DNA from: Klebsormidium nitens
Lineage: Eukaryota; Plantae; Klebsormidiophyceae
DNA: 51,459 nucleotides
Assembly (NCBI GenBank): GCA_000708835.1
Contig: DF237562.1
Coordinates: 1-51,459, forward strand
Direction: 5' to 3'
The position numbers were made by a program, and so were the translations under genes. This document shows positions 1-51,459 of the stretch, one piece after another. Within the stretch, counting starts at the first letter, position 1. Each line of letters opens with the position of its first letter. Below the pieces are notes generated by a model. That model was not told the DNA's origin. It did no database searches and saw only the letters and a list, made by a program, of their open reading frames with translations.

Positions 1-1470
1 CGTGGATTATGCGGCTAATCGTATAGCTCTCCCTTGTCCACTACTTGTGACAAGACCAGCCACGCAAGCTGTGCAGAACACAGATAAGCTTGGCTGCATC
101 GAACGGCGAAGCCGAACACAACTTATCCTGAACGGTGATATCGGCTCACTGAATCCGATCCATCCGGGATATTACGCCGTCTTGCAGACAGCTACGCAGT
201 GCGTCGTTAAGACGTAACCACCGCCGTTTCGCTAACTCGCGGTCAACGAAATCCTGTCGAGAACGAGGTTAGGCTTAACCAGTCGTAATCGTTACAAGAA
301 ACCACCCCTCCTGAAACCACCCCCTGAAACCTCCACCTCCACCGCGAAACTTCCTGCCAGAGGACTTCTTCTTCTCCTTCGATTGCTCATCTTCCTTGAC
401 AGCCTTCTTAGCCTTCTTGACCTGTGCTTGGAGTTCGTCTGGGAGAGTGGAGATGAAAGCTTGCTCTTCGACTTTCTTCAAAACATTCCAGCCTTCTGAC
501 TCAGCAATTTCGAGAAACTGCAAGCGCTTGGAGCAGATGTCGATACCTTCATCCAGGTGCTGGCGGAGCTTCTCTGCATCCTCAGGACCAAGGGGGGGAA
601 GATCACCATCAGCCACAGCAGCGACCCTGTCGCGAACCTCGTGCATGTGAAGAGAAGCCTCCTCCAGAGGAACATACTGCTTCTTGATGCCTTCGTTCTT
701 GAGAGACTCACCCTTGCGCTTCTTGCTCTCGAAGGAAGAAGAACCAGCACCAGCAGAAACAGAGTCCTGAACAGCGGAAAGCTTTTGCTCGATCCGAGAA
801 GCGATCCGATCTTCGGAAGCAGCGAACATGTGCGTGAGCATGCCTTGAAACTGAGGATCGAGGAAGCCAAGAGGAGGTTGCTCCATGCGTGCTGCATGTT
901 GCTGGTTAGACGGAGGTTGCTCGGTCTGGAAGCGCTGAGGAGGTGTAAAAGCACTCTGGCTGCTGTGCTGAAAATTGAAAGGACCACCAAAACCGAAGGG
1001 GGAAGGCCCATAGCCATTCATAGGAGGAGCAACAAATGGATTGAAGCCCTGCGCGAGACCAGGAGGAGCACGAAGCGGAGCAGGAGGGACGCGAATGTCC
1101 TGCTGAGCATGGTCTTCGGCTGCCTTGAGCGCAGCTTCGTCTTGAGCATGGCCTTGTTCTTCTTCGTTGCGCGGAGGAACTTCCCTGACTTCAGCTCCAG
1201 CATCTTCATTTCCTGGCAGTTCCCCATCAGCAGGAAGAGCTTCTTGGCTTCGAAGGGCCGCCATCGTCAGAGCTGATGAAGATCGCAAAGCAGAGGATCA
1301 CGAACGAAAGAGGACTAGAGCGTCACGTGAAGGAAGACGAAAGCCATGCACAGATGCATGGACAGAGGAGAAAAGAGAGAAGGAACTTAGAGAGAGAGTT
1401 GCGTCGAGCCTAGCAGTGTCTGTAGTTCGCACATCGCAGAATGAAGAATGAGCGAACTTCGTTCGCTTAA
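1..1470 (-). mobile_element. Left-truncated Ngaro/DIRS-like tyrosine-recombinase retrotransposon (5' region plus ORF1); boundaries approximate
   Basis: Intronless 1 kb ORF in an otherwise intron-dense genome. The pyrimidine-rich leader at 1290-1450 ends near a hairpin GAGCGAAC-TTC-GTTCGCTT (1449-1467). No RT/RH or YR domain is visible inside the window. Confidence 0.5.
275..1264 (-). CDS. Gag-like ORF1 of a Ngaro/DIRS-type retroelement
   Basis: ATG at 1264. Low-complexity Pro/Gln N-terminus, then KNEGIKKQY...LDEGIDICSKRLQFLEIAESEGWNVL, which resembles (from recall) the Ngaro ORF1 pattern 'GNE.QF...LEEG...I.ERQK.I.IAD.SE.GW.TV.EY'. Basic RGG-rich tail follows. Confidence 0.55.
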   Translation of the reverse strand: MAALRSQEALPADGELPGNEDAGAEVREVPPRNEEEQGHAQDEAALKAAEDHAQQDIRVPPAPLRAPPGLAQGFNPFVAPPMNGYGPSPFGFGGPFNFQHSSQSAFTPPQRFQTEQPPSNQQHAARMEQPPLGFLDPQFQGMLTHMFAASEDRIASRIEQKLSAVQDSVSAGAGSSSFESKKRKGESLKNEGIKKQYVPLEEASLHMHEVRDRVAAVADGDLPPLGPEDAEKLRQHLDEGIDICSKRLQFLEIAESEGWNVLKKVEEQAFISTLPDELQAQVKKAKKAVKEDEQSKEKKKSSGRKFRGGGGGFRGWFQEGWFLVTITTG

Positions 1471-2033
1471 AGAGGGCGTTGATACGCCACGTCATCAACC
1501 GGCCACTTTTTGCAGGGCCGAGTGCTCGGGGCACAAGCTCTGATACCAACTTCTTGGCGACAGAATACCACAAACCCATGCTTCGATGTCGCTGTGTGAC
1601 GTCAGGCGTTCCGGGTCCCAAGACGCCCACTTTAAATACTTCGCTTGGCGAAGATCTGCTGACGTCAGCAGTGTCGCAGACTGAGATTCGAATTCGAATT
1701 ACGGTTCGCGGCAGAGAACCGAAATTCTTCACTAATTTCAAACGTGAAGAATTTACAATTTCTTCGGGTCAGGTTTTAACACAGAGTCGACAAACCCGGC
1801 CACCTTCCGTGCTTGAATGACGACTGGAGCAGGCCACGAGAAACCCGTCAAAGAATGTAATAACCCACTAAAAAGAGCTTGAAAGCGCTGACAGTGATGG
1901 CCTATTCTCGCTCATGCATTGACTCCTGAGCTATATTCAATGCAACAATTCTGGGCAGGAATGTCGGCTGAAGCAGCTGCACTTCTCCCCTTCGTGACAC
2001 TGCTCTAGCTGGGTGGCAAGCCCATTCAGAGCT

Positions 2034-5000
2034 ATGGCGGACCGAGCCGCCTCTGAAGTTGTAGCGAAGAGGTGCGTCACCATCAACACAAGCAAGAACG
2101 TCAACCAACCGAGGCTGCGGAACAAGGTTGCAAACACCAAGTACACGTTGCTGACTTTTCTGCCCAAAAATTCGATGGAACAATTCAGGTGAGAATGTGA
2201 ATTGTTCACTAGCTTCTGGATTTGTGCAGCTACAAGAGAAAGAGTGGCGACTAAATATGCAACTTGCCTAACTGCCCAGCGTGTGTGGAGCCCAAATATC
2301 TATGCGATGGAGTTGTTTATAGGACTGATTGTACTTCATGTCCACCAACTTTTGTTCGTCAGCCCAGAAAAAGCGGCTGTCTCCATTGTTGTGTCAATAA
2401 GAGTTTTTCCTTTCTTACCACCAACTTTGTTGAACACTTTCTATGGCACATCTCATCTGCAAGCAGATTGGAAAGCAGTTTGCAGCCCGTTTGCATTCCA
2501 GAAAGTTCTGCGCCCAGCCTAAGAATGCCAAGATCAACCAACTTCATTTGATTGAAGCCCCTTAAACAACTAACACTACTTGCTTAACTGCCGACTCTAT
2601 CTGCTCTGCCCCCGCCTCACAAACAGACATTCCTTGATCATTGCTGTGCCCTGACGGTGGTCCCTCTCATCTTGGTCAACAGACTCATTGTTGTGCACTT
2701 TGTTGCTGAATTGCGTACCTCTTGGCAGCCACTTCACAACGAACGACTTCTTCTGTGGCTGCTATCTTCTTACCTTGGTCAACACTCACAATCAATGGTC
2801 AACCACTTTCCTTGACACCCCAACACTTATTCTCTGCAGCCACTTCCTTATGAAGGACTTCTGCTGTGGCCGCCAATCCTCTTTTCATGGAGAACACCCT
2901 CAACAAACCGCCAGCAATATTTCCTTCCCACATATTCGTACCAACATACTCTTACCCCAAACCCCCTCTTCTCTGCAGCCGCTTCATGAACAAGTACTTT
3001 CTGATCATTGCGGTGCTCCAGCTGTGGCCGCTGATCACGCCCGTGAACCCGCTCACCACATGGGGCCCCCTCCTGTTCATTTTTGCCGTCACCTCCATCA
3101 AGGAGGCATGGGACGACCTCGGGCGCTGGAAGATGGACAAGGAGGCTAACCAGAAGCGGGTTTGGATAACCAGGGACGGCCAACGCGTTCCTGTGAGTTG
3201 GATTTCAATGATGCTGTAAAGAAAAGCTGAGTGAACAATCAGAGAGCTGTGCTGAGACAGGTGGAGTTAGTTAGTGGGTGCGGGTGCGGGTGGGGTGCGG
3301 GTGCAGAGCAAGTAAAGTTTTCAATTGGTCTGGAGTATGATTGAGGGCTTAATATTGTTTCACTGCGCATCTTGTTCACCAAGTTGAGAAGTACGTAAGT
3401 TGGTGGCAAAAGCATATAAGCCCTTGGGTATGAGCTGTGTCAACAGAAAGCCTTAGCCCTTTTCTTGGGTCATTCTGTATCTTATCATGGTGCATTTTTT
3501 CTTCTTAGTCAATACCATGCTTGATCAATTCATTGCTCTCATCTCTCAGTTCTCGAACAGATTCCACAGAGTTTCAATGATGGACAGACTGCTGAACTCA
3601 TCACATACCACCTGAAAGGAGGCAAACTTCTGTCACAATTCTCAAGGTCGTCATCTCTTGCAGGTGATGGCCCAAGATGTGTGCGTAGGCGACGTTGTGT
3701 GGTTGCAAGAGGACGACGAGGTGCCGTGTGACATCGTGTTGCTTGGGACGGCGGATCCGCTGGGACACTGCTACGTCCAGGTCAGTCCAGGCTTAAGCGG
3801 AAATATTGCGAAGCGCCTAGGCCGTTGAAGAACAGAAAATTGGGAGAAGGAATAAGGGGTGGTGTAGGCAAAGGGTGCAAACATCACGCAAATTCGACAG
3901 AAAAGCAAGGAAGGGGGTGTGCGATTGTTTCCTGCAGCTCGAAGCTGGACTGGAGTCTAGAATAACAGCTTGAGTTTTTGAACATGCATTTCTGTTGTGC
4001 CAAACTTTGCCTCGCATGCTCTGCAGACGGCGGCTCTGGACGGGGAGACCAACTTGAAGACCCGCTACGTTGCATTACCAACAGAAGAAACAGCCTCCAT
4101 TGAGAAGATGGTACATATAACGGTGAGTGCTAAACCTCAGGTATGCTCCGCAACGTACTTTTCTTCTGCTTCGAAATGAACAGGTATAGCCGTCAAAAAT
4201 CTAGTCTCCGGAACGAAAGACGTTTTCGGTTTGCACTTTGTCATCCGATTGAGACTGACTGATACTGGTTGTCGTGCAGTGCTGTTCATTGCTCGCCGCA
4301 ATTGCCGTTGCCAATTTTGACCGAAGGCAGCGACAGTTAATTGTAAGCCTGGTAGAGAAAACTGAACGGAAAAGTTCGGCAAGAATTTCGAGTCTGGTTT
4401 CCAGCAGCCCTGGCGTGCTACTACGAGGACTCTCCAGTCCTCGCTGCACCTTTCAGCTTCTGCCCCTTAGCACGTTTCTCTTCCCTTAGGTCATCGCTTC
4501 CCTCTTCCAACCACTATCCTCCTTCTTGGCCCACCCGACTGTGCCGACGTGAGCGCGATCTTTCGCTGCAGGGATCCATCGAATGCCCCCTCCCCAACAA
4601 GGACGTGTCCCGCTTCGACGCCTTGTTTCGTCCCGCAGCCGGGTCTACCGACGACGGCCTGGTTCCACTGAGCATCGAGAATACGCTCTTGCAGTCGTGC
4701 TACCTCAAGAATACCGCCTGGGTTTGTGGCGTTGCCGTCTACACAGGTCCGTTACAGCAGATTTTGCTGGCCACTTGTGGGTAGGCATACATAGAAAGCG
4801 GTGTCCTTTTGGGAGGTCCACTTGGCTCGTCGGTTGATGATGACACCATTCAGATTTCTTCGGTTTACAGCTATTGGCTGGTAGTAGAAGGTGGACGGCA
4901 GACGGAGTTGGTAGTCTGAAGATGCTGCCTGTTGACACAACAAAGCGACAAGGTCTGTGTCGGCAAACAGCAAAGAGTAGTAGTGTTTCCTCCGATGCCA

Positions 5001-8000
5001 GTATCTGAAATGAAGTTCACCGTTCGGAGTTGCAACTGGATGCTGGGAAAGACTGCAGAAGCACCCTCGCCATTCAGACGGTGCCTCGAAACGGCTTTCA
5101 AATTGTCGTTTGGAAATGCATCCAAGTGATTGAAGATCCGATCCTTTCATCCAATCAAGGAAGACAACACTTCTTGCAAGACTCTGCTTCTCTGCACGAC
5201 ATTCCCACCGTATGATCGTTGGGCAGTCACATCCAAGGCCTACTCCTCGACGAGGCAAAGACAAGTGCCCTACAGACCTTGAGTGGAGCCTACTCTGCAC
5301 AGTTGCCTTCAAACCCCGCTTGCCTTTCCTGCAGGCAACGAGACGAAGCTGGGCATGAGCCGCGGCGCCACCCCGGTGAAGCTGGCCGCAACGGACGCCG
5401 TAATTGACCGGCTGACGGGCGCCATCTTCGCGTTCCAGATTTTGGTCGTTGCGGTCATGGGCGCCTCAGGGGACGTCCTCAAGGAGCGCCAGCGGCACCG
5501 GGTGAGACTGCGGAAGCATCAGCACAGCTCTAAAACCTTGCTTTTCCTAAAATCAGAGATTTTCCGAACCTGGAAATCTCACTCATTCCGAGCTTCGACC
5601 ATGATTTGAGTACAGGTGCAGCAATTACTGGGTTATCGGTCGGACCCCGTCGTTGGGTCGGAATCTGTTGGCCCATTGCGAAATCGCCGAGGTGATTGGT
5701 GATCTCAACAATTGTTCATCGGACAGTCTAGATCCGGCATACGGCACAGATTGAACTCCGGATCAGGTGGCTAGATGGCTCAGTAAGCAGTAGCTGGCGT
5801 CGTCCCCCGAAGACGATGGAACCGGTGGTTGGACCACGTGAAATCCACTTCGTTGTTTAGATGCCTTAGCTTGGCCATGGTTGCGGAATTTCAGACCTCA
5901 AAGGCTCTAAACATACTTGAAGCGGCTCCGGGAAGCTGCCGTTATGACACAGTGACACCCTCAATACTGCTCGGGCCAGCAGATTGGAGTCTCATCGTTT
6001 CGTGGCTTGGGACACGGTGCAGAGCCGACGTGTGGATTTCCTTCGCGCGTAGAATTTCGGTGGAACAGTAGTTTGAAACGCCGATTCATCTTTCCCTCTT
6101 CTCCCCTTTCGCAGCTGTGGTACCTGGAGTACCCCCGCCGCGAGCGCTGGTTCGACTTTTCGGTCATCCCGCTGCGCTTCGAGCTGCTGAGCTCCATCAT
6201 GATCCCCATCTCGCTCAAGGTGTGGCCCTCAATCCTTTGTTTCCGTCGACCCTTCTTTTGCTTCTCCGTTTTACCAGAGATTTGGATGAGAGCTCCGGTG
6301 TTGCAAACCAGGAAAAAACGAAGAGGAAAGCCAGTGTCTGGCACCTTGCCTTCGCCCCCCTTGGAATTTCGCTCTCTTTGAGATGGGACCGTCCGCTCAG
6401 ATTGTGTGCCCGTGAACTGAGGTCAATCAGCACTGATGCCAGGGCCCAAGCCCCGCTTGCGCTTCTCGGAGAATGCAATTTGTTCTCTCAGTTCCGAAAA
6501 GCAAACCCCGAAATCTGTACCCTCAGTTCCGAAACGCAAACCCCGAGAAGGGCAGCTCGCATCCGTACGCCTTGGCTTGTGAATTGGACGAAACACCAGG
6601 GTTTGGAAGCAAGTTTGTCGGAAGTGACTCGTCCGAGACTGCTTTTCATGTTTCAGTGTTGTGGGTTTTCTGCACACCTGACCCCGGCAAGCTCAATGGC
6701 GGCAACCTTACGCAGTTGCAGCAAAGAAGTCGGCAATCCTAAGCTTTGGCTCGAGGGTCTCGCTCAAGTCCCGTCAGTCGAAAAGCCCTCAATGCGCTGC
6801 AACTGTTTGGATGTCCGCAGGTGACGATGGATCTGGTGAAGGCGGCCTACTCCAAGTTCATCGACTGGGACCTCCAGCTGTATGACGCAGACACCGACAC
6901 GCCCGCGCGCGCCAGCAAGTGAGTCGCGCTTTCGTTTAGCGGTGTCAAATGATCAGAGAACTTCGTTGACAAGTGAAACAGGGACTAAGAGCTCGACACC
7001 TTCCTCGCTATGATATTCCTGGAAGTGTAGTGGACGAAAAGACACGGCTTCGCATCGTCAGTGAGAACATAGCAGCAGACCGATTTAGGCGCCATCCGGG
7101 AGTACGCAAATAGACGGATCGCTGTGTTGGGCTTGGTCCTGTCCGTAATTCATTGTTCAATTTCGTTCTTCTAGGCGCAGTTTGTGGCAGGCCGGAGCTC
7201 GTGAATTTCCGTTGACCATCCCGCGAGACGATCTCTGGGTTTGACTAGTAGCGACGAGCGGGTTTCGGAACGCTGGCCCAAGAATAAATAAGCGAGAAAC
7301 CGCTAGGAGAGAATTACGAGGGGAAATGGGTGCTCGGCCAAACGAGCATCTCGCAAGGCCTAGGACCGAGCCGATTGAGCTCTGAACGGCGGCCGTCGAA
7401 CGGCACCCTCGCGACGCAACAAAAAGTATACCAGCTGTGCTCCATCAGATAGCTCAGCACTCACAAGGCTTGACGCTTGTTGGATGCACAAGCTGTTCGC
7501 GTTTTGCAGCCGGGCAACCCGGAACCTACCGTCCAGCGTGCAAACCCCTGGGCATCGATCACGAGCGACTTGAGCCAATAATTGACTGGTTTGGAAACGT
7601 GTATCTCTGTGCGCAGCACGGGCATCCCCGAAGACCTGGGCCAGGTGCAGTACATTTTGACGGACAAGACGGGCACGCTGACGGAGAACGTAATGCTGCT
7701 CAAAAAGTGCGGTGTCCGCGGGCGGGCGTACGGAGAGACCACGGGAGACGTTGTGACGGGTGAGTGGGGCATGCACTTGGAAACCTTCCAGAAGCTGGGT
7801 TCTGCTTGCTGGGTTTCCCGAGATCCTTCCTGAATTTGAGCTTTAGATACAGTCTCGGATGAGCTGTTAAGAATCTCATGCTCAAGAAAAGCAGTCTGGC
7901 GACGAAAGCATGTAACAGCTGTCCAGTAGCCTTCCTGACAATTTTAAGGTTCAGTTTATTCAACGAAAAGCGGACCGCGAAATACAGTAGGACGGGCAAT

Positions 8001-11000
8001 CTGTTTTCGGGCACGTCAACCCTGCCTTTCAACGTCTCTTTGAACAAGTAAACGTCGGGGTTCTCATTGTGCAAAGTGTTGGTAAATCATCGTCAGGCTA
8101 CTCTCGATCCTCTGCAGACCCGGACCTCCGGCGCGCGCTCGAGCGCGCGGACTCAGCAGAGGCGCAGCTGGTGTTGGCGCTGGCGGTTTGCAACACGGTG
8201 GTACCTGTCCAGAAGCGGGGCGTGCGCAGCTTCAAGGTGGCGTCCCAAGACGAGCTGGCGTTCGTGAGCGCAGCGGCGGAGCTGGGGTTCACTCTGGCGA
8301 GCAGGGAGGGGCAGACGCTTGGTGAGGACGATGTTAAATTCTCCGTTTGATTGGAATCGAGGTCGAAACAAATGGAGGGCAATTGTCAAGCGTGACAGCG
8401 GACTGGGGACGGTAAGATCTCTGGGCGTTCAAGCAGGGAGGGACAGAAGCTAGGTGAGGCCGTTCCTCAATTGTGCATTGAGGGAATCGGACGTCTGTGA
8501 TTGCGGAACGACAACCAACTCGGCACGCTTTTAGATTCTGGGCGATCATGCAAGAAGGGACAGACGCTCGGTGAGGACAGTTTTCGCCTTGCGGATTGAA
8601 AAGACTGGACGTCAGTGCTTACGCACGACGATCGACTGGATCCAGCTTTTGAGCAGGAACGGGCGGACGCTCGTTCAGTGCGGATTCCGCGGGCAGTGAT
8701 CGGTGGTTTGTGAGTGGTTTGTGAGTGCTTTGTCTGAAAGGAGACACACGAGTCTCCGGGAGAACTTCGACCGTCAGAAGAATCTGAAGACCGTTCTGGG
8801 CAAGCAAGCTTCTTCCGAGCACGACCATTTTTCGGAGAGAGCGGTTTCTTTGCGAGGAAGCGAGACGGCCTTCGTAGACTGAACCCCATGTTAGCAAGGA
8901 TTCTCTTCTAAAGGAAAGATCCGACGCCTGGGTCTGAAGGAAGAAGTGTTCGCATCGTGAAGCTAACGTCAGCGACGCATGCAGCGCCAACCGCCGTTGC
9001 AATCCTGAGGCCTCCTTCTTTCGTTCGTTGGTTTTTATCTGGACTCTTCGTCGTTGTTTGACAGAGGGGACGCCCACCTCCTGGAGACGCTGGAGGTTTC
9101 GCTTGAGTGAAAGCAAAAGGTTAACTACAAGAACTTTCAACGTTTTTAGCTCCAAATACGAGCCTCCTATCTGTTTTTGACAGTTGTCGCGCTAGGTGAA
9201 GAGAGTGCCCGCTTCGAGCTGCTTGAGACGCTGGAGTTTTCGCCGGAGCGCAAGCGCATGAGCGTGGTGGTGCGCGAGCGGGCGTCGGGGCGGCTGAAGC
9301 TGTACACCAAAGGCGCGGACGAGACCATCTTCCCCAGGCTGCGAACAGGTTAAGCAACGGTGCTGTTGTTTCCAGATGTCGACCAGTACGGGTGCCTCAG
9401 CGGCTGTAGCGGAGTTTTTGAGTGTACATACGCATTTCGTCGGCGGAGGGTCTGCAGCTTTTACAGATGGACCGGTCGCTGATACAGAACATGATTCGCG
9501 GACCTCCTCTGGCGATGCGGGTTTGTCAAAGGCGAAACCCCTCCGCAATCAGGTCCTCAGTGACACGGGGTTTGGCTTTCTTGCGAACTGAAACTACGGA
9601 AAGACGTTCCTCACCCGGCCATATAACAGCTGTTTTTAAAAATTGCCGACCCTCAACTGTGTGCGACTTCCTGAGAGTTGCCCATCTGCTTAAAAGCCCA
9701 TTCTTCTACTGGAGCACTTGCAAAAGTCATACGACGAAAGTGCACAGTCATTGAGCGGTATTACACGAGGTAGCGTGGTAGCTTGGTAAGTCGAGGTAAG
9801 CCTCGGTAGCTCGGTAAGCCTCGATAGCTCCAGTAACTTGCCGAAATTTGGCGTAAGTCCTGTCCCTACCGCAACTCACCGGGCTCACCGCATCGTGGTT
9901 GGTGCGGCAAGCGGGGTAAGCACGGCAGTTTCCTGCCTGGAAAAACGTCAAGCTACCGCACTGTACCGCGCCCCATGTAACTTGCGGTAGCTCGATAGCT
10001 CCAAAAGCTGGAGCTACTACGACTTACCGCGCCCATGTGACTTGGCTCATTGACCTTGTTTGAACAGGTGAGGAGACGGCCTCGACGGCCGCGCTGCTGG
10101 AGGACTATGCGCGGCATGGACTGCGAACCATGGTGGTGGCGGCGCGCAGCGTTGACGAGGACGAGTATGCGGAGTGGGCGGGCAAAATGCGAGAGGCACG
10201 GGTGGCGCTCCAAGACAGAGACGTGAGTGCTTTTTACTTCACAGCTTGTTTGAAGCAGCCTGCCGCTTTCAGTGGAGACCTTAGTGTAGGTATCCGGTTC
10301 GCTGCTAAGTGACATTCAACCAGAGAAGGTGACACACAAACCGGCACAATGCGCGGACAATGCTGTATTTGGGGCCGATTGAAAGTTTCAGGTGGAGAGG
10401 AAGGTCGTGGGAGAGATTTGCGAAGTATGGGAAGCAGTGGGGGTGACTGAGAGAAACAAGGCTGGGGGCGTAAGTTCCGGCTTAGAGAAGATCTTTCCTG
10501 CTCTACTTTCTTTGACGGGCATCGCGAACCGTGCCGACCGAGTCGTCTATGACGAGCGATCTTTCACTTTCCGCGCTCTTCCACTTTCGATCACGTCAGA
10601 CTTGCAGAACACCGGACGCTGATGAAATTTGCATCTGCTTCGGTGAACCAGTTTCGACGTGCGTGGACTTAAGCGCAATTTGAGCCGCTCACAAAGCACC
10701 AAGTCTCAATGCGCTGGTTCGTCCTGCTTCAGGAGCGGACGGCGGAGGTGGCTTCGCTGTTGGAGACGCGGCTCGAGCTGCTGGGGTGCACTGCGATCGA
10801 GGACAAGTTGCAAGAGGGCGTGCCGGAAACCATTGCCCTGCTGCGGCGCGCGGGGATCCGGTTCTTCATGCTCACGGGAGACCGCCATTCTACTGCCGTG
10901 CAGATCGCCAAGGCGTGTGGGCTGGCTGGCTCAGGTGAAGATGCGAAACTTCGCCGCATGTTTGCTCCTTTTGCAGAGAGCGTTTGTAAGGGCAAGTGGA

Positions 11001-14000
11001 ACGATGGGGAAGAAGCGTGCATCCTGTTGGCAGGCTCACTGAGATAGAGATAGAAGGAGAGGGGATATTAGGCTTCCTTCTCGGGTGCTGTGCTTCAGAT
11101 TCCTCGACCCTTGTAAGTTGTTGGGGTCTTCGATGGGTTAGCAAGGACTGTGGGTTTGCAGGCTCCGATTAGCTATGCTTAGACGAAGGAAGAAGCGGAA
11201 GGACCACGGGGGGCTCTTGCGAGGCGATGCTGCATTCGGCTTCCCTAAGCTTCACTTCACTAAGAACACTTTCTAATATATATTCGGCTGCGGACGTCGC
11301 AATCTTCGAACGCGTTTCCGGGGTTGGCAGGCTCGATCAACATTGTCGATCGATCATGCTGATCCGACTCGACTTTACAAACATTGCAGGTTCTGCGCAT
11401 CAGATATTACGGGTACAGGGCACATCTCCGCACGAAGTGGGCGACAGCTTGCTGCGCATACTGTCCCTGCTTAAGGAAAACACCCGGGTAAGGCGCCGAG
11501 AAACCCTAATCCTAAAACACTGTTAGTTTCGACACTTAGGATCAGTAGCTTGATCCTGCGTGTCACTTGGCCTCAGTTGCTTGCACCCACTTTGTTCCGA
11601 TGATATGCAGACCAGGGCCGCTTTGTCCAAAGTAGACCGACTTCAACAGGCCGACGTCTGATTTAACGAGCGGCGCTCGTGCTCTACGCCGTCCGTCTCC
11701 TTCCGCTCTCCTTCTGTCCACGTCTGACCGCTACAAACGACCTTCATTGTCCAACAATAAAACAACAAAACCCTGAACTCGAGACGCCCAGAAGTTGTAT
11801 TCCCATGTTCAGTACGCCTATACATCCGTAGCAGGCAGCCATCTTTCAACATTGCTTCGAACTACCTTGTTCGTCCAACAATCAAATAATAAACTCCTGC
11901 AATCGAGCCGCCCAGAATCTGTATCTCCATTTTCACCACGCATCTACCTCCGTAGCGGGCACTCACCTTTTAACAATGCTGTCGCTGCAGGATCGGACGC
12001 TTCTGGTCGAGGGTTGGGTGTTGGACATCGCATTGCAGCACCACGCGGACGCTTTTGCGGACATTTGCCGCCTGGTCCGGACCGCCATCTTCTGCCGCGC
12101 GGCGCCCATCCAAAAAGCGCAGGTCCGTGAGAACGGTCCCTTCGGTAGAGACTTAGCATGGCTGCGTGGGTCACACGACGAGACTGCTAATTCTGTGGCT
12201 TCCCTTTGGACGCGAATTGGTTGCAGATCTGACGATAACCGACAACATAGAGGCTCTACCATCAAGTGAACCTATTTGCTGATGGTATGATGTCTGGGAA
12301 TCTGCAACCAACTCTGCAAACACCTCGCTTCGGGTCGCTGCTTATTGTTAGTTCTTTGACAACCGAAGTCCTTTTGAGTGGAAGAGGCAGTTGAAAACGG
12401 AGACACCTGTGTTCGCGCCGACGTGCAAGCTTTGTAGGATGCAAGAACCGCCCACCTGGCCTGTTCTTCGAATCGCGCCTTTAAGTAACAATTAGTCCGT
12501 GAAAGTCTAACTCGCAAATCTGTATTCCGGATCGGATTTCCGATAAAGACTAAACTCTACACACAAAATCCCCTTTTCGGCATGCTATTGTGCCGTCGTG
12601 AAGCGTTCTGTACGCAGACGCTGGTCATGAGACCCTGCGACGAACATAACAATCCCAAAGCCTTACAACGCTGGTTGCAGACAAACTTTTCAAAACGCTG
12701 AAAGAGCAAAACCCGAAACCAGAACCACTCGAAACTCTCCTTGCAGCTTGTTGCCGTCGTGAAGGGCTTCGGTGTACGTACGTTAGCGATCGGCGATGGC
12801 GCCAATGACGTGCGCATGATCCAGGAGGCCCACGTGGGGGTGGGAATCAGCGGAAGGGAGGGCCTGCAAGCGGCGCGCTCTGCCGACTACAGCATCGCCA
12901 GTGAGGCCCTCTGCTTTGAACTGACGGTTCGACATTTCTTGGAACCTGAGGGCTCATATGAGAGCGTCTAGAAGTGCCCTGCTAAGCTTTGAGCCCAGAC
13001 TCTTTCTGGATTTTGTCAACGCGTCGTTTGACTCTATAGTTTTGTCTCAGAAAAAGGGAATTGACCTGAACGTGGTTCCTTTTTGTGGTGGCCATCCCCG
13101 GCAAAGGGTCCGCCATGCTCAACGCAGACGATTTTCTCGATGCTGCTCATAGTTAGTCTCCGCTGGCAGCTGCTTCGGTCCGAATCTTGCGTACAGTCAC
13201 TACTGTAGAAGGAGCGTCAAAAGCGCTGCCGTGACGTGTCCATGGCTGTCCCGGTGGTTGCTTCTCGATGTCATTAGTCTAACGCTCTTGCTCCGGTTGG
13301 TTTTGGGCAGAGTTCCGGTACCTGGCCCGCCTGATCCTGGTTCACGGCCGTCACTCGTACCTCTGCACCGCTTTCGTCGCGCAGTACTCCATCTACAAGT
13401 CGCTCGCGCTCTGTTTTGTACAGATCATGTGAGCCTTTTCGATCCACTTTTCGCACGGTCGGAGTTCTACTTCGTCCCAATCGAAGCTTTTCTGCTCTTT
13501 GAACACGGGAGGAGTTCTTATCGACAAACTGAGATGCAGTCAGTGGATGGAGCACGCTAAGGCAGATTTCTGGTCCACTTGCTTCTGGTCCAGTTTGAAG
13601 GCCTCTTATCTTCCGCCGTCGTGCAAGCCTCAAGGCGGGCCTTCCCGAGGTCTAGCGTTTCCGGCCGTTCTCCGCTTTTTGAACACACGAAGCCAGCCCC
13701 TCACAACTCGTCACGAGCCTGCCTCATTTACTGCCACCCGTGCAAGAACAACTTCCTAACCCGACCGTCCCTTGTGCCCCTTCCTGACTCCCCGCCCCGT
13801 CTAACTCCAGCCCTGCTAACGTCACCCATCGTGACGTCACGCTTCGCTCCTTGCAGGTTCGCGTTCTTCTCCGGGGTTGCCGGGACGAGCCTGTTCAACT
13901 CGTTCAGCCTGACCACGTACAACGTGCTCGACACCAGCCTGCCCGTCCTGGCTTACGTCCTCAACCGGGACCTCGCTGACGTCACGGTGACGCAGCACCC

Positions 14001-15888
14001 GGAGCTCATGCAAGACGCCCAGCAGAGCAGGTGGGAAGGTTTTTGTATGGATTGCAGGATCGTGTTGACTGTCTCTGCGTACCGACTTCTTGCTCTGAGT
14101 TACCGTAGTATAAAGTGGTCTGACCGTTTCACGGCTCTATTACGATCAGTGTCGTAGACCTGGAACGTGAGGCTCGATAAGATTGTGCCTTTCAGCCAAA
14201 GCGACGGACAGCATGTAGAGACTGAAATGCATTGCTCAGCTTGAGACTGCCAAGGTGGTGAGGCGAGTTGAAAGCGTGTTTTGCGTGCGAGCCCGCTGCG
14301 CCTTCGCGTATAGTGCAGATCGTCGGGAGGGCTGTGATACCTTGCGGTTCCATAAGTAGCACTTGGAGCTCGTTCTTTTAGCGGAATCTCATCAATGCGG
14401 AAGCTCAGAATCGGAGCCCTCAAGCAGAGGAAGCGGCTCGACCAGAATCGGAGGCGGAAGTCTGAGCGAAACTGGAAAATTAGCCGTTATTTGCGGGCAG
14501 TCGTGGTACGGTGTTTCAAGCAGCGATCAGAGGCCAGTCTCGTCACGGCCCATAAAATCACAGCCCAGCACACCGCACATTACCGAGCTGCGCTCTCTCT
14601 CTTTCTGCGCAGGCTGCTGAGCATCGAGACATTCACGCACTGGTTCGCGCGCGCGCTCTTCCACGCTTGCGCGGTGGTCATGCTGACGTCAGGCGCCTAC
14701 TTCCTGACGGGCGCCAGTCTGGAGGAAGCGGCGCTGGCGGCCTTCTCCGCGTGCGTCTGGGTCGTCACTCTAGTTGTCGCCGTTGAGACCCAGTGAGCAC
14801 CGCAGATTGTTCCGTTGCTTTTTACGGAAGACTTAGGGTTAATATACTTGAGAGTTGTGTTTTGCTTGGGCTCGAGCGTCATCAGGGCCAGTAAAATGGT
14901 TGCCGTTTGGCCGTGTCAACACGTGTACTCTTCACCCGCAGATTCTCGGCTCACCTAATCAATTCAGCAGCTGACGTCCTCTCTAACACGAGCCTCGCTA
15001 ACGTTAGAGGCTCCATCCTTTCGCAGCTCCTTCACGGCCTACCAACACGTGGCGCTCTGGGGCACGGTGCTGACGTTCTACGGCGTCAGCCTGTTCGCAA
15101 GCGGGTACCTGTGGAGCGGTATGTACCGGGTGGTCGGGCGCATGCTGTTTAATCCTCGCTACGGGCTGCTCCAACTGGTGAGCGGCTCAGGAGTCCTGCT
15201 TTTGCTTTTGGCTTTGTTCCAACAAGGGAACCGTCATCATGTTTCTGATTGAGCGGTGAGAAGGGCTCGGCCTTTGTGTCCAAGACCAGTACTGTGGTCT
15301 ACCTGAAATTCGTTGCATTCGACCTGGATCTTCCAAAATCTTTGAAAAGGCTGTAGTCTTGCCAAGGACTTGCAAAAGGTGGGCCGCCTCTGCTAGACAA
15401 GAGTGCAGCTGTTTCTTGAAACGGTGTGAAATGTCAGGAGCGGGGTCGATTTTTTCCAGCGGGAGCCTTTCTTGTTCTCCGATCGTGCGACAGCGAGCCA
15501 CTGACATCTCGGATCGCCTTCTCGGGAAACTTTGGTGCGTTGTGCGTTGTCATGAGGTGCAATCCTTTTGGGGTTTCCGCGTTGGCATATGGGCCTGTCG
15601 CACTTTCGCAAGAGCTGCTTCATACGTTCAAGATACTCACACTCTGGCGAACCTGTTGTGCAGCTGATATGTGTGGTCAGCCTGGGGCCCATTCTGGTGA
15701 CCAAGTACTACCGCTTCTTCTACCACCCTAGCCTGAGTGACAAGCTCCTACAGCTGGAAAAAGAGAGGACTGACCCCGCGGACGCTCTTGCCGAGTCCGG
15801 GACCATGTACAGCCGGCTCCTGGGCACCTCCGCTTCGCAGAATGAGTTGAGTAGACAGCGGTTGATATCAGAAACTGAGCAGCTCTAG
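2034..15888 (+). CDS. ALA2: P4-type phospholipid-transporting ATPase (flippase), ALA2-like, 21 exons
   Basis: Exons 2034-2188, 2979-3192, 3664-3780, 4027-4122, 4572-4746, 5335-5501, 6115-6219, 6821-6918, 7617-7759, 8118-8321, 9184-9348, 10067-10222, 10733-10934, 11390-11487, 11991-12122, 12747-12900, 13311-13428, 13857-14030, 14613-14792, 15027-15177, 15664-15888. All introns are GT-AG and the frame is continuous. Motifs: [22 protein letters not shown] (P4-type DGET), [40 protein letters not shown]. Confidence 0.95.
6487..6546. repeat. Two-copy 35-bp tandem repeat in ALA2 intron 7
   Basis: ctcagttccgaaaagcaaaccccga at 6487 and ctcagttccgaaacgcaaaccccga at 6522. Confidence 0.85.
8283..8690 (+). 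repeat. Four degenerate tandem copies of the ALA2 exon 10 end plus splice donor
   Basis: gcagggaggggcagacgcttg|gtgagg (GT 8322), gcagggagggacagaagctag|gtgagg (8454), gaagggacagacgctcg|gtgagg (8571) and a decayed gcaggaacgggcggacgctcgttcag (about 8652-8678). Confidence 0.75.
9755..10046. repeat. Array of GGTAAGC/GGTAGC motifs in both orientations in ALA2 intron 11; possible non-autonomous DNA transposon
   Basis: Forward ggtag(c)/ggtaag(c) words at 9769-9830 and reverse ctaccgc/ctcaccg/cttaccgc words at 9865-10030. Flanked by TCATTGA at 9748-9754 and 10047-10053. No convincing TIR. Confidence 0.5.
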
Positions 15889-15899
15889 GTGTACGGTAA

Positions 15900-16700
15900 C
15901 TCGTCAACCTAACGGATAGATGTGACCCCGTATCATATGCTTGTGGTCCGAGCTGACAATTGTACTTTATTACGCAAAGCGCGCCCACCTGATAACGGAG
16001 GAGTGTATGACTAATGTTGGATTGATCGTGTCTCTCGGGTTTGGTCACTGAAGAGAACCCATGCGTTTGACCATACCGGGGAAGCAAAGATACTCAGGCT
16101 CTCCAATATGAGCACATGCCACATGATGGCGGCTACTTCTTATATTGAATAGCCCCGGGCCCTAGCTCAACTTGAAATTTGAAATGTATATAGATATGAC
16201 GTATGTAGTACGACATATAGTTATATGTCGTATATTGTCGCCAGCTAGGTGCCCAGTGCATGTGAGCTGCAATGGGGCCCCGGTCCGGGCGGGGATATCG
16301 AGCGGGCAACGGTGCATCATGCCACATGATCACTCATGCCAGCATACCGAATTGAGCATGACCAACGCATCATGTTAAGTCCATATCATGTGCACCAGCT
16401 GGCATGCATTTGTGAACGTGCTAGAAACTGATCTGCAGCCGACCGTCGCTTTCTTCAAACTGCACTGTGGCATACACAACGTATTTGCATGTGTAAGCTT
16501 GAGTTGCTATAGACGAAGACATAAGGGACGGCCAACCTTTACGGATACTATCGAGCACTTGTGCAGGCAAGCATACCGGGTACTACAACCTTTAAGCATT
16601 CTAAGCGCAGGCCGGCTCTTAGTATTAGCACAACAGGTCACTTATTCGCTGAGTTGCATGGTTGAGGGAGTCCACTACCTCATGCACAGGACTAGCTTGC
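15900..16700. other. Palindrome-rich intergenic island 1
   Basis: Dense CATG/TGCA/ATAT/CCGG words. 11-bp hairpin tacgacatata-gt-tatatgtcgta at 16209-16232. The motif ccggg(c)cctagctca is shared with the island near 29223. Confidence 0.5.
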
Positions 16701-16870
16701 GCCAGACGGATCATATGTGGTTACAATGATCCACCTGATCTCCAACCTAGGACTTGAATTGGGGGCCGTTCCGACTGAAATAGATTTACTGTGACCATCA
16801 AAACATACCCAAAAGGTCACAAGAGAAACAAACAATAAGGAGGAAATACAGCATAACCTAAGCGTGATCA

Positions 16871-16918
16871 TGGAGCTGACAGGACTCGAACCTGCATCTC
16901 TCAGCAAACTGCGAATCG
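16871..16918 (-). tRNA. Orphan (distal) tRNA-Ala-like 3' half: extended stem strand, variable loop, T-arm and acceptor 3' strand
   Basis: Minus strand reads CGAT-T-CGCAGTTTGCTGA-GAGAT-GCAGG-TTCGAGT-CCTGT-CAGCTCC-A. It has a TTCGA T-loop, U70 and A73, and no encoded CCA. No adjacent 5' half was found. Confidence 0.7.
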
Positions 16919-17676
16919 GGGCTTGATTGTGCTCCTTGTGTGAGCTTCTCTCTTGGTATAGAACAGCACAGGATAACAGATTGATGTGTATGTCTTGCTC
17001 AAACACCAACTGGTCTGGCTCATGTCAAGCTTTCACTGCATATTGCTAGGAAAACAATGAACCAGCTTGTGTGCTTTGACTAAGTTCCTGTTTCTCGGTG
17101 TTCGAGAACTAGTGTTCATAATTCTGTCACAATTCTGTTATCTCCCGCAAACTTGGACCAACTTTGCCGTTGATACCAATGGCGACTTTGAGATTCGCCT
17201 GAAAGTTTCCTTTCTGTTACTTGCTGAAAGAGCACTGGTCTGCATCTGCTGCTGACCTTGCCAATTTCTGTTTGTTGGTACATCTGGCAAGATCTGTATT
17301 CCTGCCTTCGAGCGACATTTTTGGTGCATTTTGAAGCAGTCTTGCTTCAGCTCTGGTTGCCATCGTTTTGTGCACCCCTTGACGTTGTTCTCAACAAGGT
17401 GACGATTCAGTCTGGACAGCTGAAAGGCTTGCGACGCATGGAATGAGCAATCAGAAACCTCAACAGACACCAACAAACTCGAAATACCAAAAAGGACTCA
17501 AGAACGAGGAACACTACTACACGAAAATCAAGGACACAAAAAACACAACATATCAAAGGGACGCAGACTGGGTACACATACGACCACCAGAAAAAGCTTA
17601 AGACCAAACAACTTAGAACCACACACAGCAAGCGACCAACAAACCTCCCTACTGTCCAGACGCTCTGTGAACATTT

Positions 17677-18405
17677 TGGAGCTGGCGGGGTTCGAACCCG
17701 CATCTCTCAGCAACTGCGCATCGTGTCTGGTTGCTGAACCGCCACTGCAGGCAGGATAATTGGAACAAAGCTCAGCTAGCATGAGCATCTGCTTCCTTAA
17801 TCAGAGCGAAAGGAAGACCCCGGCCGGAGCGCAGGGGTCATCCAGCCCTAGCCATCAATGTTGGCATGAAGCTCGTCAGCGACACCACCAAATTGAGTCC
17901 ATGGCAATCTTCGGCAGTCAAGTCGGTAAGCCAATGCCTTTGCGGGATCGCTCTTGTCATGCGCCGCACAGATTTGCATGCGCATTGGCCACTGACAACG
18001 TGCTGAGTCAGCACCTGCAGACATGGAGATGGACTGCAGGGATCATATGCAACGGTGGGATAGGGTCGGGCCAAACCGTAGAAGCATGCAGATTTGCAGA
18101 TTGCTGGCAGGTAGCAAGTTTAGCTATTTCCAGTCGTTTTGCCTGGGTTGTACACACCCTTCGGCGACTCGGTTGTGACCATCGGGATCAAAGGCACGGT
18201 AGCATGTCATTGCTAGCGTGTTCTCCCCATCAGGTGAGCCATTTGAGCGGAAGCTGCCAGAATTCATGTCGCAATCTGCATTGTTCAACATACGGAAAGG
18301 TCGACCATCACCACAAGCGGAGCCTCTTGGGCAGTCTGGCAGGCCGAAAGATGTAGCCGTCACGATCGCAGTTGCTTGGCGCTTTACCAATTAAGCTACA
18401 GCCCC
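17677..18405 (-). ncRNA. 729-nt tRNA-Ala-mimic RNA: the 5' and 3' ends form a complete tRNA body and the anticodon loop is replaced by a about 635-nt insert
   Basis: 5' half 18405-18361: GGGGCTG-TA-GCTT-AATTGGTA-AAGC-G-CCA-AGCAACTGCG-ATCGTG. 3' half 17725-17677: CACGAT-G-CGCAGTTGCT-GA-GAGAT-GCGGG-TTCGAAC-CCCGC-CAGCTCC-A. This gives a 7-bp acceptor with G3:U70, a 4-bp D-stem, a 5-bp T-stem and a 10+6-bp closing helix. U8, A14, A15:U48, G18, G19, A21, U54, U55, C56 and A58 are all present. Confidence 0.75.
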
Positions 18406-19034
18406 TTTACTTGGAACGAACATATAGAATAATCAAGAAGCAAAATGCAGCAAAAAGAATACAAGACCTTTCAGAAAGCGACTAAAATAACGGGCCTACT
18501 CAAGATCAATCAAACTCACCCTATCCAGAGTAAACAATTGAGATAAAACGTCCTTGGTCAGGGAACAAGCTGGGGGTGTCCCGGAAAACCCACAGAAACA
18601 AACAGGCTCATCCAACCCCGTAGAGTACCCGGCAGTCCATTAATGAACAACCACTCTGCAAAAGCAACACAACAAACCGTCACAACACTCCCTTAAAGCG
18701 GCGCCAGGTTCCCAGCTGGGACACCCCGTCGGATGTGCTGCAGTTGGCAAGGCGAAATGTTGAAATGTTGTCAAACACTAGGTTGTGGATGACTTGTCAG
18801 GTCCGGTCTGCAAGTATGAAGAAAGGCAGATTGCGAGTCAGAACAACTTTGGCTAAAATAAGTAAACCATGAATCATAAGTGAACCATGAATCGATGAGT
18901 GGATTGATTTATTCGATTCAGCCACGAGTACCGATACCCCAAGCAATGATCGATGTGAGCCATGCAATCTGACGAAAAGTGGAAGGAAGAAGAGCGATTG
19001 CTGCCAAGTGAACAGACAAGAAAAAAAAGCACAC

Positions 19035-19100
19035 TCAGGGCTTTTAAAAAAGCTTCATCAACAAACCGACTCTGAGTAGGGATCATAGAGAATGCATCAT
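19035..19100 (-). ncRNA. Candidate box C/D snoRNA (orphan, no terminal stem)
   Basis: C-like ATGATGC (19100-19094), D' CAGA (19074-19071), C' TGATGA (19060-19055), D CTGA (19038-19035). Its 3' end aagccCTGAgtg matches that of the 19747-19834 snoRNA. Confidence 0.45.
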
Positions 19101-19217
19101 CCGATAGAAGCTCACAGATGAGAATGGAGTTAGAGATATCAGGTTCCCAAGCCCAAACAAAACTGCCTCCAACCTTGCATCCACGAACCATGCGAGAGAA
19201 ACACGTGAGAGTGAAGA

Positions 19218-19297
19218 TGGGCTCAGAAGGATCCATTGGTTGTATGCATCACAGCTGCACTCATATAAACTGCTAAAGCAGAGTTCATCATGGCCCA
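19218..19297 (-). ncRNA. Box C/D snoRNA, snR41/snoR41Y/U62-like, predicted guide for the 18S Am541-equivalent
   Basis: 5-bp terminal stem TGGGC/GCCCA, box C ATGATGA (19291-19285), C'-like GTGATGC and box D CTGA (19226-19223). The guide CCAATGGATCCT is complementary to plant-type 18S AGGAUCCAUUGG. The D+5 rule lands on the A after GAGG (yeast Am541). Confidence 0.85.
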
Positions 19298-19432
19298 CTG
19301 CACATTTACAGTACCAAAAAAGCTTTCTGTAAAGACTGGCTGGTGCTATTGAAGAACCACCTGACACAAGTCCTGACCGTATCTCACAAAAACAAAAATA
19401 TCACAAACATGCACACAGTATTAGCTCTTGAT

Positions 19433-19507
19433 AGCCCTCAGCGTCTCGTTGTTTCCATGTGCTCAAGGAGCGGTCAGGAGTTTATTTGTTAATACCATCA
19501 CCGGGCC
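19433..19507 (-). ncRNA. Box C/D snoRNA candidate, target not recognised
   Basis: Terminal stem GGCCC/GGGCT, C-like GTGATGG (19501-19495), D' CTGA (19477-19474) and D CTGA (19441-19438). Length 75 nt, lying between two well-supported snoRNAs. Confidence 0.6.
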
Positions 19508-19746
19508 AGATCGCAATACTGGAAAATGCAATCCGTTACAAGTCTGCTCAAACGCAATGCATGTCACATGAGAACATTGTGACTGAAAGTTGAAACAACA
19601 GGTCATGAAAGGACGTACACTTCATCTGCCTGAACCCAATACTCTGTGACTTTTAGAGGTGTATCACTTGCAAAAGATCGGCACTTTGAGCACCAATGAC
19701 TAACATGCTCTACGACTCCAGATGAAAGGTTTACTGCCAAAAACAA

Positions 19747-19834
19747 CGCTCACTCAGGGCTTCTTCGAAGCAATTGAGTATCCACAGTGGTGTTCAGAGG
19801 ATTGACAGATTCTAAAATCTCATCATAGTGAGCG
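19747..19834 (-). ncRNA. Box C/D snoRNA, snoR14/SNORD110-like, predicted guide for the 18S U1231 (yeast numbering; human Um1288) equivalent
   Basis: Perfect 7-bp terminal stem CGCTCAC/GTGAGCG, box C ATGATGA (19826-19820), D' CTGA (19797-19794) and D CTGA (19757-19754). The 14-nt guide AATCTGTCAATCCT is complementary to 18S AGGAUUGACAGAUU. D'+5 lands on the first U. Confidence 0.9.
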
Positions 19835-20169
19835 CATGGATTTGGCAAAAGTTCCAACAAAGGAGTTGTTCAGAGAAGTCTACAAGCAGACAATCCAGAG
19901 CAGCCGACCCTCATCAGTAGTGTCCCTACGAACAAGTTGAGGGTCGAGGCATCCAACAGATTAGTTGTGTTTCCAGAACAGGAGTTTCAGCACTTCAGGT
20001 CATCAAGCCGAGGCTGCAGCAACCGCCAGGAGAGCCAGGAGACGCGGACTCAAGACGAAATACCTTAACATGGCAGAAATGCAATGCCATGTCAACTTTT
20101 ACTTGCTGAACATCCATCTCAAACACCATTTTTGCCACATCCTGAAGTGTTGAGAGGACCATCGCTCAC

Positions 20170-20251
20170 CTGCAAATGCAAGACCCAAATGGCATCCGCA
20201 CCAGAGCTCCCGGGGCTGCCAGGAAGAACAGGCAACACTCCCTGGCCCATC
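20170..20251 (-). ncRNA. Probable internal exon of a spliced non-coding snoRNA host transcript
   Basis: Minus-strand acceptor tttattgcag| at 20252 and donor |gtgagc at 20169. A further donor |gtgagtg lies near 20779. No recognisable protein in any frame. Confidence 0.4.
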
Positions 20252-20271
20252 CTGCAATAAATAGAAATCTC

Positions 20272-20330
20272 TCAGTTCCAAGCACAAGTGTTGGAGTTAC
20301 GAACCAGCTTCCTAATCCACTGCTCATCTT
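20272..20330 (-). ncRNA. Weak box C/D snoRNA candidate with an 11-nt complement to 25S rRNA near the A-loop
   Basis: C-like AAGATGA (20330-20324) and D CTGA (20275-20272). TCCAACACTTG (20295-20285) is complementary to plant 25S CAAGUGUUGGA, but it is not directly adjacent to a canonical D box. Confidence 0.35.
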
Positions 20331-21476
20331 TGATAAAGGCCCAAGCGGCAGTGAAAGCAGGAGGGGAAGATAGCGAAGAGTGCTTGGAAAGCAGACTCCG
20401 AAGAAAGAAGAAGTGTCACCGTTACCAAAAGAAGTGAATTTCTTTTGGTACCAGCAGGGGAAAACCCCCTGCAGCCCTTTCTTTCATCCAAGAGTACGAA
20501 GGAGCAGACGCTTAGGCTAAACATTGATGAAAACCTGCGCTTCAAATGGTACAATGCAGGAGCTGACCTGATCTAGTGTCATCGTTCACATGATTATGAG
20601 CGAAAATCTATGAACAAGAGAAGGCATCCAGGTTTGGTTACACCAACTCCCTGAACATGAGCTTGACATGACTTGGTGGCAAGTGAGCAGATGTAGGACG
20701 GGCTGACAACTTGTTCCAACCTCAAGCATATCATGGTGCATTTGCAACAGCATAAGATGAGAATGACAAATCTCACTCACCTTCAAACTGCTCTTGCAGC
20801 CAAACAGCTCATTAGCTAACCAATCGGACATGAATACCACTTGATGGTTCCGCAGGGAAGCTGAACTGTACTAATCTGACAGTGAAAGCTCAGTGTTGCA
20901 TAGCTTCAAATAGCGCCATAGCGCCAATGCAGTGGCATTGGCAATTTGGCATCGACGAAGTCCAGGCTAGGACCTATAACCGAAGTTCGAACCTCCTTCC
21001 TCAGGGAGGAAGTTCCTGCTTGAAGTTGTAAGTTGCAAGGTTGAAGGACTCAGGAGTTCGAATGGTCTTCAAATCTACGGATACCTATGATAGGGGCGAA
21101 AATACAGTAGAGGCTTTTTGAGCCGTCGATGCAAGTCCTCTTCTGATCGGACGGCCTCAGAAAGGGTGAAGCTTTGCTCTAAACTACCGTACTGAACAGA
21201 TTCATCCTCCTCCCGGCCTAGTTTCGTCTCCTCGGAATGCTTATAGGTTGCCGCGGTTTTGTCAAACCTGTAAAGCGCGTCGAAATTTCGAAGCAAACGA
21301 TGCTCCTTGACCACTTTCGTTAAGGGGCTCCCACAAGTTCAAGGTGCCGCTTTGAAGCTAACCCGGACGAGATTCTAAACCCGCATGCTTCTATCGATTC
21401 GGACCAGGGGATCGCATCCCGGCTAATACAAATTCAGGCGGTAATTCCTCAACGAACAAGGAAGGAGACGGGCAGA

Positions 21477-21484
21477 TAGGGTTT
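21477..21484 (-). promoter_or_regulatory. Telo-box (AAACCCTA) in the divergent snoRNA-host/HDA15 promoter
   Basis: tagggttt on the plus strand. A second copy is at 21869-21876. Confidence 0.5.
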
Positions 21485-21868
21485 TCTTCCTTGCCGAACA
21501 CCATTTTCGGAAGGAAGGGCTCCTGACGAGCTGTCTTTCCTGCCCAAAGAGTCCCTTTCTGTCTTGGAAGCCCCTGCCACTGCTGGCAAAGGACTTGTGC
21601 CTTGTATCAGCAACCTTTACAACCTCAACAATAGGTTGTGGTTGTTTCCTCCTGTGTGCTTTTGTTCACAGCTTGTCCGTTACCACTCAGGATAGCTGGC
21701 AGAAATTTTGAAAAAATTTCTCCCTGATCCTTCGCTGAGTTGCTCCACAGAGGAACTTGGCAGGGTGTTCTTCTGGTGCCTCTGCAGCTCTGAAAAATCT
21801 TACACGCCGTTTGGAGGCCTGTACAGACCCAGGCGATTTTGCTCACCAATTTTCGCGCACCCGAAAAG

Positions 21869-21876
21869 TAGGGTTT
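21869..21876 (-). promoter_or_regulatory. Telo-box (AAACCCTA) 67 bp upstream of the HDA15-like ATG
   Basis: tagggttt on the plus strand. Confidence 0.5.
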
Positions 21877-21942
21877 AGTTTTAAAAATCATCCGAGGCCT
21901 CTTTTACTTGGATCACTTGTGGTAAAGGTCAGCTAAGACACT

Positions 21943-24900
21943 ATGGAGGATGATTCAGCTGCAGGGCAAGCGGATCTGCTCTTCCCGGGGATGCCGAGCA
22001 GCGGGGATGACCCCTCTGACGATGACCATGATCTGACTGCTGCAAACTCAGAGGAAGAGGACTCAGAGGATGAGGGCCTGGATGAGGAGGAGGACGAGCT
22101 GTCAGCTCATAATGTCAGGAAGGCCCTCAAGAGGCCCCGCGAGGAGTCCTCAGGGGACGAGGATGAAGAGGGGCCCGGTAATGATCTGCTGGACATGCCC
22201 CCTCGGAAGAGGGGCCTGGATGACATCATGAGGGAGTTTGGGGAGGACGATGGCCTGGATGATGATGAGGATGATGACAGCGACGAGGATGACGAGGAGT
22301 GGACCCCCTGGGGCAAGCCCTCCTGGGTCTGCGTCAACTGCACTTGCTCCACCGGGGATGAGTACACCTTCTGCTCGGTAAGCGTGTGGTTAAGACTCAG
22401 CATCTCTTTGGAGGCATGTTACCTGCGGAAGCGAGTTTTCGAGGACAGGAAGACTCGCCTGAGGACACTGCCTTGCAAGAGCCTTCATGGCACCTCAGAT
22501 GGAGTTCTGCTTGCTTTCAATGCTTGCATACCAGCTCAAAGTTCCAATAACTGCTGTGACACTGCAATGTGTCAAGACAGAAAATGATCTGGGGCAATGC
22601 TGCGTGTGACAGCTGAAAAGGTGCAAGGCTAGGGTTCCTTGTGGTCCTTCTTCCAATGGGTTGTCTGCCTTTTCTTTCCAGCTGTATTAGGGTCTGTGGT
22701 GCAGTGACAACTGTTGAGTTCTGCTGTCAATCCTATCGCTGCTGAGCTGATAATCTATTCTACACGAAATTGACTGTAACACACTTTTCTCCATGCATTT
22801 GCCCCTTCACCCCTCCCAAGGAACCCCAGACACTCCCTGAGCTGCAAGGGGACAGCTCAGCATTGTCAGATATACGATCTACATTTCGAGCCTTGCAGCT
22901 GTCTTTGATCATTGCTGTGCAAGGGATCATCTGCATCAAGAACTTCCTGCTTTGGGGATCTTCACCAACCACGATCGCTGTCTGCAGTTCTGTGGAGAGC
23001 ACCGTCGGTCGGGCATCCTTCAGCGGGGCTTCATGGCCAGCCCTGACATCCCCGGGGACGCTGGGGTGGCTGAAGATGGCCCCCTGTATGCGGCAGAACC
23101 CGTGCAGCTGTCTGAGGAGGAGCTACGAGCGGCTACTGCCATTGGAACTGACGACAAGATGCTCCTGCATTTTGAGGTGAGCCCCCCCTAGCCCCCCTGG
23201 GGCTTAACAATTGTTGTGTCCGTTGCCTGGGGCTCTTCTATCCTCTTGACAGGGTCTTCTTTATAAGACAACGCTCAACTTTTGTGTAATTTTCTTTTCC
23301 CCCAACTTCATGTTTTGCAATTGGGGGCCTGGACTGCCACCTTCCTTGCCCATCGACTCATCCAAAAACCAGGCACTTCTTTAGACGTCTAACTCTGGCA
23401 TCTTGCTTTCCAGGGGAAGCCAAGCCCCCACCCGGAGAGGCCCGATCGGCTGAGGGCAATTGTCGCAGGGCTTGTTCATGCTGGTGAGTTAAGCAGTCCA
23501 GAAAGCCTTTGAAAAGCCTCCTAAAAGCCCCCATGAAAAGCCCCCCTTAAAAAGCCCCCTTGAAAAGCCCCCTTGAAAAGTCCCCCCTGGAAGTTGCCTT
23601 CTCTTCTGGGATGGATGTTTGTCTGGATTAGTGTGGACATGCTGGTCTCATTTTAGGCTTTCTGATTTATAGTTTATAAATTCAAACGTCTTTTTATGAC
23701 AGCTGTCCCCGTTCTAATCTACACATCCTGACTTTGCATCTTCGTTCCAATGGTGTGCAGGCCTGTTCCCCAACCGCTGCGTCCCCTTCCCCACAAGAGA
23801 AGCTGAACAATCGGCCATTGAGTCGGTCAGTTTCTACCCCTCTTTTCGCCCCCAACTATTTTGCCGGCAATAGGTTTCCACACTGCCAAGTAGCTTCCTG
23901 CGTGAGCATTACGTACTGATGATTGGGGCCTGGTCTTTTAAACTTGACATTGATTGCAGAGTAAGCAGGATTGTCCTGTTGTTTGACGCTTCTCAAAGTT
24001 GCCCCCACATTGTCATGCAGGTTCACACAAGTCATCATGTTGATGAAGTGGAGTTGACTGCCGGCTGTGACCTCAAGTAAGACATTTGCTCATAAGCCCG
24101 AGACGCTCCCATGCTCGTGGGAAGCTGGGGCAGCTGTTCAAGGTAGTGTAAGATAGAGCAGGTGTCTCAATCATCATTGAAGATACATACAGAGGTGGTA
24201 ACCTGCCCTACAACAGTGATTTGCAACCAGTCATTTTGCCCCGCACAACTGACCAGGATGTAGCTTGTCCTTCTGAAGGGCAAGCCTCAGAAGTTTGCTA
24301 AGCTCTGCTGGCAGCAATCAATTCTGGAGCCAATGTCTGCTGATATTCCTCAAGCCTTGACAGCTGTCCTATATTCCCGTAGGTACTCCACCTCGTACAC
24401 TTATGCCCCAAGCCTTGACAGCTGTCCTTCACTTCTGCAGGTACTTCACCTCAGACACGTACGCCAATGCCAACACCTGCCAGGCCGCCCGGCTCGCAGC
24501 AGGGATCTCGCTCGACATGGCAGCTGCTATTGCCTCCGGGAAGCTCAAGAACGGAGTAGCGGTCGTCCGCCCCCCTGGTCATCACGCAGAGTCGGAGGCC
24601 ATCATGGGCTTCTGCCTGCACAATAACGCGGCGGTCGCTGCCAAGGCCGCGCAGGCAGCCGGAGCGAAGAAGATCCTCATTGTGGACTGGGTGAGAACTC
24701 TCACTTGGATTGGCTGAAGTGTCCTGGTTGGTCGTGACCACTTCGAACATCCCATCTGCACTGAGATCCCCGCCGTAGATTGAAGGCTTTGTGTCAGCCA
24801 GATGTTCAGGAAATGATCATACTTTGTGTTGAGCGACATGTGCCCTTTCCTAAAGAGCTTTTCTCAAAACAACCTTTCCGTCTTTGCAGGACGTCCATCA

Positions 24901-27900
24901 CGGAAACGGCACCCAGGAGATCTTTGAAGGCGATCCTTCGGTGAGGAGCTTGCCCCTTATCCAAGTTGCTGAGTTCGATCCCGTTTCCGTTGTTGCTGGA
25001 TTCATTTGCTGCCCTCAAGGTTTGCAGCCGGAGTGCGCTTGCTGTGATCGGCACAACAAGAGGTCTGTACCTATCTATGAACAGCTTCGGATCGTTTTCA
25101 TTGCGCTGAAGACCGCTCCAAATCAAAGATTCATCTTCTATGCAGGTGCTGTACGTTTCTTTGCACCGTCACGAGGCGGGCCACTTCTACCCGGGCACTG
25201 GGGGTGTCTACGAAGTAGGGTCGGGCCAAGGGGCGGGCTACTCGGTTAACATACCATGGCCGTGTGGAAATATCGGGGATTCAGATTACATTGCGGCCTT
25301 CACGCGCATCATTCTACCCCTTGGTGAGCCCTTTGAGAGCTTTTTATTAAGAACACGTCAAGAAGTGTTTGCTGTGCTGGGCTGAACATGTTTGGCTTCT
25401 CGTTGCGTGAAAGGCCGTTCGTGTATGTACTTAGCCCTGTCGGTTGTATCTTGATTCGATCTTTCAAGAGTTAAGGTCTGCTGGAAGTGGGCAGTAAAAA
25501 GTTGTTCTGAACGCACCCTCAGGTCGGTCTCCCATCTGGGATCGTACTTCCGCTAATCACTAGCATCCATCTTCGATTGCAGCTTACCAGTTTGCCCCGG
25601 ACATGACCATCATCTCAGCAGGCTTTGACGCGGCTGCGGGCGATCCCCTGGGGGGATGTCAAGTGAGTCCCTTCCGTCCAAGCCCTGTCAACCTATGTCA
25701 TCTTTTCCTGAAGCGCTTTCAACTGGTCACGGGAGTCAGGCCTTTGTCTTGAGCACCTGCTTTCTCCCTTCCAATTGTTTCTTCAAATTATGGTGGTCGG
25801 GTTTCATGGTGGTCGGTATGGCTCGTCTCATTCGTTCACAACTGGCACAGATGTGACTCTCGACCTGAAGTGTCCTTTGAAGGACAAAGTGCTGATTGAT
25901 CTCTCCCCTTCCCGCAGGTGTCGCCAGCTGGCTATGCGCATATGACTTCCCTCTTGAAGCCCCTGGCCCAAGGCCGGATGCTCATCGTGCTCGAGGGGGG
26001 CTACAACCTCCGCTCCATCTCGTCATCTTTAGCGGCATGCACTCAGGTGAGCTTGACTTCTGGATGTTCTAGCAATCGCTTTCAGCCGGGCTGAGACCGA
26101 GTCGCAAGGGATTGTCGTGCAAGCAGCCCCTACTCTCTTCTAAGCTTACTTCAGCCAGGTCGTTGCCTGCATTTCTGCTATTGTTGTTGTTGTGACTCGG
26201 ATCTGGATCTGAGTCCGGGATGAGACTCCGAAGTCTCTCAAACATCTTTCTGCTACGTGAATGTCGAGTCTGCAGTGCCTTCTGTCTTGTTCGATATCAG
26301 TGCCCCTCTTGACAGCTGTCCTGCTTCTTGTTCTGTCTGGTTCGATATGGAGTTTTCACCCGCCCCCTCCTCCCCGCAGGTTCTGTTGGGCGAGGCCCCC
26401 CCCGCGCTGCCGGCCGGGCTCCAGCCTAGCGAGGCGGGGCTGGCCGTGATTGCGGAGGTGAGCGCAGTGCAGGCGCGCTACTGGACGGTGCTGGGCCACC
26501 AGGAGATCCAGGTGCACCCCATCATGTCCGGGGAGGAGGAGGACGAGCTCGACTCGCTGCAAGACGCCAAGGCGCTCCCGCGGCTCACCAGCAACGGGGA
26601 CCATGCCGGTGAGTGCCGCCCCCGAGCTCGTGTGCTGAGATTTGTTTGACGGATTTTGGCTGGTGGGTTTTGTTGACGGGTTTGGGGTGACGAGTTGCGG
26701 TTATGAACGGGAAGACAGCGGGAAGAGAGCAGTACGAAGGGGCCCAGAAAGGACTAGCTTTTGTTGCAAAGCCCGAAAGAAGCTAAGGAGCCAGTTCCTA
26801 AAAGCCAAGCCGGAGTACTTTGCCCCACTGCTATGCCGGAGTATACTCCCCTCGGCTTCGGTACGAAGTATCTCCCCAGCTTCTATATAAAAACCGCTTG
26901 TATGAACGCGGCCTTTTACAATCCCCTAACGAAAGTACGTCAGAAGCTTCACGTGGCCTGTGATACTGGCAGTCTTTTCTTTCGGCACCGCACTGCTAGC
27001 TCGCACACGCCCCAGCCCCAAGCCCGGCCACTCACCCCCCTCTCTGCTTTCCCTCCCCAGGTGACGCTGGGGAGGAGGCCCTGGGGCCGCACAAATATTG
27101 GCTACCCCCGTCTGCCCCGTCTAGCCTCCCCTCTCCTAGCTACCCCCCCGGAGCAGCATCCCCTCACAGCTTCACGCGCATCCCTTCTCCACGTCACCCA
27201 AGCTTGGAGCCCCTCCCTTCCGAGCCCGTCAGCGTCCCCACTTTCACCCAACCGGGACCCCCCCGCCCGCAACCAAACCCCCTGCCGCCAGCTCATCGCC
27301 CGCCGCAAGTCACGGGGATGCCGCCCCCCAGCTACGTGGCATCCCCTATACACCAACCGTTCTACTACCCGTCCCCCGCGCATCCCTCGAGTTACCACCA
27401 TCCCTCCCCCGCCCATCCTTCCACATATCACCACCCGTCCCCCAGCAGGGCCGCCATGCTGACGTCACCCCAGCACCCGTCGCAGCACGGGGCGGCCCCC
27501 GCGCACCACCCCTCCCCCGCTTACCAGAACCACCCGCAGTCCATTTTCCACCCCCCCACCGCGTCGCCGCAGCACCATTGTGTACCATATGTAACATCTA
27601 CGGTCCACTTGAAAGCGAGCGCCCCTACGGGGCCCCCTACTGTGGCGCCTCTCATCCCCCGCCCGTTGAACCCTCAGCAAAAGCGGCCCGAAGTTGCACG
27701 GTCCCCTTCGGTGCAGCCCTCTTCAACTTCTCAGCCCGCGGAAACGATGAAAAGATCAGCCTCGGTTACGCGTCTCTCGCAAGCCTCCCCGCCTTCAGAC
27801 ATAGCACTCCCCGGCCCTGCCCTTGCGCAGCCGCCAGCTGTCGTTTCAGCGCAGCCGTCAATTGTTCTTTCAGCCCAGCCGTCAACAGTCCCCGCAGAGC

Positions 27901-27914
27901 AGCCGGAAGCCTAA
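21943..27914 (+). CDS. HDA15: Class II RPD3/HDA1 histone deacetylase with RanBP2-type zinc finger (HDA15-like), 12 exons
   Basis: Exons 21943-22377, 22988-23176, 23414-23483, 23761-23825, 24021-24076, 24441-24690, 24890-24940, 25146-25323, 25583-25662, 25918-26046, 26380-26608, 27061-27914. Motifs: WVCVNCT...[70 protein letters not shown]. Confidence 0.92.
23501..23592. repeat. About 13-14-bp minisatellite (gaaaagcccccctt) x7 in HDA15 intron 3
   Basis: gaaagccttt gaaaagcctcct aaaagcccccat gaaaagcccccctt aaaaagcccccctt gaaaagcccccctt gaaaagtcccccct. Confidence 0.85.
24351..24466 (+). repeat. 58-bp tandem duplication spanning the HDA15 intron 5 acceptor and exon 6 start
   Basis: caagccttgacagctgtcct...ccgtag|gtactccacctcgtacacttatgcc (24351-24408) versus caagccttgacagctgtcct...ctgcag|gtacttcacctcagacacgtacgcc (24409-24466). 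Confidence 0.85.
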
Positions 27915-28789
27915 GACTGCAAGAGCGGGTTTAAGAGCGGGTTTACATACATAGATACGCAACCTTTGAATGTTCCGAATGGAGTCCTGGGTCGTATATT
28001 AGGCAGCTTTGGCAAACGAAACCTATGTAGTCAACACAGACAGGCTTGGGAACCGCCTGTCAGCAGGGCGTCTGACCCATTTATACGTAAGGGCACAGTC
28101 GATGGGTTCTCCTGTCCTGGCTATCTAGGCTGTCTTCAGCGAATGTCTACCAGGTAAGCAGATTGTTGGCTGCCTGTTCTTTCGCGGCTGCTTTTAAATT
28201 GAGTCCGAGTGCCTTTACCGTTTGTCTTCGTGATGTGTCTTGAAGGAGAAATTCACGAGTCGCTTAATCCAAGTTTCTGGACTAATCACAGTAGTCTTTG
28301 CAGAGAACGGACATGCTTGCGAAGGCCTTCGCAAATGCATTTTTGGTACTTGTTTGGCAAGGATTCACCTTCTTATGGGCTCCTCCATCTTCCAGGTCGC
28401 GCTTCCCCAGCAAGCGCACGTAAGTTGCATCGACGCATTCAAGGGCCGATCTGGTGGAAGTGGGGCCGCCGAAAGGGGATGTACAAATTGTGGCAAGCGG
28501 CCAATTTTGGTTACAAACTCAAGCGGATCACAGGGCAGTGATTAAGCAGGTTCGGTGGCTGAGTTGTGTTTGATCGGGTTGTGTCTGTATGTTAGCAACC
28601 AATTCGCTCAGCAGGTTAAACGTCTCTTGTATTGACACGGTTCCATTGCGGCGTATGCTGCCTGAATAGCACTCTCTGATTTCGAAGATTCTGTGACTAA
28701 ATTGGTAAAGCAGATATGAAAGAAATTGTGGTCAAATGCGTACCACGACTTCCAAGTCCTTCTGTCTTGTCGACATGTGTTACAACATT

Positions 28790-29490
28790 TCTGAGCTGCC
28801 GGCCGGATCAGCTACACCTGTCCGGGCGGTTGATGATGCGCAAATCACATATCGGATGCATTGCATCCGGACAGGCTCCGGCTCACCATGTGCATCCACC
28901 TGAACGGAAACGAGAGGGGATGTAGGCGGCAGCTGCGGTGGGACTTCAAGTTGACGCGACACATTTGGCGGCATGTGCACAGCCTAGGCGCAGGCATGTC
29001 CATGCGTGCCAGATTGACAGATCCCACCATACCGTCGTATACATATATCATGTTGCATGGTCACTGCTGCATGGCATGAATTGCAATTCGCGAATCGTAT
29101 TTGTGCCGGCCGATCCCTCGCACATGATATCATGCAACCATGGCCGGCCCCTGGTGCAACTTCAAGTTCCCTATTTGTTTGATCCACTAGATATGATTGA
29201 TTAATTGCATGTACTATACGGGCCGGGCCTAGCTCATGGTCGCACAGTGACCACGTACAAAATAATGAGGCGGCTGCGCATGGCGGAACACTAGCATGCA
29301 GGCTCGCGGCACATGTCGCGCCCATCTAGTCGCGGACAGCTCCCCATATGGCACCCGGCTGCATGCAGAGTCGGTAAAATCTATATATAAGAATCCGATC
29401 GACCATGGCAACAATTTCGGACCATATGGCGGCCACATGGGCTCCGATCGAGTCTAGGCCTAGGCTTCTCAAGCGCGGCCTATCATGGAA
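28790..29490. other. Palindrome-rich intergenic island 2 (between the convergent HDA15 and TRM112 3' ends)
   Basis: cggatgca-t-tgcatccg (28853-28869), gaattgcaattc (29078-29089), gctgccggccgg (shared with about 49515) and ccgggcctagctca (shared with about 16155). Confidence 0.5.
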
Positions 29491-29900
29491 GCTCGAACCG
29501 ATTTGTTGCCAGACGAATCGGTCAAGAGTAAGAATGATGATGGCAGTGGTCGTTCACTGCGTTCAAGTTGGCTTGGGGCGGACGTCAAGCAAACTCGATC
29601 AAAGATGCATGTGACATCCAGAGGATCTTGATTCCACTCCTATTGCGGTGCCTCACCCCAATCGTCAAGAGACCAACGTAAGCAATTGACAACCTAGACT
29701 TGCCAAACGAGGAGGCTTCGCACAAGATGTGCTCACGTACAATTACGGCCCGGCTTAAGCTTCTTAATTCATTTCCCGGCCTAGCAATGCCCAATCCTCC
29801 CAAAGGTGAGAAGCATACCAGCGGACGTCACTTCTGCCTTCTCCTATGAGAAGCTTCTGCCTTCAATGCACTTTTTGGACTATACATGTACCCGTAACAT

Positions 29901-31260
29901 TCAAACTTCATCTTCGTTTAGTAACATATTGGGGATTCCTTTACTCACAGGGAATCGTCTGCCCGTTTCAGGGCAAACGAGCGCCCCCTCTTCAAGATGA
30001 ATCTGCAAGCAAAATATGCGGAATGAGTGTCCATGCGAACCTGCGGTGGCTCAACTTTGCTGGGCTGGGCTGGGTATGATGTGAGCCGAGGATCCATATG
30101 CAGAGGTTAGCAGCTAAGAGGAACTCTCTGAACAAGTGCTTGGGATACAGAGCCACGGGGATGTTTGTCCACCGAAAACAAGTTGCTGTAGGCAGACACG
30201 AAAGGGTGCTTCTTATTCTTCTGCGATACCAATGAAACAACTTTGCTTACCTCAAGCAGTACATGGTGAAATCTTCGAAGAAAGTCCTCGTCTTCTAGTT
30301 GTGATGGCTCCACCTGTTCCGGCAGTTCTTCGAGCCCTAACTGCAGAAGCCAGAAGCCTGTTTGATGCAGTGCAGTGAAACCAAGACGAAAGTAGGGAGA
30401 GCTGTGCAATCGATCTAACATTCTGTGTCATCTCGTAACAACGGTGTCGTAGGATTCGCTCAGATCTGCCGGAAGTCTGCGGATGAGCGACACGATATCT
30501 CAAGGCGTTCAGGAGCCAACAGCAGAGGAGGAAGTGACGAAAGCCCATACAAGATGCCGAGTACCTCAGGAGGTGCACAGACTGTCCCTGTCTTAACCAT
30601 GTTAACCATGTTTCCATGCACTCGCGAACAATGACTTGCTACAGTAAGGCCAACAACACGTCACATCTGGCTTCTCAGTGTCTTTTTCAACGACACTTCA
30701 ACCCAATGCAACTCCAAGTCGTCATCAGGTTTGCCGGTGGGCAGAGTACATGGCTGTGACCTGCCAGTCTCGCTAGAATCTTTTTCGTTGTTCGCAAACA
30801 TACTCATTGTGCGAGTAGGTAGCCATGTCGTGGACAAACCACTGAAAGACGTCACTTCTTGCCAAACAAATTCTCCCATTCGACACTTTTTTTGTGCGTT
30901 TTTATACAATCTTCATGAAAGGACTGGTGGCAGAAATGAAACATGATGCAAATGCAAGCTGAATCTCGTAAGCAGGCTACTGTACTTTTACACCACTCAG
31001 TATCACAAGATGAAAACTGACCAGAGAACTGAAAGAAGTTTGATAAAATGGTGGTGTTAGTGGTGGCAAAAAGCTAGACTTACGCTGGCAGCTGCTTCTC
31101 GCAATGCTTTCCAGTCCAGCTTTGGGTAAATGTGCCTCAAAAACCCAGCATTGAAGTCCGTCTCCTTTTCTTCAGTCTTTGTGGCTTCAATTTTTAGTGG
31201 ATAGCCCTTGGTCACCCCCTTGATGTTACACGCCAGCATGTTGTGAGTTAGAAGCCTCAT
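29901..31260 (-). CDS. TRM112: TRM112 multifunctional methyltransferase activator subunit, 3 exons, 122 aa
   Basis: Exons 31084-31260, 30251-30340 and 29901-30002. Protein reads [16 protein letters not shown]...[11 protein letters not shown]|[33 protein letters not shown]. Confidence 0.95.
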
Positions 31261-31879
31261 GGTGAAGAGGGCTTAGAGTGTCTCCTTTATAATGCTTGTC
31301 ATGAGTTCTTTTTTCTCTGATCAAAAATTCCGAGAGAGCTTTTAGCAGCGCGCCTTTCAGAATGTTGATTGTGCACCAGGAAAGGACGTTGAACGCTCCC
31401 TCAACTCAAGCTTGCATACAAGCAACGAAAATGGCACGGGGCTTAATGCTTGTTCTGGGAAAATGGAAGCTGCCAAGCTCAGGGCTGTTCTTGTGATTGA
31501 TCATGGGCGGAAGAGCAACAATTCTGACAAAGCTGATCCTGAGGCTGCATCCATGCAGGCGAATTTCTCAGCTTGATTCCCCAGCATCGGCGACCACCAA
31601 GCTGGCGCTAGGTACCACTGTACTAATACCTCACATGATTGTGTGGTCGCCTTCTTCGTAGTAAATTTCGAAGCGACCTGCGGTGCCAGTACGCCTGCCT
31701 TGCAAACGCCGGCAAATCTGTTTGCTTCTTCCCTTCCCACGCTCTAGTCTCGCGAGCCTTCACTTTTGCGACCAAGTGCTTTCTGGCTCAGCTAGGGCGG
31801 CCAAACGTGATCCTGAGGTAGCTGGAGACGTGAAGCAGCTCTTGGAGAAAGGGTTTGATTGGTCTGCTCCCGTGCCAAA

Positions 31880-34800
31880 ATGGCGGCGTTTCGCACGGAT
31901 CAGAAACTGAGCATGTCTCTGGATGAGGTGATTGCGGAGGGTCGTTCTGGAGGGGGGGGAGCGGTGAGGAGGGCAACCCGGGGAGGGTATCGGAGTGCTC
32001 CCTACAGGGTGGGAGGGAGGTTTGGCAGCAGGTGGGGTGAAGCGCGTGCTAGCGCAAGTTGTTCCTGTGGCACACCCGAGCAGCTTGGGAGGACCCTGCA
32101 CATGCTTCTGAGTCCATGTTCTGCTTCCGCTTGACCTGGCGATGCACCAACTTGTGATGCTGGTAACCGGGGCACTCATGCTTGACTGGAGTTGACACCT
32201 CACGAGGAAGTAGGTGTCCGGGTAAGGCGCTCCAAAGGGCAACGCCTTAGTGAGCGCTGCTGGCATCCAGCCTGAAGCAGCAATTGCCGACCAGAAACCG
32301 CCAGCGACACGTGTGGCGCTTATTCCATGCTTGCCCCAGTCCTCCTCATCTCAAATATTCCGTGTTGGCCGTGCAAATGATGCTGGTGCTGCAATTTCGC
32401 TCCCTGACAGAAATTCTGCTGCTATAGAAGCATGCTGTTCTGTATTTTGCACTATTTCAAGCATCACTTTCGGGACTGATCGGTTTTTGTAAGGAGTCTT
32501 CGATTACTCTGCGTCAAAGCAGGCAGTTCTGCAACTTCGGAACGCCTACCTTTTATCAATACAACAAGTTTAGGAGTACAGGTTTGCGCCTTATTCTGCA
32601 AGCCATGATTAGGGTTTCTGGTAACAGTGTACTGTTATGGTTCTCAACCAAGGTGTCTTCGTCTTCTGCAGCCCGGGGTTGTGCCTAAACTGTCACAAGC
32701 CAGGCCATCTTGCTCGTGATTGCACTTCAGAGGCAGTGTGCAACAAGTGTGGTTCACCTGGGTAAGGATGTGGCTCCTGTCTCTTTGCATCATCTGTATG
32801 CATCTTTTCCGCAGGGCTCTGTTCATCTGACTTGCATCTTGGGTTCTTTGTTCTGGTAACATTATGAGGGCTTCCGGTGTCTGTTTGATAATACAATTAT
32901 ATGCATGTCTTTCTGCATAGAGGTGGTACACACAGTTTCTGAGATCCTTATCCTCGTAGTTACTTGACGACGTCAAAGGATGACGCCAAAATTTAATCTT
33001 TAGCTTTGCTGGTTAATTTTCCAAGCTCAAAGCACATACTGCCGTGGTTGCAGGCACTTGGCAGCTGATTGTGTCAGCGACCCTCTGTGCCACAACTGCA
33101 AGCAGTCTGGTCATCAGGTGAGTCTGGGCCTCTCGCTCAGAATTGTATTATATGTCGACCTCGTCTGCGCCCATTTTCTCTGCGCGAGTGCACAGGAAGA
33201 AGCAGGTTCTGGTTAGGTGAATGTGCTATTTGACTTGCCATACTTGCTTTGCACAAGTGCTTGTGGTCCAGTTGTCTTTTGTACTGGTCTGTCCTGCTCA
33301 GGGTCCAGTCTTGTTGTCATCCGAGCAGCAATGTTTACCACCAGCGTTTTGCTTGCCTGTGCAGGCCCGAGAGTGCCCCAATGCAGCCGTGTGCAACACC
33401 TGCGGCCAGCCTGGGTAAGAGCAAGCACGAAACCCTGTGCTTAGCTGCGCAAATCATTGGAGATTGCTGTTATTGACAAGCCGCATCTTGTTTTTTCATA
33501 TTGTTGCTTTGTCTGAGTTGGATATGAACAAGTAACAGTCACTTGAAACGAGTGCCCATAAGAATCTGATGGTCTGATCAAGTTTTTCTTTGATGCAGGC
33601 ACTTCTCCAGGGAGTGCCCGAGCATGGGAGCAGGCATGGGTGGCATGGTGTCTCGCTCACAGCTCTGCAACAATTGCTTCAAGCCAGGGTAAGTGCTCAA
33701 TCAGTTGCTCTGGATACTGCCCTTATGTTGTTGGACCTGAGACTTAGGTGCCTTCTGTTATTACACAGCTGCTTGGATAGTCCTTTGCCATCATTGTTCG
33801 GCATCTCACTGGATTGTTTGCTCTGGCAGACACATTGCGGCTGAGTGCGGCAACCCGCAAGCGTGCGCCAACTGTCACAAGCCGGGCCACATTGCGAGGG
33901 AGTGCACGTTTGACCCTGTCTGCAACACCTGCGGCAAAGTAGGGTAAGCAATCACGGGGTCTTTTGATTCAGTAAAGTTTCTGCTTTGAGTCACTCAAGT
34001 GGGATCTGCCATGTGGGTCCCGTTTCTGCATCAATTGCCTTCCTCCACCTTCCCTCCTTGTAAAGATGCACCGTGAAAAGGTTTATGGTGGGGTTTTCCC
34101 TCCCTCTGTTTTTGTCATGTCTTGCGATGTATTTATCTCAAGAACATCGTGTTGCCTGACCAGTGCACGTAATTTCAATAGTTGCATAGGCAGAAAGCTT
34201 CTAGAAGAAGGGTGCTCGCACCTTCAGGGGTTGAGGCTGGTTGTGATGCGACAATAACCCCCTCGCTGGGGTACCAGTGGATTCCTTGCCTGACTCCATT
34301 GCTTTCCTGTTCAGCCACTTGTCGCGCGAGTGCGCCATCCCCGCTCCTGGACGCGCTCCTCTGGGAGGTGGTGGCCCAGCACGCTCGATGCTCTGCAACA
34401 ACTGCTTCCAGCCAGGGTATGCACAACCGTCTCCCCACCACCTTTTTCCATGGCTCTTCCTATGATCCCTCATCGGGCAAATATTTCTCTGGAGAAGATT
34501 TATTTCGGATCGTTTCGCGGATTCAGGATCAGAACTGTGTTTGGAGACGCACAAAAGGGTTTGGTGCTATACTCTGTCCTGTAAGTAACAATAGACTTCG
34601 GGTTCGGTTGCCTGTTGTGCACTGTGAGCATGGTCCTGAGTACAGCTTTGGTTGATGATATGAGGCTTTTGTTTTCAGCTGGGTTTCTGATTCTCGTCAT
34701 CTGGTAATCTGCTGCAGGCACATTGCGGTGGAGTGCTCCTTCAGCCAGGCTTGTGCCAACTGCCACAAGCCAGGGCACATCGCTCGCGAGTGCACCGACG

Positions 34801-35572
34801 CCCCTGTCTGCAACACCTGCGGCACAATTGGGTGAGCGCCGTGCACGGGTTTCCGGGGGCTATCTGTGTTAGGAGCCTTATCGCATCTATCAGATGGGTT
34901 CACAACCGAGTGGTTTCGTTCAAGAAAGACGCCTTGATGAGCCCCACTATCGCATGAAAGGCGTTTGACAAGTTGCGTATCTCTATATTCCTGTGCACGC
35001 TGCAGATATCAGTCCAAGTGTTGTTTCGGCCTATATCAGGAAACGATTCGTTCTTTGATGAGCACTTGAGCTTACTCACATGGTTAATCTTGTGCAGGCA
35101 TATCTCGCGGGACTGTGCCCGTTTCACCAGCTCTGTGCGCAGTTTCCGTGGGCCGGCCAGCTTTGCGGAGGTCTGCTATAATTGCAAGAAGGCAGGCCAC
35201 CTTGCGAGGGACTGCACTGCGGCGACCATCTGCAACAATTGCGGTGGCAGGGGGTGAGTGTGCTAGTACGCGTGTGGGTGGAATAAGTCACTGGCATGCG
35301 TATTGCGAATGTTCACAGATGTCTTCAAACGAGCCATACTTGTTGACAGATTCGTGGATATCATTGATAAGAAACTGCGATAGGACTGCAGTGCCAGGCC
35401 TGACTGGTATGCCATCTGACGAATGCACCACCGAATGCTCCACCCGTTGGAGCTTATTTGTGGGTTTGGGTTCAACAAGGATGGGAACATTGAATCGAAG
35501 CTTTACCCTCGCTTTTGCAGGCATCTTGCCCTGGAGTGCCCTTCAGACCCCCAAGTGCGTGCTCGCCGGTAG
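31880..35572 (+). CDS. Multi-zinc-knuckle (12 x CX2CX4HX4C) nucleic-acid-binding protein of the plant GIS2/CNBP-like family, 10 exons
   Basis: Exons 31880-32031, 32672-32761, 33054-33117, 33365-33414, 33599-33688, 33830-33943, 34315-34416, 34718-34831, 35098-35253, 35521-35572. Twelve knuckles run from [14 protein letters not shown] to [14 protein letters not shown]. The N-terminus has [10 protein letters not shown] and RSAPY. Confidence 0.9.
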
Positions 35573-35779
35573 TGTTGTTTTGCGATGAGGGCAGCTTTGG
35601 CCTAGATACAAAGACCGAGTCAGCACTTTATGCAATTTTACCAACTTCAGCTCAGCTTAGGTTCAATGTTTTTCAGATTACCAACTTAAGTCTGCCCAGC
35701 TTCTACCCAGAAACAATTGGATTTTGGCAGCTGCATTGCTCACTTAGCGTTGAAGCCTTAACTTGATTGGATGACAGGC

Positions 35780-36480
35780 TGCTGCCTTCGTAAACATCAG
35801 TGATTCATACAGTGACGTGATGCGCAGCGCACCGCATATGCAGATTCATAGTGGGCTGAGTTCGATTATATCATAGTGGGCTGAGTTCGATTATAGTACC
35901 CTCAGTGTTGCAGAAGTCAGTTAATGAGAGTCTTAGGTATCCGTCATGTCATCTTAAGTGACGCAGTCCACCGGCTTCATGCATGTTCTCATCATGAGTC
36001 GTACATGCACTCGGTGTAAGTTTGCCTGCAGCGCTGCAGTCCCTGCATGCACATGTCATGAAATGCGTGCATGGCGCCACAGAGCTAGTCAGTTGCATCG
36101 AATATAATCCGACGGAATTGTGGGCACTGAGTCAGTTCCAATATACGTATACCTATATATCGGATTGATGATGGTCTCTTTTCAAATACGCCGTGGCCAA
36201 ATTGCAATTTGGCCATGGCCATATAGGCTTCTCATGATGATCCGCAAATGATCATGCGCACTACATCTCCCATGTGATGGTTTATACTAGTATGCGAGTA
36301 TATACATTATGGAGCGCCGCGCGCGCGCATTTGCACGCCGCCGCCATGTATAAGTGACTAATGATGCCGCCGGCCGCCGCGGCATATCATCACCGTCTTG
36401 AAGATATCATGCAGTGGGGCATGCATGACGGTCGATCGGATCATGAAAAAGAGTGACCATCATGCAAATCGAAGCTGTAC
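35780..36480. other. Palindrome-rich intergenic island 3 (between the convergent CCHC and TPX2 3' ends)
   Basis: Perfect 22-bp palindrome tggccaaattgcaatttggcca (36194-36215). 25-bp tandem duplication tcatagtgggctgagttcgattata (35846-35895). Dense catg/gcgc/atat words. Confidence 0.55.
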
Positions 36481-36863
36481 TGTGAGATTACTGTCTCAGC
36501 TTTCAAGCGACATGAGTTTTGGGATCGCCAAAGATGGTCCACGAGCGGGCTTCAAATCTCCGAGGCTCCAGTTACTGAGGCAAGAATTTTATGTGCATGT
36601 CATGTCCAGTTACAAGGTGGCGGCAGAAATTGTTTTCACGTACTAGCTATGTGGCCGGTGCACTAACAGGATATAGCTGGCTTGCCTGCCGTCAGGTTGT
36701 ACACCGACACTCGATTCTCGTCTGGAACAGCAGAGTACATGCAGTTCATCGTAGCTAGAGTCAACATGTGCCACTTTTCTCAGATCAGCTTCGCTATTAC
36801 CTGCCCAATCAATTAAAGCGGCCTCGACCACGCAAATTAGGACAGACACTTTGCCTGATCAGA

Positions 36864-39800
36864 TCACGGCCGCCCATGGTCTCCAAAAAGCTCCTTCCAA
36901 GTTGGCGGAGGGGGCGCCTTGTTGGCTTTCTCATACGACATGATTGAAAACTTGGGGGAATGGGGCACAGTCAGCCCCTTTGTGGACCTGCAAATCCGTG
37001 TCGACTTGATTGAGAAGGAGGATCAACTTTAATTAGTTGAACGCAACATCGAAATGAACACATGGCACAATTTCATAATCTAGCTGAGGTGCGAACAATT
37101 CTTCAATGTTCGATGCGAACTGGACAACCGAGCACCCTGATTGGTGCATGGATAGAAGAAGATGGTCTATTGACGGACACTCGTTGTAAAGCGGGTCTGG
37201 CGCACTCACTTGCGTGGCTTGAAGGGTTTGTCGAAGAAGGGCATCGGCTGAGCGCGGACCACGAGGCTGCGCCGCAGCGCCGCCACCTCCGCCTCCTCGC
37301 GCTCCTGAAGCAGCCACGCGAAGTGACGTCAGAGCCGGAACAGAGTAACGTGGTCAGACACCTTATATAAGGAACCTTGCGAAGCACTGATCCTGACTGT
37401 GAATGGTGACTACCTAAGAACTTATCAAGGGAATGCAAAATGGCTTTTCAAGCTGTTCGGAAACGGGTTGAAGGGCCAGACACACACTATGAGTGAACGG
37501 ACGAAATGTCGAACTGAGTAGTTGTAGGCAAGACACACTGGCCACTTCGGCACGAGGCTCGATGGGCTGTGACTACCTGAGGGCACACCGCCCCGCTCCG
37601 ACAACGGAGATACTCCGTGCCCGAGCTCGCTACCATGCTCGACCCTAATGAATAGTTTGTGCTTCTTACATCAGCTTCTCATCTGGTCAAAGCACACTCA
37701 AAAAGTCGGTTTGCCCTTAACCTGGCTCCTGGCCTAATATTATTCAGCAGTCACTGAAAAAGTGCTGGGACGGTCGTTGCGCCCGCTCTGTCCAACCTCT
37801 GACATACTTTCCAGTCTCCACTTTCTCTGACGCGCTCACCCTCTTCCGTTGCTCCGCCTGGTCTCGCTCGCGCGCCGCGGCCGCGATCTTGTCGGCCATG
37901 AGCTGGTCGAACTCGCGCCGTTCCGCTGCGCGCTGATCCGTGCGCAGCGCAAACGCCTCCGCCTCGGAAGCAGCGGAGCGGGCCGCGCCGGAAAGGCCGG
38001 CAGCACCTGCGGGAAACGGAATCTACTTGGTGGGCGGCGTTGCAAGAGGAGAAAGGAAAGGAGTACGATACGACCGTCTGTTTGTGCGCGAACTTAAAAA
38101 CTTGAAAAATATACGAGGGGGTTCACGGGCACTAAGACCCACCAAGTTCAATGAGCGGCCAATTGCGGATAGTCAATTTACTTTCTGCGGAGGGAGCAAG
38201 GAACGGTTCGGCTCGGGAACTTTCTTTCTCGTGGCGTTTGTCGCGCACGTAAGATGAGGAGCGACAAGCTGCAAAAGGGGATGACGTCTCTTCTAGCGAC
38301 GTCTCTTCACCCCGTCTGTAGTCGCGACTCGACCGTTCGAAACCTCTATCTTCCTTATTCGACAGACGAACTACATGCCGCATAAGATCCTTGCATCCAT
38401 CCACATGAGGAAAGCGAAAGTGCGGTTCACTACAGCGGCACACCGCTCCTGTCGGCTCTCAATGTCAGAGCGGCCGAAAGCGAGGCTTTGAACAGCGACG
38501 TTTCCTCACCTGGGCTGCTGGCGGGGCGCGGCTTGATGTGCCCCGCCGCGCTGCGCCGCGCCTTTTCGGCCTGGCTGTCCAGCTCCGCTTGGATGCGCGC
38601 GCGCACAGCCTCGTGACGGCGCACGCTGTCCAGGTCGAAGGGCGCCGGCACCGTCGAGTGCTTCACGACCGGCTTCGGGGGGACCTGCGCAGAATGATAG
38701 CGGGCCTTGAATACAAAAGCACGCAGAAAAGCTTCGGAATCGACGATCTTGCCAACGGAGGAATAGAACGGCTCAGGCTCTGAGTGGTTGGATTAGATTG
38801 ACTGGCTGTCTTAAGACCACAACTTATACAAACTTCACATACTGTGAGCAGCGGGCGACGACGCCAATTGCATGACCAAGTGCATTAAATCGCCCAAAGT
38901 AAAGAAGCTTTGGCCGGAACAGCACAGGAGAACCACGCGGACTGATCGGTAAATTCGACGGCCTTGCAGATGGGGAAATTTACTAAAATCAGCTCCGCCT
39001 TTTCCACGAAGCACCTATCAGTTTGAAATGAATGGTTGCCTATCATTCTGAAGTAGAAGTTTTGATCCCGTGAGCAAAGGAAACCTCTGCCGCCAGCACC
39101 AGTCGAGAATACTCGATGGAACCGTCTCCTTAACCAGGAAACCTTATGCAAAAGGTCAGCACGGCAGCTCGCAGGCATTCGAAGGCATGGGGCGCCTGCT
39201 GCCGTCAGACATGGGGTGGCTGACCTGCGGCACGTCGAGCGAGGGCGGCAGCGGGTGCGCGTGCGGGATGCGCGCGGCCTCCTCCTCGCGCCGCTGGTGC
39301 TGCACCGCAGCCTGCCACTGCGCGAGCTTCGCTGCGCCCCGCTCCTGCACGGGCGACCGAGTGTGGTCAGTCAATTCATATAAGTATCTGCTAGGAGAAC
39401 AGTGACCGATGCGGCTCTGGAACTTTGTCGCTGGTCGCTTCTGCCACCGCTTTTAACATGCAGAGCCACAAGCCGCAAATGCAGATAATGCTGTCTCAAG
39501 TTCAAAATAGCGACGTCTCTCCCCCCCTCCGCAACCACCATTCCGACCGGTCAAAAAATCTCGCTTCCTCGCCAAAACAAGCAAGAAAGGCGATCCCGCA
39601 TCAGCTCCGCTGCGCCTAGATCCTCTTTGAAAGGTCCAGCGTCTAGAAGGTTGGAAACGCCCACTTGAGTTGAGTAATTCTTAGCAAGGGAAAGCAGGCC
39701 GTTGGAAGGGACGGAGAGCGGAAGTTCAGCCTCATTGGAGAGTGGTTTCGACCATTGAAAAACCCATTGTTGATCGCGACTCGGCCTTTTGGAGTCTAAA

Positions 39801-42800
39801 CAAGGTCCGCATTGATGGCATCGCGTTAACGAATGGGTGGCGAAGACAGCCCGGTTGACGTGGGTGTTGTTGACAATGTATCACGAAGAGACCGGCGAGA
39901 CGAAGCACCAGAGGGCTACTTACGGGCACACACATTCCATCGAGGCTTTGGGATGCGCATTCTGACAATGAGGACTCATTGTTTTATGCCCACGTATCCA
40001 AACCTGGATCGTGCATTTCAAAGAGCGGAGCTGCAACACAAGGTTCCCGCTATGACAGGCCAGCAGCAACCGAGTGAAACAGGTTCAATCAGACGCTGAA
40101 TCATTTCCACTGGCCCGGCAGAAAGAAGACCAGACCGCCCGTGATTCTCACCTCCGTTCGGAGAGGGAAGGGGTGGGGATGCGTGACCTTGGGAGGAGCG
40201 GGCGGGGCTGCTGGCCGGGGGGCAGCCAGAGGGATAGCGGAGGAACGCAGCCAGCCCTGCGATCACAGAAGACGATTAAGCTAAGCACAGAGTGGAAGCC
40301 GGCTGGAACGCTCTCTGCTCGGCACGAAGTAGAGCCCCTGCCGGGCATTGTCAACTCCTACCTTCATTACTTTCTAGAGTAAGCCAGACAATTATTAACA
40401 CTGTGGGCAGTCAACGCAGGTCTCTCAGCTTGCATAGCAAAGGTTTGTACAAGCAAGGCAGTGACAGATCTGAGGGAGGAGGGCCGGGACTCCTTTGAAT
40501 AACAGGAGTAAGAAGAGAGCACGTTGGCGAACTAAAATGTGGATCTTCATAATATCATCAGATAATGCATAAATTTCGCCACTGAATAATCATAGATATC
40601 GTCTGCGAGTATAAATTTTAGCCTGGCCACCAGGACCGAGCCTCTGGCCATCAGGTTGGCTTGACGAGTGACGAAAGGCAGGAGGCGTCCAGGATGCATC
40701 CAGAACGCTCGGTGACTGACCATGGTGACCGCATGCTTCCTGCTGTCCTGCTCCAGCTTGGCCATCCTGCGCACCACGGCCAACCGCCGCTCCTTCTCCT
40801 TCAAGGTCAGCCGCACCGCCAGCGGACGAGCACTGCACAGCAGAAACGACTTTGCATCAACGGGTGCGTAAGAGCTGTTGGTGGCCATCTCAAACCAAAA
40901 GAGAGCCAGTGTTGGTCTTTTCTTTAACGCTTCCTCCGCTGTCAGATGGGGATCTCGGTCACTCCAAACGTATATACTGCAGGCAAAAGTTCGATATGTT
41001 GTCCAAGAGCCTTATCAAGAGACCTTTCTTTGCAGATAGTTTATCTCCTGCAACAGGGTTAAGACCAAGTCGTGGGGACTCACTGCGAGATGGTTCCTGC
41101 CTTGCCTCCCGGTGTGCCCCTCTTCCTGGCCCCCTCCTTCTTGGCTCGCCCCCGGGGGGTGTGACTCCTCTCGCGCGCCTTCCTGCTCGCCCCCCCCAGC
41201 CTCTGTAGCAGCGACCGCCTCTTACCCCTCCCTCCTTCCATCTTCTCCCCTTCCTCTCGGGGGGACTCTTCCGGTTCCTCTGGTTCGACACCTGTGCACG
41301 GTTTCGGCTGATCTGGGGCGGCCAAGAAGCTCCCTCTCCGGCCCCCATGTGCGCTCTCCTCAAACTGCAACACGCAAGCAACTTTCCCCTCTTCGCCCCC
41401 CGCTTTTCCCTCCCCTCCGGTTGGTTTTTGCTTTTCTAGGGGGGAAACTGACCCCAGCAAGGCCCCCACCGCGGCGCCCATCCGCCGCAGCAGCTGGCCC
41501 GCCTTCTCCATACTGCTTGGCGGGGGCTGATCATCAGTACTTTCTCGCCGAGGGCTCAACGCCCGCTTGACCCCTGCGTTCTCAACACCCCCCGCCACAT
41601 CCCCTTTGACGCTTCTATCCTCTGCGATTGAGAGGTTATTCATCCGCTCCTCGAGGAGATCCGCCACCTTCTTGCCCCCCCCCACTCTCGAGTTCTCCTG
41701 TTTTGCACCCAGCTCCACGTTGATGCTCCGCCTCAACTTCCACGCCGCGCGCACTTTCTCCACACGAGGGCTGCTCGCGCGCACCAGCCCTGCCGTTTCC
41801 GACTTCCGGCCCTTCAGCCGCCCCACCGCAGTGGGGGCCAACCTGAGCTGCGCACTCAGCTTCCCCACCCCCCCTTTTGCATTTTCATCCATTTCGCCGA
41901 GGCTGCTTCGCACGCTGCCCCCACTGCTCCGCGCCCTTCCTAACGAGCTCTTCTTGGGGATAGGCGGGTCTTTTGCAACAACACTTCTTGCATCAGCCTT
42001 GTTCTCAGCGCCAATCCTTCGCTGAAGCATGGCCGCCTCCCCATTCTCGCTGCGCCGTCCATCCTCCCCACCTTTTGCTGCTACTTCCGCTGCCCCCTTC
42101 CAGCTACGGTCATCTAAGCTCCTCCCTCGACTGCTCCTTAGCCGCACGTGCCCCGGCTTTGGCCCGGCGGGGGGCTTCCGCTGCCCTCCAATCTGCCCCC
42201 CCACTCCCACATTCTCTTGCATCGCGGCGCTGCTCTCAAGGGGCACGGACATGTCTTGCCGTAGTACGGCCTTGCTGACGTCAGCAGGCCTGGCGGGGCC
42301 AGGGAGGTCCCGCCCGGGCACTCTCCTGGCGCCACCTGTCGTTGTCTGGAGGGGCTCCAGCGGCTTCTTGTTGCGGCGCATGAAGAGCGGCTGGGAGGCC
42401 GCAGCCAGAGTGGCGCTCATTGCCTGTGCAAATGCATCGGCGGCGGAAGCAGGGAGCGGGGGTCTCGTTGTGACGGGCTTCTCAATTTTCCTAGTCAACG
42501 TGCTTTCTGCCTTTGCCTCAGCACGCTCGATGGGGTCGACGGTCGAGAGTGCTTCTGAGGGCACGCTAGCCACTTCTGGTTGTGTTGGCAGAACGGGGTC
42601 ATCCTCTACAGGGCTGGGACGGTCTGCAGGCTGAGATGGGGGACTGCCAACATTGGGCTCGTCTTGATTCTCGTCGTTTGCTGGGGGCGCAACAGCAGGG
42701 ACCTTGAAGGGAGAAGCAGAGACGGCTGCGGCAGCCATGGCGGTGAGGGAAAGCACGGACTTGCGGAGGGGGGAGGGGCCGACCACTGCATAAGAAACAA

Positions 42801-43814
42801 GGAGCGGGTAAGACATTGCCACAAGAAACCAATTCAGGATCTCCTTCACTTGCTGCTTACCAGTCAGGCCTGATGGAATGGCGTAGAGACAGGTGACATG
42901 CTTGCCTGTATCAGTGCCAGCTCAGCGCCCAAGTTCTTTGACAAGAAGACCGGTCACTACTGTTCTGGAGGTTGTGACAGGGTATTGCGCGTCACCTTGT
43001 CTGCGCTGGGCACGACCTGGGGAGGTTGGGGGATGCCCCTGTTTCTGGCGCAGCCGCAACGGGGAACCCGACACTGAGCGCGACTTCTGCAGATACCCCA
43101 GAGGAACAACAATGTAAGTGCAGAGTGAAAACCCTTTATCCGGTCGAGGACTCCCTCACGTATTTCAGAAGGCCACTGCTTGTGGACTCAGAGAAGGGCT
43201 ACCAGACGAACTGCTAAGCGGAGGGCGATCAGGTGGAATGAAGGACACTTGAGTGCAGCTTGCTCAGAAGGCTGCAGCAGTGCAGGATTTGTCCTTACCT
43301 TGTGGGCGCTGTTGACTTTGAGCAGCTTCTTGGGCTCATGATAGGCAGCAGGAGACTCTGCGGAATGGAAACCATATTATGAAAGGGGCGCCATCATTTG
43401 TCTCGCATTGGATTGAGCTTTGATCTCCACTTGACATCTTAATGGGGCATCAGCAAGCACCCTAGACAAGGATCTCGCAGGGGCCCATGTGTGGTGCAAC
43501 CTGAACCGCCCAGGTAGGGAGATTCTCTGGTGGGATACAAGCATCAAAACATAGCAGGCATCTCCCGCAGCATGGCGACCCTCCGAAGGACAGTTTCAGG
43601 AGCTTTCACATTGTGGGGGACGTTAGTATTCTTTTATCAACCTGTTGCAACGATACTCACCAACGATGGCAGTGTTTGGATCCTCAAACCACTTGTCCAC
43701 TGTTCCATCATCCGAGAGCCGCCCAAAGTCCCAGTACTTGGGGGCTGCAATGTTCTCATAGACCGGGTCCAACTCAAAGCGTTCCGCCTCTCCCTCCTCC
43801 ACATCAAGCTCCAT
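36864..43814 (-). CDS. TPX2: TPX2 microtubule-associated protein with Aurora-binding, importin-binding and C-terminal TPX2 domains, 11 exons
   Basis: Exons 43661-43814, 43299-43357, 42996(or 43017)-43086, 41084-42785, 40721-40832, 40152-40256, 39225-39344, 38510-38684, 37840-38006, 37210-37304, 36864-36987; phases are consistent. Motifs: YENIAAPKYWDF...KWF, VTHPHPFPLRTEERGAAK...EEEAARIPHAHP, TVPAPFDLDSVRRHE, FALRTDQRAAERREFD...LRRSLVVRAQPMPFF, LTVPHSPKFS. Confidence 0.85.
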
Positions 43815-44926
43815 CCTCTCTCACGAGCAGACTCGCAATCAGTTCAGTGGCGGTGTTAAGCAACCCAGCTTGCAGAATGCTGACAGCTTGGCGGATCCTA
43901 CGAGTCCCCTAGATCAAGCTACCAGTTCTGCACCGGACAACCCTTCGATACGACCGAAACTCGTTATTTGGGCTTCCTATCCTGCAGAATGCAAGGGACA
44001 GTGCTTTGCACGCTTTGACATATTCATTGAGAGTTGGAAAGACGTTCTGAAGCTCCCAGAGCAGACTCAAGCCGAGTCAACGCGCTGCCTTCAGTACGCC
44101 ATTCCTAACATCATCCTCCTGCTGCATTTCCAGCTATGGCTGCGATCGCTGCTCACCAACCCCCAATTCGCGCAGGTTGCCTCTTTCTGCATTGACCTTT
44201 GACATCATCGTGCCAAGAAGAAGACGGTCATTGCAAGTCGTACCTACCTATCCCAGCTAACGGCTAGGTGATATCCAACCGTCGATTCCTGGCTCAATCG
44301 CGACCAACGGCCAGAAAGCTGAGGGGGTACGTCACTTTGCGCCACGTTAAATGACATCATGACCCTGACTCGCTCTGCTGGGTTTCCCAAACCTCCGAAA
44401 CCCCCGCCCTTTGAAGTTCCTCAATCCGGATCGCGTTCTACCGCAGACCGCGCGCGGCCCCAATAATATACCATGAGCATTCTGACAAACCGACTTGAAT
44501 CAGAAACCAGACAGACTTGCTTGAAGTGTTGATCGAATTGGCATTGGCGTGCCGAGGTTGCATTGGCGTGCCGAGAGCTGCGGCTCTGCGCTTTGAATTT
44601 TGGATTGAACTGGTCGCAACGCCACTGAGGAATCCTACTTTAGGGGCTCGGCATTATTCGCCGTGCGGAAAGAAGAGGGGGCTCTTGCCAAGAGAAAAGA
44701 TTCTGGTTGAGCTAAGCAGGGGCTCACAGATAGCACGTCGGCATGCTTGGAAATTGGGCATGCTTGGATAGGTGTAGGATAGGTGTAGCGGTATCCTGAC
44801 ACCACCTCGTTCGAGTGCAAGTTTTGAAAGCACATAGTCCGCAGAGGCTATTTGGGATGTTCTTGGTCATGAACATCTGACACAGGAATTGGGACTGCTA
44901 AAAGTCGTGCTCTTGTTTTAGCAGCC

Positions 44927-47900
44927 ATGGCCGCAGACTTCTGGGCGTCCTATCAGAGGTGGGAGGGCCGCTTTGCTTCAGAGCCCCTCCTTTTCTTCCC
45001 ACTTTTGATTGGAAAGTGCTGGCCCCACATTTGTAACTCTGTCAGCAGCCCGTCGTCCCTTTTGGACTTACGTATAAGTGCTGATTGCACTGGAAGTAGT
45101 CTACTGCTGATGCTGTTTGCCAGTCCTCTCACTGGCACCTCACCCACCACTTTGGCATTGTCGACTGCCAACCTTGTTGATGGCTCTCAGAAATGTTGAT
45201 GGCTCTCAGAAATGGTGGATGTATGGTTGTGACTTGTCCTGAGGAGTACAATCAGCAACACGGCGACTCGGCTCCTCAGCTCCTTTTAACGGGGGCAAAA
45301 GGGCCTGTACACCACTAAACCAGACATGTAACCCAACCCCCTGACTCCTTACTCAGGCAGGGTGGCAGTGTTATGTGCAGCAAGCAGCTGCTGAGTGTGG
45401 AGGAGGTGAGCCGTGTGGCGGAGGAGGACCTCGAGCTTGGGCTCACTTTGCAGGACACGCGCCTCATCAAGATCGCCATGACCACCTGTGAGGAGGCCCC
45501 CCTGCCAGACCCAATTTTGAATGCAAAGTTTGGACGGCTAGAACTGAAATGCAGCCCCACTTGGACTTTTGAACCCAGCATCCATTAGTGATTTTCTCCC
45601 CGGCTTTGCTTGACCCCCCCGCATCATTCTCGGCTACGGCCATCTTGCTGTCTTGAGAATTTGGAAGAGGGGGCAAGTGTTTAGTTCACGCTCTGGTCAG
45701 GGATGCATGAGAGTATTGTCGGGTTTGACTGGGTGCATCTCTTAGAGTGTGGTGTATTCTGTGTCCCTTACGCCCTCACCTTCCTCTTTCTCAGACATGA
45801 GGGACCTTGCGCAGCAGGCCAAGCTCAGGCAGCGGTGAGCTTTGCCGCACGCTCAAACACTGATTTTCTTGTCTATCCGGGGGAGTGTTTGGATATTTTT
45901 GATACAGAAATTGCCGCAGATGATATGTTAGAAGCATTACTGAATATCAGGTTTCCTAAACCCTCCTTCAGCATCGCTTCTCGCAGCAAATGTGACCCCG
46001 TCATACGTCCAGTACGGAGCCGGACATTGAACCAATCCTGATTTAGCTTTCCTTTACCATCACAGGGTGGTTGCGACGGCAGTCTGCTACATGCGCAGGA
46101 TGTACGTCAGGTAAGGCCTCTCAAAAACCAAAGACGCGCGTTTTTCAATCAGAGGCAGTCAGTGCTAAACCAAGCCTTGTTCGCTGGGCTTGAAAAAGGT
46201 CTCCTCGTACAAGTTGCTAAGGGACATCGATATCCCTGGAAATATTGATTTCATTGATGGAAGAAGTCTAGGCAGGCAGGCTGTTGATGCAAGGATCCTC
46301 GAGCAGAAGTGCGACCGCTCTGGCCCTTTTTGGTGTACTTTGCGCTTATGTAAGCTTTGCGGAAGTGGATGGAATGCATGAGATGAACATGACGGTCGGA
46401 TCCAGCTTTAGGAGCTCTCATCTGTTTGCGTGTATTACGTTGTCAACGCCCCATATTGTGTCATGCAGCAAGAGTCTGTGCGAGTACGACCCTCGCTTGG
46501 TCGCCCCCGCGTGCCTCTACCTGGCCAGCAAGGCGGAGGAGAGCGTTGCGCAGGCCAAGCTGCTCGTCTTTTACGCCAAGAAACTTAGTGAGGGCCGGGC
46601 CATCGTATCTTCGTTAATCAAAGTTGCGTGTGATTGAGAAGGGGTCAATGTGCGCTCGCCCCAAATCTTAGAGGCCACCTGGCCTGCACTTCTCGGGACA
46701 TTTGCAAGCTCGGACAAGCCTTTCCCCATCCGACGTCGTGATTCATGAACAGCGGCTCAGATTTGGAAACATGCTCGGCAGGCTTGAGGGTGAAGCAACT
46801 GATTTTGGACGTATCCAGTTCTGGACTGGGGGGATTCTTCGCGTTTGCTGAGCGAATTTGACTTGCATTGGCAGTGCTGGTACGGCAGACATCAGCAAAG
46901 CCCGCATGACAAAACTCCTCGGATTGAGACTTGCTTGTTCGCAACTGGGTGCTACGCTTTCAGAACCTGTTCGGACGTTCGAACACGCTGAGACTGGTTG
47001 GTCTAAGTTTGCGAGTTTGAGGATGCATTGCTCAATTCGCGACCGAGGTCTGTCACTCTTCCACCCGCATTGCTCACCCGCTGGCGCTCGCGCCGTTTTG
47101 TGCGGCAGAGCCCGGCCCCGAGAACGGTGCGTACCAGTTGGAGGTGAAGGACCTGCTGGACATGGAGCTGCGCGTGCTGGAGGCGCTCGACTTCCGCCTC
47201 GTCGTCTACCACCCCTACCGCGCAGCAGTGCAGTGAGCATTACTTTCCTTTCTGCAGAGGTTTCACCCGTTTGTAGCCTCGGTCTCGGATTTTCTCTTCT
47301 TGGAGTCCGTTCTTGGAGTTCGGACTTGCGAACAATGCTTGAGTAGGCGCTCGACTCCAAACCGGCGTCTGTTACCCCTACCACGCAGCAGTGCAGTGAG
47401 CGAAATGGCAAAATTCCCTGTTTTCTCTCTTGTTTGAGCCTCGGTTTCAAAGTTCTTGACGTCTGTTCTGGCCTTCTGGGCATGATTGCACTTCCTACAA
47501 GCATGGCAAATCGGGGCTGCACGAGTCTTTTCTAGACGCAGGCTTCGAGTTGGGTAACGTGTCCTTGTCTGGCGGCATCGGACATGATACTCAGCCTGAT
47601 ACTGGATCGGGGCGTTGCTGGTAAAGTAGTCTGGAAACACGATTATTCATATTGCTACACCGTGGACATACATCTTACTTTGAGCCGCTTACCACGGCCT
47701 GTGCAAAGCGTTGGCGACCGCTTAGCGTGCTTCTGTCGTTCATCTGACACCCCCTGCCCCTCTCGTAAGAGCCTTGTACCTCACGGACGGATAGGACGCT
47801 GGCACCCTATGGAAAAGGTTCCGACTAATCAAACCGATAAACTGGAAGAAGAATGTGTGACCCGACGTTAGAGCCCAGCTTCAACGTTCTTCGTTGAGGA

Positions 47901-49092
47901 GCGTCAAAGCAATCAGTCTTCATCTCTCACAAGTCACTTCCGTGCAGGTACCTGAACGACGCCAAGCTGACTGACGTCATGCAGACCACGTGGTGAGCCT
48001 TCGCACGCCCACGTCAAGTCGGTTGCAATGGCACAGCGTCTGGATAAGATAGTCACTTTGAGAACAAAGAGGGCGTGACTTTGATCGAGCGCGTGAGAAG
48101 GCAGTTGCGCAACCCCGGGCACTCGAGAATACGTCTGGGACTTTACTCTCTCAGTGCCTCCTGTTGCGACGATCGCTCTTGGGTCCCGTAACTGTCAGCG
48201 AATAACGCAAAGCTTTCGTCTTTGTGGAACCAACATCAGCTCGGACGACGGTTTCACCTGACGGACCTGTTCTGTAGGTTTCCGGCGGGCATCTGACTGC
48301 TCCGCCCTTTCTCCCTGCCGGGCTGACGCGTGTCCCGCTTCGCGCCCGCCATGCGCAGGTCGCTGCTGAACGACGTGTACCGCACGGACCTGCCGCTGCT
48401 GCACCCGCCCCACGTGGTGGCGCTGGGGTGCATCCACCTGGCGGCCTTCCTCAAGGACCGCGACGCCAAGCCATGGCTCGAGGACCTCAAGGCAGACATG
48501 CACGCCGTGAGGCAACGCACCCGTGCTTTCTCGTCGTGTCTGCTGCTAGTTCCGGCTCTGCAGCGGGATGGTCCAACCGCACGTTCGTGCACACCATCGC
48601 GTCGCTCCTCTTGCGGGCTACGAATGCGTCTACGAAAACGGCTTTCAAAACCGTCGTTCTTTGAACAGAGCTCACGCACATCTCTGGCAGGGGTTTTTGG
48701 GAGTGTCCGGCAAATTGACCCGTCCTGTTTTGTCGCATCCGTGAGGCTTGGACCTTTTTTTCTGAAGCATCTGGCGGCCTTATATTGACTGCTTGCGCGT
48801 CCCTTTCCGAGCGCACGTTTGGCTGATTTGCGAATCTAACGACTCTGACGAATGCTCCAAGCGCTGGCAGCGACCTGCAACCAAGCGCTGCCTTTGTTGA
48901 TACCACCTCAATTGAGAAAGCAGGAAAGTCAACATTTGCAGGGATCTACAAATCTCGGGTGGTCTGGTGCAGGTGCGTGCAGTGCAGATGGAGTTGCTGG
49001 ACCATTACGAGCAGTACGCCAACATCGACCCCGCACTCACCGCTGCAGCCATGGCCAAACTGCCCATACGCACGCGTGCAGCAAGGACGTGA
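44927..49092 (+). CDS. CYCC: Cyclin C (Mediator CDK8 module), 9 exons
   Basis: Exons 44927-44958, 45381-45487, 45795-45834, 46066-46110, 46469-46587, 47109-47232, 47948-47992, 48359-48506, 48973-49092. Motifs: MAADFWAS, KLRQRVVATA..YMRR, DPRLVAPACLYLASKAEE, MELRVLEALDFRLVVYHPYR, LNDVYRTDLPLLHPPHVVAL. Confidence 0.95.
47181..47445 (+). repeat. About 163-bp tandem duplication spanning the cyclin C exon 6 end and donor
   Basis: aggcgctcgact...cccctacc.cgcagcagtgca|gtgagc at 47181-47238, repeated at 47345-47401. A downstream agcctcggt is also present in both copies. Confidence 0.8.
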
Positions 49093-49399
49093 AACACCAG
49101 CACGTGTATGCTCGCACTTTGCTAGATATTGCCTTGGCTAACAAACTGGCACTAAATGTCTGGGCCTTCGACCGTGCAAGGCCGGCCATTGAAGTGCTTG
49201 GATTCTGCAAAAAAGACCGAAGCTGGGAGAGATTGTTTTGTCGCGGAAATTCATTGTACATAGACATTGAGGTCTGGCGGGCAACGCTTGGCTACAGTAA
49301 TCATGAGTTAGTCGAAGAGTTGAAGGCGGCTGGGCCGCAATGATCGTCGTTTGAGTTAGCAGGTTTCCCGTCCATTCGGACTTGGACCCACGGTGTAGT

Positions 49400-49975
49400 C
49401 ATGGACCGTCGGTCGGACGGTGAGCCACATGCAGCCTGTGCAGCGCTGCTCATGGCACGCGTGCCTACGCGCCGCAAATTTGCAGAACAGCGCGAACTTC
49501 GGAAGTACCGTACGGCTGCCGGCCGGGGGCTTGCTTATAAGCTATAGTATTAACCATATGATTGATCCAGTGACAGCATTAGTATGTGTACGCAGCGTAT
49601 TGTAATTTAACTAACTAAGTTAAGCAAGTGCATGACCAGATCATCGATGCAGGCTTGCCAGCATCATGGTCTCGCACATGTGTGCATATATATTACCGTA
49701 CGTTCAATCAGGAATTCATATTCAAATTTCAATTGTATACCGTCAACGCAGAAGAGTGTCCGTTCCGATCAGGACGGTCAGTACGATCGCTCCGTGCAGC
49801 GCGCTTACCATGTAGATGCTGAGAATCAAGGATTGAATTAGCTAGTTAAAGTAAATGGTACGTAGCAGACGATTATTCAAACTGCACGAACTTAAGCTTC
49901 GCCGGCGGCGGATCGCCGCGCGCTCGCTTCACGCACTAGCGCGTCGTCGCTGGATCCGCAGCTAGTATTGTGAGC
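49400..49975. other. Palindrome-rich intergenic island 4
   Basis: ggcacgcgtgcc, gcaaatttgc, gcttataagc, catcgatg and gctgccggccgg. attcaaatttcaattg resembles the reverse complement of caacttgaaatttgaaat near 16168. Confidence 0.5.
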
Positions 49976-50574
49976 GACATCCTGAGAATCCCAATCTAAC
50001 AACGTTGTCCAATCATGTGCAGACGCACATTCTGGCAGTCGTCGCGGCCAACAAGCAAGCTAGCTTTGCTTCCCCAAGTACGGTCGATATCTTGCAGGCT
50101 CAACTAGGTCTGCCAGACTGCTGCAGGAGACGTTTAAATTCGGAAATTGGATGTAGTCCGGCGAATCTCCCAGCTGCGGTGCAGTCCGATGAAGCGGCCC
50201 TCAGTGGTTTGTCCGGCTCAAGGGGCCTGCATATGGCGTGCGTGCGGAAACGCGATCGACGCTGCCCGGTAAGCAGCGCCGCGGGTTTACCTTATGAATC
50301 TTCCATTAGCGTGCGGCACGACTCGGAGGGCGAAACGAGACGGTCATTGCGCCCGGCCGCGAGCAGATTGTGGGCCCCCGGGCGCGCAAGTGACGCCGCG
50401 GCGGCTTGCCAGGCGGCTCTCCGGCGAAAGCTGGAGCTGCTCCGCGAAGGCGCCCAGGCAGAAGGCTGCGCACAGAGTCGTACTAGCCTGGACCTAGGTG
50501 CTGCCGCGGCGCCGTAAAGATGCGCTCCCCAGCGTCGGCGCCCCGATCGAGGCGACCTAGTAGGCGACTCTGCG

Positions 50575-51035
50575 TCACGAAATGGTGCTGCCCGGGAAGG
50601 CTCCCCGGGCGGAACGGCATGCCCCGTGGCGGACAGCCAGCTGGCTGCGTTCCGCGGGCCGCGAAGTGGCGCTGCGCCCTGGCAACGACGGCTCGCATGC
50701 AATAAGCTGCCAGCATCGGACGGGAGACCGCTCCGTCTTCAGGAGGGACTTGTTGCAGTTGGGGCACATGTCCTCATGTCGTCAGGGGTCAGCTCCTTCT
50801 TCTTGGACACAGCTTTGACAGAGTGGTCAATAGGCTTCGTTGACGCTGGGACAGGACGCGGAGGCGCCACGAACTGACGTACGCTTCTGGCGCCCCTGCC
50901 CCGGGACGGCGCCCCGAGCGAAACGGCTGACGTTATGGCAGACGTGAGCCTGGCGGCGCCGCTAAGTGGCGCTGCCCGGCGAAGGCGCCCTGGACGTGGA
51001 CCGGCGAACAACTTCGCGGACGCTTGGGCGCTCAA
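50575..51035 (-). pseudogene. Frameshifted GC-rich coding remnant with a Cys cluster (gene or TE relic)
   Basis: Overlapping ORFs 50739-51035 and 50575-50769 join with one indel into ...KAVSKKKELTPD(D E D)MCPNCNKSLLKTERSPVRCWQ..CE. No family recognised. Confidence 0.3.
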
Positions 51036-51072
51036 ACACGGCTAGACAATCGACAACAGACTTGCAATCTGG

Positions 51073-51255
51073 ATGCAATCAGTGAACAAGGTAAGTGAAA
51101 TCCCATTCCTTCGCTTATCAAGCCCTGCAATTGGAGACGCATCGACGACGCAACTTGCAGTACGGACGTGCTCATCCATCTAGAACATTGAGTTGTGTTA
51201 TCTATGCAGGGTCTGAGACTACGAGGCGGGCTGCACAAAGTTCAAGGTCGCATAA
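51073..51255 (+). other. Possible first small exons of a plus-strand gene continuing beyond the window
   Basis: ATG at 51073, consensus donor aag|gtaagt at 51091, acceptor tgcag| at 51209 and a second donor |gtgagt at 51256. The frame stays open (MQSVNK|GLRLRGGLHKVQGRI) but the product is not recognisable. Confidence 0.25.
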
Positions 51256-51459
51256 GTGAGTGATTTTGCCAGATGCAACATTGGACTGAGCGTTCATCGG
51301 CTGCAAAGTTAGATCCTTGCAAGGCTGTACAGTACTGCCTTCGTATGAGCAATACTAGGACGTTGGTGCATGGCCACCTGTTCATGGCTCTCAAGCGATT
51401 TGGAAGTTCTACTTGTGACCAACTCAGCAACAATCTGCGATAAGCCTTCCCACCAGATC

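Follow-up and report, generated by a model that had tools for sequence, protein, structure and literature searches.

An orphan second 3' half downstream of a tRNA-Ala-shaped clasp in Klebsormidium nitens: intact fold and possible role as a spare closing strand

In bacterial genomic islands, direct repeats of the 3' ends of tRNA or tmRNA flank the integrated element. In plants, dicistronic tRNA-snoRNA genes, as described in 2003 by Kruszka et al., are said to be processed by RNase Z. The mascRNA and menRNA of the MALAT1 and MEN-beta lncRNAs are substrates of RNase P and RNase Z without any decoding role (PMC8457004, PMC11693755); they are contiguous mimics of about 60 nt, with one 5' strand and one 3' strand each. 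In archaea, the pieces of split and tri-split tRNAs are transcribed separately and joined in trans by the splicing endonuclease at a bulge-helix-bulge, the products being decoding tRNAs. Such pieces can be shared: in Nanoarchaeum equitans two 5' halves rely on one 3' tRNA-Glu half, and the pieces of Caldivirga maquilingensis are swappable (PMC4033280).

The locus compared here with these systems is located in contig DF237562.1 of Klebsormidium nitens; the window is the whole stretch of DNA analysed, i.e., 51,459 nt. It contains a tRNA-Ala-shaped clasp; where a tRNA has its anticodon arm, the clasp has a helix of at least 16 bp opening into 639 nt (the cargo). About 800 bases past the clasp lies a second 3' half, the spacing between the two 3' ends being 806 nt. 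The 3' half that closes the clasp is called proximal and the other one distal. An initial annotation had located the second copy, and the search confirmed it at exactly that place, on the minus strand. The coordinates of the features are collected in Table 1.

Table 1. Features of the clasp locus and of its neighbourhood, in window coordinates.
Feature	Position	Strand	Characteristics
P4-type phospholipid ATPase exons	about 10600-15888	plus	end near 15888
Distal (second) 3' half	16871..16918	minus	48 nt; no encoded CCA; long-helix 3' strand, 4-nt variable loop, T-arm GCAGG/TTCGAGT/CCTGT, acceptor 3' strand CAGCTCC, discriminator A
Spacer between the 3' halves	16919..17676	minus	758 nt
Proximal 3' half	17723..17677	minus	47 nt; closes 729-nt clasp; T-arm GCGGG/TTCGAAC/CCCGC
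Cargo inside the proximal closure	17724..18362	minus	639 nt, structured, without T4+ run
5' half (sole one in the window)	18363..18405	minus	acceptor 5' strand GGGGCTG (G3 pairs U70), full D-arm
Candidate intron	18409..18519	minus	111 nt; AGG|GTGAGT donor, pyrimidine tract, CCAAG acceptor; sequence signals only
Box C/D snoRNA-like unit	19223..19291	minus	6-bp terminal stem; snoR41-like (plant), 33 bits vs. Rfam gathering score 40
Second box C/D snoRNA-like unit	19754..19826	minus	8-bp terminal stem
HDA15-like class II deacetylase	21943-27900	plus	acidic N-terminus, RanBP2-type zinc-finger-like motif

The two 3' halves are identical at 41 of the 47 aligned bases, the distal copy having in addition one extra T. 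A degenerate 30-mer search of the window retrieves two sites only, i.e., both 3' halves, for 0 expected. With a covariance model built from both 3' halves and run on the window with filters off, they score 78.4 and 78.1 bits; the next-best match, with a score of 9.4 bits, corresponds to the 5' half in antisense. The long-helix 3' strand of the 3' halves reads CGAT-N-CGCAGTTGCT. All the elements that had been listed as kept in the distal copy are found there: the CGAT.CGCAG / TTGCTGA strand, GAGAT, the TTCGA loop core and CAGCTCCA. The homology begins at the long-helix base and ends at the discriminator base. Thus the copy is real, it has kept its fold elements and still complements the 5' half, and its borders coincide with the functional ones. 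The distal block is an intact orphan 3' half, paralogous to the proximal one that closes the clasp.

Outside these borders the flanks do not align, as had been noticed: anchored extension on either side of both 3' halves scores no better than shuffled sequence. The one exception mentioned at that time, TTATCCTG, is indeed present 5' of both 3' halves (17759-17752 and 16976-16969), but out of register (28 and 50 nt from the block). As a shared 8-mer is expected at about 4% in such flanks, it was rejected as a conserved element. Both TTATCCTG motifs lie in pyrimidine-rich, AG-ending (acceptor-like) tracts of the minus strand (17745-17759 and 16944-16976), located 21 nt (proximal) and about 25-32 nt (distal) before the 3'-half block. 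A plain neutral DNA duplicate is unlikely, because with 87% identity between the copies the flanks should be just as similar.

The two copies differ as follows: (i) the bulged base of the long helix is G in the proximal copy and T in the distal one; (ii) the long helix of the distal copy has an extra bulged T; (iii) pair 51:63 is G-C in the proximal copy and A-U in the distal one; (iv) pair 49:65 is G-C in the proximal copy and G-U in the distal one; (v) T-loop positions 59 and 60 differ. The difference reported between the T-stems, GCGGG/CCCGC vs. GCAGG/CCTGT, is accurate and comprises the swap at 51:63 plus the G-U at 49:65. T54, T55, C56, R57, A58, the pair G53:C61, U70 (the partner of G3) and A73 are unchanged in the distal copy. 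The same holds for all the bases pairing with the 5' half, for both helix mismatches and for the variable loop of 4 nt. When checked by script, neither copy has a broken pair among 32, the six substitutions and the indel being all fold-compatible. Substitutions affect none of the 22 inter-half positions vs. 5 of the 17 T-arm positions.

It must be kept in mind that the 51:63 swap corresponds to two CpG transitions, and that the CpG observed/expected ratio of the surrounding DNA is 0.53-0.61. The «compensatory» swap is thus weaker evidence than it appears. The proposal that selection acts on the structure of both copies is retained in part: the intact fold and the unchanged inter-half positions speak for it, whereas the CpG nature of the swap weakens it, and so does the fact that a recently orphaned paralogue would be fold-compatible as well. 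Fold-compatible differences between paralogous halves are no proof of present-day function.

A neutral test was carried out by random mutation of the proximal copy, an outcome being considered as intact when all pairs and the T-loop core are kept. The simulation was repeated with weighted CpG transitions, because the 51:63 swap consists of two such transitions in CpG-depleted DNA. In these tests, which are post hoc and mutually dependent, six substitutions leave an intact fold in 0.4-1% of the runs at uniform rates and in 1.6-2.8% with CpG transitions weighted 5- to 20-fold; when only four changes are assigned to the distal copy, the intact outcome is obtained in 5-9% of the runs; the absence of any substitution in the 22 positions pairing with the shared 5' strand is obtained in 0.4-1.7%. 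That the change pattern goes beyond chance is suggested by these values, though not decisively. Twenty-two frozen inter-half bases together with a changing T-arm are the pattern that would be expected if both 3' strands fit one 5' strand.

The long-helix strand of the 5' half is complementary to both 3' halves. With stringent as well as permissive scoring, no second 5' half or relic of it is found in 15900-21600, nor elsewhere in the window. Across the window, the distal block has neither a 5' half of its own (acceptor 5' strand plus D-arm) nor another partner. Co-folding of the 5' half yields acceptor stem, long helix and T-arm with either 3' half, at -50.9 kcal/mol for the proximal and -43.7 kcal/mol for the distal one. 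The proposed pairing of the distal block with the 5' half at 18405 holds in that a complete fold is predicted, in which the G3:U70 acceptor, A73, the T-arm with its universal loop core and the long helix are all formed; it has to be qualified in that the proximal closure is the stronger one. The minimum-energy fold of the 735-nt proximal unit retains the clasp, with z = -3.75 for the whole clasp.

No homology was found between cargo and spacer. An ORF of 198 codons runs antisense through the cargo (17760-18356, plus strand); it has no Pfam domain, no similar protein was retrieved by the word search, and it is probably not a gene.

The T-arm energy is -5.6 kcal/mol for the distal copy vs. -8.2 kcal/mol for the proximal one. 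The preferred structure of the distal block alone is a 13-bp non-tRNA hairpin (-11.4 kcal/mol), in which the helix strand pairs with the T-arm. The proximal block alone retains its T-arm and forms a GCUG/CAGC minihelix. Selection for an alternative hairpin specific to the distal copy was rejected, comparable hairpins being obtained in 12-24% of random mutants.

The first 240 nt or so of the spacer (17440-17676, minus strand) are strikingly GU-rich and contain runs of T5, T6, T4 and T5, all of them at most 190 nt from the proximal 3' end. The fifth run of the spacer is a T4 at 17054, and two further T4 runs are located 3' of the distal half. The initial annotation was right about the presence of several T4-T6 runs between the 3' halves and about the 1535-nt span from the 5' half to the end of the distal half. 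It was also right in considering that Pol III would be stopped there: given the T-runs of the spacer, Pol III could not make the long form, which would thus need Pol II. The GU-rich zone (17440-17676) resembles a termination or 3'-end zone and is AC-rich and UTR-like on the plus strand. In the spacer, neither a structure signal (z = -1.09) nor a Pfam domain nor coding potential was detected; the exact look-up of a spacer ORF gave no match.

An 846-nt stretch of the minus strand (17596-18441), which covers the whole clasp, contains no T4+ run, vs. about one per 110 nt in the upstream host. The probability of this absence is 0.002 on the host composition and 0.18-0.23 on that of the clasp itself; as a Pol III signal it was rejected as too weak.

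When a 1541-nt RNA is folded, the predicted probability of pairing between the acceptor 5' strand and the distal strand is 0.65. The optimal structure is chimeric; if the proximal clasp is imposed, 2.2 of 520 kcal/mol are lost, an amount that is uninformative as a thermodynamic preference between the two closures. According to these models, thermodynamics neither forbids nor favours the long form.

The window has a eukaryotic appearance and few long ORFs. About 6 kb between the ATPase and deacetylase genes are occupied by a candidate non-coding host gene on the minus strand. The last ATPase exon retrieved no relative in a search by single exons, whose length filter hides full-length proteins. 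For the HDAC exon, the best relative in a large HMMER search is a transcript with 63% identity and no contig; the matches of the follow-up word search with the HDAC are dominated by animal HDAC6. The two snoRNA-like units are both located upstream of the clasp, in the same orientation, and no such unit is found beyond the clasp. Strong splice donors occur on the minus strand at 20780, 20169 and 18519. The candidate intron ends 4 nt before the 5' half, and the spliced RNA would carry a 4-nt leader. If this intron is real, the clasp would open the last exon of the host gene.

Nothing was found by metagenome pattern scans with the 3'-half and 5'-half patterns, nor by a pattern scan of viral contigs. 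The match obtained by the genome-contig scan (groundwater Peregrinibacteria L001, 6427-6500, plus strand) was rejected as a relative since it is an ordinary tRNA; its first 25 nt are identical to the 5' half of the clasp, by coincidence of the tRNA consensus. The literature search on tRNA-like RNAs in Klebsormidium retrieved no paper.

The reading that is tentatively preferred, as the most plausible of those considered although it falls short of being probable, is that selection keeps the distal block as a second strand able to close the clasp with the single 5' half, serving a long isoform, a fail-safe or a pairing in trans. It is proposed because (i) the inter-half positions are frozen, (ii) the T-arm is changing yet compensated, and (iii) the borders are sharp. 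In this scheme, a Pol II transcript hosting the snoRNAs would have the clasp at the beginning of its last exon. Since the proximal 3' strand is made before the distal one, it would normally be the partner of the 5' strand, and a 729-nt tRNA-ended RNA would then be freed by RNase P and RNase Z. If transcription continues beyond the GU/T-rich stretch with the proximal closure unformed or uncut, the distal strand would close the acceptor stem and the long helix and bring its own T-arm, leading to the 1535-nt form or to a fail-safe second cut. We infer transcription through the distal block, cleavage at 16871 and any biological use.

The components of this reading do not all have the same weight. 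The version in cis, i.e., a 1535-nt isoform or a fail-safe cut site, is doubtful when taken separately. Trans pairing with a similar 5' half elsewhere is a sub-variant that may take the rest of the weight of the preferred reading. It is rather unlikely that a single exon offers one tRNA 5' strand to two alternative 3' strands with the choice of the partner setting the RNase Z cut. That one transcript gives, by alternative closure, tRNA-ended RNAs of 729 nt and 1535 nt, the first nested in the second, is conceivable and to be held with the same reserve.

Several points count against a spare strand: (i) transcription reaches the proximal strand first, its pairing is the stronger one, and a cut at this place removes the 5' half; (ii) the distal T-arm is the weaker one and the free distal block prefers a hairpin that is not tRNA-like; (iii) the spacer lacks a structure signal and has five T-runs; (iv) past the clasp, there is no snoRNA-like unit that would indicate a continuing transcript; (v) the «compensatory» pair amounts to two CpG transitions, the four-change case gives 5-9% and the statistics are post hoc.

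It is also quite possible that the distal block is the young remnant of a tandem second clasp: two full units would both have functioned until their cargos and trailers were no longer recognisably similar, a recent deletion would have taken the second 5' half, and the function would be gone. A unit of 729 nt followed by a short spacer would account for most of the 806 nt that separate the 3' ends, and the weaker distal T-arm, the misfolding of the free block and the unstructured spacer all agree with a loss of function. Differences between paralogues that were once functional are fold-compatible by construction, with no need for present-day selection. This explanation nevertheless requires a clean deletion, as 15900-21600 contains no trace of a second 5' half. 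The orphan must also be young, its 47 nt having no disruptive change despite the regional CpG decay. Finally, the helix of an independent unit could co-vary, yet the distal copy matches the proximal one at 14 of 14 helix bases and at the position of the bulge, while 5 of 17 T-arm positions have changed; the remnant explanation therefore needs a helix that is constrained in sequence.

A functionless short-patch duplication is improbable. The 3' end, i.e., about 48 nt, would have been copied by an event of recombination or integration type (att-like, or RNA-templated repair) and would then have drifted. An intact gene followed by a distant direct repeat of its 3' ~48 nt, ending at the last base of the RNA, is what such an event would produce, and the sharp borders would be explained without selection. 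On the contrary, the 758-nt interval contains no integrase, no transposase, no terminal repeats and no coding potential; there is no match in viral contigs, and the copy has neither the CCA nor the A-tail expected of an RNA-derived copy. Moreover, drift must yield six fold-compatible changes, with P about 0.004-0.03. To our knowledge, no att-like mechanism of this kind has been described for a streptophyte nuclear genome.

A DNA-level B-box, i.e., a TFIIIC-binding site acting as an extra Pol III promoter element or as a chromatin boundary, is very improbable: the distal T-arm does have the perfect consensus GGTTCGAGTCC, which the minus strand of the 51 kb contains nowhere outside the two 3' halves, but about 11 nt suffice for a B-box, which leaves unexplained the unchanged acceptor strand, the variable loop, the 14-nt helix strand and the compensated T-stem.

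With regard to the known systems, the distal block fails the defining tests of a tRNA, a tmRNA, an archaeal split tRNA and an att duplicate. ARAGORN detects 0 tRNA genes in the window; the anticodon arm is absent and the distal block is a 3' half only. ARAGORN detects no tmRNA or tag either. The Rfam tmRNA family (RF00023) gives a hit to each of the two 3' halves, restricted to the 3' T-arm and acceptor, with 16.4 and 8.6 bits vs. a gathering score of 47. The likeness to tmRNA, including its two-piece forms, consists in an alanine-type G3:U70 acceptor and a T-arm closing a large non-tRNA domain. The clasp differs by its full D-arm, its eukaryotic nuclear context with introns and the sub-threshold scores.

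The att repeats of bacteria also have a distant copy, on the same strand, of the 3' ~45-50 nt that ends at the last base of the RNA; here, however, the interval is devoid of integrase or element and the genome is eukaryotic. The plant tRNA-snoRNA genes have in common with this locus a tRNA-type fold and box C/D snoRNAs on one precursor, cut by the tRNA end enzymes. They contain a normal tRNA-Gly and are transcribed by Pol III, whereas the present host is a candidate spliced transcript of Pol II type, with a split fold lacking an anticodon and a duplicated 3' strand.

Among lncRNA modules, mascRNA and menRNA are likewise tRNA-shaped folds within a Pol II non-coding transcript (PMC8457004, PMC11693755). 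The clasp differs from mascRNA since it is split around 639 nt and has a full D-arm, alanine identity marks and two candidate 3' strands, its cleavage being a prediction. By analogy, it would work most like the mascRNA-type modules of Pol II lncRNAs.

As regards the archaeal split and tri-split tRNAs, the likeness is that halves are combinatorial, one half having alternative partners (PMC4033280). In the clasp, on the contrary, the halves are in cis on one strand, the 5' half is the shared one, an anticodon is lacking and the RNA between the halves would be kept. The clasp has a plain stem with one bulged base, in which no bulge-helix-bulge can be seen.

We know of no description of an «alternative closure» mechanism for any tRNA-like module. 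If the distal block is a remnant, it documents how tRNA-framed units turn over, a tandem duplication being followed by the loss of one half. If, on the other hand, the spare strand serves, (i) a tRNA-shaped processing module could be closed in more than one way; (ii) RNA folding, and not splicing or polyadenylation, would choose between the two products of one exon; (iii) the frozen inter-half pairs and the free T-stem would provide the clearest sign, from within the locus, of selection on the tRNA frame for pairing. If the cis reading is true, the locus would be a eukaryotic cis counterpart of the shared halves found in archaeal split tRNAs.

Follow-up and report, generated by a model that had tools for sequence, protein, structure and literature searches.

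Positions 17677 to 18405 of a nuclear contig of Klebsormidium nitens (DF237562.1, 51,459 nt; this whole stretch was analyzed and is called the window) raise the question of why two halves of one tRNA-Ala-like body lie 635 nt apart, and what becomes of the RNA held between them. A preliminary description, made from the sequence, had proposed that the two halves form a tRNA-Ala-shaped clasp. Our own reading agreed: on the minus strand, 18405-18361 and 17725-17677 together rebuild a canonical tRNA body. The element is laid out as follows.

18361..18405, minus strand: clasp 5' half, comprising the acceptor strand (GGGGCTG), U8, a D arm (GCTT/AATTGGTA/AAGC), G26, CCA as the weak upper part of an anticodon stem, and the 5' sides of helices 1 and 2
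17726..18360, minus strand: cargo, 635 nt, higher in GC than its flanks and free of T4 runs
17677..17725, minus strand: first 3' half, comprising the 3' sides of helices 2 and 1 (G bulged at 17719), GAG, a variable loop (AGAT), a T arm (GCGGG-TTCGAAC-CCCGC), the acceptor strand CAGCTCC and A73

Read along the minus strand, the 5' half runs GGGGCTG-TA-GCTT-AATTGGTA-AAGC-G from 18405 to 18380, and the 3' half runs AGAT-GCGGG-TTCGAAC-CCCGC-CAGCTCC-A to its last base at 17677. Together they form an acceptor stem of 7 bp with G3:U70 and A73, a D stem of 4 bp, G18G19 and a perfect T arm. Every nucleotide that had been singled out at the outset (U8, A14, A15:U48, G18, G19, U54, U55, C56, A58, G3:U70 and A73) is present; the variable loop needed correction, from 5 nt to 4 nt, in the register that pairs C27 with G43. 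The anticodon arm is prolonged as a 10+6-bp helix that encloses the 635 nt, as had been claimed. Helix 1 is a perfect 10 bp (AGCAACTGCG/CGCAGTTGCT, 18376-18367 pairing with 17718-17709), and beyond a single bulged G it is followed by the 6 bp of helix 2 (ATCGTG/CACGAT). The MFE fold of the 729-nt element retained the acceptor stem, the T arm and the 10+6 helix (z = -3.0). A strict two-half tRNA descriptor matched once in the window, at the clasp, and in none of 300 shuffles, and the expected number of chance matches was zero for both the 5' 25-mer and the 3' pattern. Thus, chance is excluded as the origin of the clasp. The 5' half is unique within the window even at 3 mismatches.

The cloverleaf body, its conserved tertiary nucleotides and G3:U70 are those of a canonical tRNA-Ala. 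A 5-bp stem bearing a 7-nt loop with U33 and an Ala anticodon was not found at the fixed distance, nor was a short intron at 37/38, the insert being 635-651 nt long. A cut at 37/38 would yield the loop CAACUGG with A33, and the clasp helix, with its single 1-nt bulge, does not form a bulge-helix-bulge motif (two 3-nt bulges and a 4-bp helix); the element is therefore not an ordinary intron-containing tRNA, as had been argued. The accompanying forecast was that tRNA-finding tools with intron-length limits would likely miss it. The Rfam tRNA model gave no match to the clasp even at E = 10, and ARAGORN at default settings did not detect it either; ARAGORN with long introns allowed does call a tRNA-Ala(cgc). 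For annotation, this means that clasp loci escape standard tRNA finders and are mislabeled as tRNA-Ala(CGC) in long-intron modes.

Transcription was followed in RNA contigs assembled from 4 runs. They place the clasp in the last exon of a minus-strand gene that is spliced, non-coding and host to snoRNAs. The gene has these parts, from upstream to downstream.

20780..21010, minus strand: host upstream exon, the first one seen (contig record 23, run X7)
20170..20250, minus strand: host internal exon, 81 nt, with joints 20250/20780 and 18807/20170 in all four runs
19750..19831, minus strand: intronic box C/D snoRNA (ATGATGA, CTGA, 8-bp terminal stem; motif search and sequence read)
19215..19300, minus strand: intronic box C/D snoRNA, snoR41-like (ATGATGA, CTGA, 6-bp terminal stem; motif search and sequence read)
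16851..18807, minus strand: host terminal exon, with 402 nt before the clasp and about 800 nt after it
16871..16921, minus strand: second, orphan 3' half, identical to the first 3' half in its acceptor strand and A73

Three GT..AG joints on the minus strand were seen in each of the four runs. The terminal exon is spanned by contigs 17692-18813 and 16851-17721, and a single contig (record 23, run X7) links 21010-20780, 20250-20170 and 18807-17699, joining the exons to the 5' half and the cargo. The upstream snoRNA has weak SNORD110/snoU61-like Rfam matches, and the downstream one matches Rfam snoR41 at 33 bits (E = 0.008). The longest ATG-initiated ORF of the spliced RNA encodes 98 amino acids. 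The locus thus has the properties of a snoRNA host gene: it is spliced, lacks a long ORF and carries same-strand C/D snoRNAs in its introns.

The terminal exon was covered to a depth like that of the spliced exons and 3 to 10 times that of the intron, and depth was equal upstream of, within and downstream of the clasp. In run X12, for example, it was 139-155 over the clasp and both flanks, 116 over the spliced exons and 22 over the intron. Since depth is even across the clasp and its flanks, the uncut transcript is the main species in these RNA libraries. Thus, either no more than a fraction of the transcripts is cleaved at the clasp, or the libraries fail to retain the product; in this the clasp is unlike MALAT1. 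We considered contig ends at 18405 and near 17700 as signs of cleavage and rejected them, because they fall where the sequence in common with paralogs starts or stops, and assemblies break at such borders. Repeats common to the paralogs explain the contig breaks at 17692-17721 and 18378-18408.

The cargo is present in the RNA contigs at exon depth and is single-copy both there and in the window. Folded by itself, it gave z = -2.3. Searches of the cargo returned no known RNA family (Rfam at E = 10) and no box C/D snoRNA (strict C/D motif search). An ORF of 198 amino acids runs antisense to it (17760-18356, plus strand); a coding role was rejected, as this ORF is without a Pfam match or a homologue and is junk-like in composition. 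A spliceosomal intron in the cargo was likewise dismissed, the corresponding joint being absent from all RNA runs.

Several expressed paralogs were found among the RNA contigs, their two halves near-identical and their cargo and flanks unrelated. The segment 18361-18408 is shared with contig records 3, 10 and 18 and is matched with at most 1 mismatch in paralogous transcripts of 1.7-2.1 kb, in which the 3' half is matched as well. Similarity to the paralogs breaks off exactly at G1-3, A73 and the edges of the cargo; their loose ends fall at 18361 and 17728, the borders of the cargo, and at 17676, directly after A73. As read from short contig matches and 30-nt loose ends rather than from full paralog sequences, this is the pattern that purifying selection on the halves alone would leave. 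In another paralog, the loose ends are consistent with a helix 1 that is one A-U pair shorter on both strands. One expressed paralog has C70 and C73 in place of U70 and A73. Alanine identity, as judged from these bases, is therefore not universal across the clasp paralogs, which weakens alanylation as a conserved function of the family.

A further comparison is provided by the orphan 3' half, about 20 nt from which the host transcript apparently ends. Its T arm is GCAGG-TTCGAGT-CCTGT, in which G51:C63 has become A51:U63, a compensatory change, and G49:C65 has become G49:U65, so that pairing is kept. That this stem was maintained by compensation suggests selection acting on the fold of the RNA. 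The helix 1 strand of the orphan half carries one extra U. The homology between the two 3' halves spans only helix 2 to A73, and the same 5' half closes on the orphan at -40.5 kcal/mol, compared with -49.6 kcal/mol on the first 3' half. Between the two 3' halves no relic of a 5' half was detected, the best local alignment being no better than those of shuffles.

Searches beyond K. nitens used the halves, the cargo ORF and the exons of a neighboring flippase gene. Metagenome scans with the half sequences gave no orthologue of the clasp (0 matches), and protein-word searches with the cargo ORF and the flippase exons gave none of the locus (0 matches). A search of representatives returned two exon fragments, one on a contig too short for comparison and the other on a 54.6-kb contig of a relative that is collinear with the window over the flippase gene. 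Downstream of the flippase, the relative carries a CRAL_TRIO gene and an LTR retroelement; the tRNA halves and the snoRNAs are absent from the syntenic place on this contig. Among 185,579 prokaryotic genomes, the 5' 25-mer occurred in one, within an odd tRNA of a Peregrinibacteria MAG, a match that we treat as coincidence. An organellar or bacterial origin, such as a chloroplast trnA with a group II intron, was rejected on account of this single occurrence and of the context, a spliced nuclear gene. The clasp body also differs from plastid trnA.

We propose, with a probability of about 45%, that the clasp belongs to a family derived from tRNA(Ala), and that tRNA end-processing enzymes release the clasped RNA from the snoRNA host transcript. 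The clasp retains the top half and the D arm of the tRNA, with the anticodon loop replaced by a long helix that opens into a copy-specific cargo, and is transcribed within the terminal exon of the spliced, non-coding C/D snoRNA host gene. Pairing of the halves would then create an acceptor, T-arm and elbow module that would be a substrate for RNase P or PRORP, RNase Z and the CCA-adding enzyme. The acceptor/T-arm half of a tRNA is the part that RNase P, RNase Z, the CCA-adding enzyme and AlaRS recognize; the anticodon arm is dispensable. Cuts within longer transcripts have precedents in mascRNA, plant tRNA-snoRNA dicistrons and mitochondrial t-elements. The predicted cuts lie at 18405 and 17677, or alternatively at 16871 if the second 3' half is used; the released RNA, presumably CCA-tailed, would measure about 729 nt (about 1535 nt with the second 3' half). 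Held together by a tRNA-like helix, its two ends would be shielded from exonucleases, which may make it stable, and where U70 and A73 are present it might also be charged with alanine. The same cuts would sever the host exons.

A wider proposal, doubtful but worth stating, is that of a nuclear family of tRNA-clasped RNAs released by RNase P and RNase Z from Pol II hosts (the short members being Pol III genes), CCA-tailed and, in members with G3:U70 and A73, alanylated. If it were true, these RNAs would be a eukaryotic nuclear counterpart of the tmRNA topology and a natural tRNA scaffold, and at this locus the use of one or the other 3' half would lead to different products.

Several other explanations need to be weighed against release of the clasped RNA. 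The strongest of them, unlikely but a real contender, is that a tRNA-Ala-derived pseudo-element was copied into an exon of a fast-evolving non-coding host and is now an inert relic, neither cut nor used. Such a relic would fit the even depth over the clasp and its flanks, the existence of uncut contigs, an orphan 3' half that lacks a 5' half of its own, the missing locus at the syntenic place in the relative and the loss of U70 and A73 in one paralog. However, zero tRNA-defining positions have decayed in either half, the halves are near-identical among paralogs whose cargo and flanks cannot be aligned, and every T-stem change keeps pairing. The extension helix is conserved too although it is absent from real tRNAs, so that gene conversion from true tRNA genes does not explain the likeness of the halves. 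The dominance of uncut contigs, together with two B boxes that are perfect or nearly so, would also suit a cis element that works without cleavage, either as a fold that binds tRNA-handling proteins and affects localization or turnover of the host RNA, or as an insulator-like TFIIIC site at the DNA level. We consider this improbable, and its DNA-level form leaves unexplained the acceptor complementarity, the compensatory T-stem change and the conserved long helix. A similarly small chance falls to the stand-alone Pol III gene proposed in the preliminary description, in which TFIIIC would bind A and B boxes about 690 nt apart and transcription would start a little upstream of 18405 and stop at the T5 (17595-17591). 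The promoter and terminator details given there were confirmed: CAA lies at -8, a TATA-like AT-rich region spans -17 to -31, no T4 run occurs internally, and T5 follows 82 nt downstream. The A box is intact and the B box perfect. The missing T4 runs, however, are not significant (P = 0.18 from composition alone), and that T5 is the first T run after the clasp, so that no terminator lies within 80 nt of the 3' end. A spacing of about 690 nt is far beyond the normal tolerance of tRNA-type promoters, and the upstream regions of the paralogs, as seen in their loose ends, are unrelated. Because the clasp is contiguous with spliced exons of a Pol II-type host, in the same contig and at exon depth, a Pol III gene of its own is not needed.

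Two further readings fare worse. A genuine tRNA-Ala(CGC) gene interrupted at a non-canonical site by an intron of 651 nt, which we think very improbable, is the only call at default threshold in the window under ARAGORN -i0,3000. In its favor are a stem of 5 bp (AGCAA/UUGCU) and the loop CUCGCAG, which has U33, the CGC anticodon and A37. About a third of the tRNA genes of K. nitens contain introns, but those of streptophyte algae are canonical short ones only (review, PMC13578239). Moreover, the stem sits atop three further stacked positions, making the anticodon arm 3 bp too long; ARAGORN must shift the D stem and accept a 7-nt variable loop; the cuts would fall inside a perfect helix instead of at 37/38 and without a bulge-helix-bulge; the long-intron mode yields 0.13 false matches per shuffled window; and among the RNA contigs of the locus no cargo-free one was seen. 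Lowest of all we place the insertion of a terminal-inverted-repeat DNA transposon into a tRNA-Ala gene. The borders can be read as GCG|ATCGTG...CACGAT|GCG, that is, a 3-bp target duplication and 6-bp inverted repeats, but this arrangement of GCG and a 6-bp repeat occurs at this copy only, another paralog having no inverted repeat at its cargo ends. What recurs among the paralogs is the pair of tRNA halves while the insert differs, opposite to what a transposon family would show, and the single-copy cargo contains no transposase-like ORF. Removal of the insert would leave an 8-nt loop in an over-long stem and no tRNA. The element is also not the head of a SINE or other TE: a tRNA-derived SINE has a contiguous tRNA-related head, an unrelated body and a simple 3' tail, whereas here the head is split and the 3' end is a matching acceptor strand with a T arm.

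The proposed release of clasped RNA from the host transcript can be set beside several known systems. Already known are tRNA-like cut marks in long transcripts (mascRNA, t-elements and tRNA-snoRNA genes) and, in bacterial tmRNA, an end-to-end clasp. In agreement with the initial statement, our literature search retrieved no published account of a nuclear RNA from a eukaryote that closes hundreds of bases of cargo with a complete tRNA body built from its two ends, and the two-half element looks like an undescribed tRNA-derived RNA module.

Closest in setting are mascRNA and menRNA (from MALAT1 and MEN-beta), which, like the clasp, are tRNA-like folds inside a Pol II non-coding transcript that are readable by RNase P, RNase Z and the CCA-adding enzyme. 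However, mascRNA folds as one continuous cloverleaf (about 60 nt) at the 3' end, whereas the clasp halves are 635 nt apart. It is also preceded by a U-rich triple-helix element and an A-rich tract; a reading of the sequence upstream of the predicted 5' cut site of the clasp found neither, only AAA before G1. In contrast to mascRNA, the RNA downstream of the clasp is as abundant as that upstream. Plant dicistronic tRNA-snoRNA genes (Kruszka et al. 2003, as cited in PMC13578239) resemble the clasp locus in their association with snoRNA expression units. In these genes and in plant mitochondrial t-elements, tRNAs or tRNA-like folds are co-transcribed with other RNAs and serve as cut sites for RNase P and RNase Z. 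They comprise a normal contiguous tRNA with a Pol III promoter, or organellar transcripts, whereas the clasp locus has intronic snoRNAs in a Pol II host and a split tRNA-like body in the terminal exon. Separated halves and a long helix by the anticodon region are also found in the split, permuted and intron-containing tRNA genes of archaea, Cyanidioschyzon and prasinophytes, but those have a bulge-helix-bulge and a normal anticodon arm, and the clasp has neither.

The likeness to tmRNA suggested earlier holds for topology only. In both RNAs, the ends pair into an Ala-type (G3:U70) tRNA-like domain that closes a large internal domain. The Rfam tmRNA model, however, gave a local match of 16.4 bits to the 3' half (17674-17711 only), against a gathering score of 47 bits, and an ARAGORN tmRNA search of the window returned 0 genes. 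Bacterial tmRNA lacks a full D arm and has a tag reading frame, pseudoknots and SmpB, whereas the clasp has a full D arm and one of its paralogs lacks U70 and A73. The architecture is identical to that of the engineered tRNA scaffold, in which a cargo placed in an extended anticodon stem undergoes correct end-processing and is protected from nucleases. The scaffold is artificial and used in bacterial expression, whereas the clasp is a natural nuclear locus for which processing is predicted. Excision and tailing of the clasp, if they occur, would represent a new route to stable non-coding RNAs with defined ends from Pol II transcripts and a natural precedent for the tRNA-scaffold trick of RNA engineering.

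The clasp, a tRNA-Ala-shaped element of 729 nt on the minus strand (18405-17677), is a real and unusual structure: it has no anticodon and carries a cargo of 635 nt between the strands of its extended helix. From 18405, the 5' half reads GGGGCTG-TA-GCTT-AATTGGTA-AAGC-G; the 3' half, whose last base is 17677, reads AGAT-GCGGG-TTCGAAC-CCCGC-CAGCTCC-A. Together they form a 7-bp acceptor stem with G3:U70 and A73, a D arm with a 4-bp stem and an 8-nt loop carrying A14, A15, G18, G19, and A21, and a perfect 5-bp T stem with the loop TTCGAAC. U8, G26, and U48 are also present. The arm that follows G26 has a weak beginning (C-G, C·A, A·G) before it becomes a perfect 10-bp helix (helix 1, 18376-18367 with 17718-17709), which a single bulged G separates from a second helix of 6 bp (helix 2). 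In the MFE fold of the whole clasp (z = -3.0), the long helix, T arm, and acceptor stem all persist; the cargo folded by itself has z = -2.3. Antisense to nearly the whole cargo runs a 198-codon open frame (17760-18356, plus strand), unusually long for chance and of junk-like composition, with no Pfam match and no homologue.

Neither ARAGORN with default settings nor Rfam at gathering thresholds found a match anywhere in the window. At E = 10, the sole Rfam match was a local tmRNA match to the 3' half, with 16.4 bits versus the 47-bit threshold. When introns as long as 3 kb were allowed, ARAGORN called exactly the clasp, labeling it tRNA-Ala(cgc) interrupted by a 651-nt intron; this call was not relied on, because shuffled windows gave 0.13 matches each. 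The arrangement is nevertheless nonrandom. A strict two-half descriptor (7-bp acceptor, U8, Watson-Crick D stem with an A..GG..A loop, Watson-Crick T stem with TTCRA, halves at most 3 kb apart) matched the clasp alone in the real window and nothing in 300 shuffles. This result and the sequence read bear out the preliminary description, according to which two separated halves rebuild a canonical tRNA body.

Transcript evidence came from contigs of four RNA runs, which represent three studies and two organism labels. Three GT..AG joints on the minus strand delimit a spliced gene around the clasp.

Features of the locus and its neighbors
~1998-15885, plus strand: multi-exon P4-type phospholipid flippase gene (PhoLip_ATPase_C and Hydrolase domains)
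16921-16871, minus strand: second 3' half, an orphan ~760 nt downstream of the first; it shares the first one's acceptor strand and A73
18807 to ~16851, minus strand: terminal exon of the host gene, containing the clasp (RNA contigs)
19300-19215, minus strand: box C/D snoRNA, snoR41-like (ATGATGA, CTGA, 6-bp terminal stem)
19831-19750, minus strand: box C/D snoRNA, SNORD110/U61-like (ATGATGA, CTGA, 8-bp terminal stem)
20250-20170, minus strand: host gene exon (RNA contig joints)
~21010-20780, minus strand: host gene exon (RNA contig joints)
21943-~28000, plus strand: divergent neighbor of the host gene; its acidic N-terminal exon bears a zinc-finger-like CxxC motif

Both snoRNAs sit in a 1,362-nt intron on the same strand as the host gene, and the spliced RNA has no ATG open reading frame longer than 98 aa; the gene is a noncoding snoRNA host gene. 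Further, weaker C/D-like motifs occur elsewhere in its introns. A B-box-like GGTTCGAAC at 20985-20993 (minus strand), at the 5' end of the first exon seen, adjoins a CCTCC...GGAGG hairpin and is probably a chance occurrence. The flippase gene is convergent with the host gene. The divergent gene, which has a weak histone-deacetylase domain match at 24884-25246, and the host gene probably have a bidirectional promoter region in common at ~21050-21900.

In run X7, a single contig links both upstream exons to 18807-17699, spanning the 5' half and the entire cargo. The depths in run X12 were 155 upstream of the clasp, 144 over the 5' half and cargo, 139 downstream, 116 over the spliced exons, and 22 over the intron. 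The clasp is therefore cotranscribed with a spliced RNA of Pol II type, and among the assembled species the uncut form predominates. These data bear on the Pol III signals listed in the preliminary description. The CAA at -8, the AT-rich region from -17 to -31, and a T5 run 82 nt downstream are all present. The absence of an internal T4 run also holds, but it has P = 0.18 from composition alone, the T-run-rich flanks are clearly transcribed, and the contig joint and X12 depths place the clasp in the spliced RNA; we consider a stand-alone Pol III gene unlikely.

A true tRNA-Ala with a giant intron is very unlikely. As described previously, a 37/38 cut yields no usable anticodon arm; the canonical register leaves the loop CAACUGG with A33. 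In ARAGORN's alternative, CAACT is joined to CGCAG, which creates the stem AGCAA/UUGCU and the loop CUCGCAG with a CGC anticodon. However, this stem stacks onto three additional positions, which makes the arm 3 bp too long; ARAGORN compensates for this by a shifted D stem and a 7-nt variable loop. The implied cut sites also fall within a perfect helix and lack a bulge-helix-bulge motif. Introns occur in about 34% of K. nitens tRNA genes, and most streptophyte algae have canonical 37/38 tRNA introns only; the 2026 review that states this does not mention giant inserts (PMC13578239).

The clasp belongs to an expressed family. Its halves recur in other transcripts, which is why RNA contigs break at 17692-17721 and 18378-18408. 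Contigs of 1.7 to 2.1 kb match 18361-18408 with at most one mismatch, and 17677-17728 as well. They diverge from the window directly outside the halves, with loose ends at 18408/18407, 17676, 18361, and 17728. The halves are therefore near-identical between loci with unrelated cargo and flanks. It is accordingly extremely improbable that the insert is a transposon, since a transposon family would share the insert rather than the halves. Conservation extends to the extension helix, a feature absent from real tRNAs. This pattern fits purifying selection acting on the clasp, and not gene conversion with genuine tRNA genes as donors.

Another paralog has mutually fitting loose ends, ..CCAAGCA-CTGCGA.. 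on the 5' side and ..CGCAG-TGCTGAG.. on the 3' side. If these belong to one molecule, it would have helix 1 minus one A-U pair, lost from both strands. The 3' end of this paralog is CAGCCCC-C (C70 and C73); thus, alanine identity is not kept throughout the family.

Structure-preserving changes are also found in the orphan 3' half, which aligns with the first only from helix 2 to A73. Its three T-stem differences (compensatory G51:C63 to A51:U63, and G49:C65 to G49:U65) all preserve pairing. We found no 5' half between the two 3' halves. In mini-constructs, the orphan can pair with the single 5' half at -40.5 kcal/mol versus -49.6 for the first 3' half. Lying ~20 nt from the end of the host contigs, it may be either a relic of a lost tandem neighbor or an alternative partner giving a 1,535-nt clasp.

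When the metagenome collection was scanned for exact occurrences of the 5' 25-mer and a 3' 22-mer, no match was obtained; word-based protein searches with the cargo frame and neighboring exon frames gave none either. A representative search with a flippase exon returned fragments at 95% and 88% identity, the latter on a 54.6-kb metagenome contig of a relative that is collinear with the window over the entire P4-ATPase gene. Downstream, at the host gene's place (L003 1-1420, plus strand), this contig has a CRAL_TRIO gene and an LTR retroelement (integrase, chromodomain), with no host gene, snoRNAs, or tRNA halves. The relative thus does not conserve the locus at this position. Among prokaryotic genomes, the 5' 25-mer occurred once, in a CPR bacterium (Peregrinibacteria MAG), which we regard as coincidence. 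The tRNA concerned (L004 6427-6503, plus strand) is odd in itself: it has the exact 25-nt 5' half, a GGGGCTG/CAGCTCC acceptor, G3:U70, and A73, yet ARAGORN classifies it as tRNA-Ser(cga).

By established enzymology, the elbow and the acceptor/T-arm half are what RNase P/PRORP, RNase Z, the CCA-adding enzyme, and AlaRS recognize, without needing the anticodon arm; on this ground, cleavage of the folded clasp is predicted at 18405 and 17677. Cutting would free a 729-nt RNA with tRNA-type ends protected from exonucleases. We tentatively favor this excision by tRNA end-processing enzymes, with a probability of roughly 0.45. Given the equal depth across the clasp borders, any such cutting is not quantitative in the sampled libraries or the product is not captured. 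That the clasp is an inert relic seems rather unlikely, and a cis element acting without cleavage is improbable.

MALAT1 has a stabilizing element, whereas no element of this type lies upstream of the predicted 5' cut site at 18405. Full-text literature searches returned no description of elements like the clasp. Its architecture is thus undescribed in the searchable literature, and it is found here embedded in a Pol II snoRNA host transcript.
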